Shown piece after piece: positions 1-64,000 of a stretch of DNA of 64,000 nucleotides. Position 1 is the first letter of the stretch. The number at the start of each line of letters is the position of its first letter. The stretch is from Tubiluchus corallicola (taxonomy: Eukaryota; Animalia; Priapulida). The stretch covers positions 186,001 to 250,000 of the forward strand of contig JAQGDQ010000163.1 in the NCBI GenBank assembly GCA_030141605.1, in the 5' to 3' direction. The position numbers and the translations under genes are program-made. The notes under the pieces were generated by a model. The model saw only the letters and a program-made list of their open reading frames with translations, was not told the origin of the DNA and did no database searches.

Positions 1-1679
1 AGGCATATTTTCTTGTGGAGAGAATATTTTGTAATGTGTCAGAAGAGGGATTGTATAGGTCAGTGCTATAAGGATACAACTTGGCTGTCTGGACAAGGCT
101 TCTTTAGCCATAACAACTCAAAAATTAGGTCTTTCTGTGCAGCAAGACTTCACAGTTTTACACAACACTACCTCGGGTAAGATCAGCACAGTACAGTGGT
201 TCTGTCTATGTTCTGCAAGTTGGGTACGGCAATGGTTAAGACTATATAAGCAAAAACGATTTTATTTCTTTGAAACATGCATTTAACACCTCATCCGGAT
301 CGCTGCTTATGTTACGCATCTCCTGTGTTTGCATTTATGATTTTTCTATAAATTATGTATGTGTAGTGCCAGACCTATTGGTAGTTCTTAGGTGCCCTCT
401 ATGAACTGATTTCTTTGTAGCAAAATAAGAGTTTAACTTTAATGTATCGACTTCCTAATGCCACATACATAGATGAATTTGATAAGTTCTGTTCTATCAA
501 AACTGCATGAACTTCTATGAACTGATAAGTAATGCAGTAAAATATTGCATATTAAGCATAATACTGTAATGTATTACATTTATATTTAAAAACTTAAGTG
601 TACTAATACATAAAACTTAACACTTTTTTCTCTATTATAAATTTTTAGCTTCTGTTTGTTATTACAATATCAATTATATTTCGAATAGACTTGTGTAATA
701 CATGCATTTAGCTACTACCTAAAACGCCAGAGAAACTTGGCATTAAGCGAGGTTCCCATTATAAAAGAGGGCGTTATAACAAGGTTTGATGAACAGTGTA
801 TATGAACACCTACTGTAGGAAAACACTGCATCCTATGTAACTTTTACAACAGTCACAGATGTTTGGAATATTGATGTAATGCCAAAACTTAAAGTACAAC
901 TGTTAATTTTTTGCATGAAAAATGAACGAAATGTGGCAGTCTTTATTATCGTATTTTACACACCTGATTAGTTATTTGGAATGATGAAATCATGTATTGC
1001 AAAAATCTTGTAAAGTCGGGAAAATTCTGGTGTTGCGTTAACCAGACATTTTGCACATAAAATGCAAAACAATGTGTAATTAAGACATGGATGTCTAACA
1101 GATATCCGCAAGTTTCGAGTGCAAATTTATGTTAATATATTGTAACTGTTTTCTTATCATTATAAGCACGATGCTTTGGTTTCGACGTAGCTTTAAATTC
1201 ATGAATTCGTAATGAATTGTTTGTAAGGAACTGTTTAGCACATAAGCTATTGTGATAATAATAGATATTATTATGATAATAATAGACGTTATTATTGATG
1301 TGCATGCGAAAAATTAGAAAAATTGAATAAATTTAACTTCATCATAAATCAAATGTAGCTGCTATACACTTTTTATTTCCACTTAGTTACCTAGTAGCTC
1401 TTATCCAATCGAAGTTTATCATAATTATAATTGTACAGCGGTAGTGATGTAGTTGATTTTGTACAGTGTGCACGGTCTGTGTAGAGGATTGTGACTAGAA
1501 CTCACTTTATGCGCTTTTGCTTCTGAACACACACACACTCTAATAGTTTCTCGATCACTTGTGCCTGGATCATCCTATTTGTTTAACACGTAACAATTTC
1601 ATCGATCGAATAAAGGGAACGGCTCCTAGTTGTATATCAGGACATTATGTGCACTGTACCATCAGAGTCAGAACAATCA

Positions 1680-2792
1680 TTACAAGCACTCACGATATCT
1701 ACTTTTTAGCTTGGAACATTCAAGATCAAGCGCAGATTTCTTTTCCTTTACAATAATATCTAATTGCGCTTTGGCTTTGGCAATGGTAATGCCATCATGA
1801 AAATGCAATTTTTCTTTTGGAATGTAAATGAAATTGGTGTGCAAAAGTTTTTCGATTCCCAAATCCCTTTCATGTCCTGTTTCAACAGTTTTTGCACTAG
1901 GGACTTCTGAGTTAGTAATTGAATCACTATTGCCTTTCGAAGAAACAAAAGGTAGCTGAATGTCTTTGTCACACAGCATCTGTTTTGGGTTGTTTTTTGC
2001 AGACTGGATTGTGGCTCCATCTATCCACCGCCAGAACAACGATTCTTGCTCTTTCCATTTTAGCAACAGACGTATTTTTCTGTTTTTCTCTTGTAGTGAT
2101 GCTACGTATTTTTCTGCAACGTCCCTTTTCCCTGGGTTAGCAAGCATGTAAGCATGCAGAGGTAACAAGTGAGGTATACCTCGCATGAGCTCCACCCCCA
2201 TAGTCTCCTCATTAATCTTGTGAATCAGTTTCACTTGTTCTTGCACAGCCGCATTGAAATTTTTCATTTCCATTTCCACTCGACCATGAAGCAACATGTA
2301 TCTTTTTGCACTGTCCTTATCACTGGCACTTGGCTCATCAAGAGGCACATCTTCTGTAACTGATAAACTGTCGAAATTTGGCAATAGATCACTCAAGTAC
2401 ATTCTGTCTTCTAAGCATGATTTTGCATACTTTTCAATCAGTCTTTGTTTTAGTATGAACCATCCAAGAGCAAGCACCAGCTCTCGACTACCGCTAGAGC
2501 CATCTGTTGGCAGGTGTTGAAAATTGACACTGCTGTAGCCAAGTTTATGCAAATTTGTCTTGACAAGCTGCACAAGGCATTCACGATCATTGCTATCACC
2601 CACGTCTTCTGCAGCAATTACAATACTACCTACATTCTGAAGCAGCTCGCAAAGCACTGCCCACATCGCCATGGTAACACCACATTCATCATGTTTCGCT
2701 TGTCGCAGCATTTCAGTTGACAGACGACTCTCCTCTAGAAATTCATTTAGGATGTCGCAAAACGTTTCCACTGCTTGCTTAACTTTTGACAT
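1680..2792 (-). CDS. TEDC1: Tubulin epsilon and delta complex protein 1-like (TEDC1/C14orf80), single coding exon, 370 aa
   Basis: Uninterrupted ORF. The N-terminal 'EMLRQAKHD...MWAVLCELL' and 'LGY..F..LPTDGSSGSRELVLALGWF' segments and later 'LLLKWKEQESLFWRWID' match my recollection of TEDC1-family motifs (GSRELLLALSWL; FW.WM). Confidence 0.8.
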   Translation of the reverse strand: MSKVKQAVETFCDILNEFLEESRLSTEMLRQAKHDECGVTMAMWAVLCELLQNVGSIVIAAEDVGDSNDRECLVQLVKTNLHKLGYSSVNFQHLPTDGSSGSRELVLALGWFILKQRLIEKYAKSCLEDRMYLSDLLPNFDSLSVTEDVPLDEPSASDKDSAKRYMLLHGRVEMEMKNFNAAVQEQVKLIHKINEETMGVELMRGIPHLLPLHAYMLANPGKRDVAEKYVASLQEKNRKIRLLLKWKEQESLFWRWIDGATIQSAKNNPKQMLCDKDIQLPFVSSKGNSDSITNSEVPSAKTVETGHERDLGIEKLLHTNFIYIPKEKLHFHDGITIAKAKAQLDIIVKEKKSALDLECSKLKSRYRECL

Positions 2793-2857
2793 GACTTTTT
2801 ATGTAAAACAGCACAATCAGAATTGAAGAACTCACTGACTTTGCATTATGCAATACT

Positions 2858-5800
2858 CTACATCACAGATGTTTCATCTGATAACATTTGACATTCCCTC
2901 AGTCCCTACAATAAAGAGAAAATAGGGCTTAAAAACCTCTGGCAAGTTCTGAAATAGTGAGTACAGACATACTAGACGACATTACCAAGAACTATGAAAA
3001 AGTGACACGTTTTTCCTTAATATTTTAGCGAAATAATATACAGTAACTTACGTATAACTCGAACACCTCAGGACCGGAAAACGTGCTCGAGTTATGCAAA
3101 AGTACGAGTTAGACAATGTTTGTAAGAAAACAAGATTGAGTTGCTCATCAATGTCAGAGAATCCACTAATAACATTACAATCTGAGAAAATGATAAATTG
3201 GACCTTTAATCAAATATCAAACTTCAGTTTATATGAATAATCAGTAATAAAATGATTGGTCCACCTCTATTGTAGTCTGAGTAGCATGGTTAATAGAATT
3301 CGGCAATAATAATAGCGTTATCTAGTTATTAAAACATGTTTGTCAAGCCATGTTGTGGTCAGTGTTTTGCTAAGGTAATACAAGAAATCTTAGCATTACT
3401 GCCGAACAAACAGTTAAAATCGTAATGTGATGCACACTTTTGTGTAAGATTTCTCGCTTGGGAGGCTGTTCGAGATAATTTCTGTCAGATTCTTAATTGT
3501 ACCAGGAATTTAGTTCGAGTTACGCAATAACTTGAGTTACATGATGTTTGGTAAAGGGAAAATCCATTCCATCAGATCTGTTCGAGATACGAAAGAACTC
3601 GCTATACCTGTTCGAGTTATATGTTGTTTACTATATTTTAACCATATGATCAATTGCTGAACATTGCAAAGACAGCGAAGCTTAGAAAACAGTATGAACA
3701 CACCTCTAATACCAGGCCTATATGAGCTTTTATCTGATTGCTATCTCTGGTCTGTATATTGGTAATGTCTGTAAGAAACTCGATCCGTTTCTCAATAAAC
3801 TTGAGCGCTTCTTCAAACTTATACTCTACGTAGATTCCAAATCCAATGTACACAGTGATCCGTGATGGATTCGAACTGAAATACAAAATTTTACCCACAT
3901 TTAAACTATTCTTTCATCCGCTCACATTTGTCTTTTAAATTTAACACTAAAATGCTGCATTCTACGAAATTCTCAACAGTTAACATACACATTTCATGTT
4001 TCTGCATTAGTTTGGTGAGTATTGAAGAAGAAATTACACTTCAGTCTTTTTTCAGAATAATTAAACTAGCGTCTGAGACATAGCCGGACACAATTTCAAA
4101 CAGACTCTCTATTATAGGGATGCACCAAAACCCAATTTTACCGAACTGAACCAGTACCGAATTTTTCAAAACTTTTTGCCAACCCAATTTAAACTGAATT
4201 TCTACTATTTCTTTTTGCCGAAACAGAGTTGAGCCGTATTTCACACATTTTTTTACTGAAACCGAATTCAGCCATTCAGAAATTTTTTCCCGAATCGTTA
4301 ACTTGTAGTAATAAATTTCGATAGTTCCAAGTGTCCTCAGCAAGCTTTTCAAATGGGTTTTATTTTCACAATTGGAGAGGTAAAATTTTTGTATTACGTA
4401 ACCTCCTTGATAGGTCTAGTGCACGATACTTTCCAGCACAATACTAGAAAGCTACTGGGATGAGTTAAACTTACATAACACCCTGTACGTAGTTATTGCA
4501 GCCAATGTCAACTTGAGTTTTCAGTGGTTCTCCTGGTGGATGATTTGTCTTTATCTTTTCTATTACGTTACGCAGCTGCAGATATTCACTGATCTGTTCA
4601 TACACCTTGTCACGATCATCTAAAATTTTCCTGCAAAAAAATAAGGAACCATATAGGTTTTGCAACAGGATAAAACAAAGCAAATCGGAAAACTCTGACC
4701 CAACAATAACAAAAACACAAAACCAATGCTTTGAAATGAAGCTATTTCAGCTCCCGAAGCCAAACTGTATTGTGACTATATTTGCTTAAGGTTCTTAATA
4801 TGTGTGGAAGTGCACAAGATGTTTTATAATAATAATGCCCGAAAAACATTAACAGGGTTTAATGTTTGTAAGTTGTAAATTTTACTATAGTCAGTAGTTA
4901 CTGTAGTACAAGAGCAGTACAGCCAATGTGTTTCATAACATATTTCAACAATCTTCTGAATTCTGTTGTAATGCTATGAAACCTTGGAAATACTTTCCTT
5001 GAATTTGTAAAACGTAGTTTATAAAAAGCTTCCGAGTTTCACTTTACACAAGTTGATACAACACAAGTATTGTAACTGAAGAAATGCTTTCTGTTGTTGG
5101 TGGAGCTGCAGTGCTGGTTCACTCTGCTATACTTGGTTCACTAAAATTGAAAATCGTCCACGACAGTAAAACCACAAATTAAGTGCTGCTACAAGTGAAA
5201 AAGATGCGCACAGGTCTGTGCTCTTGCAGCTGTCTATTGAACAAAAATCTGCCACGTGTCACACTAGGGATGGGATGAAGCTTTGCTACTCTGGACCCGG
5301 GTTTTATTTTAACTGCTTTGGATCCGATTTGGGTTTTGTAAAAAAACTTTATAGTTCTTGTTTACTCAGATTAAGGAGTAAGTCCACTGCCAACTAGTGT
5401 TGTAAAAATTTATGTAATTTCCCTTCATTCCTGTTTGATCTCTAATAAAAGTTAAATTTTGTGATGAGCACTTCATCATGTTGACACCTTTAATATGATA
5501 AGTTCCATAAAAAATATACACTACGTAAATGATGTTACTTTCAATAGTGACGCAAGATTTCGCATAGATTGTGTTTCTAAACACAGATGATATTTCAGCA
5601 GGCATTGTGTTTAGTTTCATTTTTACTTTAAAATTTATTAACTTAGTTAAAATAAGAAAGTGCAGTCATAAAATATGCCAACATTTCTCTGAAATTTTTC
5701 ATACGTAGTAGCACGCACATTTCGCTTAGTAATGCATTATTTTCTAGATGACAATAAATAAAGACAAAAGCAAGCTGAACATAAACTAAAGAAAAACTGA

Positions 5801-6866
5801 ATTAAAGAGTAAGTCTGAATTAAGAAACTTTACAGTGATTAGTAAGACCATTATGTTTCAACAAAACATCTTAATCCTAAACAATAAAACTGCAGTGATC
5901 CTAAGACGAAACACTTAACTTTAGCATTAATTTACAAGATTCAGATTAAATCTGGTATTGAAAATTGAAAGCGAATTAAACATTTGTATTTGATTCTGTT
6001 TCGTAAACTGCAATGTAATGTAATGTAAGATTTGGATTCAATTCAGTTTTGGAAAATTAAGCTTCGTAACACTCACAAGTCACACACATTTAATATGTTT
6101 ACGTTGCAATTTACGAAGCTGTACATCACCAACAATCATCGAAAATTACTAACAGAATTAGTGTTTCTGTAGTAGACGTCATGCAAAGTTACTGAGCACA
6201 ATATAATTCTTTATAACTGCACTCTGGTACTGTTTGACCCTCACTATTGAAAGCTAGGGTCACTCAAATATTCCGGAAAGGATGAGTGGTCAAGTTGCAA
6301 TTAACTTAAAAACTAATAAATAATTTGTATTTGTGAATGACAGGAATCCAAATGAAATACTTTCGCTGGTGCCTGAGAACACCCAAGCATGATGCGCACG
6401 TACTGCGTGGTCCTGTACTAACTTATCATATCGTGAACTAACTCGCCACGTACCATGACTCTATGCAATGCAGTGTGGTAACATGCCAAGGTGGTACGCT
6501 GCGTCGGAGTATCTGGCGAGGCGTAACACTGAGGTAAGCAAGCGCGGACATCCCACGTCATGTTCCTACCTGAGTAAGGCTGTTCAGTATGCGTGACATA
6601 GGCTATTTCATAGTATTGCAAATGCAGGAATAACTTGCACAGATAGATAGATAATTTTAATTATCTCTTGTAATACACGCAAAAAACAATTACATAGCAA
6701 AAATAAATTGTAAGTATTAGACAGATAGAGAGTATCTCATAATAGAATAAACACCGTACGAACGCATAAAGTCTTAAAGAGCTTACTTTAAGTCTTCTTT
6801 TAAAACTTCATTTACGAACTTCTCATACTTCAAAACCTTTTCTGGTATTTCCTCACCGTCTGACAT
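2858..6866 (-). CDS. UXT: UXT (prefoldin alpha-like subunit), 4 exons, 151 aa
   Basis: Exons 6866-6787, 4630-4475, 3875-3704, 2905-2858, all GT-AG and phase-consistent (456 nt). Translation [54 protein letters not shown]...[32 protein letters not shown]...[24 protein letters not shown] matches UXT motifs. Confidence 0.93.
3039..3635. mobile_element. Degenerate Tc1/pogo-type MITE in UXT intron 3
   Basis: Imperfect terminal inverted repeats (tacagtaacttacgtataactcgaacac ... gttcgagttatatgttgtttactata), TA-flanked, with internal repeats of ttcgagtta. Confidence 0.5.
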
Positions 6867-7884
6867 GGTAGGCCTCAACCCCACAAAAGTTTGTTAGAAA
6901 CAGCGCCGCTCAAGCGTGGTAAGCTTTATTATGAGAAACAGAATTTACGAAAAACAACAACCGAACAACGACTATGCACTCAATTCATTTTGATTCGTTT
7001 TTGTTTTATAAGTACTGTACACTCGTTTAGAATTTTAAGATGATTCGGAACGTCTTACCTTCTATTAGTTCGATGTAATTATTAATCGTCTTACGAAGGT
7101 TTTTTTAATATTATTGAATTATGGGTTTTGTCTTAGTGATGACTGACGAGTGCATTATTTACTTATCTTAGATACTTTAAAAAAACTTAAATAAGGTCCT
7201 TCTAACACAAGTTTAATCCTTAATGACAAAAAAGAAAACTCTAAGCTAAGACAATTAATGAAGCAACAGGGGCGTCTTATCCGGTTTGTATCTGCAGGCA
7301 ACCAAGAATAAAAGCTACATACTTGACAGTCACCCATTCATTTACTAACCAAATTTGGTACTGCTTAACAATCACATATTAGGCATAGTGTGTGCACTGT
7401 GACCACCCTGTTATTTATTTCTCTATCTGCTTTGTTGTACTTTCTGGGTTTATAAGATATAAATAAAATATAATAGCCACTAAAAATGTGGTTTTTGCTA
7501 TAATGAGTCAGTTAGCTAGATAGATACGTGGACTCCAGTCACCAGCAATGAGTTCTGATGAAAGCTGGATCAGTAATTAAGTGCTGTCACAGATCTATAG
7601 AAGATTTCATAGTCTGTTGGCAAGATCATTCCCAGGCAATTAAGTGCAGCCTGCCTTTTATTATGCTTTGTCCTAGTGCTGGCGTAGTACCGGTACTAGT
7701 ATCCATAACTGCAGAATTGCCAAATCGTAGCCAATGGTGGCAGTGGAAAACAGGAGGTACAGATTCAATAATCCTGTTATGGCTTCGGTTCCATACCCTG
7801 GAAGGGACACCATATTTCCAGGGTGCAGGACCACACACTTTTAATTAACACCCTTGTCATTAGGGGTGAGCAATCTCTGCCAGA

Positions 7885-8025
7885 AAATGAATCGAACCGA
7901 GCTTCATTATTTAGAATTCGGATCGAAATTGAAAGATTTTTGAACAACAAGATTTCGAACCACAAGTAAAAATTAGTCTTACAAAGATCGTGCATATTAC
8001 ATTGTCCTAATACAATGATACACAC
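7885..8025 (+). repeat. Partial copy of the dispersed repeat also at 14780-15115 and 19215-19545
   Basis: Shares 'agatttcgaa...gtaaa...agtctt.caaagatc.tgca.att' with the other two copies. Confidence 0.45.
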
Positions 8026-10009
8026 TGGAATTATAATGATAAAGACACAGATGTCATCTATGAAGTCATGGACTAGAAAATCATACTACCCTATGTATAG
8101 AGGGGATATCAAGGCTTGAAGCACTTGAAAATCAAAACCCAGACTCAGTCGAGCTGCCACATTCGACTCTTTAAAGTTGTTGACAGTCTTGATCAAGCAA
8201 CATTGACAATGTGGAGCACACCTGTGGTGCCTTGGTGTCTCATTTTCAAGTGTCGTGAAGCCTTAGCTACAGTCAATGAGACAATATCCATGTATTCTAT
8301 GACACACTCAAATACAGTCACAGAAGTGTCTATTGAACCCACACATCATACAATCATCAAAGAATGGCACCACTCCCTTTAAGTGCAAACATAACATTTC
8401 CTCAATGTAGGTAGAACATTCCACAAACTATCTCAAGTGATCATCTTATCCCTTGTTCTAAGGCACTTCAGGATCTTTCCCAAAAGCACAGTGAACTGTG
8501 CCTTGAATCTCTGCCCTGAGTCTTCTGGCCAAAGAGAAGACTTGGATTTCAGGAGTCCTGACCTGCCTTCTTGAGAAAGACACAAGCATAGGAAACCAAA
8601 CATGTTTTGCAGTTCAGTACAGCAAACAGGGACCTTTCCTGCAGTATTGCAAAAAAATTGATGTTCTCCTTGCTTTCATCCTGCAATTCTACTCTGATTG
8701 GTCTATCAATTAAACTGCTAATGACTCCAACCCGATGATTTGTTTGCCATTATTGTTGTAGGCAAGCAGGAACTTATCTTCAGTACTATAATGTCTAATA
8801 TCCATCTCGTTATTGTTTCACATTATTCAAGAATATTTCTACCGAGGTTGGGCACCACCTTGATTTTTAATGTTCTATATCCACTTTTTTGACCCCGCAT
8901 GCACTATAAGCTCTGTAAGGTGCTGGTGCTGTCATAGGCCATCATTTTCTAGCATCATCAGCCATCAGGAATGCACATCATCTTTATAATCTTTCTGCAA
9001 CTGCCTGCATCAGCAATTCAGCATGTACGTAAGTTTGAAAAAACAGAGTCCTCACAACTCCCGGTGGTGATGTCCTCCAGATTTCAAAGCTCTCACTCAC
9101 CTAGATAGTATCAACTCCATTTCTACCACATTAACTATGAGATCTTCCAACATGACAGTTGTTCCTATCTTAAATTACATGCCTCAAAGCTCGATATACA
9201 AGCAGTAATTTACGAAATTTGTAAAATAGAACGTGTTATGTCTAAAAAAAGTAGTTATGTGCAAGCTGCTTGTATTTTAACTCCCTATTATAGCCATGAA
9301 GCCCGGACAATGTGGTGCTGCAGCAAATTCTTGAACATACTAGTCCTACATGAGGGTATTGTTCAACATACTGACCTTCACAAGGCACAAGCTTCGAGTG
9401 CATGTGCCTGTGCACTGCACCAACTCTTTGTTTCTGACTGTACCTCTAGGTTATCAAACAGGTCATTTTTTTTAATTATGACATTGTGAGACATGAAGGA
9501 TTGAAGGATCGGTGATGGGAGGAAGAGAAATGATAGTAACAAGCCAATAACAATTGCTCGACCTTGGAAATGGCATTTTTGTTCAGCTGTTCAAAGACTT
9601 CGACACTGAGACAGAATCCATCACCCACAAGATAAACCACAAAAAAGTGATCGTAATCATGCTGCATAGCTACATACGACAACTAAATATTCATTGCGCC
9701 CAGGTAATCCTCTTGTTTATAATTACGTAGGCTTCTTTTTGCCAATTGCATGTTTGTTTATCAAATTTGTGCCAATATACAAATTTTAATTTATTAAAAC
9801 TTTCTATAAGCTTTGCTTTATTTCGTGATCAAATGCTTTTCAGTATTTCAGATTTTCTTGCGTCCTTTATAGGAATTTGCATTGCCAAAATTTAGTAAAG
9901 TTTACTCGGTAGAACTGACCTTCTTTTGCAAAAAACACAACGTGAAATAAATTGGCGTCAAAGTACTTGCCTATTGCTATGAGACGCTAGTGCCACCAGA
10001 ATTTGTAAG

Positions 10010-13000
10010 ATGGCAGAGTTACTTCTAGATTCAGATATTCGTTTATGGGTTGTGCTGCCCATTGTCATCATTACATTTTTAGTTGGAATAGTTCGTCACC
10101 ATGCTACTATTCTGTTTCAGTCTTCAAAAAAAGTAGAATTACAACAAGTTGTTGATAGGCAAGTTTGAGTAGCATAGAGTTGTGTTATTTACATTAGTTT
10201 AGGACATAAAAATATGACGTTTTGTTATATAAGTTATCACACTATGGTATCGGGGACGCCCTCTTACTCTTTTCACGTCTTACCTTACTAACAGTTTACG
10301 TCTATTGATTCATCATAGTCTAAACTTGCAGATATAACCTGTGGTGTTCCACAGGGTTCTACATGGGTCCATTGCTATTTCTTTTATATATTAACGATCT
10401 GCCATATTGTTCTCAATTTAACTGGACAAAATTAATAAATGGATGCAAGCAAATAAGCTATCAATGAATTATAAAAGAAACAAAATATATGTTAATTGGA
10501 AGCAAGCAACATAACAATAGTTTAAACATAAATATGGGAGTTGTAATATTCAATCTAGAAATCAAATATCTTTCCCATCTTTTAATTGCCAGTTACACAC
10601 GTCAACCGAATACAAATTTAAATTGCGAACGGTGCCAAAATTGATTTTATTTAATCGTAGCTATTTAAGGGTGGCTGACTAGATAACCTATGGGTTCTTT
10701 GCTGCAAACGTATTGCATGTATTCCTGATACTGTATTTTGATAATTCTTGCGGAGTTAATAAATAAATTGAATTGAATTGAATTCATACAGCAACTGCTT
10801 AGAGTGGTTATTATTTTAGGCTTTGAATTTTAAACGGCGCTTACATGCGTGGTTGCCAAAAACCGCCTAAACTGCAATTGTACCACGTGTGAATACGGTA
10901 CCATAATTACCGCGTATTCAATGGAACATGTACAGTTAGATTGCTTTTGGCAAATGCTTAAAAAAGCAATAACCCTAAACTAAAAATAATCGACTTTGTG
11001 AATGGAATTCATATAAGCCCTGTTGATTCATGAGTTCTTCATGACATTAATTTTAATCATGGCAAAAAATGTAGGCCTCATTCTTATAAGACTAGCTACT
11101 GTCAGTTTTATCGTAACAGCGACTTATTGGTGTGCTGCATTTTAATTTATTATAGCTGTTTGTGAATTTTACCTTATTTCATGTTCTTTTTTGAGATTTT
11201 CAATTCTAAAATTTGATTAAGTTTAGTTCGTTGGAGTTGGGCTTCTTCAGAAAAAAAATAATGTGAAATAAATTTCATAAATGCATTGATGAACAAACAC
11301 TCAATAGGTTTTATTGTACTTTCTATAGCTTTTTTTGTTACTGTATTTTCTTTTGCAGCCAAGTCATGATTAGAAGCAAACTTTTGCGGGAAAATGGCAA
11401 GTACATACCAGAAAAATCCTTCCTCATGCGAAAATACTTTCTCAACAATCCGGAAACTGGATTCTTTAAAACACAGAAGCGAAGCGCCCCTGCACAAAAC
11501 CCTATGACAGGTACGGTATGACAGTATCGTTTTTGATACATATTGTGTTATGCCATAGATCTGATAATTCCACAACTTTTCTGGATGTGCTAACGACAGC
11601 GCAAATGGAGTTCATTTTGTTACAAATTACGTTTGTGTTAGCTTAGCAATAATATTTGTAATTTGTAGGCTGTAAACCTAAACCGGTATTTTAAACACTT
11701 TACTATTGTCTGTTTATAGAAAATTCATAGAGAAAATATAGAAGCATTGTTAAGTTAGCATTCCTCTGAAATGGATGTTTGTTATTATATTGAATTTATT
11801 CATCAAGAAACACTACATATTATATAAATTTTATGCCAGAATTCCCTGTAATTTAGCAAATTTTGGTCTGTTGATCATGCATGTCATGTCAGTTTTTGGC
11901 TTAGATGGGCATTACCATTTTTTCTGTCACTTCAAACTGTAAAGTAAGAATATGACAAAATGGCATCTTGAAGCAAACACATTTGATAATTGTCTCTTCT
12001 TCACGTCTCTTCTGCACGCTACTTTGTCCACGTTTTTTCTGTCATTATTTTTAAGCTAAACAAAAAAAATGGTGAACCAGGAAAACACTGTTCAATGGTG
12101 AAATTGTGATGGATAACGAGTGACTTCTATACATCTATATTTTCTACTGACACTCAGTATAAATGCTCATTTCAGACCCGTCAATGATGACAGACATGCT
12201 AAAAGGAAATCTGACCAATGTCCTTCCAATGATTATTATAGGCGGCTGGATTAATTGGACATTCTCTGGTTTCGTAACCAGTAAGTAAAATGCATCGGCT
12301 TTATTACTGTATGGTCATATATTCTAATACTTTGGCTTGGAGGGTAAGAAAAACCTTATGAATCTTTAAAGTCATGACTGTCATTGCCGTTGTTGTTGCT
12401 GGGCCTTCCAGATATAGCGAGTTGATTTTTTAATACAGATTTTGTAATTAAAAGCTTGAGCACTATAATTATTTTTAATTTTTTTTAATGAAGTATGGTG
12501 CCAATGCTGACAAAATATACTTCCTGATTAGTTAGTTTTTTATTTTTAAACTCACTAAGCATTAGAAGTTCCATTTTTAGAGAATTTTGTGAGTCAAGAA
12601 CATGAGATTTATATATATGTGACATTGACATTAATGTGTTTGTCATTTATGCTTCGATGTAATTACTATTTTACTCTATTTTCCTGTAATTTTTTCACTA
12701 CATTTTCTCTTTATCCCAAAAATTTATACACTTTGGTTTGCAATGTGTCTTATTTTCCAGCAAAAGTTCCTTTTCCACTCACGCTCAGATTTAAACCAAT
12801 GCTGCAACGAGGAGTAGAACTTGCGTCACTTGATGCCTCTTGGTAAGCTCAAAATGTCCACACAACATTAATGGTTTAGTTATGATTTTCATATTAGTCA
12901 GTTAAGGAAAGTTGTAGCAATATGCATAATCTTTTTTTGGTTGGTTTCTTACAATGTAGAAGACTGACTTATGGGAAAACACTAATAATACGGAAGTGTA

Positions 13001-15691
13001 AATTAAAAGCATTAAATGAAGTGTAGGTGGTGTGTTCTTTTAAAACGAGGTGAAATTTTGTTTATACTTACTTTGCAATGTTAATTCTAAAACTGCACCC
13101 ACCATTGATCGGGCATTCCAACCGTTTCCAGCACCACCCACTTCTTGAACCTTGATGTGTCGCTTTTGCAAAAAATGAGCAGAAAGGGGCCTTTTGGAGG
13201 CTTTTCGCCCCCTTTTCTTCCCGGTGGCCCCGATTCGAAAAATAAACCATCAATGAGATGGCAGTAGATCGAGACCTTTCGTTTGATATACTGATTGCCG
13301 AAAATGGCGCACTCGTCATAGCTGTAGCCTTGAATCTTAATATATATATATGTATATATTAAGTCCATTCCACTGAAATTAAATATAATTCTTTCAAGTT
13401 TTTTTTAGAAAACAGGGATAGTTTAATCATTTGGTGAATATTTCAAAAATGTTACTTTCTATTATTTCTGGATCTCTTATTGTTTTTAACTGTTATTGTT
13501 TCAGGGTAAGTTCTGCATCCTGGTATTTTCTGAACGTGTTTGGTTTACGGAGCATGTACACTCTTATACTTGGAGCTGACAATGGTAAGTTTTGTGCAGC
13601 TACAATTGCCCATGTGCTAACTGGTGGCTGTTTAAGCAAATGTTTTGAAATTAACTAAAGCTGTGATTGGAAAGTATACCTAATCACATGTATTTGTGAT
13701 TGTACTTGCTCATTTTAGTGAAGCTTCAGTTATGTAGAGAAGATATGCAGATGCAGATGCAGACAAAAAGATGATCAGTTGACATACTTTAGTACAAATG
13801 TTGTTTTTTTTTGTTTACTTGTGTCTCATGAGTCATAAATATCAACACATACGCCTTGTAATTTGTTCGTGCGTCGTTAATTTGCTTAGTGATGGAGTCA
13901 TAAAGGAAATAGCTAATAGGTTTTATTCTAACACAGTTTGAAGTTTGATAGCATAGCTAATAGGTTTTGTTCTGACAGGGCTTGAAGTTTGACAGCATAG
14001 CTAACAGGTTTTGTTCTTCGTTTGCAGCTGCAGATCAGATGAGAGGAGTGCAAGATCAGATGTCTGGGGCAGCAATGGCCATGCCGCCTGATCCAAAACA
14101 AGCTTTTAAAGTATGAACTTGTTTCTTGTTTTAATAATTCAAAATTACTGTATAATTTTTGTACATCCTTTTAGTTTTTCAATGTCTTTTTCTCAGATTA
14201 AAAAAATTTACTTCATTATTACCTTTTGCCTTTCTTGGGTTCACAAAAATTGATTGCCATGATGAAAAAATTACGGTCTAGCAAAATTTCCTGCTTCGAG
14301 ATTCGACAGAAGACTAATTCTAAAGTTATTTTCTGTGCTGCTTAAAATTCGAAAACTATTCAAAATAAATTTAAAAAGTAAGATTAATGCGTGCTGGAAA
14401 CGTTTGCAAATTTTACTAAGCAGGCTTGTTGCAATAATCTGGAGACACATAAATTATGCTAGTAACAAAGTTGCCAAATGACTCGTTGTAGAAGTATGTT
14501 GCATAATACTAGTAGTGGTAATCTATTCCTGCACGTGTGTTGGAGATCAACAAGCAAAGTACTGCCTGCTTTTGTCGCCTCTTATTATTAATTCAGCAAG
14601 TGTTCATTAAGCACCGGGTTGGTGATTGGATATCAAAGTTAGTAATTATAAATACAAATGTTGATGGTGAATCGTCATCATTCAACCTGGAAACAGTGTT
14701 ATGTTGATCCACACAGTTAGTTCCGTGTTAGACAATTTAGTTGCTCAGCCAGTAGGGATCTATCAAAAAGGAAATTTAAATTGAATTGAATTTTTGACTT
14801 TCGAACTCGAATCAAGCTGAATTTCAAGATTTCGAATCCGATTTCAGTTTTAAAGATTTCAATAAATTTTCAAATCGTCAATAAAAGGCAGTCTCACAAG
14901 CATCATGCATAATACTTGATTTTGTTTTGCAGTAAAAAACACTAATATTTGTTTAAAAATTGTGCATTGAAATCACAGCAAAATTGTGCTGACTGCATGC
15001 TGTTTCAAATGTTTTAGTGATAAAGAACATATGTAGTTTTTATGGTGAAAAGTCCATGATTTTAAGTTCAAATTGAATTCAACTTAAAAAACTCCTTCAA
15101 ATCGAATTCAATTTGAAGATAATGCGTAATGCACAGTCTACATTATTCGCTTGGAACAGTACGTTGCCAGAGTACGAATGCTTCACAAATTAGGCTTAAA
15201 AGCTCAAAATCTAAAATTTGCACTTTTTTCTGATATATTTTTCCTTTCTGTTCAATTTGAAAGCAAAAAAATTTCTACAACATCCGCTTAATATGCCTGT
15301 TTTTCATTTCTTTCTTCTCTTACTTACGTGAAAAGTGCATTCTGTTTTGTTTTCAGTTTTTACGGATCTTCTCAATATCTGAAAGAACGAAAAAATTGAA
15401 AATTGAAAAAACACAAGATACTATGGAAAATCTTGTTTTTTCCAATTTCTGATTTTTCCACTGTGAATAAAAGAAATTGTGAGTACATGATCCACGAATA
15501 ATTTCGAGCAGCTGTAGGCATTTAATATACAATCATGCTAAACGAATTATATATGTGAAAATTTTCAGGCAGAATGGGAGGCATTAGAAATTGTTGACCA
15601 CAACTGGGCACTCCGCAACATTGAAGATCATCTCATTTCATCTAGTCATGCCAAGCCAGATACACTCAGCTCAAAAGCCAAACTTGAATAA
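10010..15691 (+). CDS. EMC3: ER membrane protein complex subunit 3 (TMEM111), 7 exons, 257 aa
   Basis: Exons 10010-10158, 11359-11510, 12176-12280, 12761-12842, 13505-13584, 14028-14110, 15569-15691 (774 nt, phase-consistent). Motifs [96 protein letters not shown]. Confidence 0.96.
10315..10570 (+). mobile_element. Degraded non-LTR (CR1/L2-like) reverse transcriptase fragment in EMC3 intron 1
   Basis: ITCGVPQGS...[13 protein letters not shown] readable across a small deletion. Confidence 0.7.
13085..13360. repeat. GC-richer intronic insertion ending in a TA microsatellite; probable non-autonomous TE fragment
   Basis: Abrupt composition change within AT-rich EMC3 intron 4, bounded by (TA)n at ~13340-13358; family not recognised. 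Confidence 0.3.
13908..14017 (+). repeat. ~44-bp tandem repeat (about 2.5 copies) just upstream of the EMC3 exon 6 acceptor
   Basis: atagctaataggttttattctaacacagtttgaagtttgatagc repeated with substitutions. Confidence 0.75.
14780..15115 (+). repeat. Dispersed repeat (MITE-like), EMC3 intron 6
   Basis: Aligns by eye with the reverse complement of 19215-19545. Confidence 0.65.
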
Positions 15692-18279
15692 TAAAAGGAA
15701 TTGAATGTAACTTCTCTGAACCATTGTACAGTATTTTTGTGTACGTCCAGCACTCACTGGGGTAGTTATTTGTGGGCCAGCACCTTTTTTATTACCAAGA
15801 ATAGCCTTCTAAGATGAGATAGTGAAAAGACAGAGATATCATAGTCATATTCGAATTCCCATGTAACATGCCCCATTAAGAGTAATAAACAGTGGTGATG
15901 TGTCATAAAACCATTTAGGCTTAGTATTGTTAACGCCAGTACATAAGCACACACTGTGACCATTTAGAATTTTTCTCAAACAGCTGAAGATATGCCTAAT
16001 GAAGAGAGTTATTGGTTTTGTTAGTTGTAATGAGGAATTGTTATATCATTGATTTTACATTGAAGGTATTATTATTATGAGTTTATTTCACATAAAATTA
16101 TACAGCTTACAGACAACAGGATGTTAGTAAAATAGATAATGGGATGTTAGTAAAAATTTACAGAAGTTCAAATTTGTAATATCCACACACAAATGTAGTT
16201 TTGTTGGAGTTTTATTGTCTATAAATTTTCACATGATAAGAAAGGCAGGTAAGCTAAAAAAAGAAATCAATTTTTATTAAAACGAAATTTTCATTCGAAG
16301 TAGTTCTTTTTTGTTGTACATTCTGCTAGTGTTTGATTCAACTGTAGTTATTCGTCTTGAAATGCAAGATTTGGAATTAAAGCATATCAACTGTGATATA
16401 AGTGTTTGAATTGACTGTAACTGCTTTAGCAAATATGGCTTGAATGTTTCACATGGTTGCTCTGTTGTATTGAATGTAAATATCTCACGACAAGTTTTAG
16501 GCATGGAATATTTTTAGGAGCAGAAGTGATCCTTTTTTGAAAGTGAAATGCTTGCTAAAAGGAAGTAATGCTGTAAACTCCTTCCAGTATGACTGGCGTT
16601 TAGTTTAATAAGTACTTCTTTATGTTTGTAATTTCAAAAAGTACATATATGTATAGTTATTCATTTGCAGTTACTACAGTTTGTATACATCTGCACTATT
16701 TTGCTATACATTTTCCCAACTGCAAATCTGTTTTCCCAAAAAACTGGTGTTCTGAATTTAGTGTGGTATCTTAGACTTTCAGGATTAATGTAACAGTAAA
16801 CAGGTAACATTATTATCTTTACGAGTTAAGCGTAGACCCTGTACAATTGCGTTTTCACGTGGAAGAAACTTTTATCTGCTCCGAAACTGTCCTGTAATCA
16901 TTTCTTGAGATACTATTAGGAGCTACATGTGTTAGAAATTTATGAGAAATTGACAATGCTAGTGCAATTTTACTCTTGTTTATTTAGTAGAAAAGTTTGT
17001 TTAATAAACATATGATTGAATAACATTTGGAAACTTTGTAATGAAAAATACACAGAAAATCAAATTCAGAAAAACGTTTATTGATTATTTTTCTGATACG
17101 TAACAACCAATTACACTAAGCTCTTTCTCGCAAGACAGTTGCACGAAGTTACCGCATGATATCAAATATTAGTACGACAAATTACTACAACAAAGTCTTC
17201 ATAAAAACTTGTACATAACTTCATATTTCATATTATGAATAAAACTTAATAGAAAAACATACAAAATATAACCATAAAAATACTTATAAAATAATGGACA
17301 AATTTGATCAACAATAATTATCTGACAATGAAAATTATAATTATCACGCAGTGACTGTGCGATACATGATATCAGTTTGAACTGTTATACACACGAAACC
17401 CATAAATATATTAAAAAAATTAAGTCTAATCGTTGAATATTAAGCAACGAGGTTTTTGTTCACTATTGCAGGTTTTACACCTTAATGCAACTTTCTGGAT
17501 ATTCATAAAATTAACCAGACAAAAAGGACAAAATTTTACAAATCTTTATACGAATAAATCGGTAAAATATCAAATTACTTTTTTCATGATTTTACAAAGC
17601 ACCATGCTTTGCACTGCATATTATCAAAATTTACCTTTTTTATAAGTTGTGCAACCGAGATGAAGAAAAGTAATAAAAATTCTTCCGCAGCTCATTTAGA
17701 ACCGAGTTTACAGATGTGATAATGTCCTAGTATAATTTTCTGTAAATATATTTGTCTGGCAATAATTGTATAAAAAATACATGGTGAAATTAATTGTTTA
17801 GTATCCAAAACAAAAGATAAATAATTTTGTAAATGAAAATAATAACAATTATCATACATACATTAGCAACAGAGCCACATATTATGTTAGGTCACCTATG
17901 AATAGAAATTTGTCTAGTCTCACAGCGGTTGACAATTGAATTTAAAAGTTTGTGAAAAGCTTTTGATTCTCCTTTGCAGTGTCAGACTGGCGGTATTAGC
18001 ATCCATGACAAAAGACCAAAAATTTAATAATGCGCTGTAAGTATCACGATTCGTGTGAAACGCAGCATCACTTGTTTTCACAGCATCCCACTTCGATAGT
18101 CAAGTTGCAAAAAAACTTGAAAGTTTGTTTAGAGCAGTAGAGCTACAAAGAAGACTAGAAGACACTGGGAGACTAGTTTTTAAGACACTGGGAGATTGGT
18201 TTTTAATCAATTAATGGTCAATCAGTCAAACAAAATATATACCATTCTCCACAGGAAGACAACGACAATTACAAGAAGT

Positions 18280-21200
18280 TTATTCATGTTGTTCTAGAGA
18301 CTTGAGCACGCAGTTTGGACAACACAGTGGCACGAATTTTGGAGCTTTATACAAACTGACCAACAGTTGACCGGTTTGTAGAGGTATATTTCCTAAACTC
18401 TTGACCCGTGTCTCAAAATCGGGAAGAATCACATGCGAGAATTTCTCCTGCGTGAAATGATGGCCGCAGGAAAAAAGCACAGCAAAGTTATTAACAGCTT
18501 CGCCATCGCCATCTTGACGAAGACTGTCCAACTCTGTTGATGACAGCTCCACGTGGGGTGGGGTAATGCTGACTGTTGCACCCAAACTTGTTAGGACCTC
18601 TTTCCAGAGGCGATCTAATGTAACAGTAGAGGAAACTTCCCCTGCTCCATTTTCCAGCTGGTTTTTGTCGTTGACAAGGCGACCGTCACTTTGACCAAGG
18701 ATAATTTTGACGCTAGAGGCAGAGAGATTGCCGTCTTGGATCATCTCTGCCACCATAGAAGTGACGGTGATACAGAAGTGTGTGGAGAATCTCTCATCCA
18801 GTTTTACATGTTCACCAGTCACCAAATGCAATCCACTGAAATAAAAGAGACACGTGAACTACAGAAAGTCAACTAGATGCAGAACTGCAGGTGCAGCGAA
18901 TGCTTTTAAATAAACAATGTTATTTTGTAAGTGAATAATTGACGACAAAACTTATCTATGAATAACAAACTCGATCAAAATATTTATTTGACAATAATAT
19001 TTACAGTGACAAGCTAAATTACTAACATTATTTAAAAAGACTCAGCTTTTAGTTTAAAGGTGCCGAGGTCGACAGAAAGGTGAGCTGTACAATAAGAGAA
19101 AACTTCCTTTAAGATGTTAAAAGTGATTTGCAAAATTTTTATGACTAGGTTGGTCTTCAGTTGGGTCTCATTCTACACAAATCTATGTACCATTTCTAAG
19201 GGAGAACATTGAATGCTCGAATACATTCGAAAGAGCTTTTCAATTCAAATTTGATTCAAACCTAAAATTCAGGATTCGAATAATCACCGCTTTAACTATA
19301 TGTTCATTATCATAAAAACGTTTGAAACAGCATGCCATCAGTAGAGTTTAGCACGATTTTTGTGCATAACAAATGTAAAGCAAATTATTGGTGTTTTTCC
19401 TGCAGAGCAAAGTCAAACAATGTGCATGATCTTTGGAAGACTGCACTTTACTTATGATTCGAAAATTTTTAAGAGTGAATTCGAATCGAAATCTTGAAAT
19501 TCGGATTAATTCCAGTTCAAATGTCAAAAATTACATTCAATTCTGACAGACAATGCTGAACCGTAGCCATTTCTTGCCATGCCAAGCCGTCAGCACGATA
19601 AAGGTTTCCCCTATTGTGCAGCCATAATTTTACCATAATTTTTGCCAAAACTCAAAGTAAAGTGAATTTCTTTTTTCCAACAATTTGCATTGCTGCATTT
19701 GGAGAATTAGTGCTGACAAGTTTACGTGTCTAGAGCACTGAATTTTTTTGTTATCATAACTGCTTTAACAACATGTTCAGCATCAGCAAACATGTGTGCC
19801 TTTCTATAGTACAATACTTCAACAATAATTAAAACTTCTATTTATGAAGATAAATCCATAAACAGTTGATCACAAAACAGATTTGGGATGTAGATAACAA
19901 AATTTTCGAAAATTGTAGTCTGCAGCTCTCGTACCTGATAATAAACATTGCTAACTGTGGAGCTAGTGCCTCCAGGTGAGTCTCCAGTAATTCTTCTAAA
20001 TTAGCAAAATTCAACTCGTGTGTTACCCAAAATGTCAGCGTGACTTCGATCAATCTTGTCCAATCAGGATTGATCAGATCTCCCCGTAGTTCAGCAATGT
20101 CACACTCTCTGTAAGAAATTAAAACTAAAGTTACAACAGCTTGAACTAAAATTATGTAATTATCTACATGTAAGTAAAATGTGTGTAACTATGATATGCT
20201 ATTAAAGTAAAATAAATAAATTTAACCTGAAAGTAAATGTTGTTTTTTACCACACTTGAGATTGAAAACTAATTCCATTCATGAAACCTATGATACTGGA
20301 AGAATTTTGTTGAGAAACACAGCTTGATTTAAAAAAATCTGACTTCAAACAACTGCGAAGTAACTTACTGAATGTAATGATGAACTATAGAACATGCTGT
20401 ATCATTGAAATCTTCCTTCGTAACATCAGACACAACAGCCAAGCTTTTAAATCGGTAATACATAGCCTATAACACAACAAACAGAAGTCATTATTAACAA
20501 CAGTTAATTTCAGCAGTAAATATGAGCAAATTTATATATATATATATATAACATTCATGCAGCATATAGCAAAACTGTTTATGATGACTATTGATATTGG
20601 AGCTCTGTGACGACCCCATAATTGAATCGGTCAAATGTTAATGAGTGCCTGATGAACAACGTTAAGCCATGGCACGATTGACTTGTGAATGGCAGGTGGT
20701 CACTTTCGTTTAACATTGATTTAATATATGGCAATATTTCATTTGCCATACTGATTCTGTCTGTTCACCTCATTGAGGGAGGACGCATACACATCTGAAT
20801 GTAGCTAATCCAGTGTTTTATCTTAGAGCATTATACGTGATAACGAATCAAGTTCCGGTCTAAGTGCATACAGCAACTTTGAAGTGGACCCTGCTATAGC
20901 AGAATCAAAATAGTATTACAAAGATCAATTCAAATTAGTATTTGAACAAAAGCTGTGATACAAACTTTACTATAATATCAGCTGTGTAATGTGGCAAAAA
21001 ACCAATCTAATTCTCATATGAATCCTGAGAAATAAAACCAAAAAACACCAATTTACATACAAAAAAATGCTTTCGATGCTGGATAGCTCGAATGGAGCTT
21101 AAGCTTATAAGTCGCTAAAAATCACTTACATTGGGATAACGTTGATGATACTCTGACACGTCAGCCATGCTATCCCAGAGTTCTTCATCTGTGCACCGTT

Positions 21201-24200
21201 GTAATATCCTGTCTGCATTGTACCAACCCCGCAAGCGCTTCAGAGTCTGTCGCACTAGTACGCCCCACTCCTCGCTCTCTGCCTCCTGGGGGAGGGGAGG
21301 GAGTTCAAGGTGAATCAGACCTCGGTCGTCAACCTATCAAATAACCACAAAAGCAGTTTAAATGTAGGATAATGCAAATAATGGCAAAGACAAAACTATT
21401 GCTACAAAAACATTGTTCTGGGTAAGATTTAAATATTTTACACAAATAGCATGTTAGTATAAACAGAATTAAAAGTGAACTAATGTATGTTATGCACTAC
21501 AACAGTGATTTCCCAAGCTGGAACTTTGACCTAGTGAATATATAACCGTTCAAATTCCAGATTTAAGCCTATATCTATTTTAAATGCAAAAATGCTGTAT
21601 AAAAGTACCACTAAGTAAGATGAAACAAATGGCATCATCTTTCAAAGTTGTATTTTTATTTCTACATCTAGTATTATTGCACTTGACCAATGGTATTTAG
21701 ATATTGCTTTAGAGCAGTGGTTCTTAACCTGGGTTCGATCGAACTCTAGGGGTTCGGTGAGTCGATCTCAGGAGTTCGGCAGAGCCTCCGCCGCGAAGGT
21801 CCTGCAACAGCAGAAGTCACACTGATTTGCAGGTATGTAATTTGTTGTGAGTTTATGCATTGTGTTGGTTTTGTTCTTTGAACAAGGTGATGTTCATGCA
21901 CGGCTCATTTTGTGTACCAGTAAAAAACATATCTATGTCTTGAATTTGAAAAAAATCATATTTTATTTTTCACTAAAGAGGGGTTCGGTGAATGCGCATA
22001 TGAAACTGGTGGGGTTCGGTACCTCCAACAGGGTTAAGAACCACTGCTTTAGAGTGAACTTTGCACATACAAGTTAAGCTAACTTAACTTGCAAATTGAA
22101 AAGCTAAAGAAAAATAACTTTTCTTAAGGTAGACATCATGTTTATGCTGATCAGCACCAATGTGAAGCAAAGAACGTGAAACATATTTGCTTCAAATACA
22201 TACTGGAGACGCAAGAGGTATTGCAGGTATATCGGCAACTGGCTGAGGTCGCAGGACACCGAGTCGAATATTGATTGCACGAGACGGGATGGCTAAAGTG
22301 CGCTTGCTCGTCTTGATCATCATTCCCTGGCCACCAGAGTGTGCTCTGATCAGTGCTTGTGCCTCAACCCCGGGAGAGTGACCAACCTCTCCATTCTCGT
22401 TTTTACCCCATGCGTATACCCTCCCATCACGGTCGATCGCAACACTGAAGTCATTGCCACAGGCAACATAACCAATTTTCTTGTCAAATAGGCATAGCAC
22501 TCGACTAGGAACAAACTGAAATGGGCAAAATATTCTGTAAACAACATGGCAGAATAATCATATCGGAAATCTTCTGACAAAAAGTATGAAAGGGCAACAC
22601 TAATGCAATGTTACATAATGGAATCTTTAAAACTTGGTAAGCTTAAAAATATATTATTTGCCAATTAGTTTAGCTATACTATTAAGAGCTTCTAAACACA
22701 TTTATTCTGTCTTGGAAAAGTAGTCATTGCATAGCATAATGATAAAAATTGCCAAAATGTGACCCAAAAAGTTGAAATTGTGATACCAGGGGCCTCCTGT
22801 CCCCAGTTCCCAGCTGTCCATCCATGTTTTTACCATAAGTGTACAATCCACCATCATCAGTCAAGATAGCTGTGTGAGTGTTCCCTGCTGATATCTGAAA
22901 ATTTTAAGAAATGGTTATTAGTGAGGCAGTAACGTTAACAATAAAAACAGATAAACTGAAAAATTTGAACTACGTTAACTGAGTACGTGATGTACAGCAA
23001 TGGCGAAACTCTTCTCTGGTTTCTTGTAATGTGAAAGAATTGGCAAATTCATTGCTGTGGGAGCTCCATGCAAGGGGCAGTATGGGCTCTTATTGAAGCA
23101 CAGCCACTTATTACTTTTTAATCCCTTTATTCCTTATGAAGGCCAGATATATTTGTAGCAGTACAGCTTATTCCAATGCATGCCAGATAAATCTGGAACT
23201 ATGTCATTCACTTATGCCCAGTGCTTGGAACCAAGCTGAAACCTATGAACAGCATGCTGCAGCTTGTACATTTCACCAGCTGATGACTCAACTGTCACTT
23301 AGTGCTCATACACCAGCATGAATCTGATTCATAAGTGTTACAGTGAAGTTTCACACAAGAGCTGAGATGAATGCAAATTTTTCATTGCATCGATTTACAG
23401 CCCAATAAAGATACTGCCTGTATCGATAAAGACAGGCACTGATTTTTTGCTTCCTCGGGCATTTATTCGAACTTGGCCTTAAAGTACGGATCCCAAACAA
23501 GTAAATATGTCTTCAGGGTACACACTAATTATACCAGCAATTTTATTTTTAATTTCAACTGACTGTTCAATTTAGCTTACTACAGATTCAATGCAGGTTG
23601 CCGACATTAACCAATGAAAGTGAACTGAGTTATTATGTAGAGCTGTATGGGGCAGCATATTTTGCTTAAGGGATATTACGATAATAAAACGTTTTTGTAG
23701 TGTGAGCCTGGAAGACAGTGTAATTTTTGCCATTCTCAAAATGATTGTACCACGTTTTTTTAAACTTACAAACATTTCCAGTATACTAAATTTTTGTAAT
23801 TTACTTTATGTCCAGGATACTAAAAAATACTGATATTGTGAAATGCTTACTTGTTTTACATGGCCAGTTATATTGTTCGTATTCATCAAAAGAGGTACCA
23901 TGTGAGAGTTGTCAAACGTTACAGAGATCCTCCTCTTTGCCTCTCTCTCTTCTTTCCTTTCTTTGCCGACTTCCTCATGCATTTCTTCTTCATCTTCGTG
24001 TTTGACCACTAAACTCGCAAGATCTGTCGGAGGAGATCCGACAAGGAAAGCGAACTCAGCATTAGGCTTAGGAGTAGGCAGCTCCTCTTCTGTCTCTGAA
24101 TGGTCATTGGTTCTGTAACTACCGGGAATTGATATGGGTGGACTAGCAGGAGAGGAGGCAACTTTAGTAGCAGTGCTATCAACTGTAGAAATGGACACAG

Positions 24201-27200
24201 GTGACATAACATCATTAACTTTATTGGCATCCATTATACTGTCCATATCCGTACGTTCAGTATCTACAAGACCAGGTTCAATTGCAGCACCTTTATTATT
24301 ATCAAAAATGCTATCTGTCACAACATCTAGCCTACTTTTATTGCTAAATTCCATGGTACTGTCTTTGTCTAAATCTAACTTAGCACCTTCAACTGCATCT
24401 GCTTTCTTTACAGTAAGCTCTTTCTCAGCATCAATACTTTTATCAGTCACACTGCCTTCAGGAGTAACGTCTATCCTGTCAGTATCAGTGCCAGTTATTT
24501 TAGCATTTGCAAGACTATTTACAATTGTTTCATCTAATGAAGTTTCCTGATTATCAATACCAGATGTCAGGACTTCGTTTAAACTACTGGCATCACCAAC
24601 AGATGGCTCTGGTGTCACGGGCACAGCAGCATGTTCAACGTTTTCGGTGTGTCGCGATTGAGGTAAACTGGAATACTTTGGTGGGCTTTGACTGTGGTAA
24701 GACGGAGCAGGTGAGGTCGAGTGCTGTCGTCCATTCCGCCTCATTGCAGTTGTACGTAGAGCAGCGGCCTGTGGACTGCAGCCCCATGTGTAGACTTTGC
24801 TCGTTGAATTGTTTAAAACAGCAACCTAAAAATAGATTTTAGAAGTAAGCTTAGTAGTTACACAAGTTTATCCTGCCCATGAATAGGTAAATGCTGGTCA
24901 TTTCATAAATGAGTCAGGACTATCACTACTTGAAGTGCACAGAGCACTGTTAGTTTTATTTCGCCACTACAGAAAATGACAACAAAAAATGTCAATTCTC
25001 ATTTATTTTTTTACGTAAATATGTTGGCTAAATCCTGGAGATGTCATCACATTGTATTACTAAACAATAAATTGTCATTGCATCACATCACTTATTAATA
25101 TATGTCTTTGGCACATGTATTTTAATATGTCCGTTATATATTTATAAAAATATGTCAGTTATAACCGTTGCCATAATTATTCTGTATATAACATGACCAT
25201 CCATTACATTGCTATAAATATGTGTTTACATCATGATAACATCATCACCATAGTCATCATTATCAAAATTACTGATAAATAACAACACCTGTCATACCAT
25301 ATGAAAATATCCGCTGACCAACATTGTGCAAGGCTCTGGAAGAGACACTGCCATCGGAAGAGACACTTTCATTGTGACCGATGGTCCGAGGCCTAACTGA
25401 CCGTAACCAGCACATCCAAAGGTATAGACTTCGCCCTGCAGGAAGCCAAAAACTATAACAGATTTGAGATTATGCTTCGTAAAGCAGTTTAAGAAATACC
25501 AGAAGGTGATAAAAATTTGGTCCATTTATCCTAAGAAAACAGTAACATAACAAAGTTTTTTAAATGTTAAAGCTTAAAACTGTAGGATGGCTGATTAGAA
25601 CACCCTTGCAGTTTTTCTCAACCTTTCTCCACAGTCAACTCATAATTTTACAACATAATTTCCAACATGAGGTTCTTCACAAGTGTGTGCTTCCACAGCA
25701 AAAACGTCTAGAAGACGGTAGTTAAGCTTTTGTAAATTATTCACATAACCTGTACCTCTATTTCAAAGTGGATCATTACCGGTTCAGTGTTCCATGTTGT
25801 TTCTAATCTCAGATAATCCACTCTGAAATTGAGGTTCAGGCTAGACAGTGAAAAATATAATCTTGAGAAAATCGCTGTTAAACTTTGCCATTGTTTTTGT
25901 CATGCTTCTACAAAAAAGGTTAGCAACTGTATGAATGGTGGTTGCTATGAAGCATATTGAAGTTGTGCTTAAATCCTGTAGATGGCTCTTCCAAATAAGA
26001 CCTGAGCTTGACAACAGAAAAAACCACAAGCAAAATAAACGCTTCCATGAGCTACTATTGGAGTTTGAAAATACGAGCTTTTGACAAACACAACACTAGT
26101 TTTTAGGCAAAGAAGTGGGTAAGGAGTTATAAAATTAAATGTTTAGTATTTTCTAAACAATTTACTGTCATCTTGATTCTAGAAGTAGAACATAAAAGTC
26201 CAACATATTTAGCATGTGTTTCTGTCAAAAACACAAAATTGATATTTGACCCAATTTTTGATGCATTCTACTTGAAGCATCACAACATAGCTTTAACTAT
26301 TTAACTTGTGGACGGTTTTGGTTCGCAAGTACACAAATAAGAAAACTAAATTAAAACTGAACTAAAATGTAATGAAAACCTTTTCAGTAAGTGCGGCAGA
26401 GTGCGCATATCCGGCACAAATTGCAACGATCACGTGACAATCTAATGCCCGCACTTTTGTGGGTAAATGATAATCCTCCGGTGAACCATGACCTAGCTGC
26501 CCGTGCACGCCCCAACCACAACTGTACACCCTGAATAAAGCAAAAATTAAACACAGTCAAGTACAGTAAAATATGCTTCAGCTTAACTACAGTGCTTGAA
26601 ATGTAGTTGTATACAAGTGTATAGCATATATATTTCCAGAATAATAACTGACAATCGACTGCATTCTTAAAACTCTCGTATCATTCTTTTCGTAAGAAAT
26701 TCTATAAGTTTGAACAAAATGAAAATCTGAACCATCATCTAAGAATCATGTAACACAGAATCTACAGACATACTAAAACTTATTTAACGTAATCAGTATC
26801 ACTCAAAATAAATTGCAAATTCACCTTTACTAATAAAATCTTTTTATACTAATGAGCATTTTAATAAATTTTAAAAATTGCATATCAGATTTAGCATATC
26901 TTGAATTTAGGAAATCTGTCTATATTACATTAAAAATTTTATTAGCTCGATAATATTAAACTGATTTAATTATTTAACTGTATTAGCACAAGTACCTGCC
27001 AGTATCGCTTAAAGTAAGAGTGTGATATTGTCCACATGCAATTGCCACAACATCCGAGTGATCTAGTGCATCAATATGTACTGGGTTTTCTTCCATATCT
27101 GTTGTACCCGTACCTAGCTGACCATAGCGGTTGTTGCCCCATGCATAAACCTGTAAATAAACTGAAATTTCAACTCAAATCAAGTTTGTTTACCAGATGC

Positions 27201-30200
27201 TTGACTATACCGATGCAAAACAAGGAAGAGAGGGAAGGACATCAGCTTCATCTTCATAATCGATTACTTGGATAAGAAATCGATTCGATGATCAAATATG
27301 ATCAGTTTTCAAGCATAAAAAAATAGTAATTTAGAAATTTCTAACAAATAACACTTTGAGTGTAACAGGTTTGTTAGCCTAACCATTGCTGCTTTAATTA
27401 CAATGTTGGTAGAAAAAACAAAAAATATAAAGTAAAGAATAAGCTTTAAATCAGCCTATTTTATTAGTTTGGCATTTATAAAACTGTCATCGTTGTTTGC
27501 GTGCTTATACATACTTATTTTTGTTTACAAAAATCATGTGTTCATGCTTATGAGAAACCTCTGAGTCTAAGAAGCATCACCGTTACTACTCGAAAGTAGT
27601 GCCACATTGCTGGATTTCACCTCAATGACAGTTATGTTTATCTTGTGATTTTCCTGGTTTTTCTGGAAAATAAGTGCAAATGGCAATCGATTTGCAGCGG
27701 CAGCTGAAAGAAAATATCAATGATCGGAATCAACAGCCCAAACGATTGTAGTCGATTAACTGGTCCCACCACTAATAATGAATACTAAACTAATAATAGT
27801 AAAAGACAAAGAAGTAGAATGACCAGTTACCCCATTCGACGTCAAAGCCACTGAATGCTCAAAACCACAAGAAACAATTTTGACATCAATACCAATGAGC
27901 TTATGAACTCGCTTTGGACCTTCGATCAGACCAATGCTTTCTTGATGACCAAGTCTGAAACAAACAAGGGCTCAAACAAACAAACAATCATCACCATTGC
28001 AAAGTTTTAAGAAGATAGTTTGTTAGCCTATTGGTAGCTTCAGTATATGACATGCATTACATTTAAACATGCAGGTTACTTTGTCACTCAGTAATATACT
28101 AATGCCAATGCTTGTTTACACTTCAATATTTGTAGAAGTGGTAGTTTCTTTCTGAAAATTTCCATGCTGCACGTCACAAAATAGTGAAGCATACACATCT
28201 TTACAAAAAATCCCGTTTTCTTGTCAATAGATAATAACTAAAAATTTGTATAACATAAGCTTACAAAATATTCACATCACCTGTGTCGCCACCTACTCAG
28301 TTATTACTGAACTAAAAGAAGCTAGTGTTCCTTGTGAATACTCAATTATGACAAAAGAAAAACAAATTATTTACTTTTATAATATTTTTTATTTGTCATA
28401 AAAAATTCAAGTTATATTTTCCGATATAAACTATAAGATTTTGCATTTCATCAAACTATTATTTCAGTTTCAATTCACTGACTACTGCAAAGAAATAACA
28501 TTATAATTTTTGTTACACTACCTGCCATCTTCCACACGACCCCAGGTGTACAATTCACCTGCTACTATAGCTGCCGCATGCGAATAACCACCAGCGAGCG
28601 GGACCGGACGACAAGGTACAATCACCGTCCTAGACATTTTACGTGGCTGAAATTACAGAAGCAGCAAACATATTTCATATTAATTTTCATACTGTTAAAA
28701 GTGTGTCTTTTCTGGGAAACAGCTGCTCGAGCCTACATACATCTTGCACTAAGATTTTATTAGTGTATAAACTATGCCAGCTGCATCACTGAGTTATAGT
28801 TTAACAATATTAAAAGCTAGATGCAAGTACTTAAAAGATTTAGGTGCATCCATTGCCTCCACGGAACACTGAACTGCTTTTTCTGTGTTTTGCTGTTTGT
28901 TGCTATTTTATAAGTTAACTTATATAATAGTGTAGGCTTTTTGACACATTTTGTGAAGGTCTATTATTGGTCATAAGCTGCTTAACCTTTTTTTATACAG
29001 TTTGTAAAATATATTGTCATATCAGTCCTAATACCCTCATACTAAATTATGTTGTTGTTATATGTCCCGTATTTAGTGTAAAAGGTGATAAATAAATGAC
29101 TTACTTACTTACTTATGAAGCACTAAGTACATTTATCAAAAAACATTCGGTTTGACATTATTTTTAATGTATCTAGTACATTGTTTTTGGTACATCTAGT
29201 ATATTATTTTTGGTACATCTAGTATATTATTTTTGGTACATCTAGTATATTATTTTTGGTATGTCTGGTTCTGATGCATTCCAGACGTTGAGCCTTTAAC
29301 ATGCAATTATCAAAAAACATTTGGTTTGATTTGCTCTTGAAAAACCGAAACCAAACACTGCTTTTTGTAGCATATCTGATAGGTGGAAATGGCACTCAAA
29401 GAAGCATGTTTGCTTCTTTTGGCTAAGCTAAAGCATTAGAAGCAGTACGTATTTCTCTTCTTTGATTAGATTTCCCTTCTTCATAAGGTATATTGACTAT
29501 GATTTTTGTGACACTAATAACTCAAGAAAACGTCGCATAAAATGCGACCAAGGTCAACTAACAACGGAATAAAGATTTCACGCTAAATTAGTTGCAAATG
29601 AAAGCTGTATAAACCTACAAAATGCAAAATTTGCAAAGAACTGCAAGCAATTTTTCCAAAGTCAAAAACAAGAAAATATTTAAATTTCCTAGAGTCAGAA
29701 AGTAAATTGTTTTCAAAAAACCAGTAAATAATCAATCAATAGAAAGCACTTTTTATTTTTAGAAATTTGTCTTGGAGTTTCTGGACAAAAATTAGGCTAG
29801 AACTTAGACCAAAACATAATCCCTTTAAAAAAATCACCTCTTACCTGTCGTTTTTGTTTCTCTTGCTCACTCTTCATAAAGGTCGCATCAAAAGTTTTCA
29901 TTTTCAATGCCTGTTTCTTGTGCAACATCAGCAACACCGACAAGTAAAATTCCATTACGTCTTCCACAATGAGTTCTTCAGCTTCCAACTCTGCTACAAT
30001 GAAATCAATTGGCTCGCTACCAACAGAGCTAGATGATCCGGTGAAGGAACTAGAGTAAAAGAAAAAACAAATATTCTGATGAACGTTACGCTAACGAATA
30101 TCAAATAATCATAACTAATCAGATAAAATTTCAATTTGCATTTTTAGATACAATCACACTTATGTCATCTGTATTTTAATTTATAGCAATTAGCAAATTA

Positions 30201-33200
30201 TTACGTGACAACCTAGCCACTGGGGGGGGGGGGGGCAAGCCAGCCCAACTCAGTGCCGGTCTACAGTGAGGCTTCCACAGTGAAAGTAGTGGAAGCCTCG
30301 AAAAAGATACAAGAGGCAAGATTGCGACGGTATGGACACCTGAGAAGAAGAGTCGGTGAAGATCATGTGGGAAGGGCGGTCATGGAAATGGAAGGGCTGG
30401 GAAATAGAAGAAGAGGACGACCCAAGCGGATGGTTTGAATGTATTATGTATTAATGGAGACCTTAGAGAGAAGAACATAAATGAAGAGATGGTCAACAAC
30501 AGGAATGCTTGGAAAAGACTCATTCACAACGGTGACCCCGCATAGGGAAAAACTGGGAAAAAGAAGAAGAAGAAGCAAATTATTACGTGACATTATAATA
30601 TTATATTATGTAAAAATTACGTAATATTCAGTACAGTAATAAAATGACCTTTTTATGGAAAAGTTTCTTTCTGTTTTATTTTTGATCTCACGCAGAAAAC
30701 CTAATTGAATCAACATTCATGCATTTCTAAAAAATTTACAGTTTCCAAAAAATTATCACTTTTTAATTCACATAGCAAAGAAGTCTAACAATATTGTTTT
30801 CTTAAAGTCTGACAATGCATTCAGGCATTAGTATGATGCCTTAGTCCTGCTATAATTTCCTAAATTTTTTGTAAATTGCTATTAAATTCTACAAATATAT
30901 TTACAGAAAAATTGCTCACTTAATTATTTTTCGTCAGTTATTGTAAGTGGTGCAAATGAATGGTGTATAAAGAACATTTTATTAAAATAGAATAAACCAA
31001 TCATTGATATAATCATAACAGCTAATGTTTACCTTTTTGAAACTAAGTGGCATGAAATACTAACTGCAACGAAATTACTTTTAAGACCGAACTTTCAGTG
31101 AACTAAAGACGTACCGTTTACGGTGCTGTGTGGCTTTGCTTAAAAAAGGCTTTAGTGCTGCACGAGACGGATCGAACTGTACAGCTAAGTGTAGCAAGGT
31201 TTCAGCATCCAGGTATAACATTGTGTCCAATACGAGGGTCATATATTTGAAGGCTACGTGGGGGTGAGCCAGCAGCTGCATGATGAGATCCGATGATGTC
31301 ATACACTGGATCAAAAACTCTAAAAAATGCAAAATTAACTTTGTTATAACAATATGATGATAAAGAGTGCTGTCAATTTGTTTTGCATAATTATGACTTT
31401 GTGGTTAAGGTTACTTCTTAGATTTAAAGGAAAACAGGACCCAATGTGAAACAATGGCTCAAAACAATCTACTCTATAAAATACTAAAAAGGAATAAACA
31501 ATTTTTTTAAGAATGACTTACATGAAAGAATTATAACCAAGCAAAATAACCCATTATTATGCGTAACTTTGCATTTGTGTAGCTAGATCTTTGTGGTTAC
31601 ATGGGATTGCATGCATTTTCCCATTTGCTAGTCAGATGGGCACTCGGAAATGTATTGCACAAAAACAGGTGCTGCACCTCTCAGTTTAGAAGATGTGGTT
31701 GTGGCCTAGTGCACAAGTTTGAGAGCTCAAGTGTGAGCACAGCAGTAAACTTGAAACTAGAATGTTAAACTTAACATATGCCAACTTTTGTATATCACAT
31801 AGAACGTTGTACAGTAGCACTGTACTTCAATTTTTGCTTTCGTAACCACATACAACCGGCCCATGGAATGTTTGTGCTTTGAAAATTATATTCGCTTGTG
31901 ACGTCATCACTAGCTGGTTTCCTCGATCGTTAATTAAGTTTTTAACTTATTATGTAAAAATCAGAGACACAATGATATTACTGAATATGGTAAAGACATA
32001 CTTCTTACCGTACTTCAAAATGGGGTAGGATATGAAAAATCATCCTGTCTTCCCTTAAAACTAGTTTTTAAATTAAATACTAGTACTGACTCTCAAATAA
32101 TTACTCTGGATGCAACAGGTTCATCTGAAGATACAATATTCTGCTTATCATTGTTTCTGCATTTGTCATCCATCCAGGAACTTAATGGAAACAAGTATGC
32201 GAAACTAATGCGCTGTTTTTGAAAAAAAGCAATATTAGTTATTACTAAAAAGTAATATGATGGTTAAAAACTTAAAAGTAAAAATCAAGAGACTCACAAG
32301 TTCACCCCACAAAAGGGTCTCTTGAAGTCTGAGAAATTTTCACCTTAGTTTTATTAGAAGTTTGTTTGCTTTTAAAATCGTGAAGGCAAAAATTACTTCC
32401 TTACTAGGATTAGTGATGATAGCATGAATGCCATCCATAGTCGGCCGTGGCGCCCTCTCTGGTGAAATCGGAACATCGAAGTGACCCTGCTCTCCCAGCA
32501 TTTCCAGCGTCTCTGACAACAGCCCACACCTCTACAAAAAAGTGTCAAAAATTACTTTTATTTCTTTTAATTTGTAAACTTGTGAAATGTATAGCACATT
32601 TTCACTTGAAAATTTAAAACATAATTAAGAAATATTTTATTAGAGAATGTTAAAATGAATCTTGATATATGATACACATGCTTTTGCAAGCACCCATTAA
32701 CTCGCTAAGCACATTTAAAGACAATAATACAGATAATACCAATAATATAATAACAATTAATAATAATATATAACACCAGCTTTGCAAAGCTCCAATGATA
32801 ATAAAACATAAAATGTTTTAAAATATGTTAAAACGTAAGGAGGTAAAAAACAAACTTTGTTTATTTGACGTTAATACCTCATAGCGACAGACGAAATTAT
32901 GGAAAAGATCTGCATCTTTTAGCAACACCATTATATTACAGATTAGAGTACGCATCAATTATAAAATTGAAGATTTAACAAATCACTAATTGGGTCCACT
33001 ATAACATTCTCATACCTTTGCTAGCAGAAAAAGTAAGTCATACATCCCATATCGTGCCAACAATTCCAATGCAAATCTTACATCGTAGTTAGAAGTTGTA
33101 TGCAAAAATTCCCTATGAAAATTGAAAATGAATGCTATTTGAAAAGACCTGCACACAACATATATTTATAACAAATGAATACTTAAGACAAGTAATTACC

Positions 33201-36200
33201 AAAGTCTTGTTCAGCTTATGCACACCAAGTCGGTGCATACAAACAACTTGCTCAGACTAATTTTAATTCCTGCTTAGCAACACGCCAAAGTTTTTTCACG
33301 GTACAAACTAGACAGCCATTATTTATATTATACTAAAAACACGTTAAAACACGATAAAAACCATGAAAATCACGTTATAATTAAAAATATCTTTATAAAA
33401 ATAACTCTTTGGTAAATAAAACTAACTTCTTGTCATGCAAAGTAAAAATGTTATTAGACTGCAATAATGAATAAAGGCACCATTCAAAAATACTGTTTAA
33501 TGAAAATCATTATTCATTACTGAACCATCAGTAACAAGAAAGACAGAATTAATTGTTCATTTTTGGACCTCAGTTAGTTAAATAACTGAATAATAAATTT
33601 TACCTGAATGATTCTAACAACCATGTTTTACTGGAACTCGAGTGTTCAATGACTTCATGTACAAAGCAGAGAAGAGCAATATTGGCAAGCTGATCCCGAT
33701 CTGCCATTGACAGATATAACTAAAGAGTAAAATAAATGCAAAACTGTAGAATAATAAATACTTATAATTCATTTGCCAAATTTAGATGTGGTGTTACTTC
33801 AATCCGATTGGAAACTGGTAGATACAAAGGCTGGCTTACCTGAAGTCCAGAGACTGTGCTTATTTTGTAACAGTATCAGTACTCAGTCTGAGTTGCATGT
33901 TTTAACGGGATGTGAACTTTATCAAGATAATCTATACACAAGTACAATGTGGAAAAATAAACATTTTAGTACAATGAACAATGTCGAGAAAATTTATTTT
34001 CTGTTAGGCTCATGATGGTTTATGAAAGTGAAACGGCCTGTAATAAAATTTTGTTACAAAGGAGTCAGCTAGTTCATATATACATATTACCTGCTGGGGG
34101 TCATCCTTATACTAACTTTTTCATTAGTTTAGCACAAGTATTTGTTTTAACTATAGCTATTTAGTTTATTTAGTTTCACTGTTGTGTTGACTCACCATTT
34201 ATATAATTGGTGAGTTTTGCTTATTGGAATTGATTATTTTTTAAATTCTTTGAAAATGTTTCAAATGAAGTAGCTCTCATCAGCTGCTTTTTCACAACAA
34301 TGCGGCTGCTGTTGCAGCTAGCAAAAGCAATTTTACTTTTTATGGATCATTATAGATTTTTTAGATTTTATTATTTCATTTAAGTCTCGCCTCATTAAAA
34401 CATTAATTAGACTCTATACATAAAATGAGCCACTCATTTAGAGTTAAAAGAGACTGTTAAAAACTATACATTCAATGATATAAAAAACACAGCAATACAC
34501 ACATTAACTGTAAAAGAAAAAAACTTTGCGAGTCATCACTAATGGTTACTTGACCCATCCCATCCGCTTGCAGCAAATTTTGAAAAGCTGAAATCTCGCA
34601 GCTATAGAAGTCTTATTTGCAAAACTATCACATTTCTGAATTCTTTTATCCCAAGTTCAGAAAGATAATTTAATGTTAACTTCAAGCAACAACGAGTTTT
34701 CTGGTCTCTATGATGTGTCATTTAATTTTAGGTCTTGGGTCTCCAATTGTCTAAACATAGGTTTATTACCTTATAGTAATATAATCAATCAACCGTATTG
34801 CTACAAGTACAAATTTAGTTCAATGTAAAGACATACCTTATGCAGAAGAGATAGGTGACTGTTTCATTCATTTTATGACGATGTTTGTGCATGTGTCATG
34901 TTGATACACATGCACAAACTTGCCATGCCTTGCCTTACTTTACCTTATCTTTAATTATTACAATTCTTTCCAGAAATAAAATTTATTAATTATAAATGTA
35001 GGATTATCCTTCTGGCTTCAAAGTCCAGTTTTCTCACTTGATCTGAGCTTTTAATGAGAACTTACCTTAGTATTAGACATCAAATTGCTGACATAAGCCA
35101 GAACTTTGCCAATGTGACCGTAGTGGACAAAGTTTGCAATTACACGCACATGAGGGCACTTCGATAGCTGGTACAGGTAGATGGCCTGACAAAATTGGCC
35201 TTGCTGAAGGTAGAAATCTGCAGCCAGCTCGTAAAGTCTGTACAGATCCAAGCCCAACGACACGCCTAAATGAACCAGAGAAGATGCTACATATCGATGC
35301 AAAAGTATTGTGTTAACGTGTTAAACAATCAAATACTTTTTTGGAAAAAAGTATTAGAATTAAAAGGTTAGCATACTTTTGAAACAGGAATATGTTTGAG
35401 ACATAGAGAAAAAATTAAATGTAGTCACACTGACTAAAGACTTGAATTATTCCAATGATTCACAGAACTAAACTTGAATTGCTTAGACTTTTCTTTATAA
35501 ACGTATTTGGCTGACAGTCAACTAAAAAGCAATCATATTCAAATCTACTTATTCAGCTATAACGTCAGGCTACACCACGCAAAACATAATTTTCCTACCC
35601 ATGAGCTTCACATAACAAAATTGCGATACTGGTACAGCACAATATTGTATATGAACTACCAAACCCTCTGCCATGAAGTGGAATTGAAATTAAGTTAAAG
35701 CAGTCACATTCCAGGGTTAGGCGTAAAATCTAACATCAATCTTGAAAGTGTATCATTACAGTAACTGACCCACATAGCACAGATTCCCATGGAAATTTTT
35801 GGGAGGCGATTTTAAGGTGAAATTTTTGGGGTCGACTTATACTTACAAAATGTTTTTGGGAGATGTCGCTAAAGAGTCGTCTACAGTACGAATATGTAAA
35901 GAAATAATCCTTCGTTATACGATGGACTGAATGAACACTCATACTGTGATACTTCACATCAGAGAATGTTCGCATCTTGACATTACTTCACAAAATTAAC
36001 AAATATTGCAGTAATTTATTTTAATGTTTGTGAAATTAAGTTAAAATTTATATATTACCGGTAAATAAACTAGCAACATAGCACTAGATCAGAACATGGA
36101 AATCGCCAATGTTGTGCAGGTGCTGCTGCCTGTCGGCTTCCGCAGGAAGTTTTACACTGGCCTTGTATAAGCGTGTTTTATAGGCAAAATATCGATTACC

Positions 36201-39200
36201 AGCATACACGCATATATAAAACACAACTATGCAGAGGTACTAATTTTAGTAAAGTATTTTTTTTCTTGAAATGGGAAGGTGATGAACCACAAGATTTAAT
36301 TGCATCATTGTAAAATTAATACTGTTTACTAAAGTCAAAGTTCAGACGTAGGCCTATATTCCTTTACTGATTTTTTTACTTGGCCTAAATCTATCGGGCA
36401 GGTATAATATACTCGGCCCAGGCACTTGTACGTATCTTACACACTAACACAGTAAGCTATTGATTTATTACTCGGCCACTTACTCTGGAAGATCTTAATA
36501 TTTTATGGTCGACTTGTACACAGGCAATATATAAAATGATGCAATTTTTGGTGTTAATATGCGCACCAACTTGTACATAAGGTCGACTTGTACACACGGT
36601 ATAAGTATATATATATATACTTGTATACTTGTATATACAGTAAGTAGAATATTCCAAGTTCAAATCCCAGACAAAAATAATTTTTCATTTCTTCTTTTTT
36701 CAAGCAGGTTCTTAGAACAGTTTCTACTATGGCATGAACCAAAAAACCAACTAAGAACTTAATAATTCATGTTCAGTGGACTTAATGTTCATCAGAAATG
36801 TCAAAAATTTGTTCAATTTGCTGAGAAAGAAAATTTGATTAAAATTTCCAAAGACATAAAGTTGTTAAAGTTAACAGTTAACAAACAATAAAACATTCTC
36901 TTATAAGAGTGAACACTTTAAAATTTTCCTTTCAACTAACTGGACAAGAAAATCAGTGTCTTTCTTGCAAATAGATCAAATTCACAGCATTTCACCCACC
37001 AAGTTGTTCAGTGACTTCGCTCTCATAATTATCCAGTGTCAAATCCAGAAACATTCTCTCAGGAGATATCCGAGGCCGACATTCGTACACCGCACTCTCC
37101 GTGACGATCAGGCATCCAGTCAGCACCGTGTGATGTAGCAGACGAATCACCGTCAAACTTCCGAATGCACCCTGTAGGACTTCTGCCATGTTCTCGCTGC
37201 TACTGCCACGACGGACGATGCCCAAATTGCCTAAAATGAAAGAAGTTTCATCGTAATATGCCCACATTGCTGTACCTTGTGTATAGATCTAAGATAACTA
37301 TGATTAAAACAAGTGAAAAAAAATAAAAGTGAACAAAGTGGTAGGTAATGACTGCTCATATAATTTTTACGATAACCACAAGTGCCAGCCATCAAACAGA
37401 AACACATGTTATTACCTTAAAATAGTAGAATGCCTTCAAGCCAGTTTAAGTATTTACAGTTCGTTTATAAATATTTACTAAGTCGAATGCCAATTAAGTC
37501 TCAAAAAATCCTTTCATTTTCTCTTCATCCGTCACATCCCTCTCATCTTTCAAGATCTGGTCTACATCAACTTGATTTGAAAAGATGCAGTCGTTGAAGG
37601 ATGAAAGCTACTGAGTTTCACAAATAATTTTTTGAAACTTAATGGGCATTTTGACTTCTTTTGCGGTTATGACCATGGCAAGTTTTAGAAATGCACCAGG
37701 CTATTTTCGAGCTACTTATTTGAGATCTATAAAAATTCCAATAATCAGACATCCAAGTGAAACTTCTGTTAAAAATGCCCAAAATAAGTAATTTTATTAA
37801 TGTCTGTTTCGTTCAACATGTCAAAAATTGCTGCACGTTAAAATACAAAATTAGATTCTTTTGCTAATTTAGAGGAAATATAGCCACAGATTATGCAGCA
37901 TGCTCTCATGTTTCAACACTTGTGTAGTCTTTAGTATACACAATAAACTTGGTACAAATGCGGACATATAGGCGTTAAGAATAGAAAAGTTTCAATTTGA
38001 ATTTATTTTAATGTAGCAAACAACTAAAAACAGGTTTTAGCAGGGGTAGTTTGCTTGTTATGACAGTTTTGCATTTCTTATGTCTTAAAATTTTGTTTTT
38101 ACCGTATCTTCATTGTTTGTGTCTATTTCATTTATTCTTCAGTGCAGCGTAGCAACTACTGACATTACTGGTACTTTCACATTTTAACTTTTCAGAATAT
38201 TAACTATTATAATAACTTATAATTAACTAACTTAGTATGTTCAAGTTTAAGTGAAGTTTATTTTTACCCCAACACAATTACATTTTACATATATCAAACA
38301 ATTACAAATTGAATAAGATTGCTTTCAAAGGTTGAGAATTTTAGTCAACTAGTCAACAAATTATTAGTTTAACTCTTGTTCATAACATACCACTGTGTCA
38401 CAAATCACTCTGAAAGCAAGGCTTGTTAGAGTGAATTGACACTGAAAAGAGTATATGTGTACTTGCAAACCAAAACCGTCCATAAGTCAACATAGTTAAA
38501 ACTATGTTATGATGCGTCAAAGTAGAATGCACCAAAAATTTGGTCAAATGTCGATTCTTTTATTTTTATAAAAACAAATGCTGAATATATTAGACTTTTA
38601 TATTCTAGCATCAAATTATCAGGGAAATGTTCAAAAAATACTAAAAATCTAATTTTATTACTGCTTACCCACTCTTCTGCCTAACACATCTTTAAAAGCA
38701 GATTCAACAAGAATGGCAGAATACACAGTCAAATATTTTTTTTCAAAACATTTAGTAAACTTCCTCTGTACCTGAAGCAATAGATATGTCAACTTTGTCG
38801 TCATTATCATCATCGCCGTCAGCAGACAAGGCAAACGAGACGACATCCGCACCTTCAGAAATTGATTCCGAAACTCGACGAAGATCGAAGTTCACTTCTG
38901 CAGTTGTTTCTTCTTCTTTTTCTTTTTTAGTAAGCGTACTATCTTGACCAGGTGCACTGTAAAGAAGACTCTTTGTACTTTTTCCTTGTGAATGTCTTGT
39001 GAATGACTATTAAAGGGGAAAAGAAGGTAATTTTATAGTCTATCCCAAAAAACTTTCCATACAAAGTTATGTTACTTAGTTATGTTAGTTACAAGTTATG
39101 CTTACCTGACTGAACAACTTATGTAAATGGAAAAGAAAATTCTTAATTTAAAATGTTCGCGCTAACTAGTGAAACTTCACTGTATCACCATCTGGCTCAT

Positions 39201-42200
39201 CATAAAACATGTTATACACTTCATTGACAAAATTTTATAATTTATACTGTTGCTTTAGTTGGCAAAGAGGGTGCTATGAATAGTTTGATGTATTTTTCCA
39301 AACTTTATGTAATGTTATCTAAACTTCAAACAACTTACCATTAAAATAGCTGCCCCTATCTTGAGAGTATAAATTGGTTTAAATTTACAAGTTTTACATA
39401 CAGCGTTACTGTTAAAACAAACTCTGCAATCAGACAGCATGTAAGTGACACAAAATTTCAAAACAATTTTTTAAAGCTTTATTTACTAAGTGTACTTTCT
39501 TGTCCTTTGAAAACTTGAAAGCAACAACTCTTGTGCAAAGCAAAGTTCAGCTATTGATAAAAACAGCAGAATTATTATGAATATTGAGTAATATAAAACA
39601 CTGATTGCCAGTCAAATTAATTATCGATCAAAACTTTAAAACGTGAATTTATTTAAAGCAATTCCAGCCATATGCATGGTTTGCAGAAAAAGAAAGCAAA
39701 AAATATGTTGTCATAGTCTGCTGGAACAGGTTAGCGTAAAACTAAAGAACAACAGCATGTTCGAAAAGCCTATGTATAATTGGTTTGTTTTTGTAAATAC
39801 GTGCAATGTAGCATTAATTTATAGAGTTTTAAAAGCCACTTGCAGTTGCTTTTTAACATATTGATGACAACAATGTATAGGTGAATAATGAGCAACCTAT
39901 AATATAGGCAAAAATGTAGGTGAATAATGAGCAACCTATAATATAGGCCAGAATGTAGGTGAATAATGAGCAACGAGCAACCTATAATATAGGCCAGAAT
40001 GTAGGTGAACAATGAGCAACCTATAATATAGGCCAGAATGTAGGTGAATAATGAGCAACCTATAATATAGGCCAGAATGTAGGTGAATAATGAGCAAGCT
40101 ATAATATAGGACAGAATGTAACACATTTTCTCGAAAGCTGTTAATTAATTGCATTAAACTATATATGCGGGTATTTATTATTTATTGTACGTACAAATGG
40201 TAGCATCTTAGCAACACAGTAAAAAAATATCAGTAAAAGTAATTGCTACAAAAATTAGTATTTACCATACAAATTCATATCTCTCAGAAGTAACTGGTCA
40301 AGACTATTAATCAAACAGGTATGACAAATAATTTCAGATAATTACCAGCGTACCTGAGTTCAGCAGCTGAGGAACGGTTTTGAAAACGACTTGCCTTCAT
40401 GTCACATTTCTCCTTTAATGACTTGAGAATATCCTCCCCAAAAGCGAGTGATTTGGAGGTGGTTTCTTTTATCACCTGAAAATGCACAATGTGCTGCTAG
40501 CATCTACTATAATGCATACACAGAAAACTTTGAAAATAATGGTCTGAATTTTTGTGTTTTTCAAGAAAACATAATTCCAAAAGCCAAACGACTCCATGTG
40601 TACGTAATGTGTAACCGTGATCGCTGTCGTCCGAATACGCATCATGCAGCAATACGCTGACAGGAAACTGCTGTTGCCTAGATGATTATAGTGAGTTTCC
40701 AGTTACCATATTTGCTGTTTAGCTTTCTAAAAATTCTAGTTAGGTGAATTTTGGTCACTTGAGGATCTATAAACAATAATATTTTTTTCTATTTGAAGTT
40801 TTGAGAGATGGAAGAAGCATGTTATTATGTGTTGCGCATCTAACTGCAGTATCACTAACGCATGATTGTATTGTTCTCTCCAGAGCAAAATGTTGTGCAC
40901 CAAAAACCTGTGCTTTATTTTGAATTTTTCCGTCTAACGGTAAAATAATAAGCTAATGCTGCAACTGTAATTATCATGCTTATATTTCGAGAGACATGAT
41001 TTCCAAAAATTATTGTTTGCAATTTTCACGAACAGTGACCAAAAATGACGAAAAGAGCAGTGTGGGTTTTGTTAATACGCATAGCGTTTATGAACACATG
41101 AAAACAGTTCAATACGCATTACACATTACGGATCACAGATCACGCATTACACATTACGGATCACAGATCACGCATTACACATTACGGATCACAGATCACT
41201 CGTTACACGAACGTAGCTTTAAGGTCAAAAAATGATAGACACACAAAAAATATTAAAGCAAAAGCTAAGTCTCTTGGGGAGCTGAGCTTATTTTAATATT
41301 TGGGAAAAATGTTAGACAGTTTCAGCAATAAAACTGTGACAAGCATCTCATGTAACTAGTAAAATCAATTTAAAGTCGTGATTACTTTACGCTTGGGCAC
41401 GCTCATTTTAGCGAAAAATGGGGTCATCTGGTTTCGGTGCATTGTAAATTCTTATCCTGCCAAGTGCTTCAGAAACCTTTTTAACCTACAGAGTAAACTC
41501 TATAAACTAAGCAACCAGCCCGGCACCTGCTACATGCTGGCAAGTTCACATGTGTATGTAAAAATCAACAAAAATCTGAAAATTAATTATTTACCCAATT
41601 AATGTTAATTACTTACACATTTTAAGATATAATCCTGCAGATTAAAGCAATGTAACCACAAATTTGATCATAATTGATCGAGTGACTAATTTCTAGAAAA
41701 ACACAGTTAAGCACAACATTAGAATAACGGCAAGTTCTTCTAAGCAAGCTGTAGAAATTTTGCAACGAGTACCTTCATACAACTTGCCTTTACGACATTC
41801 ATGCTGACCAGCAAACACCAGCTTATGTCATTTTTTTGAAATATGCCGGCATCATCGTTCGTTTGGCGGGAAATAAGAAATAAACAAATTTCTTTTACAT
41901 TTTTAAGCAAAGCATTTTATGCACATATTTTGTATTGTGATTTCAGTATTTTTAATTGTGCATTAAAATGCAATAAATGTTGTTCGAGGGTTGGTTCTTC
42001 CTTTAAAGATTTGAGCATCAAAGACACGTTTATGAAACAGGTAACTGAGCACCTAATATTCAAAAAGTGGATTACCAAAAATCGAAAAAAATGACCTCCA
42101 GTTAAGGTATGAAAGCAAAAACTCGGGGCAAAAAGTAAAGTGACCACATTTTAACTTTACCAGTTCTCCCATGTCGCCATGGATACCGTGTCGTAGTAAC

Positions 42201-45200
42201 GCATCTTCCTGTTTCTCATGTAAGTAGAACGGATAAGCGCATTTTGCGACGTCAAGAATTTTTCCCAAGCCGGCCATGCTGAATTCTTGTACTACGGCAT
42301 CGTGTTTGAAATTCTACAACATATCGAAACCTTGTAGCATTGCTATATAATGTCTCATTATAAAATTCCTTAAGAAATGCACTGAATCAATGGAGATGCC
42401 ACCGTCCCATGTGTGAAAGCACATACAGTACGTGCTCACTTAACGCAGGAAAATGCAACATTAAGCAAAACGTCGTTAAACGAAGTCAAGACGTCTATAG
42501 AAAGCAAAGTAAAAGAATGGAGAAACATTCTAGGGGCAAAAATCAATGCTGCTTAATTCACATAAAATAAACGTTTTGTGAGTTTTATTCATATTTCTAC
42601 TGATTAATTAATTTCTGCTTGCTTGGGTGTTGAAACTACCTAATTTTCTTACTAATACCTAGCTATCAGTTTCATTAATGTTGAAGCCCCAGCTACACAG
42701 TCAGCTGTTAAATACTGCATAGTAAAAGCCCAGGAGGTCCTGAACCAATTTCGTTTAGATACTGATTGCTAGAACAAAAGGTTACAGACAAAATTTTTCG
42801 CATAAAATGTGCACACCAGTGCGTGGAGACGTTTAAATTGCAAATACGTACAACTGGCTGGTATTTAGCAAAAACATAATTGTACTGTCTTGTGTTACTA
42901 GTGTATTTTAAAACAAAATAATGCAATATGTACTGTTTAAAGTGTTTCTAACTAGGTAAAAAAGTTGATAAAATAAGAAATGCCTTTGAGCAAAGTAAAA
43001 AATCGTTAAAACGAAACATGCATCCTTAAGTGAGAAAATATTTCAAATGTTCAGCGTCATTAAAATGAAACATCACTAAACGGGGAGTTGTTAATCAAGA
43101 ACTTACTCTAGATTTGTCTTCAATGAGTAAAATGTTTTGAAGCTATAGAGCATATAAAAATACCCGGAAACAGTTTGCTGATGGTCAACCGTCTACTAAC
43201 CAACTGGACATTACTACATAGCTAAGAATATTCTGTGAGACAAGTCCTACAAAAATATAGTGTTTGATGTTGGAAACCCAGCAGAATTTTACAGAAAAGT
43301 AACCCCAAGGAAACCAGAAAATCACCATTAGATTTACCTGATTACTACGCATTCGTGACGTGCTGGACGTTTCCGATTGCTGACTGGACAATATTGACAG
43401 CTTCTCTTCACACCAAGCATACAAGAGACGATCAGTTAGGAAGACCTTATTACTCTCTGTAGGCACAGAGTAGACGAACAATGGCCCAAACATGTCAACT
43501 GTATCATAAATCTAAAAGAAACTAATGCTGTAACACAGCCACCTGTGGATGTCAGAAAAAGAAATCACAGCAACAGTAGAAAAAAAAGTGACAGCATTTC
43601 ATCAGCAACTCGGTAATTGCTAATTCAGGTACATACGAAGGTAAAACAATGTCCCTAACATCACTGTCATGATTATCGTCATCATCATCATCATAATCAT
43701 TATAACCATCAACAGCATTAATATATCATCGTGATCAAGAACAAACTCATAGGCATTATAATGTTCATCTTCCTTCCATAATTCAAGTCTAAAAAGCAAT
43801 GCTAGTAAAGACTAGGCTATCGCCATAATGTGGAACATTCATGTATTGTCAGTGTGCACTGTGTTTGCTACATAGGCGCTAAACATTTGCTACAAGCCAG
43901 TTCACCATATAAAACGTAATTTCTTAAAAAGAGCTCATCTACGATGTAATGACCTTGTTTTGAGTTGTACAGACATATAATGCGTTGCTTTTTTGTACTA
44001 ATTTATTGTTATGATTGTATTGTCTGGGATGAATGGAATACATACAGATAAATAGTAAATATAGCCAGTTATAGCCAGTCAAATGGATAACTATTACTGT
44101 AATTTCTAGGAAGTGGGATCTCTTTGCAATACTCATCTTATTACCATTATTGTTCTTGTTAAGCATTTTTAAAAAACTCTATATGTTTTGCTGTGATAAA
44201 ACAAATTCAATAAAATATTCCAAGATTTGGTGGAACTCAATCTTTAACATAATGCCCTACAAAATGGTTCAAATAATCCAGATAAGGGTCATACAAAAAC
44301 TGAAAGCTAGCTGTGCTATAGGTACAAATTATACAGCTTGATTCAAAAGGATATCTGCGGTTTACCTGAAAGATGCCATCGGCTTTTCGATGCTCAGCCA
44401 GCAGGTATCGACTCTTGGCGTACTCAGTTGACACCTTGCCCATCTTATCCCGCAGCCTGATTGGGGAAAACTGAGGTGTGGCTTCGGCTGAAATATGACG
44501 TGCACTATAATATAAGTGATGTATAATTAAACACAAAAAAGAGTGATAAAAAATACAAACGCCATTAATTTAACACACCCACACCTTATGCAGTCCTCAT
44601 GCGTAACATGGAACAGTATAGTGGCCTAATTCATGACTCGTGTTCGTAAGCATCCCCGACTCTGATTAAGATAAGGTAGAGAAAAGTTTGTAGTTAGTTC
44701 AAACTTACAAATCTAGATATGTAGTGTCAGGCAGGATCTAGATGGCTCTGGAAAAATCAGACTTATGGTACACATGCATGCTGCATTAATGAAGTAAATG
44801 GCTTTAAACAATATGGCAAAAGAAATTTTCTCTGCAATCACCCATCCATTTACTGATCAGGTTTGGTGTTACTTAACTTCACTCCCTTAGCATACACCAT
44901 GGTTACTCAGTTACTCCCCTGACTCAGAAGAAAGAGTATTGTAGCTTTATTACTAAAAGTAACACCTAGGATTAAAATGGCTAATGAGAACTAAAGTGAG
45001 AATTCATTACTTATTTGATCAGGTTTCAACAATAAGAGCACAAAAAGCCCCTCTAATCTTTGTCACTCTGTCAATCATTCACTCACCCACATTGAGTATA
45101 CTGTCTGTAGTACGCTGTCGAACGAAAATATTCAGTTTTTCTGCTAGCGTCATTGGTCGTCGTGGCTGTGCGTCAAGTTTCCTCTCCAACAGCAGTCGCC

Positions 45201-47975
45201 ACTGGTTGCCACTGACTGATGTCACCTAGAAAAACAAAGTCTAGAGTTGATGAAAAGCAAATTATTGTTTTAAGTGGCAAACATGCCAAGAATTCACTAA
45301 AACAGTATTCAGAACCGTAAATACTCTAAACTTTGTAACACTTAAGTTTTCAGCATATTTTACATTGCATTTTGATATGTTAAACAACGTATACTTCTCT
45401 TCAAATGCATGTGACTTAAATGATAAATTACATTACGTACACGTATTGTAAAGAAAGATCAAAACGAGCTAACAAATAAAAAAACGCATAAATCATTTTG
45501 CATCACAATAAGATTTTCGTAATTCGCAAAACTTTTTACTTAACGAACAAATTAACAAAACCAATGAATAGGTCTTACCAATAAATGCGTGCTTGATTGT
45601 TCATTGTTACTAATTATCTCCAATGTGTCTATTTGCTCAGGTATATAAGTACCGCCAACTTCTTTACCTTTCACTAAATCGATGAACACGACTTCACCGA
45701 GCTACAAAAAAAAGAGTAAAACCACATTAAGACTATTACACTTTTATAATGTTTACAACTGCATACAAAATGTGCCATTTTTTCAGGACTATAAGAAAAG
45801 ATCGCAAAAAATAGACAAACAGCAACGATAGTCTTCAATAAATTTATCTACTTTTTGCCTGTCTTTGCTGTATATTTGACTTTGTAGTGAGAAATGGCAC
45901 TTTTCTGACAAAGGAAAGAAAGAAATGTAAAATTAAGGTACAAACTGCTTGAGACTCATGTTGTTCTTGAATAAAGAAAGTTTAAAATGAAACTTGCAAC
46001 AAAAAACTATAAAAGACTAAATATTAACACCTTTCTCAGTTTTTCTCCAACACATTACCCACAATGAGTAATAATTGTTAAAATAAAGCGCAATGGTTAA
46101 CAAACTCTGGTAATCACAGTCACAATCTAATTAATTAAGTCTAAGGAGAATGAGACTCATTTTCTAGGAGACACTATTTTCTAGGAGAATGAGACTCAAT
46201 AAATAAAGATAAAAAGAGCATATTTAGAGAATGAAGTCGTGATTTACTTATGTTTCTCAATAAATGCCTACCTGGTTACCTAAGATACCTATGTGCTGAT
46301 CATCCAGTGTATCCCACCATACTACAGCCATGGCCTTGGCTACAAAGTATAACATAAATAGTATAATATACCTTGCCATACTATGGCCATGGACTTCATC
46401 GTACACAAAACACAGAGAAAATATATAGTTAAAGGCCTAAACTACTATGTTGGTAACCGTACTCACATGTACTAATTTGCATTCACAAATGTAAATGTTT
46501 TTAAGTATGTTTGTACACAAACTCAAACTTTAGTGTCATAAAGATGTTACATTCGTTATGGATAAGCACTTAGCAAAACTTTCTACTGAAGCTGAATTTT
46601 CATTGGTTGAATTATAAGAAGTCACTTGTGAGTTACAAGACCAGAATTTTTCACCATGTAACATGAAATGTTTAAGGTAAACATTTAAAAAACAAGGAGA
46701 ATTTGTTTGACTATTTATTTTACTCAAGTAATATATTTAACATCATTTAAAAAACACAGAAGGCTCAGTAATACCTTTACTACTGCGTGATGTGAATACT
46801 TCCGTAATATTCACAGTATTCCAAATCTGATTAACCTTCACCGTCGAATCCTGAAAAAATAAAATGTAAACAGGAAATTTTATTTATAACTTGATGTGAA
46901 ATGCCCATTGATTTGGCACTCGGTTTGCATGTTCACTGACTAATTATGAAATATACTGTGATTTGTGGTAATGGTGTACTTCACAGTCCAGAAAAATGGA
47001 TGGAATTTATTGTAAATGACACTGTTTTCTTTTTTTCACATAATGTTAATAATTACATACTTTCTCACCCAAGCCCTGTATAGTTGTTGCATGGAAAAAC
47101 AAAAGTACACAAAATTACTATTTAACATATAAATGAGTAAATAAGTTAATGACTTCACAGCTTTGATTTTCAATATTTATGCATAGTGTATCTTGCTCTA
47201 CTCAGTATTAATAGTTTTTTGCTTAAAAACAATGTAAAATTACAAATTACAATTTTTTCTAAAAAATTTCGCAGCACAACACTGAAACCAGTTCAATAAT
47301 AGAAAAATAATGTCAAGTTAGAAAGGCTAGCCATGCACATACCATAGCAGTAAGAATGGGCAAAATGTACAGAGAGTTATTCTCACTGGCACATAGTAAC
47401 CATGTTCCACTAGGATCAAATGCCATGGCAATGATCTTTGACATTATGGAGCTACTCCAGTCGATGCGGTGGAGGACTGCCGATTCACATCCGGAGCTGT
47501 ACCTGACGACTAATGTACCTGTGAGGTAGTTACGTGTTTCTATGTACTAGTAAAACCACAATCAAAGCTAGATTCAATGGAATACATTACAATACATTAG
47601 AATAGTCATAGCACATCCAGTTAAAGTTTGCAATTAAAGTTTACAAGTTTACAAATGAAAGTTTCCAGTATTCACTATCTTATTAGGTTCTCTTTTGGAA
47701 CAACTTCATTCACGTGTAATTTCCATAGAAAAAAGTAAAATAAACTGATATGAAAGAAATTCATCTATTTTTTTACCATCTTGACATATAACAGCCAGAA
47801 GACTACGCTCTCCGACGTCGCTCCAAGCATACAGCTTTAGGTAAGATTGTGCCAACACATCTACACCTTGTTCAGTCTCATTGGTTGAGGCTTCATCAGC
47901 TTTAGATGATACGGACGTCACGCGAGACAAAACATCAAGATCTAGAATCTTCACAATCTCAAACAATGGAAACAT
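18280..47975 (-). CDS. Large multi-exon RCC1-repeat protein, claret/GLO-4-like (putative Rab32/38-type GEF for lysosome-related organelles)
   Basis: Approximate exons: 47975-47777, 47518-47343, 46851-46775, 46339-46272, 45702-45579, 45225-45087, 44503-44366, 43511-43338, 42313-42141, 40475-40395, 39006-38772, 37230-37000, 35286-35066, 33719-33604, 33112-33017, 32531-32405, 31319-31115, 30049-29845, 28646-28522, 27954-27831, 27151-26996, 26530-26380, 25435-25298, 24825-23851, 22895-22787, 22504-22203, 21332-21130, 20459-20368, 20109-19934, 18836-18280. Seven RCC1 repeats (e.g. VSCGFEHSVALTSNGVYAWGNNRYGQLG, ICAGYAHSAALTEKGEVYTFGCAGYGQLG), N-terminal WD-like segment (AFDPSGTWLLCASENNSLYILP) and C-terminal Cys/His motif. 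The start codon and a few junction phases are uncertain; claret orthology is inferred from architecture. Confidence 0.75.
19215..19545 (-). repeat. Dispersed repeat (MITE-like), inverted relative to 14780-15115
   Basis: Reverse complement reads ttgaatgtaatttttgacatttgaactggaattaatccgaatttcaagatttcga..., similar to the sequence from 14781 onward. Confidence 0.65.
21715..22046. mobile_element. hAT (Charlie/SPIN-like) non-autonomous MITE, 332 bp
   Basis: Perfect TIR CAGTGGTTCTTAACC...GGTTAAGAACCACTG; perfect 8-bp TSD CTTTAGAG at 21707-21714 and 22047-22054; internal GGGTTCG repeats. Confidence 0.93.
29168..29268 (+). repeat. 23-bp tandem repeat (about 4 copies)
   Basis: gtacatctagtatattatttttg repeated. 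Confidence 0.85.
30211..30573 (+). mobile_element. 5'-truncated RTE-clade LINE or RTE-tailed SINE insertion
   Basis: KIQEARLRRYGHLRRR...RRRGRPKR (RTE ORF C-terminus), (GAA)n tail, and 19-bp TSD AGCAAATTATTACGTGACA at 30192-30210 and 30574-30592. Confidence 0.88.
33750..34060 (+). mobile_element. 3' fragment of a non-LTR retrotransposon (ETGRY...RLC..C...H...C zinc-knuckle end)
   Basis: RCGVTSIRLETGRYK then (frameshift) LPEVQRLCLFCNSISTQSELHVLTGCELYQD. Confidence 0.65.
39876..40120 (+). repeat. 34-bp minisatellite, about 7 copies
   Basis: gtaggtgaataatgagcaacctataatataggccagaat-type unit (period about 39 nt in the full-length copies, shorter conserved core); one copy has a 7-nt internal duplication. 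Confidence 0.8.
41114..41200 (+). repeat. 28-bp tandem repeat, 3 copies
   Basis: acgcattacacattacggatcacagatc repeated. Confidence 0.9.
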
Positions 47976-48439
47976 TTTTGGAGTTTTATGAAAAAATCCG
48001 TTAGCTACGTGACGTCTGAAAAGTAAGAAAAAATACATAAATTTAGAAAACAATCTTAGTAAAGTAGAAATTTACAGCTTATTGATTTCAGCATCAATAA
48101 AATTACAAGCAATAACAAAAAAAAAACCAAAGTAACACAAGAACAAATAATTAATGTAGTTTCACGTTGATATGTAAGTCATCAGCTTTATTGTTTAAAC
48201 GTTAATCATAACTGATGTCGTGATGGTGGTGACTGGATCAATACCAATGCCAAAGAAAATCACTCGAGTTCAAATAAAGTTTAGCAAAGCAATATTTAAA
48301 TGTAAGCTCATAAAATAAAAACGCCTTACAAAGTATACCATAGTATTCACTTCCAATAACGAACGGGGAAATTACACGTTATTATTTATCTTTGGTCAAC
48401 ATGATAATTATAACACAGAGCAAAAGGTTAAAAATAAAA

Positions 48440-48545
48440 CGTGAACGCAGCCATTCTTGTTTACACTTTCTCATACTGTACCCCGCCTGTTGATTGGCTA
48501 GGAGAAATGAAACATTAAAATTTTGTCCCTATTGGCTGAACCTAG
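48440..48545 (-). promoter_or_regulatory. Putative promoter of the RCC1-repeat gene, two CCAAT boxes
   Basis: gattggc at ~48492 and attggc at ~48531 (CCAAT on the - strand) with a GC-box-like ccccgcc at ~48481, ~500 nt upstream of the first coding exon. Confidence 0.4.
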
Positions 48546-48764
48546 TGATCAAGCAACCCTGAAAACATGAAACAAAGTACGCTTTTGCTGTTTGTTCCAT
48601 GTTCTTTTATTGAGGGCTCGGATCACAATCACCCACAACGTGCCACTGATTGACTAATCATTTGTTACTCGAATTAACAGAAGGGGGTGAGCCTGAACGT
48701 TGGAGTTCACACGTTCGATTCGGATGTTCGAAAGTAGTTATGCAGGTAATTAGGCAGGCAGCCA

Positions 48765-48850
48765 GACAGACAGAGAGAGAGAGAGAGAGAGGGGGGGGAG
48801 AGGGAGACACACATACACACGCACGCACGCACACACACACACACACACAC
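48765..48850. repeat. Compound (GA)n/(G)n/(CA)n microsatellite
   Basis: Direct inspection. Confidence 0.95.
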
Positions 48851-50249
48851 GTAAGACACATTAAGTACTTTGCCTTTTTATTATAGTCAGCAATTCTGTG
48901 GTTTTCAATGGGAAAAAATAAATATTTTGGTTAAAAAGCTCAGCCTACATCATTGTTTAAATGGTGCTGTTTAATCAATAATACTGCAATTCTAAATTTT
49001 GAGTAAGAGTGATTCTTATAATTATGAAATTACATTACTTTCATGGTATAAGGATGAGTGCAAAAAATTTGGTAGAAATAGGATTGCCTCATTAGCGTGA
49101 TAATAATATAACTCAGGAATCAATATAGTGTTAATAATGATTTATCATAGATAAGTGCTTTGCACAATACTCAAAACAGAAAGTCTAATAGCGATTTAAA
49201 CAAAGTTTTTTGTGTAGTTTGGCGCCTGACAAACTGTAGTCCTGTCAACGACAGGTCTGCATATTAAACTAGATAGTTGTGGCAAGATCAGAACTGCCCT
49301 CAATTTCAATGTTCATGTTCAGAGATAACTGACAGAAGTTGCCCATGTTTGTTTGTATGTACATGCATCCTTTTTCAGTACAAAGATCAGTGTCAAATGA
49401 AATGCCAAACCAATTTTAGCACGATCACCCATCAATTTTCCAAGTAGGCTTTGTGTTGCTTAATTTTCATAGGAAGCTACAGACAGTGGGCTTCAGAGTT
49501 CGCACTAATAACTGCAAGCAAATTACTGCTCATGTTCATTAGAATACAATAACTGCATTACACTGGTATTTAAAAAACCCAATAAAGGTTAGTGTCAAGA
49601 TTTGGAACCAATCACCAATCATAAGTTATCAGTTGCTTGAATCGAAAAGTTTCCAGAATAAATAGAAAGCTGTTTTATTAACAACTAACTTTTGAAAAAT
49701 GCGTCAGTTGTGAAGACAATAAGGCCACATGAAGAACACAGCAGCTTTGTTACCAGGTGCAAGCTCAGCAGCAGTGCTTAGTTAACGTACGGTTGTCGAA
49801 GGCTGTCACACGATTTACATGCTTAAGGACAAGAAAATGGGTACCTGAAGTTGGTTTCAGAAAAATCGCCTTAAAAAATTATATTATCTTATAGCAAATT
49901 TTTGCGTATTTGTACTATAGTTAAAGGCAATTTTTGTCTGTTTTTATTTTAAATATCCCACAATACTGTTCCGACGGCACCATTACGTGACGTCACCTAT
50001 GCAAACGTAAATCAGGGGAACAAAAGGCATTGTTAAATTGTGTCCCAAAAAAACGTTCCATGCAAATCTACATCACTTAGCATTTCGCTTACTTGCTGGA
50101 AAGATTTATAACTAGAAATAATAATTTAAAACTAGCCAAATTCTGCAAAAATAATTTTGCGCATAAACTCACAACGACCCACACCACACCACAACACACC
50201 ACCACCCTCCACACCACTCACAACACAACACGCCATACCACCCACACCA

Positions 50250-51161
50250 TACTATAATGATTGTGCAAGCAAGTACGCCTGGAATGAGATCCGAGGAGCC
50301 ATAGAGAAGGCATCTCGTCAGGTACAGACTGCTCAAACGATACGGGTGAGCTCCTTATCCTCATAATTAATGAACTAATCTCAATGGGAAAAGATTTGTT
50401 AACCGCAGATTTGGCAAGAATCTCAAATCGTGAGCATCCAAACTCAAACTGATACTGGTTGGACAAAAGCAAGTAAAAAAGCGTCTGCAAATTTTACAAA
50501 AAAGGGAACTGCAAATTTGGCATTACTGGAAAAGGAGCCATGTATGATCATCCCAAGACATATAAAAAACTATTGCAGTATGGGGCTACGTCTTGCAAAA
50601 GGTCAAATTGGGTAGAAAATGTGAAATTTCTTCACCCAAAAATTTGTAAAGATCACATTCTGATGGTATTTGTCTATACCGGAACTGTATCATATGTTCA
50701 CATTAAAGGCACAAAAAGGACAGCTTGATTGCACAAGTCACCTCTAGGATCAATAAGAAAAAGGTTGAAGTTTCCACCAAAGCAAGAAGTCCAGCTGGAA
50801 ACGTGCAAACAGCTCCATTGGATGCCGATGATAATCACACTACAAGCAATCATTTTTTAGAAGTACGGAGTGCTGTTCGTCAGATACAACAGCAAATGCA
50901 ACAAATGCAGACTGCTTTAACTCAAATTGCAGGCATTCAAGCAAGCAAACCAAAGCCTGTATCCCATGGAAATGGACAGGAACAGGAATCCTCAATCACA
51001 ACTAATAAAACAATCTGATATTTGTAATAACTTTGATACTGTCATTTGATTATTTTATTATAGTAACTCTCGTCGTCTTGTTAATAGGAAATCTCAGTTT
51101 GACTTATTGTTAAGTGGTCAGGGAGAATTGCATTAATAACTGAAACTTGGTTTACACATAC
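50250..51161 (+). mobile_element. CR1-like LINE, 5' part: degraded ORF1 (CCCH zinc fingers, coiled coil) and start of the ORF2 endonuclease
   Basis: Frameshifted CKFYKKGNCKFG...CMYDHPKT...FLHPKICKD and Q-rich coiled coil (VRQIQQQMQQMQ), followed by the APE motif ALITETWFTH immediately before the LTR insertion. Confidence 0.65.
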
Positions 51162-51342
51162 TGTTTGGGCTTTCAAAAACCAAATTCGAAGCTCCATTAA
51201 ATTTTGCTGCCAAAACATGTCATTCCATCTAAACATAAGAAATTAGTGCCAAAAAATAACAAATAAACAAAAAATAACAATAGCCAAAAGTCAATTTTAC
51301 ATAATTAAGAGTTATACACTGCACTGTCGTATTAATTAATAC
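51162..51342 (-). repeat. 3' LTR
   Basis: 163 alignable nt with 6 substitutions versus 53319-53502, plus an 18-nt extra segment and a 21-nt gap (manual alignment). Confidence 0.9.
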
Positions 51343-52766
51343 CGAGTTAAATGACCATACCGAGAAGCCTCGTGGTGTGTATAATGTTCGACGCTCGCTT
51401 CAAAACGTCTAATAAAGCGCCAAAAATTCATTACATCGCCGTCGAATTTCTCTAAATCAATTGATGGCAGCTGCATGGCATTATACATTTGCATACGTCG
51501 GCGCTGCCCTTCTAGCATGATGCTCATGACTGCATTTAAGTCAGTTGGATTTGTTGGTGGAGCGGACGTTTTGCCTAAGCGCTTTTCAAAACCAGAAGCA
51601 GCAGGCCAAAATTCGTGAGGCCTAATGTCTGGCATAGCATGAAACTGTGTAGGCCTAAATTCTGTCGACGATTTTGGGACGAAGTCATCTATTGCTGCTT
51701 TCAAGCGGCTATGTTCATTATACGTTTCATAATTAGAACGAGTCTGTTGAAGCGCTGCACATTTATTCTCAGTTTGAAACCCTGGCTCTACTTGATTGAT
51801 GTAATTCCCCAACCAGCGACTAAGCATTTTCGATTCATAATCAGTTGCGCCTGTAGGTGGCGCCACGTGCCTGCAAATTGTACTGAGTATGTTGTCCCAT
51901 GGTTTCCGGGAACCTATAAAGTGAACAACTTTAACATGATTACCAAATTGTTTAACAGCTGGTAAATAACCGTAAGCACCCTTCAAGACAGCATTATATG
52001 CAAAAGGCAGATGTTTATGAAAATCTATAACCCAGGTATTGAAATATAAATTTAACAAGCCCTGGTCCCCGCCGTCAAATGAACTAGCATTCGTCTGTGC
52101 AAACGATACAAGTTTTTCGCAAGTACTTAGACTAGGCCTAAATACAAACACCCCACTATTAAAGCAGTCGGCCCACCCGACATCTGGAGCAGCAGAGAGC
52201 TCCTCATAATTGAACATATCATCAATGTTACTTAATACTAACGTATCCGAGTCCATAAATACACATTTACTGAACTGAGTTAACTGCCAACAGTGTAACT
52301 TAGTAAATGTAACATTTAACTCTGGCCTACCTAATAAAAGTAGATTTTCAGTATCATGACTATCAATCAAATTTACATACTTAACATAATCAAATTTATT
52401 TTTAAGTTGCTCTACTGCAACGTGAGAAACCTCTTTTGTGATCATCACAACCAAGCGACGCTTCGTTTTAACCTCCCGTAGACTGCATGCCAGCACCAGT
52501 GCTCCTAATGCGTACTTGTCGTTTGTGACCAAGGTAACGAAGGCTTCTTTTAAGCAGCTCTGTTCCTCCTTAGGTGTGATTTCATTTGAAACCTCGTTTG
52601 CAAGGACGTCGGTTGTCTGTAACCAGTCAGCTACCTTCTGTTTACAGCTTTCACCAGCAGATGGCGCCACATCCTGCCTGGACTCAACCTCGTCGTGACT
52701 GTCGTCGTCATTAGCACCACCAACTGTAGCCATCTCTACCTGCAGGCGTTCGTGTCTCAGCTTCAT
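51336..52766 (-). CDS. Gag-glycogenin chimeric ORF (476 aa from first Met; frame open from ~52910)
   Basis: GT8/glycogenin ~52547-51790: EAFVTLVTNDKYALGALVL, FTKLHCWQLTQFSKCVFMDSDTLVLSNIDDMF, ELSAAPDVGWADCFNSGVFVFRPS, SFDGGDQGLLN, HLPFAYN, AYGYLPAVKQFG, VVHFIGSRKPW. Gag-like flanks on both sides; the stop codon is supplied by the LTR. Confidence 0.85.
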   Translation of the reverse strand: MKLRHERLQVEMATVGGANDDDSHDEVESRQDVAPSAGESCKQKVADWLQTTDVLANEVSNEITPKEEQSCLKEAFVTLVTNDKYALGALVLACSLREVKTKRRLVVMITKEVSHVAVEQLKNKFDYVKYVNLIDSHDTENLLLLGRPELNVTFTKLHCWQLTQFSKCVFMDSDTLVLSNIDDMFNYEELSAAPDVGWADCFNSGVFVFRPSLSTCEKLVSFAQTNASSFDGGDQGLLNLYFNTWVIDFHKHLPFAYNAVLKGAYGYLPAVKQFGNHVKVVHFIGSRKPWDNILSTICRHVAPPTGATDYESKMLSRWLGNYINQVEPGFQTENKCAALQQTRSNYETYNEHSRLKAAIDDFVPKSSTEFRPTQFHAMPDIRPHEFWPAASGFEKRLGKTSAPPTNPTDLNAVMSIMLEGQRRRMQMYNAMQLPSIDLEKFDGDVMNFWRFIRRFEASVEHYTHHEASRYGHLTRY

Positions 52767-52813
52767 GGCCTGAAGTTTGAGTTCCTGTTCACGAATTTTC
52801 AGCTCCTGACTCT

Positions 52814-53146
52814 TCAGCCTTTTGCACTGTCTTTGCTGCCTTTGCGCATGGACGTGGTAGATGTTCTTAAAACACCTGCAGAAATTGAAGCTGCAACAGT
52901 AGCACGCCCGTCATCAGTGCCAGTTTGCCGTGCTGACGACTCTTTAAAACCGACTGTCTCTATACCACCGGGCTGACCGTGTGCACCAGCTAATTTACTG
53001 AAGCCAGGCTCTCCAAGCTCAGACTCCAAAACTCGCCGCACCAACTCTGCTTTACTACCAGCTACTATCAAGCCTTTTTGGCGTAAAATTGTTCGCATTT
53101 GTTCAACAGTTTTATTTTTTAACTCTAGCTCTCTTTGTTGATACAT
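52814..53146 (-). CDS. SAP-domain N-terminal gag segment (110 aa), one base out of frame with the downstream ORF
   Basis: LKNKTVEQMRTILRQKGLIVAGSKAELVRRVLE fits the SAP consensus (L..LTV.ELK..LK.RGL...G.KAELI.RL.E). Confidence 0.75.
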   Translation of the reverse strand: MYQQRELELKNKTVEQMRTILRQKGLIVAGSKAELVRRVLESELGEPGFSKLAGAHGQPGGIETVGFKESSARQTGTDDGRATVAASISAGVLRTSTTSMRKGSKDSAKG

Positions 53147-53318
53147 TGTCTTGTTTTTCTCAGGCCTAGAAAGATCTGGCTATGCGTTGAAGTAAAAACC
53201 TTCCTATATGCAAAGTAGGTTCACGCACCAACCTATAGCATACTACGCTGTCCACGTAGGCCAACTGTACAAAACGGCTGTCGAGCTCGTTGATTGTCAA
53301 GGTCGTTTAACATGGAAT

Positions 53319-53503
53319 TGTTTGAGCTTTCAAAAACCAAATTCGAAGCTCGATTAAATTTTGCTCTTTCTTTGCTCTTTTTATTTGCCAAAACATGTCA
53401 TTCCATCTAAACATAAGAAATTAGTGCCAAAAAATAACAATAGCCAAACGTCAATTTAACGTAATTAAGAGTTATACACTGCACTGTCGTATTAGTTAAT
53501 ACA
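53319..53503 (-). repeat. 5' LTR
   Basis: On the - strand begins TGTATTAAC and ends CTCAAACA; contains TATAA (~53472-53476) and AATAAA (53380-53385). Confidence 0.9.
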
Positions 53504-54960
53504 TAGCTGTTATTTTAAACTAAATTAAAATTTTTTTAAAGTAATTAGAGGACATACATACGTTATTATTCCCAAATCATGAGCAATTGTAACAGATAAC
53601 GACAATACCTTATCAACCAAGGCATTTGTTTCGATGTTAATGTTGTAGAATCTGTTACTATGTCTGACCATTCAGCAGTTGTCTTTGAATGCCAAGACCC
53701 ATTGTACACTAATGCGTAGACATTGTGTAAAATCCGTAACTACCAGAATGCAAAATGGGACACAATTGGGCGTCAACTATCTATTGTTAACTGGCACAAT
53801 ACTTTTGATTCCTGTGCTTCCGTACAAAGTTTGTAGGAAGGACAGGTTCTACAACATAATCAATGAAGCCATTGACAACAACGTTCCCTGCATGGTATTG
53901 TCTAGCATGCATAAAGGTAAAAGGAAACATAACACTAATTACCCTCCTTACCTGAAACGCATAATCGATAAGAAGCGCAAGCATTGAGCATGTAAATTCA
54001 AAACGTAATAATTCTGCTGAAAATAAGAAAGAATACACCGCTCTGAATAGCAAATTTAAAAAAGAATCATATAAGTTAGCTACTCGTGAACACAGAGTTT
54101 TAGCTAGTAATGATCGTAACAAATTGTTTAAGTACATTCGTAGAACAAGATGTAATGATAATGGCATAGCACCATTAAAAGATAAGCAAGGTAACATTGT
54201 TGTTGCTGATCTAGAATTAGCTAATTTATTAAATGACTGTTTTAGTGACTGTCATTACAATCTTTGAATTTTTCACCTGTTTCTGTCCGTAAAGCCATTC
54301 AAAAAATTAAATCTAAAAAAGTTGTACGCCTGACAGTTTACCAGCCATTGTTTTTAACCAGTTGATTGATATAATCTGTTTACCTTTATCAATGCTTTTT
54401 AAAGTCTCTTTTAGTCAAAGCAGCCTCCCATATGAATGGAAAGTAGCAGATGAAGTACCCATAATAAAAAGGGAAAGTTCCGACCCGAGCAACTGTAGAC
54501 GTACTTCTCTTACTTACATCTCATGTAAAATCATGGAAATTTGTGTTTGTACAGAGATGCTAGCATTTCTTAATAGGCATAACTAAGTACCAGCATGGGT
54601 TTCTATCAAAACATTCAGGATGCACACACTTGTTAGAATCAATTTACGATTGGACTGTTGCTTTAAATGACAAAACATAAGTTGATATTATATATATTGA
54701 TTTAAAAAGCTTTTGGTTCAGTTAGTCACTGCCTACTGCTAGATTGGATTAAAAGTTTTTTAACAGGGTGCTTACAAAAAGTTGTTATTGGTAGTAGTTC
54801 TAATTATGTACAAGTAACTTCAGGAGTAGCTCAGGGCAGCCTCCTGGATCCTTTACTGTTTATGTTATTTGTAAATGATCTGCCTGATGTCATTGGTAGT
54901 ACTCATTGTAAACTATATGCAGATGGTGTAAAATTATATCACTGGGCTGACACTGGCAAT
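53504..54960 (+). mobile_element. CR1-like LINE, degraded ORF2 (end of endonuclease and RT)
   Basis: VESVTMSDHSAVVF (APE SDH), LPYEWKVADEVPIIK...SNCRRTSLTYISCKIME, QHGF, YIDLK, VTSGVAQGSLLDPLLFMLFVNDLPD...KLYADGVKLY; many stops and frameshifts. Confidence 0.88.
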
Positions 54961-55109
54961 GATAATATTGCCATTGATACACATTATCAAGGATGATCAT
55001 TATTGTGATGATCATTTACCATAATTTTGCACTTATATTATTAATATTGCTTTTTAACTGCCTTGTCGCTTATGTACTGTACTTTGAAGATTACGAAATA
55101 AGTAAAAAA

Positions 55110-55395
55110 TACTACAACACAACACCGCACCACACCCATCAACTCTGCACCAACACAACCCACACCCTATCACTCCACCACATTGTCCACACCACACCAA
55201 ACCACACCATCCATACCACACCACACCACCCCAAACACACTACACCACACCTACCACCACTTACACCACTTCACCAACACCACACACACACTATCACCCA
55301 CCACACCGTCCACAGCACACTCACCACATCAAATATACCATCACATGGTCATCATGATGTTGATGACGATGATGATGATGACGATGACGACAACA
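55110..55395 (+). repeat. CAC-rich low-complexity tract followed by (GAT)n
   Basis: Direct inspection; a similar CAC-rich tract lies at ~50165-50250. Confidence 0.85.
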
Positions 55396-58300
55396 CCTAT
55401 AACAGTAACACACACTAGCAGAGCGTCATAGTTAAACCATCCAAATATATATACATAGGATGATTTTATACACATTATAATCTTTATTTGTCTTAAAAAA
55501 GTTAGACAAGAAATCAGGGACAATAAGGCAAAATGAAACAGACAAAAAGCAGTTTTCTGGTGATCGCGATACGAAGAGTATAAAATTGTAATAGTGTATA
55601 GCTGTATAGTGATGCCGTTGTGTGTTTCACAAAAGCAAAGCAATGTATAATAAATAGTCATAATTAGGCAATCTATAATATTCTCGATAATAAGCTTATT
55701 ATAATTATTCATGCAGTCACTTTAATAATAGGAAGCAATGTCAATAAAGCCTGTGTTTTATTTTTATTTATGCTGTTTGAATTGCGTCAATGGCCATGCA
55801 ATATTCAACTATGGAATTATCTTTATTAATATAATCGGTGCGTTGTACGTGGACTTGCGTTGCACAGTAGTGGTACGTTGCACATCAGTCAAAAATTTTC
55901 TTTACCCTGGGCCGCGCGCACAATATCGCCGAGTCACTGATGCAAGTCATGAATAACCTACTGACACTGAGCGTTAAAGAGTTGTGTAATATTAACAGTG
56001 AATTTTTACTTCCTAGTTTCTGTTTAGAGCAGGACAGACAACCGTTTAAGTGCGTAGTGAGCTACTCGTGACCAGTGATTTAGAAGCGAGATCAGCTGTT
56101 TGTCTGCGCAAATCTCAATATTGCGCGCTTGATTAAGCAGACTGCCTGGCGAAGCTTGAAAAATAAACGCGTGCTTTTCACCTGGAAAATAACAATTAAA
56201 GTAGCTTGCGAAGTTGTGAAAAATGAGATAAACTGCCGCTAGTCGTTATCCGTTCGAAAGACTCTTCTTTAATAAATTAGTGTAATTATGTAACATGTAT
56301 TGTCTCGGGCTGTGCTGAAAAGTCTATTGGAGTTGTTAATTGCTTTGAAATACGGCCAAGGAAACATTCTTTAACTAAAGTAGCAGGAAAGTAACTTTAG
56401 GGTAAAGGTAAGTAACGGAAAACTTTTCAATGAAGACATCTAGTTAGTAAGTTTTAGTCGTGGTTGTTTGATAATTCGATTAAAATGTGATTAAGGAATC
56501 TGTTTATTCACGGAAAAGCTTCTTTTCGTAGGCGTATAACTTTAAACGTAATTACGCGTTCAAATCTGCTGACTACTATATTTTATTTATTTTTTATAAG
56601 TATATCATAGCCTTAATTTTCCAATTACCTTATGTAGCCACAGACATTACAAATCAACTGGTCTGTACGCTGCAGTCTGTAGTCAAAATGAAACTGAGAA
56701 TTCATTCATTCAGCATTGCGCATTACTTAGGTACGTTGAGGAGTAATTCTTTATTAGTAATTATCAGTCTTTGTTTGACCCAACCCCGTATCATACCCTT
56801 TATTTAGCGGAAAATTATGTCCACAACTTGAAATGAAACACTAATATTTAAGTCAATATTATAGTAACAATTTTGTTAGTTTCTGGTAATTTTATTTTCG
56901 TTTTCTTAGTTAAAAATTAGAAAATTTTATGTATAGAATGTATTTTATGTTTATGTATTAATATACAGCACTGCATAACACTAATTTAATACTCGGTCTG
57001 GGGTGGCTGATTCGATAACAAATGTTTTTCTCCACCCCTTCCCGTTTGTTTGGCTTTTTTTATTTATATCTATCTTTCTTTGTATTGTTATTGGGATAAA
57101 AAAATAAATGATTTGATTTGATTTGAAAATAACAGTGAATACGCAGTGGGCAATTTTGGAACACACTGCATTTAATAAGAGTCCATATAACCGTTATGCT
57201 AGCAACTGTGAATTATCCATTATTGCACGGTCGGATTAACGTGTTTTGTGAAGCGCTTTTTGCAAACAAAACTATTTCTCATGCTGCAAAAATACGTCAT
57301 CTCATCTAAAGTTCAGCGGTTTGGTCATGTATGTACGTGTTAGCCTAATGCTTAATTTATGCAGAAATTGTGTTGCACTCATTATTGCACAGCGATGTGA
57401 TAAAATTGCAAAGCAAATTGTAGGCAGGACTAAGCGAATTAATCACTGGAAATAAAACAACAAGGACCTGTTACGCAGACAATCAATACAATCCATTTTT
57501 ACTTTTTAGTGGGAAATAATTTCAATGCTTAAGAAATAGTTCTGCTGTAATAAATTTTTCTTGTAATAGTTCCCTTTAATAGATTTTCCTTTGTTAAGTT
57601 ATTTTTATTGGAAGTAGATTAATGAGATCATCGAAGGGTCGTATTTTGAACATTATCTTCAGTCCCAGATTCATTCTAAATGGTCCAACTAACATTTTAT
57701 CAAAATGTCGAAAATTGCTTTGAAGTCATGCAAGTTCAAATGAGCGTGCTTCTATTCTCACGTGATCTTAGATTAGCAAATGTTCACAAGATAACAACTT
57801 TGATCACAATGCTTTGGCATTAAAATGTTTCTTTTACAAATGAAGAATTGAAAAAATTTACGATCTATGCTGCAGACGCAAAAACTCTTACTTCTGTGTA
57901 CCATTCCACGCTACGCAGACCTCAGTCAACATTTGTTTCAGTTCACTATACAGAAATTCCGCCAAATCTTGAAAGCCAAGGTGAATTCAATTGAACAAAT
58001 GTCTGTAAAATTCTTGAAACAACAAGTTCATTGTGTGTTCTTCATTCACACAGGCGATTTTTTACGTACGACTTCGCGAGTAGACACAACAAGCAAGGTT
58101 ACACGGTTTTTTTGTCAGCTTTTGCGCTAATAAACCCACAAGTTTAGCCAACTTAACCAAGGCAATACCTCGTGTTGTACAACTTTACAGAGGACAGTGA
58201 ATTCATCATGTGTTTGTCCTGCGTATATTGGTCGATTGTAAGATTGTATACATAGTTAGCTAGAAATAAATGGGTAACACTGCTGCATCTGCGGCGAAAA

Positions 58301-58439
58301 GAGAGAGTGAAGTGTCCTTGAAAAAGGAGTATCAGACGACTGAGATAAGTAATAGTCAAACTTCATACAGGGAAGAGACGTGAAAACGATTATATATACG
58401 ATTGGTATAAACCTAGAATAGAACAGGCGGGAGCTCAAA

Positions 58440-59884
58440 CAAGCCGAGGTTATTTAGAGCAAATACTTTGTACGACTCTTAATTGATTTTGCCGAATGTA
58501 AAAATAAAATCTTTTACTTGGCTTTCATTGACTATCAGAAAGCATGTGACATGGTTAATCGAAACAAACTGTTGGAAATGATGGCTCTTAATGGATGCGG
58601 CTACAGGTATGTCAAAGCTATTGGCGAAACCTTGAAGAAATGTTCCAGTGTCATGGAGACCGAGACGTTTGGCTCTAGAAGAGGTGTTCAGCAAGGAGGC
58701 TCTACAAGCTGCTCATTGTTTACTCTGTTCGTAGATTACGTTATTGACTCAGTTAATGTGTCACCTGACGAGGAATGACTAGAATCTTTGCATCAGTTAT
58801 TACTGATGGACGACACGGTTCTTGCCTCATCCATGCCTGCCTTGGCTGACAAGTTGAACAGACTGTACCATGCCGTAAACGAAATCGGAATGATACTTCA
58901 TCCCCCTAAGTCCCAGTTTATGGTTATTAATTCTGAAGACACTGACCCCTTAAGTGTCGGCCCTTTTGTGTTAAAGTCGAATACACAAGGAGTTATGGCT
59001 ATTTGGGATCCATAATAATCAACTCTTCTATAGATCACCAAGTTGAGACTCACATGCAAGCTAAACAATCATATATTCGTTTTACCCATATACGTTTTTT
59101 ACCCATCGTCATTTTTAATCCAAAACGCAGGTGCGCCTTATGTTGCAAAAAGAACTGTCTGGCAAAGTGCTATGAAAAGCGCTATTCTCTATGGATCCGA
59201 AACCTGGTGGACAAAAAACCTATCATATGTTTCTCAGCCTATTTTACAGACTAAAAGAAATGTTTGGCGTGCGTCAACAGACTTGTACTGACATAGTTCA
59301 TATTGAGAGTGATATTGCTTCGTGCAAAGCTGAGATTCAGGCACGGTAACGGAATTTCATAAATACGTACAGAACATCTAATCTTTATATAGAGGAAGTC
59401 CATTACAGAAAGCGTTAGTTCTTGTTGCCGTAATGATACATCCATGGGAAGCCAGCTCCGATTTCTAGATTCAATACACGGATATCCTAGAACTGACTTT
59501 TTAAAATTACGCAGACATGCTATTCTTTCCTCGCTATCAACCAGGAGAAATACCTACTTAGCCGTAAATCCGTCGCTAACCACTCATCGCATTTATCAGA
59601 CATATGATGTGCCCGAACACGAAAGAATAGCCGCAACCGACCTGCGTCTGGGAGCTCATTATCTCCGAATCGAAACAGGACGCTGGACAAATATCCCCCG
59701 CCACCAACGTCTATGCATTTGTGGTCTTGTGCAAGACGAAGAACACATCGTGTGCCATTGTAGTTATACTAGTGATCTAAGAACTGATGGTGAAGCAGAG
59801 TTTAGTTCGTTAGATGCCTTTATGGACTGGACTTCACCCAAAGTGGTTGCTACTATATGCAATAACTGTCTTTCTAGGAGTTAA
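58440..59884 (+). mobile_element. 5'-truncated, frameshifted non-LTR retrotransposon ORF2 (RT and C-terminal zinc knuckle; clade uncertain, RTE-X/Proto2-like)
   Basis: FIDYQKACDMVNR, GVQQGGSTSCSLFTLFVD, LLMDDTVL, AILYGSETW, LRLGAHYLRIETGRWTNIPRHQRLCICGLVQDEEHIVCHCSYTSDLR. Confidence 0.85.
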
Positions 59885-61309
59885 ATAGACAGTAACGTTT
59901 GTAATGTTTTTCCAGCATTTGTTAACACATTAGCACATTTGTACATTTTTAGTCTGTCATGCGAACTTTCTTGTTGTGTTTGTGTGTGATTTGTTTTACT
60001 TGTTTTATTTTTATTCTATGCTAACGTTAAACGACTTGTTTTTTTTTCTGGACACAAGATGGATGTTGTTATTTTACTAGCAATAAGTCTCACTCCGTGT
60101 AACAAGATAATCTTTATCAATAAGTTACTACCAGTACTGCCAAGCTCGCTTCACCTATTTTACTGACTAGGTCTTGCCGGCTGCTGAAAATAAGATTTAG
60201 TCTCTGTACCTTATTTTGTTGCTGCGCAAAAAATGACCAACTGATGTGAGGCAGAGATGTGCGATCGTTGCAACTGTAACGACTGACGAGCGAACATTTA
60301 CATGAGTAAAATGGCCATTTAAAAAGCGACTTTTCTAAATTAAGTGCAACAATATATAATAAAATCAAAGACGAGTTCAGTATTTTAGACCTAAAAATGG
60401 GGTTAGTTTTTCAGACCTGAAGATGTTACACCTGTTTTCATTCATAAGAATCAAATACGGTTTTAGTTGCATCGTGAGTACTGTTGTACTACTAGAAAAT
60501 ACTTGTTCTGTATAGTCAGCTACTATGGCCATATTTTACACGTTTATTCTTCAAGATTTTTCAGATTAAAACTGTTTTTAGCTGTTGTTGGTCCTGCAAG
60601 TTTCCAGGGCATTTTTTTTTTGTTTTTCGAATTCGTAAAGTCCTAATAAGTACGTTATGTACATTAGCTGTTCCATGGCTTGTTCTGCAGATAATATTGA
60701 CTCAGTTCTAGAGAATTTACAGTAAATTTACGTGGCTCTTTTACTAGGTTCATTTTGTTGACTTGCGATTCAATTTGCTATAAGAAAGTGGGACTCTGCC
60801 GTTTCTTCACTAGTTGTTGATTATAAGTGGTAATAGAAAAACAAGGCTGCCAGTGTGCGAAGTATATGAACAGGGAAAGTAATATGAAGGAAATAAAGCA
60901 ACCGTTATTCTTAAAACAATTATTCAATTATCTTAGAATGGTCAATTAGGTGATCATTACAGACATTCTAACCTGCTATTCTGAAAATATGCGAAAGTAA
61001 ATGTGAGTGTTTCTCAAGGATGTTACGACGATCTGTAACAGCCAACGTTAACATTTAACTTACCTTTGATTGGACTTTTAGATAATGCCGGATTTTGCTA
61101 AACATAAGTGCTGAAACATTAAAAACAATTTCTATTGGATGAGACTTCAAGTGGATATTAAGCCTGTTTTTTTTCTGTCGTCTGATACCCGGCCTTGAGT
61201 TTCAAATTCCGAGCTATTGTTTAGAATGTAGCAACACCTGGCACAACTTCTTTCTCTTTCTTCTCCTCCTGCTATTCCTACTTTTCCTCGTGTGCTTTTT
61301 TCTGCTTCT

Positions 61310-61425
61310 GTAGTTGCTGTTGTTGTTGTCGCCGTTGTCGTTGCTGTTGTCGTCGTCGTCGTCATCATCATCGTAGTCGTCATCGTTGCTGTTGTTGTTG
61401 TTGTTCTTATCATTGTTATTTTGTT
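61310..61425. repeat. (GTT/GTC/ATC)n trinucleotide microsatellite
   Basis: Direct inspection. Confidence 0.9.
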
Positions 61426-62220
61426 CAACAGTTTCTGCTGTGCTTATTACGTAAAACAAAAAACAAATGTATTTATTCAAGTTTCCCTGGATTTGCTTTT
61501 TCAAACTGCTCGATAAAATGATACATTTGAAGAAAAGGCACTGAATGCCGAAGTTTAAGCCAATATTTTACTTGGCCACATTCCGTGAATTCCAGATTGT
61601 ATAAAATTATTTAATTGCACAAAAGATGTTACCAAAGCAAAATGGGTCACTTACAAATGCTATTCATAAAAATATATCATGATGAATTAAATAAACATTT
61701 ATAAGAAAAGAGCTGCATTGTTGTGGTATATGTACTATTATGTTTAGATAAACCCGGCATATTGACATGAAGATCACGTGCCCTAGATTTAAGAAAGTTT
61801 TCACGGAATTTTTAAAGTTGGAGTGAAATCTGAGCAAAATGTGGCGCGCCGCTTACTGTGTTGTATGCGTTCAGATGTTCATTTCTTTTCATATTAAATC
61901 TCAAGAGTGGCGACATCTAATCTTATTGTTGTGCAACTATTTTGTGAAAGGTTGTTTTTAAACGAAGAATATGAAGGCTCTGCGTTTGAGAATACAAATG
62001 TTCATAAACTATGCATTACATCTGATAAATACGGAGAAATTTTAATTAGCAAATCACAATCACAGGTCCTAAAATTAGAGCAATTTCAAGTTATTGCTCT
62101 AATGCTAGTAATTATTGTTTGTTTTTTTTGAAAAATAAATATTAGTGTTCTGGCTGTGTTGTAATGGTGCAGGTATGTACAATGTACAGGATTAACTTTG
62201 AATTGCCTTGATCACAGGAG

Positions 62221-62294
62221 AATAGGGTGGCCTAGTGGTCTAAGGCCATTGCCTTAGAAGCAGAAGGTCCTTGGTTCGTTTCCACGCTGTATTA
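62221..62294 (+). pseudogene. tRNA-like sequence (tRNA pseudogene or tRNA-derived SINE head), anticodon loop CTTAGAA
   Basis: A box TGGCCTAGTGG, B box GGTTCGTTTCC, foldable cloverleaf with mismatches (acceptor AATAGGG/CTGTATT), T6 tract at ~62299. Confidence 0.65.
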
Positions 62295-64000
62295 CAACTT
62301 TTTTGCATTTCTTGGTTTTCAAGTTTGGTATCAAAATTTAATTATGGGTTTTTTGCACAATTAAGTATATATACAAGATGAGAACCCTCTTAATAAACTT
62401 TTTATATGACATCAGTAAGAAAAGAGAAGAAAAACAGGATAGCAAATAACAATAATTTACATAGTTATCCCATATTTACCATGCAGTGTGTGTTTTTCCC
62501 ATATTAGAGCACGATGTTATACTGCAGATTTGACAGTTAAGTGAGCAGCAATATCCCACGTCAGCTTACATAACTTATCCCGGTTACATGGATACTCGTA
62601 ACCTACAACATGTGTTCTTACTGTTGTTTTTTTGTTATTATTGTGCTTTTTATTATCATGTTTTTGTTGTCATCGTCTCTGCTACGTTTCATCCTATGTA
62701 CAGGATCAATGTTTTTTATGTTGTATGTATTATGTCTTAAATGCACTCAATGACATGCAGTACCCTCAATGCGTACGCTAAACTATGGTATATACGATGT
62801 GTTTTGCCCAGGTTAACGAAAACCATAGAAAACCATTAGATGTCAGTTCTAAATATAACTTTATTCTAAAAAATCGCCAACCACTAAATTAAATGTGATG
62901 GAGTAATCACAACAACAACATCTCAAAAGAATCTCAAAAGCTCTTAACAACATCTTACACGTGGAAAGATTTTATAATTCGATGATATCTGTAATTTATG
63001 TTTTTGAAATAACATTGAAATTCGATAAAGGAGCTTTTCAATGGTTTGCTCTGCTATGAGTAGATCACTTGCGTGCTTCTATTGTATTAATTCTTACCGA
63101 TTGCTATTATAGATAAGCCTGCCGTATACAAACTGAACTAGATTTTTAAAACCAGTTGAATTCTTGCCTCAAGTTACACGAGTATACTTATTTCAAATCG
63201 CATAATTTTAGTATTTTACAGTGTTCTGTTAACAACAATTATTACAGCTAAGTCTGCTCATGTAAGCAGTAATTCGCTTATTACTCTAAGCTAGATGGAT
63301 AGAGTTAAACTTATTGCATTAATCGGCTTAGATTAGCGTTTAATCCTGTAATTATTGCGTGCCAGCATAACAACAGACGAAGTGTTACAAGGCTTTTCAA
63401 TTGAACAATTTGTTAACTTGAATTAGGCTACAATTAATCATTATGATGAGATCCACTGACATTTTAGGTGAATTTTATATAAATTTGTAAAACTTTTTAT
63501 TTTATTTTTAATTTTCCAATGTCTGAAGGACGTACTCTCTTGGTTGTTTGTACTTGGCTGTTATAATATTATTCTAAGTCAGAGTTTATCGTATGTAGAA
63601 AGTGTTTCATAATTGTGGTGCCCAACAAACTTTGCAAAATCTTTTGGCTTCGATAATTTTATTTGCGTTATTTTTCCACTTCTTTAGAAAAATTCTGCAG
63701 AAAGTTTACGCGATAATGAAGTACCTATTGTAACTTCAAATTATTACGGAACATTAGCAGTGCACACGCACGCTTATAATAGCCGTTTTCATAGTTGTGG
63801 TATTACCAGAAATCAGTGTCAAAAATAATCGTATTAAACTCTTAACCTTTTACTGCCGGTGATAATAGAATTTATGTTCCGTAACTACAGTATTATGCTT
63901 ATTATGAGTTATTATTCGCTGTCAAAATGTCAGTAGTTGCGTGAACTCAGTGCAAATAAGAGCGGATTTCATGGGGGCGAACCTCAACCCCTTTCGTTTT

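What the first reader, a model, noticed from the sequence alone, without database searches (positions are those of the whole stretch)
1680..2905. UXT and TEDC1 appear to share one transcript: only 65 nt between UXT stop and TEDC1 start
Seen: the last UXT exon (acceptor at 2907-2906) encodes [18 protein letters not shown] (stop 2860-2858), and the TEDC1-like ATG is at 2792 on the same strand, with no AATAAA and no room for a promoter between them. Established: UXT is a prefoldin-like protein reported at centrosomes with gamma-tubulin; TEDC1 acts with delta/epsilon-tubulin in centriole triplet formation; some invertebrates have operons resolved by SL trans-splicing. Inference: a bicistronic mRNA (reinitiation or leaky scanning) or an SL-resolved operon coupling two centrosome-related genes. 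Automated annotation would likely fuse them or miss one.
Basis: partly seen in the sequence, partly recalled or inferred. Interest (0 to 1): 0.75.

Follow-up and report, generated by a model that had tools for sequence, protein, structure and literature searches.

The report
Centriole gene tucked behind chaperone gene
In this invertebrate genome an intron-free centriole gene (TEDC1) starts only 65 bases after the stop of a chaperone gene (UXT) and likely shares its messenger RNA, an uncommon but already known arrangement in animals that is still untested at the RNA level here.

Summary
The anatomy is right: a four-exon UXT (151 aa) ends 65 nt before an intact, single-exon TEDC1 (370 aa, Pfam PF14970) on the same strand. 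The first canonical poly(A) signal lies beyond TEDC1 (1377), and TEDC1's start lacks the CpG peak seen at the UXT start. A dicistronic mRNA is therefore likely. No RNA run covered these exons, so it is unproven. 'No AATAAA in 65 nt' is chance-level (89% of shuffles). Leaky scanning is not supported: nine intervening ATGs against 9.7 expected. The spacer has no strong splice acceptor. Functional coupling of two centrosome genes is not supported: UXT lies in none of 45 other TEDC1 loci, where TEDC1 has other close neighbours (STN1 16 nt upstream, prohibitin-2 20 nt downstream). TEDC1 groups with Priapulus (UFBoot 99). Closest known: Drosophila dicistronic loci and human RPP14/HTD2. The scan noted similar pairs of other genes in other animal genomes before (unchecked notes). 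Verdict: new member of a known kind, interest 0.35. A spliced-leader operon in a priapulid-like animal remains a 13% outside reading.

The parts
6801..7200 (-). CpG-rich presumptive UXT promoter and 5' region
   Evidence: CpG o/e 1.86 at 6901-7200, the highest of all 300-nt windows in the 64 kb; 1.58 (99th percentile) at 6801-7100. Promoter function is inferred.
6787..6866 (-). UXT coding exon 1 (ATG at 6866, strong context with A at -3)
   Evidence: tblastn with Styela UXT, 64% over 25 aa
4475..4630 (-). UXT exon 2
   Evidence: Prefoldin, weak; 54% to Styela UXT-like
3704..3875 (-). UXT exon 3
   Evidence: (PF02996 E 1.4e-6)
3034..3640 (.). MITE-like repeat filling most of UXT intron 3; 32-nt terminal inverted repeats, 81% complementary
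   Evidence: arms 3034-3065 and 3609-3640; summed depth 65-318 in run X1 against about 2-14 in unique flanks
2858..2905 (-). UXT last coding exon, TAG at 2860-2858
   Evidence: the C-terminal stretch aligns with Styela UXT
2793..2857 (-). 65-nt spacer: no CpG, 4-codon uORF (ATG at 2846), variant hexamer CATAAA at 2803-2798, weak AAG acceptor-like site at 2797-2795
1680..2792 (-). TEDC1, single coding exon, 370 aa
   Evidence: PF14970 E 1.6e-31; 78% to P0001; 65 of 68 family-conserved columns kept against 119 of 172 variable ones, p 2.8e-6
1317..1377 (-). First canonical AATAAA downstream of the UXT stop (1377-1372) followed by a U-rich tract; predicted 3' end of the unit near 1355
   Evidence: 51% T at +20 to +60, against 20-27% for the five variant hexamers upstream of it

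Best explanation
TEDC1 is an intact, intron-free gene that starts 65 nt after the UXT stop and likely has no promoter of its own, so it is likely transcribed from the UXT promoter as the second reading frame of one spliced mRNA of about 2 kb, predicted to end at the poly(A) signal beyond TEDC1. SHOWN: gene structures, spacing, position and context of poly(A) hexamers, CpG profile, ATG count. INFERRED: (1) Pol II from the CpG-rich UXT promoter reads through the weak CATAAA at 2803 and cleaves near 1355. (2) UXT is made by normal scanning. (3) TEDC1 is made at a low level by ribosomes that reinitiate after the 151-codon UXT frame, some via the 4-codon spacer uORF, or by internal entry; leaky scanning is disfavoured. 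(4) The pairing is a lineage-specific hitch-hike of a low-demand centriole gene on a housekeeping promoter, not a conserved centrosome regulon.
For: No canonical poly(A) hexamer from the UXT stop to 1378; the first one (1377) has a U-rich downstream tract that the variant hexamers at 2803, 2747, 2549, 1511 and 1420 lack. CpG o/e is the window's maximum at the UXT start and 98th percentile near the presumed 5' end of the other multi-exon gene (48150-48449). It is 35th percentile around the TEDC1 ATG, with 0 CpG in exon 4 plus spacer and 0.43 in the non-repeat sequence from the exon 3 donor to the ATG. TEDC1's Met is the family start, so no upstream coding exon is needed. The 65-nt gap falls inside the -34 to 319 nt range of exclusively polycistronic Drosophila loci (PMC4528330, passages). 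The layout matches RPP14 (124 aa) with HTD2 in its 3' UTR (PMC4705651, passages). TEDC1 sits 16 nt behind STN1 in L019 and 20 nt before prohibitin-2 in L006, so tight co-directional packing recurs with changing partners.
Against: No RNA evidence for a transcript spanning both frames was obtained. Absence of canonical hexamers is not significant: P(0) is 0.36 over 2857-1378 and 0.89 in the spacer. The CpG test has only two presumed positive controls, neither with a mapped start site, and 3000-4500 has o/e near 1.0, which could mark an internal promoter although it is largely repeat sequence. CCAAT and Inr-like matches occur inside the intron-3 repeat. Reinitiation after a long ORF is weak: about 82-fold lower in the CASQ2 case (PMC5972666, section 16). 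No UGGGA TURBS core lies in the last 100 nt of UXT. In Drosophila only 45 of 159 dicistronic loci are exclusively dicistronic, so a mixed locus is common.
Confidence: 0.5

Rival explanations
1. TEDC1 has its own promoter inside UXT intron 3 (possibly supplied by the MITE-like repeat) or further up, and is translated from a monocistronic mRNA. UXT mRNAs either end at the variant CATAAA or run through TEDC1 without translating it.
For: Intron 3 is 798 nt. CpG o/e is about 1.0 across 3000-4500. CCAAT matches at 3259 and 3201 and Inr-like matches at 3255 and 3193. In Drosophila, monocistronic transcripts of the 3' gene usually come from an alternative downstream promoter, and 114 of 159 dicistronic loci have some monocistronic form. 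In other animals' loci (L002, L022, L027) TEDC1 lies head-to-head with its neighbour, so it has its own or a bidirectional promoter there.
Against: No CpG peak at the TEDC1 start (35th percentile). The CpG-richer stretch is mostly multi-copy repeat. The motif hits are short and expected by chance (not tested against a null). A leader that includes exon 4 would carry five upstream ATGs.
Confidence: 0.27
2. UXT-TEDC1 is an operon: one pre-mRNA is cut by spliced-leader trans-splicing at an AG just before the TEDC1 ATG (2796-2795) or at the UXT stop codon, giving two capped mRNAs, as in Ciona's operons without intercistronic DNA.
For: The gap is in the range of Ciona, Oikopleura and C. elegans operons (PMC1488885, PMC7986045, passages). 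A T-rich tract precedes the AG at 2796 (11 of 17 pyrimidines). The two other tight TEDC1 pairs come from loci that group with a jellyfish-like clade (L019) or match a bdelloid-rotifer protein (L006); Hydra and rotifers are listed as SL users (PMC7986045 section 3; PMC3273482 passages).
Against: The best spacer AG is AAG, whereas all 3 UXT acceptors and the RNA-confirmed intron of the neighbouring gene are YAG. 18% of all 3555 minus-strand AGs are as pyrimidine-rich. The TAG stop has only 6 of 17 pyrimidines. L006 shows a clean TTTTAG in its 20-nt spacer, which the window lacks. Priapulids and kinorhynchs are not among the SL groups listed. No SL RNA family was hit in the window (weak, 64 kb only).
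Confidence: 0.14
3. The two genes share the promoter and first exon(s) but are separated by alternative splicing: skipping UXT exons 2-3 gives an mRNA with a 28-codon first ORF ending 106 nt before the TEDC1 ATG, which favours reinitiation.
For: The computed exon 1 to exon 4 join gives a 28-aa ORF. Some Drosophila loci yield monocistronic forms by splices that disrupt one frame.
Against: No splice evidence. Seven ATGs would still precede TEDC1. In-frame UXT-TEDC1 fusion acceptors lie inside the TEDC1 coding sequence and are weak.
Confidence: 0.09

Closest known systems
Human RPP14 / HsHTD2 bicistronic mRNA (PMC4705651, passages read)
   Same: A small housekeeping protein (124 aa there, 151 aa here) upstream, and a second unrelated full-size ORF lying in what would be its 3' UTR.
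   Different: There both ORFs are on a demonstrated mRNA; here no transcript was observed, the downstream ORF is larger (370 against 168 aa), and the linkage was not seen outside this genome.
Drosophila melanogaster dicistronic loci (159 pairs; PMC4528330, passages read)
   Same: Same-strand unrelated genes; stop-to-start gap within the -34 to 319 nt range of exclusively polycistronic loci; most do not meet leaky-scanning requirements.
   Different: Those are annotated from cDNA, RNA-seq and start-site data. 'Uxt', 'prefoldin' and 'Pfdn' were not found in 12 searched supplementary files (file 1 not searchable; CG-number names would be missed).
SL-resolved operons of Ciona, Oikopleura, C. elegans and Hydra (PMC1488885, PMC7986045, PMC3273482; passages read)
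   Same: Co-directional genes less than 100 nt apart with a T-rich spacer.
   Different: No pyrimidine-rich YAG acceptor in the spacer; SL use not shown for this organism.
Leaky-scanning bicistronic loci of green algae (PMC11892635, PMC7896298; search listing only)
   Same: Two long ORFs in tandem on one proposed mRNA.
   Different: UXT has a strong start context and the stretch between the two starts is not depleted of ATG (9 against 9.7).

Membership tests
UXT (alpha-type prefoldin-like) | Prefoldin domain and full-length similarity to annotated UXT | tested here: met
   PF02996 on exon 3, E 1.4e-6; 51% over 145 aa to Styela UXT-like, E 3.5e-50
TEDC1 | PF14970 domain, family N-terminus, intact frame under constraint | tested here: met
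Dicistronic mRNA locus | Two non-overlapping protein-coding ORFs, same strand, second within the first's last exon or 3' UTR | tested here: met
Dicistronic mRNA locus | A mature mRNA containing both complete ORFs | tested here: inconclusive
   No RNA holder listed; the one RNA-like run gave no contig on these exons
Dicistronic mRNA locus | No functional poly(A) site between the ORFs | tested here: inconclusive
   No canonical hexamer, but that is chance-level; variant CATAAA at 2803 without a U-rich tract
Dicistronic mRNA locus | No independent transcription start for the downstream gene | tested here: inconclusive
   CpG proxy favours absence; no start-site data
Dicistronic mRNA locus | Downstream protein translated from the shared mRNA | not testable with these tools
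   Needs Ribo-seq or a reporter
Leaky-scanning bicistron | Weak first start codon and ATG depletion between the two starts | tested here: not met
   A at -3 of the UXT ATG; 9 ATGs observed against 9.7 +/- 1.7 in 5000 shuffles, P 0.47
TURBS-type termination-reinitiation | UGGGA core upstream of the stop and a restart codon at or very near the stop | tested here: not met
   No UGGGA in the last 100 nt; gap 65 nt
SL-resolved operon | Unpaired strong 3' splice site between the cistrons | tested here: inconclusive
   Only an AAG with 11 of 17 pyrimidines; the YAG sites have 6-7 of 17
SL-resolved operon | SL on the downstream mRNA and SL RNA genes in the genome | not testable with these tools
   No genome held; no RNA cover
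Conserved functional gene cluster (centrosome regulon) | UXT-TEDC1 adjacency kept in other animals | tested here: not met
   0 of 45 loci hold UXT; 12 of them match the TEDC1 N-terminus with at least 500 nt upstream. All are distant relatives; close relatives could not be read.

The most novel reading that the evidence does not exclude
The pair is an operon resolved by spliced-leader trans-splicing in a priapulid-like (scalidophoran) animal, a group for which my searches found no report of spliced leaders or operons. TEDC1 would then have been recruited into operons three times independently (with UXT here, with STN1 in a jellyfish-like lineage, with prohibitin-2 in rotifers), and nematode-style operons would have a counterpart in another early ecdysozoan branch.
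Probability: 0.13. Interest if true: 0.72.

Novelty: new member of a known kind. Interest (0 to 1): 0.35.

Why it matters
If confirmed, it adds a case of two full-size, unrelated proteins from one animal mRNA in a little-studied ecdysozoan branch, and it is a practical annotation trap: TEDC1 would be read as UXT's 3' UTR. It offers a natural test of reinitiation after a 151-codon ORF with a short uORF in the spacer. The recurring tight packing of TEDC1 against changing neighbours suggests that a low-demand gene survives by borrowing a neighbour's transcription. Only the operon reading would change a textbook distribution (which animals use spliced leaders).

Tried and rejected
RNA evidence: no RNA holder listed. 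Run X1 behaves as DNA (contigs across introns). Run X2 has one spliced contig on the neighbouring gene (intron 33602-33112) but nothing on the UXT or TEDC1 exons; this blank is no evidence either way. X2's 21-nt loose end at 33635 looks like a library adapter (recalled), not a spliced leader, and it lies at an internal exon.

No whole genome is held, so operon frequency and SL genes could not be surveyed. Synteny in Priapulus caudatus could not be checked: its TEDC1 (P0003) was found, but two searches with single UXT exons returned nothing or only Styela. The DNA around the 78%-identical P0001 (1338-nt Logan contig) could not be fetched.

Fused UXT-TEDC1 proteins: none among 150 homologues. 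Stop-codon readthrough fusion: rejected, because the frames differ and a second in-frame stop follows. TEDC1 as a retrocopy inserted into UXT's 3' UTR: not needed, because TEDC1 is also intron-free in L001-L005, L019, L022 and L027-L028, though it is not excluded. A similar 18-nt motif upstream of both ATGs: 9% of 946 control windows score as high, so rejected as chance. Spacer hairpin (-11.6 kcal/mol): not tested against shuffles and not used. Rfam scan of the window found only one tRNA-like hit. My first exon boundaries were off by one and were corrected. Two papers on SL distribution that I asked for by recalled id are not held, so they were not read.
Full report
OBSERVATION. The minus strand of 1-7200 carries a four-exon UXT: 6866-6787, 4630-4475, 3875-3704 and 2905-2858, 456 nt, 151 aa, all introns GT-AG. 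Exon 3 hits Prefoldin PF02996 and the spliced protein is 51% identical over 145 aa to Styela clava UXT-like. Sixty-five nt after its TAG an uninterrupted 370-aa ORF begins at 2792 and ends at 1680. It is TEDC1: PF14970 E 1.6e-31, and the three best Atlas feature hits are TEDC1 clusters at 0.95-0.96. Its Met aligns with or within a few residues of the start of all 20 homologues aligned. It is under constraint: against the 78%-identical P0001, 65 of 68 family-conserved columns are kept versus 119 of 172 variable ones, p 2.8e-6. The window is gene-poor: the next gene upstream ends 11.4 kb from the UXT ATG. The 65-nt gap is therefore unusual here, although I could not measure its genome-wide frequency (no genome held).

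ORGANISM. TEDC1 trees group the window with Priapulus caudatus (P0003, named) and the unnamed P0006: FastTree support 0.954 with 84 sequences (6 of the first 89 hits left out as shorter than 330 aa) and UFBoot 99 with 38 sequences. The branch to the window is long (1.07 substitutions per site) and this is one fast gene, so 'priapulid-like ecdysozoan' is a lead, not an identification.

3' END. On the minus strand the first AATAAA or ATTAAA after the UXT stop is at 1377, about 300 nt past the TEDC1 stop, followed by a tract that is 51% T. The five variant hexamers checked before it (2803, 2747, 2549, 1511, 1420) have 20-27% T downstream. So a UXT mRNA that uses a canonical signal contains the whole TEDC1 frame, about 1.96 kb from the UXT ATG. 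Against this: the absence is not significant (P of none 0.36 over 2857-1378 and 0.89 for the spacer alone, 5000 shuffles each), and CATAAA at 2803 could end a monocistronic UXT mRNA just inside TEDC1.

PROMOTER. The window is CpG-depleted overall (o/e 0.68). The richest 300-nt window is 6901-7200, directly upstream of UXT (1.86). The presumed 5' region of the neighbouring RCC1-domain gene reaches 1.36 (98th percentile) with CCAAT and GC-box matches. Around the TEDC1 ATG the value is 0.54 (35th percentile), exon 4 plus spacer has no CpG, and the non-repeat sequence between the exon 3 donor and the ATG has 0.43. Intron 3 is mostly a 607-nt repeat with terminal inverted repeats and high depth in run X1; it has o/e about 1.0 and a few short CCAAT and Inr-like matches. 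This favours no TEDC1 promoter but rests on two unmapped controls and does not exclude a repeat-borne start.

TRANSLATION. The UXT ATG has A at -3, and nine ATGs lie between the two starts against 9.7 +/- 1.7 expected from synonymous shuffles, so leaky scanning is not supported. There is no UGGGA core in the last 100 nt of UXT, and TURBS-type restart is confined to codons fairly near the stop (PMC5972666, passages). The spacer holds a 4-codon uORF (ATG 2846) that ends 39 nt before TEDC1. Scanning-type reinitiation or internal entry remains; a cellular example gave about 82-fold less downstream protein (PMC5972666 section 16). That TEDC1 needs little protein is my inference. Its role in a delta/epsilon-tubulin tetramer at centrioles is from PMC11896610 (passages), where UXT, prefoldin and chaperone do not occur. 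UXT's centrosome link is stated in PMC10154696 (passages).

TRANS-SPLICING. The three UXT acceptors are YAG with 13, 8 and 15 pyrimidines of 17. In the spacer the YAG sites have 6 (the stop codon) and 7; the best tract (11) precedes an AAG at 2797-2795, and 18% of all 3555 minus-strand AGs reach 11. Ciona operons join the upstream 3' end directly to the acceptor AG (PMC1488885, passages), so this AG is a possible but weak site. The groups listed as SL users in PMC7986045 (section 3) do not include priapulids or kinorhynchs. Searches for priapulid or kinorhynch with trans-splicing terms gave 3 and 6 listed papers (one search gave nothing relevant by title). I opened one, PMC2566580, where priapulids appear only in an amino-acid composition test; the rest I saw as listings only. 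Subscription papers are not covered.

RNA DATA. No RNA holder was listed. X2 is spliced RNA on the neighbouring gene but has no contig on the UXT or TEDC1 exons. The shared transcript is therefore untested.

OTHER GENOMES. A metagenome scan gave 45 TEDC1 loci, many redundant or short. UXT was found in 0 of 45 at E up to 1, while the same search with Styela UXT finds three exons in the window; 12 loci have the TEDC1 N-terminus with at least 500 nt upstream. TEDC1's neighbours differ. In L019 an STN1 gene (PF10451) stops 16 nt before the TEDC1 ATG. In L006, L008, L009 and L010 (one organism or close strains) prohibitin-2 starts 20 nt after the TEDC1 stop, behind a TTTTAG, and a PHD-finger gene ends 258 nt upstream; in L030 the gap is 91 nt. 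In L002 the neighbour is a head-to-head DUF4485 gene, and in L022 a head-to-head ATG lies 30 nt away. All are distant from the window's animal, so conservation among its close relatives is open. No paper in the library holds both 'UXT' and 'TEDC1'. None of 150 TEDC1 homologues carries a UXT-like part.

COMPARISON AND VERDICT. The locus works most like RPP14/HTD2 and the Drosophila dicistronic loci: 159 pairs, 2.5% of protein-coding genes polycistronic, 45 pairs exclusively dicistronic. One supplementary file of that paper could not be searched and may bear on whether fly Uxt is dicistronic. Membership as a dicistronic mRNA is met on layout and inconclusive on transcript evidence. The scan's own unchecked notes describe similar pairs of other genes in other animal genomes; they are leads, not support. 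Odds: dicistronic mRNA translated by reinitiation or internal entry 0.50; internal promoter 0.27; SL operon 0.14; alternative splicing from a shared promoter 0.09. The first two can coexist. Novelty: new member of a known kind. Interest 0.35.

Noticed in passing
window 51336-53179, minus strand: A 524-aa ORF holds a glycogenin-like glycosyltransferase-8 domain (PF01501, E 8.6e-21) without introns, preceded by a SAP-domain frame (PF02037) and ending in a stretch that looks by eye like a BEL/Pao retrotransposon gag (recalled; no Pfam hit at E 0.01). It may be a host gene copy captured inside an LTR element.
   Followed up: partly
window about 18280-48500, minus strand: A large multi-exon RCC1-repeat gene (PF00415), resembling Drosophila claret (recalled); one intron (33602-33112) is confirmed by an X2 contig.
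   Followed up: partly
L019 1-1654: Intron-free STN1 (PF10451) followed after 16 nt by intron-free TEDC1. The spacer has no AG, but a CAG sits directly before STN1's stop codon. The TEDC1 groups with a jellyfish-like clade (UFBoot 94-99). A candidate dicistron or operon.
   Followed up: partly
L006 9188-11850 (also L008-L010, L029, L030): Rotifer-like same-strand cluster: PHD-finger gene, TEDC1, prohibitin-2, with gaps of 258 and 20 nt and TTTAG acceptor-like sites right before both ATGs. Operon-like, although PMC7986045 says operons have not been reported in rotifers.
   Followed up: partly
L022 3529-3562; L027 about 8000-8100; L002 9200-10001: TEDC1 lies head-to-head with a neighbour; in L022 only 30 nt separate the two opposed ATGs; in L002 the neighbour has DUF4485 (CEP112-like, recalled), itself a centrosomal family.
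   Followed up: no
window 3034-3640: MITE-like element with 32-nt terminal inverted repeats; related copies occur in X2 contigs up to 2 kb long.
   Followed up: partly
window 62221-62294, plus strand: One tRNA-like Rfam hit of modest score (43 bits), possibly a SINE head.
   Followed up: no
window 53600-55000 and 58400-59900, plus strand: Decayed non-LTR retrotransposon (reverse transcriptase) fragments.
   Followed up: no

What the first reader, a model, noticed from the sequence alone, without database searches (positions are those of the whole stretch)
51336..53146. Glycogenin enzyme domain captured in-frame inside the Gag of a BEL/Pao-like LTR retrotransposon
Seen: between two ~185-bp LTRs the - strand encodes a SAP domain, a coiled coil, a 'KVADWL' linker, a ~250-aa glycogenin GT8 domain, an S/T/P-rich linker and LPSIDLEKFDGDVMNFWRFIRRFE. 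The GT8 domain is intronless although UXT, EMC3 and the RCC1 gene here are intron-rich, and it is in frame with gag-like sequence on both sides. Established: the last motif is the DUF1759-type start of the BEL/Pao capsid region, and glycogenin is the self-glucosylating primer of glycogen synthesis. Inference: a host glycogenin mRNA was recombined into the variable N-terminal part of Gag and propagated as part of the element. This could give a Gag that glucosylates itself or neighbours (glycan-coated VLP, association with glycogen particles such as those in oocytes) or uses glycogenin dimerisation. I am not aware of a described Gag-glycogenin fusion, but cannot search the literature.
Basis: partly seen in the sequence, partly recalled or inferred. 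Interest (0 to 1): 0.93.

Follow-up and report, generated by a model that had tools for sequence, protein, structure and literature searches.

The report
Glycogenin enzyme inside a retrotransposon Gag
A broken copy of an animal jumping gene carries the catalytic part of glycogenin, the enzyme that starts glycogen synthesis, in frame with its likely capsid-forming protein; a distant sister copy shows that part was kept under selection, so the element family likely used a sugar-adding enzyme of its own.

Summary
Largely confirmed, with corrections. An intronless glycogenin catalytic domain (51771-52550, minus strand) lies in frame between a coiled-coil-like stretch and a Gag-capsid-like start. 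All catalytic residues are kept; the synthase-binding tail is missing. The SAP domain is not in frame with it in this copy. The element spans 51162-53604, with a 286-nt LTR, a truncated 3' LTR, a 4-nt target-site duplication and no pol: it is a dead, internally deleted copy. Public contigs from three studies hold sister copies. One at about 88% identity crosses both glycogenin junctions without a frame break and gives dN/dS 0.08 over 79 core codons (14 synonymous of 19 differences, P=1.5e-6). That argues against misassembly and a neutral retrocopy. BEL/Pao membership is not shown: no Pfam DUF1759 hit, no adjacent tRNA primer site, no pol seen. Best reading: a retrotransposon family captured host glycogenin by template switching and kept it as a likely self-glucosylating, dimerising Gag domain. 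A domesticated host chimera remains possible. No fused homologue appeared among the listed protein hits, in four literature searches, or in two look-ups of this scan's earlier notes.

The parts
53605..53608 (.). 4-nt target-site duplication, 5' side
   Evidence: same 4 letters as 51158-51161; chance 0.0065 per boundary tried; boundary inferred from contig depth and contig starts
53319..53604 (-). 5' LTR, 286 nt, TG..CA, AATAAA at position 220; a high-copy repeat in the genome
   Evidence: outer end inferred (repeat-level depth runs 16-24 nt past 53588 in three runs)
53147..53318 (-). 172-nt leader; no TGG-type primer site within 20 nt of the LTR
   Evidence: an X4 contig with 13 other letters spans leader into LTR, 53233-53372
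52814..53146 (-). ATG-started ORF: SAP domain (53122-53024) and an S/T/G-rich stretch
   Evidence: PF02037 E 1.2e-6, 28.4 bits against cut-off 23.9
52814..52910 (-). zone of the frame break between the SAP frame and the GT8 frame in this copy
   Evidence: frames differ; sister contigs in X1, X2 and X4 differ from the window by small indels in this zone
52551..52823 (-). coiled-coil-like stretch (52823-52725), acidic spacer, KVADWL motif; Gag N-terminal region (inferred)
   Evidence: sequence; 73% E/K/R/Q/L; no Pfam hit; the likeness to BEL Gag is recalled
51771..52550 (-). intronless glycogenin catalytic domain (GT8), without the C-terminal synthase-binding tail
   Evidence: dN/dS 0.08 against the X5 copy
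51471..51770 (-). variable linker
   Evidence: no Pfam hit; the X5 contig runs through it with a net length change of about 9 nt, which keeps the frame (inferred from record coordinates)
51357..51470 (-). first ~40 residues of a Gag capsid-like region, cut off
   Evidence: Atlas leads 0.80-0.89, Gag-type families; Pfam no hit
51343..51360 (-). deletion junction with a short directly repeated 8-mer; rest of gag, pol, polypurine tract and first ~100 nt of the 3' LTR are missing
   Evidence: sequence; other repeat copies continue as the 5' LTR does
51162..51342 (-). truncated 3' LTR; 6 mismatches in 163 aligned columns (3.7%) and two indels against the 5' LTR
51158..51161 (.). 4-nt target-site duplication, 3' side

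Best explanation
This is a dead, internally deleted copy of an LTR retrotransposon whose likely Gag protein carries a glycogenin catalytic domain, likely captured from a host mRNA, kept under purifying selection between sister copies, and predicted to act as a self-glucosylating, dimer-forming module. SHOWN: LTRs and target-site duplication; an intronless glycogenin domain in frame between coil and capsid-like start; all catalytic residues and the acceptor tyrosine present; synthase-binding tail absent; several diverged copies; dN/dS 0.08 in the core. INFERRED: capture by reverse-transcriptase template switching inside the particle; selection acting during replication of the family; Mn/UDP-glucose activity that puts a short alpha-1,4-glucan on the tyrosine of each Gag dimer. 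MOST LIKELY USE (about 0.3 on its own): the glucan and the dimer tie Gag to cytoplasmic glycogen granules, for example in the germ line, as a place to gather and assemble. Without the tail the domain would make short chains and would not recruit glycogen synthase in the usual way.
For: Glycogenin identity. 101 of 112 columns conserved in at least 90% of 107 host glycogenins are kept, although identity to any of them is at most 59% and the branch is long (1.17 against a median of 0.21, quick tree). By the alignment the equivalents of D102, D104, K86, D160, D163, Q164, Y195, H212 and K218 are present (Tyr195 as acceptor: PMC7046021, passages; the other roles are recalled). Tail profile hits 317 of 363 fetched proteins at E<1e-5 but not the element. 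Three GT8 versions in one sample (0, 18 and 50 other letters; X2). X5 contigs cross the N junction (52358-52802, 62 other letters, no gap) and the C side (51748-52292, 64 other letters, no gap); an X4 contig crosses the C junction (51587-51908, 12 other letters, no gap). X5 against window, residues 264-342: 14 synonymous of 19 differences, dS 0.35, dN 0.027, P=1.5e-6; no catalytic residue among the five changed. The next 35 codons have a similar dS (0.32) and dN/dS 0.56. 0 of 2000 neutral simulations at that divergence kept 260 codons stop-free. LTR joined to SAP/leader in other copies (joint 53119-53389 in X1 and X2; X4 contig 53233-53372). Homodimer model: score 0.49, best of 3 controls 0.00, runs agree in at least 93% of contacts, pLDDT at least 81. 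The mark was reached by 21 of 30 microbial pairs and 0 of 23 single chains; on eukaryotes by 17 of 29 pairs but only 1 of 7 without a solved relative. Glycogenin dimers are solved, so the pass may be from memory.
Against: No copy with pol was seen, so mobility of the GT8-bearing family is inferred. dN/dS rests on one pair and 79 codons (38 of the 94 X5 differences in the stretch were listed for 51781-52119; I took the list as complete there because 7 of 7 X5 rows in that interval recur). X5 depth fits a single locus with two alleles, and X5 has no cover on the leader or the 3' part of the 5' LTR, so its copy could be a host gene. The second GT8 copy in X1/X2 has a 4-nt deletion, so it is also decayed. 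Contig depth is higher on the coil region than on GT8, so sisters without the domain may exist. 11 of 112 conserved columns are changed in this copy. No primer site next to the LTR. No activity was measured.
Confidence: 0.62

Rival explanations
1. Domesticated chimera: a Gag-glycogenin fusion became a single host gene under selection (possibly what X5 holds), and the window's copy is a decayed LTR-flanked derivative.
For: No pol seen in any copy. Long unbranched X5 contigs (774 and 446 nt) at depth 12-16 and paired short variants at depth 6-7 fit one locus with two alleles. X5 has no cover on 53161-53481. Gag-host fusions of this kind are known (Crtg14-PEX14, Crtg10-KELP; PMC8321522, passages).
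Against: LTR-leader-SAP joins exist in at least two other copies. One sample holds three GT8 versions, two with gaps, and no gap-free diverged version was listed for it. The element has a target-site duplication and LTRs only 3.7% apart.
Confidence: 0.2
2. The domain is kept as a dimerisation or spacer module for Gag; catalysis is incidental.
For: The predicted dimer passes (0.49 against 0.00, possibly from memory). The tail is lost.
Against: Metal-binding, catalytic and acceptor residues are all kept on a long branch, which dimerisation alone would not require.
Confidence: 0.08
3. Neutral passenger: an LTR-mediated retrocopy of glycogenin, as in Tan et al. 2016, copied a few times without function.
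For: The mechanism is common in animals and young copies are often in frame (PMC5131818, passages). The copies seen in the best-covered sample are decayed. Sites where the window alone differs are 5 synonymous of 16, not different from neutral (P=0.35).
Against: dN/dS 0.08 at dS 0.35. Shared junctions, and about 14% divergence in the coil region too (23 other letters in 168 nt), so the fused unit diverged as one piece. Open frame after that divergence in 0 of 2000 neutral runs.
Confidence: 0.07
4. Assembly chimera, or chance flanking by an unrelated high-copy repeat.
For: The repeat is far deeper than the internal region (bins 470-3100 against 13-123 in X1) and has no adjacent primer site. No listed contig spans the whole element.
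Against: Both GT8 junctions occur in independent studies. Flank contigs run into the LTR ends with no differences (X1 records 1 and 8). TG..CA ends, AATAAA and a matching 4-nt duplication.
Confidence: 0.03

Closest known systems
LTR-mediated retrocopies of animals (Tan et al. 2016, PMC5131818; passages read, 9 supplementary files searched)
   Same: Intronless part of a host mRNA between LTR-element sequences, no poly(A), likely template switching; one mosquito case is flanked by a BEL element.
   Different: Those are young or decaying and replace part of the element's ORFs. Here the domain sits in frame with Gag-like sequence on both sides and shows purifying selection at dS 0.35. No 'glycogenin' or 'gyg' in the files searched (file 1 not searchable).
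Burro/GYPSM1 giant Gypsy elements of planarians (PMC6431247, section 7 read)
   Same: Host-like domains built in frame into the retroelement polyprotein.
   Different: Their domains are regulatory (BIR, BCL2, MATH, ankyrin, SUMO-like) or dUTPase and lie after Gag. Here a sugar-transfer enzyme lies before the capsid-like region.
Host proteins incorporated by transposons in Repbase (Abrusan et al. 2013, PMC3597677; passages and 4 supplementary files)
   Same: Lists BEL elements with incorporated host domains (BEL1-I_SM, BEL-612_AA).
   Different: No glycogenin and no PF01501 in the tables searched (file 1 not searchable).
Animal glycogenin-1 (GT8; PDB 1LL2, 3V8Y)
   Same: Same fold (TM 0.88), same active site and acceptor tyrosine, predicted dimer. 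The captured span is close to the crystallised form truncated at residue 270.
   Different: At most 59% identical to any hit, long branch, no introns, no C-terminal synthase-binding tail (PMC8203840, passages), fused inside a Gag-like ORF.
Domesticated gag-host fusions Crtg10-KELP and Crtg14-PEX14 (PMC8321522, passages)
   Same: Gag fused with a host protein and under selection; Crtg14 is Bel-Pao-derived.
   Different: Those are fixed host genes in plants and fungi. This one is flanked by LTRs and a target-site duplication and has several decayed copies.

Membership tests
Glycogenin (GT8) | GT8 domain with glycogenin fold | tested here: met
   PF01501 E 8.6e-21; PDB E 2.5e-83; TM 0.88
Glycogenin (GT8) | DxD, His, catalytic Asp/Lys/Gln and acceptor Tyr | tested here: met
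   aligned to rabbit glycogenin; 101 of 112 conserved columns kept
Glycogenin (GT8) | C-terminal glycogen-synthase-binding motif | tested here: not met
   profile from 48 of 107 host tails hits 317 of 363 proteins but not P0001 or P0002; best six-frame score -0.5 bits
Glycogenin (GT8) | homodimer | tested here: inconclusive
   model passes (0.49 against 0.00) but may be from memory of solved dimers
Glycogenin (GT8) | self-glucosylation with UDP-glucose and Mn | not testable with these tools
   needs an assay
LTR retrotransposon | direct terminal repeats with TG..CA ends | tested here: met
   5' LTR 286 nt, outer end inferred from depth; 3' LTR truncated
LTR retrotransposon | 4-6 nt target-site duplication (PMC12440569, passages) | tested here: met
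   4 nt, chance 0.0065 per boundary tried; no empty site seen
LTR retrotransposon | gag capsid homology | tested here: inconclusive
   Atlas leads 0.80-0.89 to DUF4939, Retrotrans_gag, DUF7041, DUF1759, all under 0.9; Pfam none
LTR retrotransposon | pol (PR-RT-RH-IN) and polypurine tract | tested here: not met
   absent between the LTRs of this copy; full-length sisters could not be searched, no genome held
Belpaoviridae (BEL/Pao) | tRNA-Arg or tRNA-Gly primer site after the 5' LTR (PMC8742986, whole text) | tested here: not met
   no TGG within 20 nt of the LTR; nearest at leader positions 56, 65 and 89
Belpaoviridae (BEL/Pao) | DUF1759-type Gag | tested here: inconclusive
   only ~40 residues survive; Pfam no hit; Atlas 0.80 at rank 24, below Ty3-type families; the motif likeness is recalled
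Belpaoviridae (BEL/Pao) | RT phylogeny and nucleocapsid zinc knuckles | not testable with these tools
   deleted in this copy
Belpaoviridae (BEL/Pao) | LTR length 0.2-1.2 kb (PMC8742986) | tested here: met
   286 nt; not diagnostic

The most novel reading that the evidence does not exclude
An autonomous animal LTR retrotransposon family encodes its own active glycogenin inside Gag, so its particles glucosylate themselves and assemble on, or hide among, host glycogen granules: a retroelement with a captured carbohydrate-metabolism enzyme as a working part of its capsid precursor.
Probability: 0.3. Interest if true: 0.9.

Novelty: new variant of a known kind. Interest (0 to 1): 0.74.

Why it matters
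Host domains known in LTR elements are mostly nucleic-acid, ubiquitin or apoptosis related. A glycogen-priming enzyme kept by selection inside Gag would link retroelement assembly to carbohydrate stores. It gives a testable handle on how the little-studied particles of such elements form and reach the germ line. It is also a natural tail-less glycogenin, useful for asking what glycogenin does without glycogen synthase. If the domestication rival holds, it is a new chimeric animal gene.

Tried and rejected
No genome is held, so no copy count or search for full-length elements. Protein searches showed no fusion. Longer proteins: 120 of 243 hits listed, none showing a Gag or Pol family among its precomputed Pfam domains. 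Region 400-524: 0 of 20 candidates. Near lengths: 120 of 2383 listed. Representatives: 150 of 5091 listed; 20 of these, including those with extra N-terminal sequence, gave only GT8-type Pfam hits. Glycogenins crowd these lists, so the blanks are weak. Metagenome contigs and viral contigs: no relative. Atlas on residues 345-524: no usable hit. No RNA holder listed, and nothing laid from X6: no evidence on expression either way. Tree: quick method only, 75 rows, P0258 left out; the host lineage is unresolved beyond animal glycogenins; three row labels were my guesses. Self-priming idea: a 7-nt complement of the post-LTR start lies in the LTR, but 247 of 5000 shuffles do as well, so weak. MITE reading of the repeat: no inverted repeat over 9 nt. 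The sigma-70 scan is irrelevant to an animal locus. Window-private sites: 16 of the 40 rows shown (375 not shown), a 17th lying outside the ORF was dropped, and one of the 16 lies in the frame-break zone; this list is biased by how rows are kept. Summed contig depth is not a copy number and was used only as a direction. Literature listings with no relevant hit. PMC3118150 and PMC2836005 (passages) gave no BEL-specific duplication length.

Full report
Observation. The minus strand holds a stop-free frame of 524 codons at 52910-51336 and a second ORF at 53146-52814. The second carries a SAP domain (PF02037, E 1.2e-6). The first carries a charged helical stretch, the KVADWL motif, a GT8 domain (PF01501, E 8.6e-21), a linker and a motif beginning LPSIDLEKFDGD. 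Contigs of sister copies differ from the window by small indels in that zone, so the break is probably private to this copy.

The GT8 is glycogenin. It matches rabbit glycogenin-1 at E 2.5e-83. Its model (pLDDT 84) overlays glycogenin crystals at TM 0.88. Over 107 host hits the match runs from residue 122 to 378, host residues 7 to 263 (medians), without an intron. Of 112 columns conserved in at least 90% of those hosts, 101 are kept. By the alignment these include the equivalents of D102, D104, K86, D160, D163, Q164, Y195, H212 and K218. Tyr195 is the glucose acceptor and chains reach 7-12 residues (PMC7046021, passages); the other roles are recalled. The C-terminal motif that binds glycogen synthase (PMC8203840, passages) is absent: a profile of it hits 317 of 363 fetched proteins but not the element. 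Identity to hosts is at most 59%, median 56%, against 64% between hosts. The branch is long and its place among animal glycogenins is unresolved (quick tree). A homodimer model passes at 0.49 against a best control of 0.00, with the interface beside the acceptor tyrosine; solved dimers exist, so this may be memory.

The element. The direct repeats align over 163 columns with 6 mismatches and two indels. In public contigs the repeat is high-copy and other copies continue beyond 51343 as the 5' copy does, so the 3' copy is truncated. Repeat-level depth runs 16-24 nt past 53588 in three runs, which puts the outer end at 53604. That gives a 286-nt LTR with TG..CA ends and AATAAA at position 220, and the same four letters on both outer sides (chance 0.0065 per boundary tried). 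LTR elements make 4-6 nt duplications (PMC12440569, passages). Gag stops about 40 residues into the capsid-like region and runs into the middle of the 3' LTR through a short repeated 8-mer. Pol is gone. This copy cannot move by itself. It appears to lie within a decayed LINE.

Is it BEL/Pao? Not shown. Pfam does not hit DUF1759. The Atlas returns Gag-capsid families for residues 462-518, all under 0.9, with DUF4939 and Retrotrans_gag above DUF1759 at 0.80. The tRNA primer site described for Belpaoviridae (PMC8742986, whole text) is not next to the LTR. The order SAP, coil, V-x-x-W, LP..F.GD matches BEL Gag as I recall it, which is a lead and not a test.

Copies. No genome was held, so I laid Logan contigs of five runs from four samples; four runs from three studies had cover. 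One sample holds three versions of the GT8 stretch with 0, 18 and 50 other letters, more than two alleles explain if the sample is one diploid animal. An X4 contig crosses the C junction without a gap. X5 contigs cross the N junction (62 other letters in 445 nt, no gap) and run from the core into the linker (64 in 545 nt, no gap, then a net change of about 9 nt). One X5 contig runs 17 letters past the cut in gag with other letters, too few to judge. LTR-to-SAP joins occur in other copies too. Misassembly and a single-copy event are therefore unlikely. Against a tidy picture: the second copy in X1/X2 has a 4-nt deletion, depth is higher on the coil than on GT8, X5 has no cover on the leader, and no contig shows pol.

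Selection. One search listed 38 consecutive X5 differences between 51781 and 52119 (40 of 94 rows shown; 7 of 7 X5 rows in that interval recur). In the core, residues 264-342, 14 of 19 are synonymous: dS 0.35, dN 0.027, ratio 0.08, binomial P 1.5e-6, no stop, no catalytic residue changed. In the following loop and helix, 6 of 19 are synonymous, dS 0.32, ratio 0.56 (Fisher P 0.02 against the core). Sites where the window alone differs from X1/X2, X4 and X5 are 5 synonymous of 16, compatible with neutral decay (P 0.35); that list is a biased subset. Under neutral change at that level, 0 of 2000 runs kept 260 codons open. So the lineage joining these copies kept the enzyme core, while this copy has since decayed. 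It is one pair and 79 codons.

Mechanism. The most likely history is template switching onto a co-packaged glycogenin mRNA (PMC5131818, passages), which placed the catalytic domain alone in the variable N-terminal half of Gag. Selection then kept the active site while the rest drifted. Keeping metal ligands, catalytic residues and acceptor tyrosine points to activity, not only to a dimer. The predicted product is a Gag dimer with short alpha-1,4-glucans. I favour a role in tying Gag to glycogen granules as an assembly site, at about 0.3; shielding or glucosylating a host protein are open alternatives. The main rival is a domesticated chimeric host gene (0.2), of the kind of Crtg14-PEX14 (PMC8321522, passages); X5 alone cannot exclude it.

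Novelty. Host-domain capture by LTR elements is known: LTR-mediated retrocopies, Burro polyproteins (PMC6431247, section 7), and BEL elements with incorporated domains (PMC3597677, passages and tables). I found no glycogenin or GT8 in a Gag. The searches were four protein searches, three contig scans, four literature searches seen as listings and two papers' supplements, each with one file unreadable. Repbase and subscription journals were not searchable. This scan's notes hold no look-alike and one unrelated capture of a viral polymerase (unchecked). Verdict: a real, selected Gag-glycogenin fusion seen through a dead copy; new variant of a known kind; interest 0.74.

Noticed in passing
window 50403-51018 (+) and 53649-54996 (+): The element seems to sit inside a decayed LINE-like element: CCCH zinc-finger pieces on the left (E 0.012) and reverse-transcriptase pieces on the right (E 5e-5, below cut-off), same strand.
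   Followed up: partly
window 52287-52333 (X1, X4) and 52047-52087 (X5): Contigs that fit only 41-47 nt at the most conserved GT8 motifs and run on unlike; likely a more distant glycogenin such as the host gene, or a distant element subfamily.
   Followed up: partly
window 51428-51747, X1 record 2: A 1228-nt contig with only 4 other letters here and 908 letters on the gag-downstream side that are not placed; it could hold an insertion or the continuation of the element.
   Followed up: no
window 51162-51342 and 53319-53604: The LTR is a very high-copy repeat in X1/X2 (bins 30-340 times the flank depth) while the internal part is 1-9 times: many solo LTRs or sister families without the domain.
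   Followed up: partly
window 52613-52727: At several sites all contigs laid from the best-holding sample differ from the window, so that sample is probably not the window's individual, or records were filtered.
   Followed up: no
window 53319-53406 and 53229: No tRNA-type primer site next to the LTR; a 7-nt fold-back match into the LTR (5% in shuffles) and a TGG-started stretch 89 nt downstream are both weak candidates.
   Followed up: partly
window 1680-2798 (-): A 372-codon uninterrupted ORF matching TEDC1 (PF14970, E 1.7e-31).
   Followed up: no
window 18280-24825 (-) and 47313-47546 (-): Exon-like ORFs with an RCC1 repeat (22192-22557) and a WD40-like repeat (47313-47546).
   Followed up: no
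window 39770-40144 and 41114-41208: Tandem arrays of 39-nt and 14/28-nt units.
   Followed up: no
window 59393-59884 (+): An ORF ending in a C-x-C...H...C motif like the C-terminus of LINE ORF2 proteins (likeness recalled; no Pfam hit).
   Followed up: no

Follow-up and report, generated by a model that had tools for sequence, protein, structure and literature searches.

The capture of genes by LTR elements is known, and the cargo usually decays or is regulatory. Template switching during reverse transcription is a route for animal LTR retrocopies, which, in the available text of Tan et al. (PMC5131818), comprise partial host coding sequences within LTR elements, occur in multiple copies and are mostly young (<1% diverged) or decaying; one of them sits in a mosquito BEL element. 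The giant elements Burro and GYPSM1 of planarians contain host-like domains in frame within the polyprotein, which are of apoptosis, ubiquitin, dUTPase and env types in the available part of the review that describes them (PMC6431247), and the word stem 'glycosyl' is absent from that review. The third related system, eBxnv-1, is a nodavirus polymerase in a Bel/Pao element. It is described as foreign coding sequence that keeps its catalytic residues, forms a separate ORF without gag and is essentially single copy (PMC5177903, as far as its available text goes).

The locus reported here resembles each of these systems in part. Like the LTR-mediated retrocopies, it carries a partial host coding sequence in an LTR element of several copies; in contrast to them, copies that are 12–14% apart keep an in-frame enzyme domain in Gag. 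The domain lies in frame within a polyprotein as in Burro and GYPSM1, but those are gypsy and not BEL/Pao elements. Whereas the cargo of eBxnv-1 is viral, a host metabolic enzyme is fused into Gag here, in several diverged copies. Compared with animal glycogenin-1 (rabbit and human GYG1), the domain is alike in fold, metal and substrate residues, acceptor tyrosine and dimer contacts according to the alignment, and it shares 55–60% identity with the best animal glycogenin matches. However, it has no synthase-binding tail, nearby start codon or introns, and it is embedded in Gag.

No prior description of a glycogenin in a retrotransposon was found in the literature, subscription papers and supplements aside. 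Three homologue searches (best 120 of 2383, of 243 and of 613 matches) returned no second fusion, with no protein listed as bearing retroelement domains and none above 64% identity, and a gag profile matched 0 of these 360 homologues, the collections holding few animal genomes. The top homologue is a glycogenin model from a catfish in which ~100 residues are duplicated internally, probably an annotation artefact. Of 82 loci with a glycogenin-like gene (2 viral, and 80 retained from 261 metagenome matches), none had BEL sequence, in collections with few animal genomes, and the ORF product had no match among viral and metagenome contigs, collections that are likewise poor in animal genomes. For poorly sampled animals, the absence of a second case is weak evidence.

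The window is the whole 64-kb stretch of AT-rich eukaryotic DNA that was analysed. Animal-type genes are present in it, for example a homologue of TEDC1 (tubulin epsilon and delta complex protein 1) in a long unbroken frame (1680–2798, minus strand; E 1.7e-31), and a tandem array of ~39-nt units lies at 39839–40136. The main ORF of the gag-glycogenin block contains 524 codons (51336–52910, minus strand). The block and its surroundings are composed of the following features:

50477–51160, plus strand: decayed LINE-like element that the block interrupts, left part, with a CCCH-finger-like remnant of ORF1 (weak zf-CCCH match, E 0.012, below cut-off)
51162–51342, no strand assigned: high-copy dispersed repeat, partial copy, which adjoins the truncated gag
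51343–51779, minus strand: linker derived from host or gag as far as about residue 410, followed by BEL/Pao Gag that breaks off at the first part of the DUF1759 region
51780–52550, minus strand: glycogenin (GT8) catalytic domain, intronless, ORF residues 121–377 (Pfam, phmmer, structure model)
51972–51974, minus strand: acceptor tyrosine Y313, human Y195 by alignment
52059–52079, minus strand: FDGGDQG motif with D279, D282 and Q283, human D160, D163 and Q164 by alignment
52245–52253, minus strand: DxD metal-binding motif D220-S221-D222, human D102-A103-D104 by alignment
52551–52910, minus strand: Gag coiled coil and acidic linker, in the same frame as the glycogenin domain (weak collinear match of 4.7 bits, gag-relative profile)
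52814–53179, minus strand: Gag N-terminus with the SAP domain (53024–53122) (ORF list; Pfam SAP E 1.2e-06)
53319–53620, no strand assigned: second, longer copy of the high-copy repeat (match to the first copy 53319–53502, right end approximate)
53640–54996, plus strand: decayed LINE-like element, right part, a reverse transcriptase remnant (RVT_1 E 5e-05 at 54706–54993, below cut-off)

A first-pass annotation had described a captured glycogenin catalytic domain inside gag that retains its catalytic residues and acceptor tyrosine, and this description is borne out by Pfam, phmmer and alignment. The ORF product matches Pfam GT8 at E 8.6e-21 and, in a phmmer search against solved structures, rabbit glycogenin-1 at E 2.5e-83. 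The AlphaFold model (pLDDT 84.4, pTM 0.87) can be superimposed on rabbit glycogenin crystal structures with TM values of 0.88–0.89; Pfam, phmmer, model and overlay all point to the GT-A Rossmann fold of glycogenin type. Every motif named in that annotation was found in its place within the main ORF: TKLH (52304–52293), DSD (52253–52245), FNSG (52163–52152), FDGGDQG (52079–52059), VVHF (51929–51918) and KPW (51905–51897). In the alignment, D220, D222, H330 and K204 correspond to human D102, D104, H212 and K86, and the equivalents of the metal ligands, Lys86 and Asp160/Asp163/Gln164 are all kept (D220, D222, H330, K204, D279, D282 and Q283). For some of these residues, the role is implied by PDB titles. 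DSD is an unremarkable variant, replacing DAD in 4 of 240 host glycogenins. The tyrosine of GAYGYLPA, ORF residue 313 (51974–51972), is aligned by phmmer with the first tyrosine of the mammalian acceptor arm, and the acceptor-arm residues around it differ from those of hosts. W246, D279, Y313 and Y315 align with W128, D160, Y195 and Y197, which form dimer contacts in glycogenin, Y195 also being the self-glucosylation site (PMC12267440, available text).

The tail that binds glycogen synthase is present in 227 of 239 host glycogenins and is missing here, as the annotation had reported. Its C-terminal motif has no match in the six frames of the window. A tail HMM built from those 227 of 239 sequences scores −1.8 bits on ORF residues 377–524, a score reached by 421 of 1000 shuffles; as a control, it scores >20 bits in 5 of 12 held-out hosts. 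An apparent register match of residues 387–403 to the host tail was forced by the aligner and was ruled out by the HMM and a PSSM against shuffles. Because the tail is lacking, the captured sequence is a glycogenin catalytic domain and not a complete glycogenin. Its homology to glycogenin extends to about 51780, compared with the end of 51790 given previously. In glycogenins, the linker 3´ of the catalytic domain is poorly conserved, and synthase binding needs the tail (PMC8203840, available text). Residues ~378–410 may therefore derive from either the host linker or gag, and the position of the 3´ capture point is correspondingly uncertain. The coincidence of the capture boundaries with those of the domain, as stated earlier, reflects in part the limits of detection, because the domain is where glycogenins start on the 5´ side and the linker after it is the poorly conserved one. 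The nearest Met is 60 codons upstream of the glycogenin domain, which would thus be translated solely within Gag.

The last 183 ORF residues match 34 proteins, of which 16 contain DUF1759, two are whole Pao polyproteins and none contains GT8. A profile of 28 gag relatives aligns strongly to residues 370–524 and weakly but in order to residues 36–108. Because gag aligns on both sides, the enzyme domain is placed within the variable linker that joins the coiled coil to DUF1759. The ORF product is cut too early to score DUF1759 itself, and a BEL/Pao Gag with a DUF1759 region is supported via the relatives; judged by its gag sequence, the element is BEL/Pao. The SAP domain (53024–53122, minus strand) lies at the Gag N-terminus, and SAP scored in 0 of the 34 gag relatives, many of which are partial. 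Animal glycogenin genes have introns. Here, one open frame contains gag sequence on both sides of an intronless glycogenin domain, as is typical of an LTR-mediated retrocopy. No pol domain (protease, RT, RNase H/Peptidase_A17 or integrase) was found in the window, and tblastn with three long relatives finds the gag piece alone. A word that resembles a tRNA-His primer-binding site lies at 53218–53230 (minus strand), ~80 nt ahead of the point where the SAP frame has its first Met.

The window copy is a broken relic of its family, and its private changes affect conserved sites. The SAP start and the main ORF are read in different frames, so that the gag frame is broken where the two overlap (52814–52910). 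The gag ends at 51343, at the start of the DUF1759 region, against the high-copy repeat, and no LTR was found for this copy. The repeat flanks the gag fragment on both sides in direct orientation; its summed contig depth, which is not taken as copy number, is ~35,000 versus ~200 in the flanks. A 14-nt palindrome marks the exact end of the left repeat copy. The flanking direct repeats were considered as an LTR pair and set aside in view of their high copy and their position against the cut gag; the repeat is probably not the LTR of the element, and the inner short inverted repeats are uninformative. The whole block separates the two halves of a LINE-like element that has decayed (weak matches; endonuclease-like motifs read by eye). 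Since it appears to replace the middle of the LINE endonuclease region, it may stem from a DNA-level rearrangement and not from a clean insertion.

The domain of the window copy departs from the consensus at 11 of 113 conserved sites. The 119 hosts average 2.0 such departures and reach at most 9, so that the domain is more diverged at these sites than any host. Eight of the 11 departures (residues 128, 166, 221, 235, 276, 297, 314 and 370) show no reverting row in other copies and may be family-wide, a number at the top of the host range. At residues 232, 247, 264, 367 and 369 the window copy departs, while other copies carry the host-typical residue.

These other copies were compared via aligned contigs from five of six listed sequencing runs, of which X2, X4 and X5 belong to different studies. 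Run X2, which may be the source sample of the window DNA, contains at least three glycogenin-bearing versions: that of the window, a near version (~95% identical, three listed indels in the domain) and a distant version (50 differences and 21 gap letters over 357 nt). Both of the non-window versions are frameshifted, so that every X2 version is damaged. Run X4 provides gap-free pieces of ~96–97% identity, one of which bridges the downstream junction (51600–51908, 12 differences, 0 gaps). Run X5 covers both junctions, the upstream one with a piece at 52358–52802 (62 differences, 0 gaps, 86% identical) and the downstream one with a piece at 51748–52292 (64 differences, 0 gaps, 88% identical). 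In total, 990 nt from X5 are free of frameshifts at a divergence of 12–14%, in a comparison that scores gaps and in which stop codons are not visible. The X5 copy has a 78-nt gap at 51669–51748, in the linker after the domain. X5 bears the same species label; near-identical pieces (≥99%) number 1 of 202 in it, and it may represent a distant population or a sister species. The gag-glycogenin fusion is real, shared and not a one-off. An intact, LTR-bounded, pol-bearing member was not seen among the contig copies.

Two further contigs occur in both X2 and X4. One copy departs from gag at 52572, which is eight codons short of the domain, and continues into >250 nt of unrelated sequence; it may be a glycogenin-free relative and candidate parent, or a separate insertion. 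The other is a short contig at 52287–52333 from a glycogenin that is far more diverged, and its loose ends are identical in the two runs. Read by eye, these ends are in-register glycogenin in which 8 of 19 flanking codons differ. If this contig, a candidate, is the host gene, the capture would therefore be old.

Signs of selection were scored on the best-supported 40 of 234 difference rows; 39 were used, and one in the frame-broken part was excluded. Domain changes that are private to the window copy, relative to three other sources, number 4 synonymous against 6 non-synonymous, or 6 against 12 when the rule is relaxed, which is compatible with a neutral synonymous share of 0.21–0.29. In contrast, the differences common to the distant X2 copy and X5 are synonymous at 5 of 5 domain sites (P about 0.002). 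Subfamily and private changes in the domain differ with a Fisher P of 0.04 under the strict rule and 0.014 under the broad one. The common differences are also synonymous at 3 of 3 gag sites, where the gag contig is tied to the distant copy by depth alone. The first-pass annotation had named substitutions scattered at random over conserved sites as evidence against its reading; such a pattern fits the private changes, which look unselected, but not the subfamily changes (5 synonymous, 0 non-synonymous). The broken X2 copies contain ~7 indel events for every 92 substitutions, a rate that includes one unlisted event deduced from the gap totals, so that ~9.6 would be expected in the 126 substitutions of X5, and none is observed (Poisson 7e-5). 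Changes in the domain affect 1 of 52 invariant columns versus 75 of 99 variable ones. In a quick tree of 105 rows, the end branch of the domain is 1.27 versus a median of 0.2, and the domain falls at no settled point among spiralian sequences, without a supported sister.

These comparisons suggest that the family has likely kept the domain under purifying selection, a claim carried by five domain sites from the best-supported 40 of 234 rows. The long branch could predate the capture and belong to the host lineage, and folding constraint inside Gag could mimic catalytic constraint and explain part of the signal. We lean towards the reading that this is a BEL/Pao family with an intronless glycogenin in the linker of its Gag, captured by template switching and kept by purifying selection as a domain predicted to glucosylate itself, of which the window copy is a relic. 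The reverse transcriptase would have switched from the element RNA to the host glycogenin mRNA and then back, a route that fits the locus because introns are absent and gag lies on both sides.

The most serious competitor, to which we give an appreciable though clearly lesser probability, is a passenger capture, in which the domain was tolerated merely because it is open and folded and leaves Gag unspoilt, or in which the element is non-autonomous and copied in trans; catalysis would then have no role. LTR-mediated retrocopies are common in animals, re-amplify non-autonomously and are often in frame when young, yet 14 of 21 older ones had lost function (PMC5131818, available text). The damage to all X2 versions, the small number of copies and a divergence at conserved sites beyond that of all 119 hosts are in keeping with a passenger. 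Against it, the frame is kept over 990 nt between copies 12–14% apart, and the surface catalytic and acceptor residues are all kept despite the very long branch.

It is unlikely that a single fixed Gag-glycogenin locus was domesticated as a chimeric gene serving the host, with the other copies, that of the window included, being its dead offspring. Such a gene would be consistent with the gap-free X5 version and its host-typical residues, and two constrained LTR-borne retrocopies are described, in zebrafish and chicken (PMC5131818, available text). However, the gag part is likewise biased towards synonymous changes (3 of 3), and two subfamilies coexist in one genome, as a transposing family predicts.

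Slightly more doubtful still is that the fusion interferes with the glycogen metabolism of the host, either by pairing with host glycogenin in a dominant-negative manner or as a decoy primer. The dimer-contact residues are kept, and non-glucosylated glycogenins that are bound to synthase lower synthase activity (PMC12267440, available text). That reported suppression by inactive glycogenins runs via synthase binding and hence needs the missing tail, which makes the dominant-negative role proposed in the first-pass annotation unlikely and leaves it without support. An intact active site with its tyrosine would moreover be a poor dominant negative, the window copy cannot make the whole protein, and no benefit to the element is evident. 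An assembly chimera or a one-off processed-pseudogene insertion is highly improbable because the junctions are spanned by diverged contigs that come from two further studies, even though no single contig spans the block.

Under the preferred reading of a selected Gag-glycogenin family, an intact fusion protein would dimerise through the domain as Gag multimerises, and multimerisation is predicted to favour the dimers. The fusion would glucosylate its own tyrosine with cytosolic UDP-glucose, which would place short glucose chains on Gag, and without the tail it would not be tethered to glycogen synthase. Proteins that bind glycogen could be drawn to Gag particles by such chains. When isolated, the human catalytic domain occurs in mixed glucosylated states, and its chain mediates binding to the PP1-targeting subunit PTG in the absence of synthase (PMC9287172, available text). 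A product that makes short chains uncoupled from synthase, as first proposed, is plausible because the human domain is glucosylated in this way; the proposal does not extend to the window copy, in which the SAP frame is off, gag ends at 51343 and 11 of 113 conserved sites depart. More speculatively, and with limited confidence, retrotransposon particles may glucosylate themselves and show maltosaccharide primers, and thereby pass as or dock on glycogen granules, recruit proteins that bind glycogen (PP1-targeting subunits, for example) or ride with glycogen stores into oocytes.

What is unusual about this family is the cargo, its position in Gag and a hint of long retention, set against a dead window copy and a selection signal on few sites. 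If that signal fails, the fusion is an ordinary though tidy retrocopy. The gag-glycogenin represents a natural test of a glycogenin without its synthase tether. If the proposed self-glucosylation is true, a mobile element would decorate its own capsid with carbohydrate via a captured host enzyme. If kept in frame across diverged copies, a carbohydrate-priming enzyme in Gag would be a new type of accessory function, which would tie transposon particles to glycogen biology.
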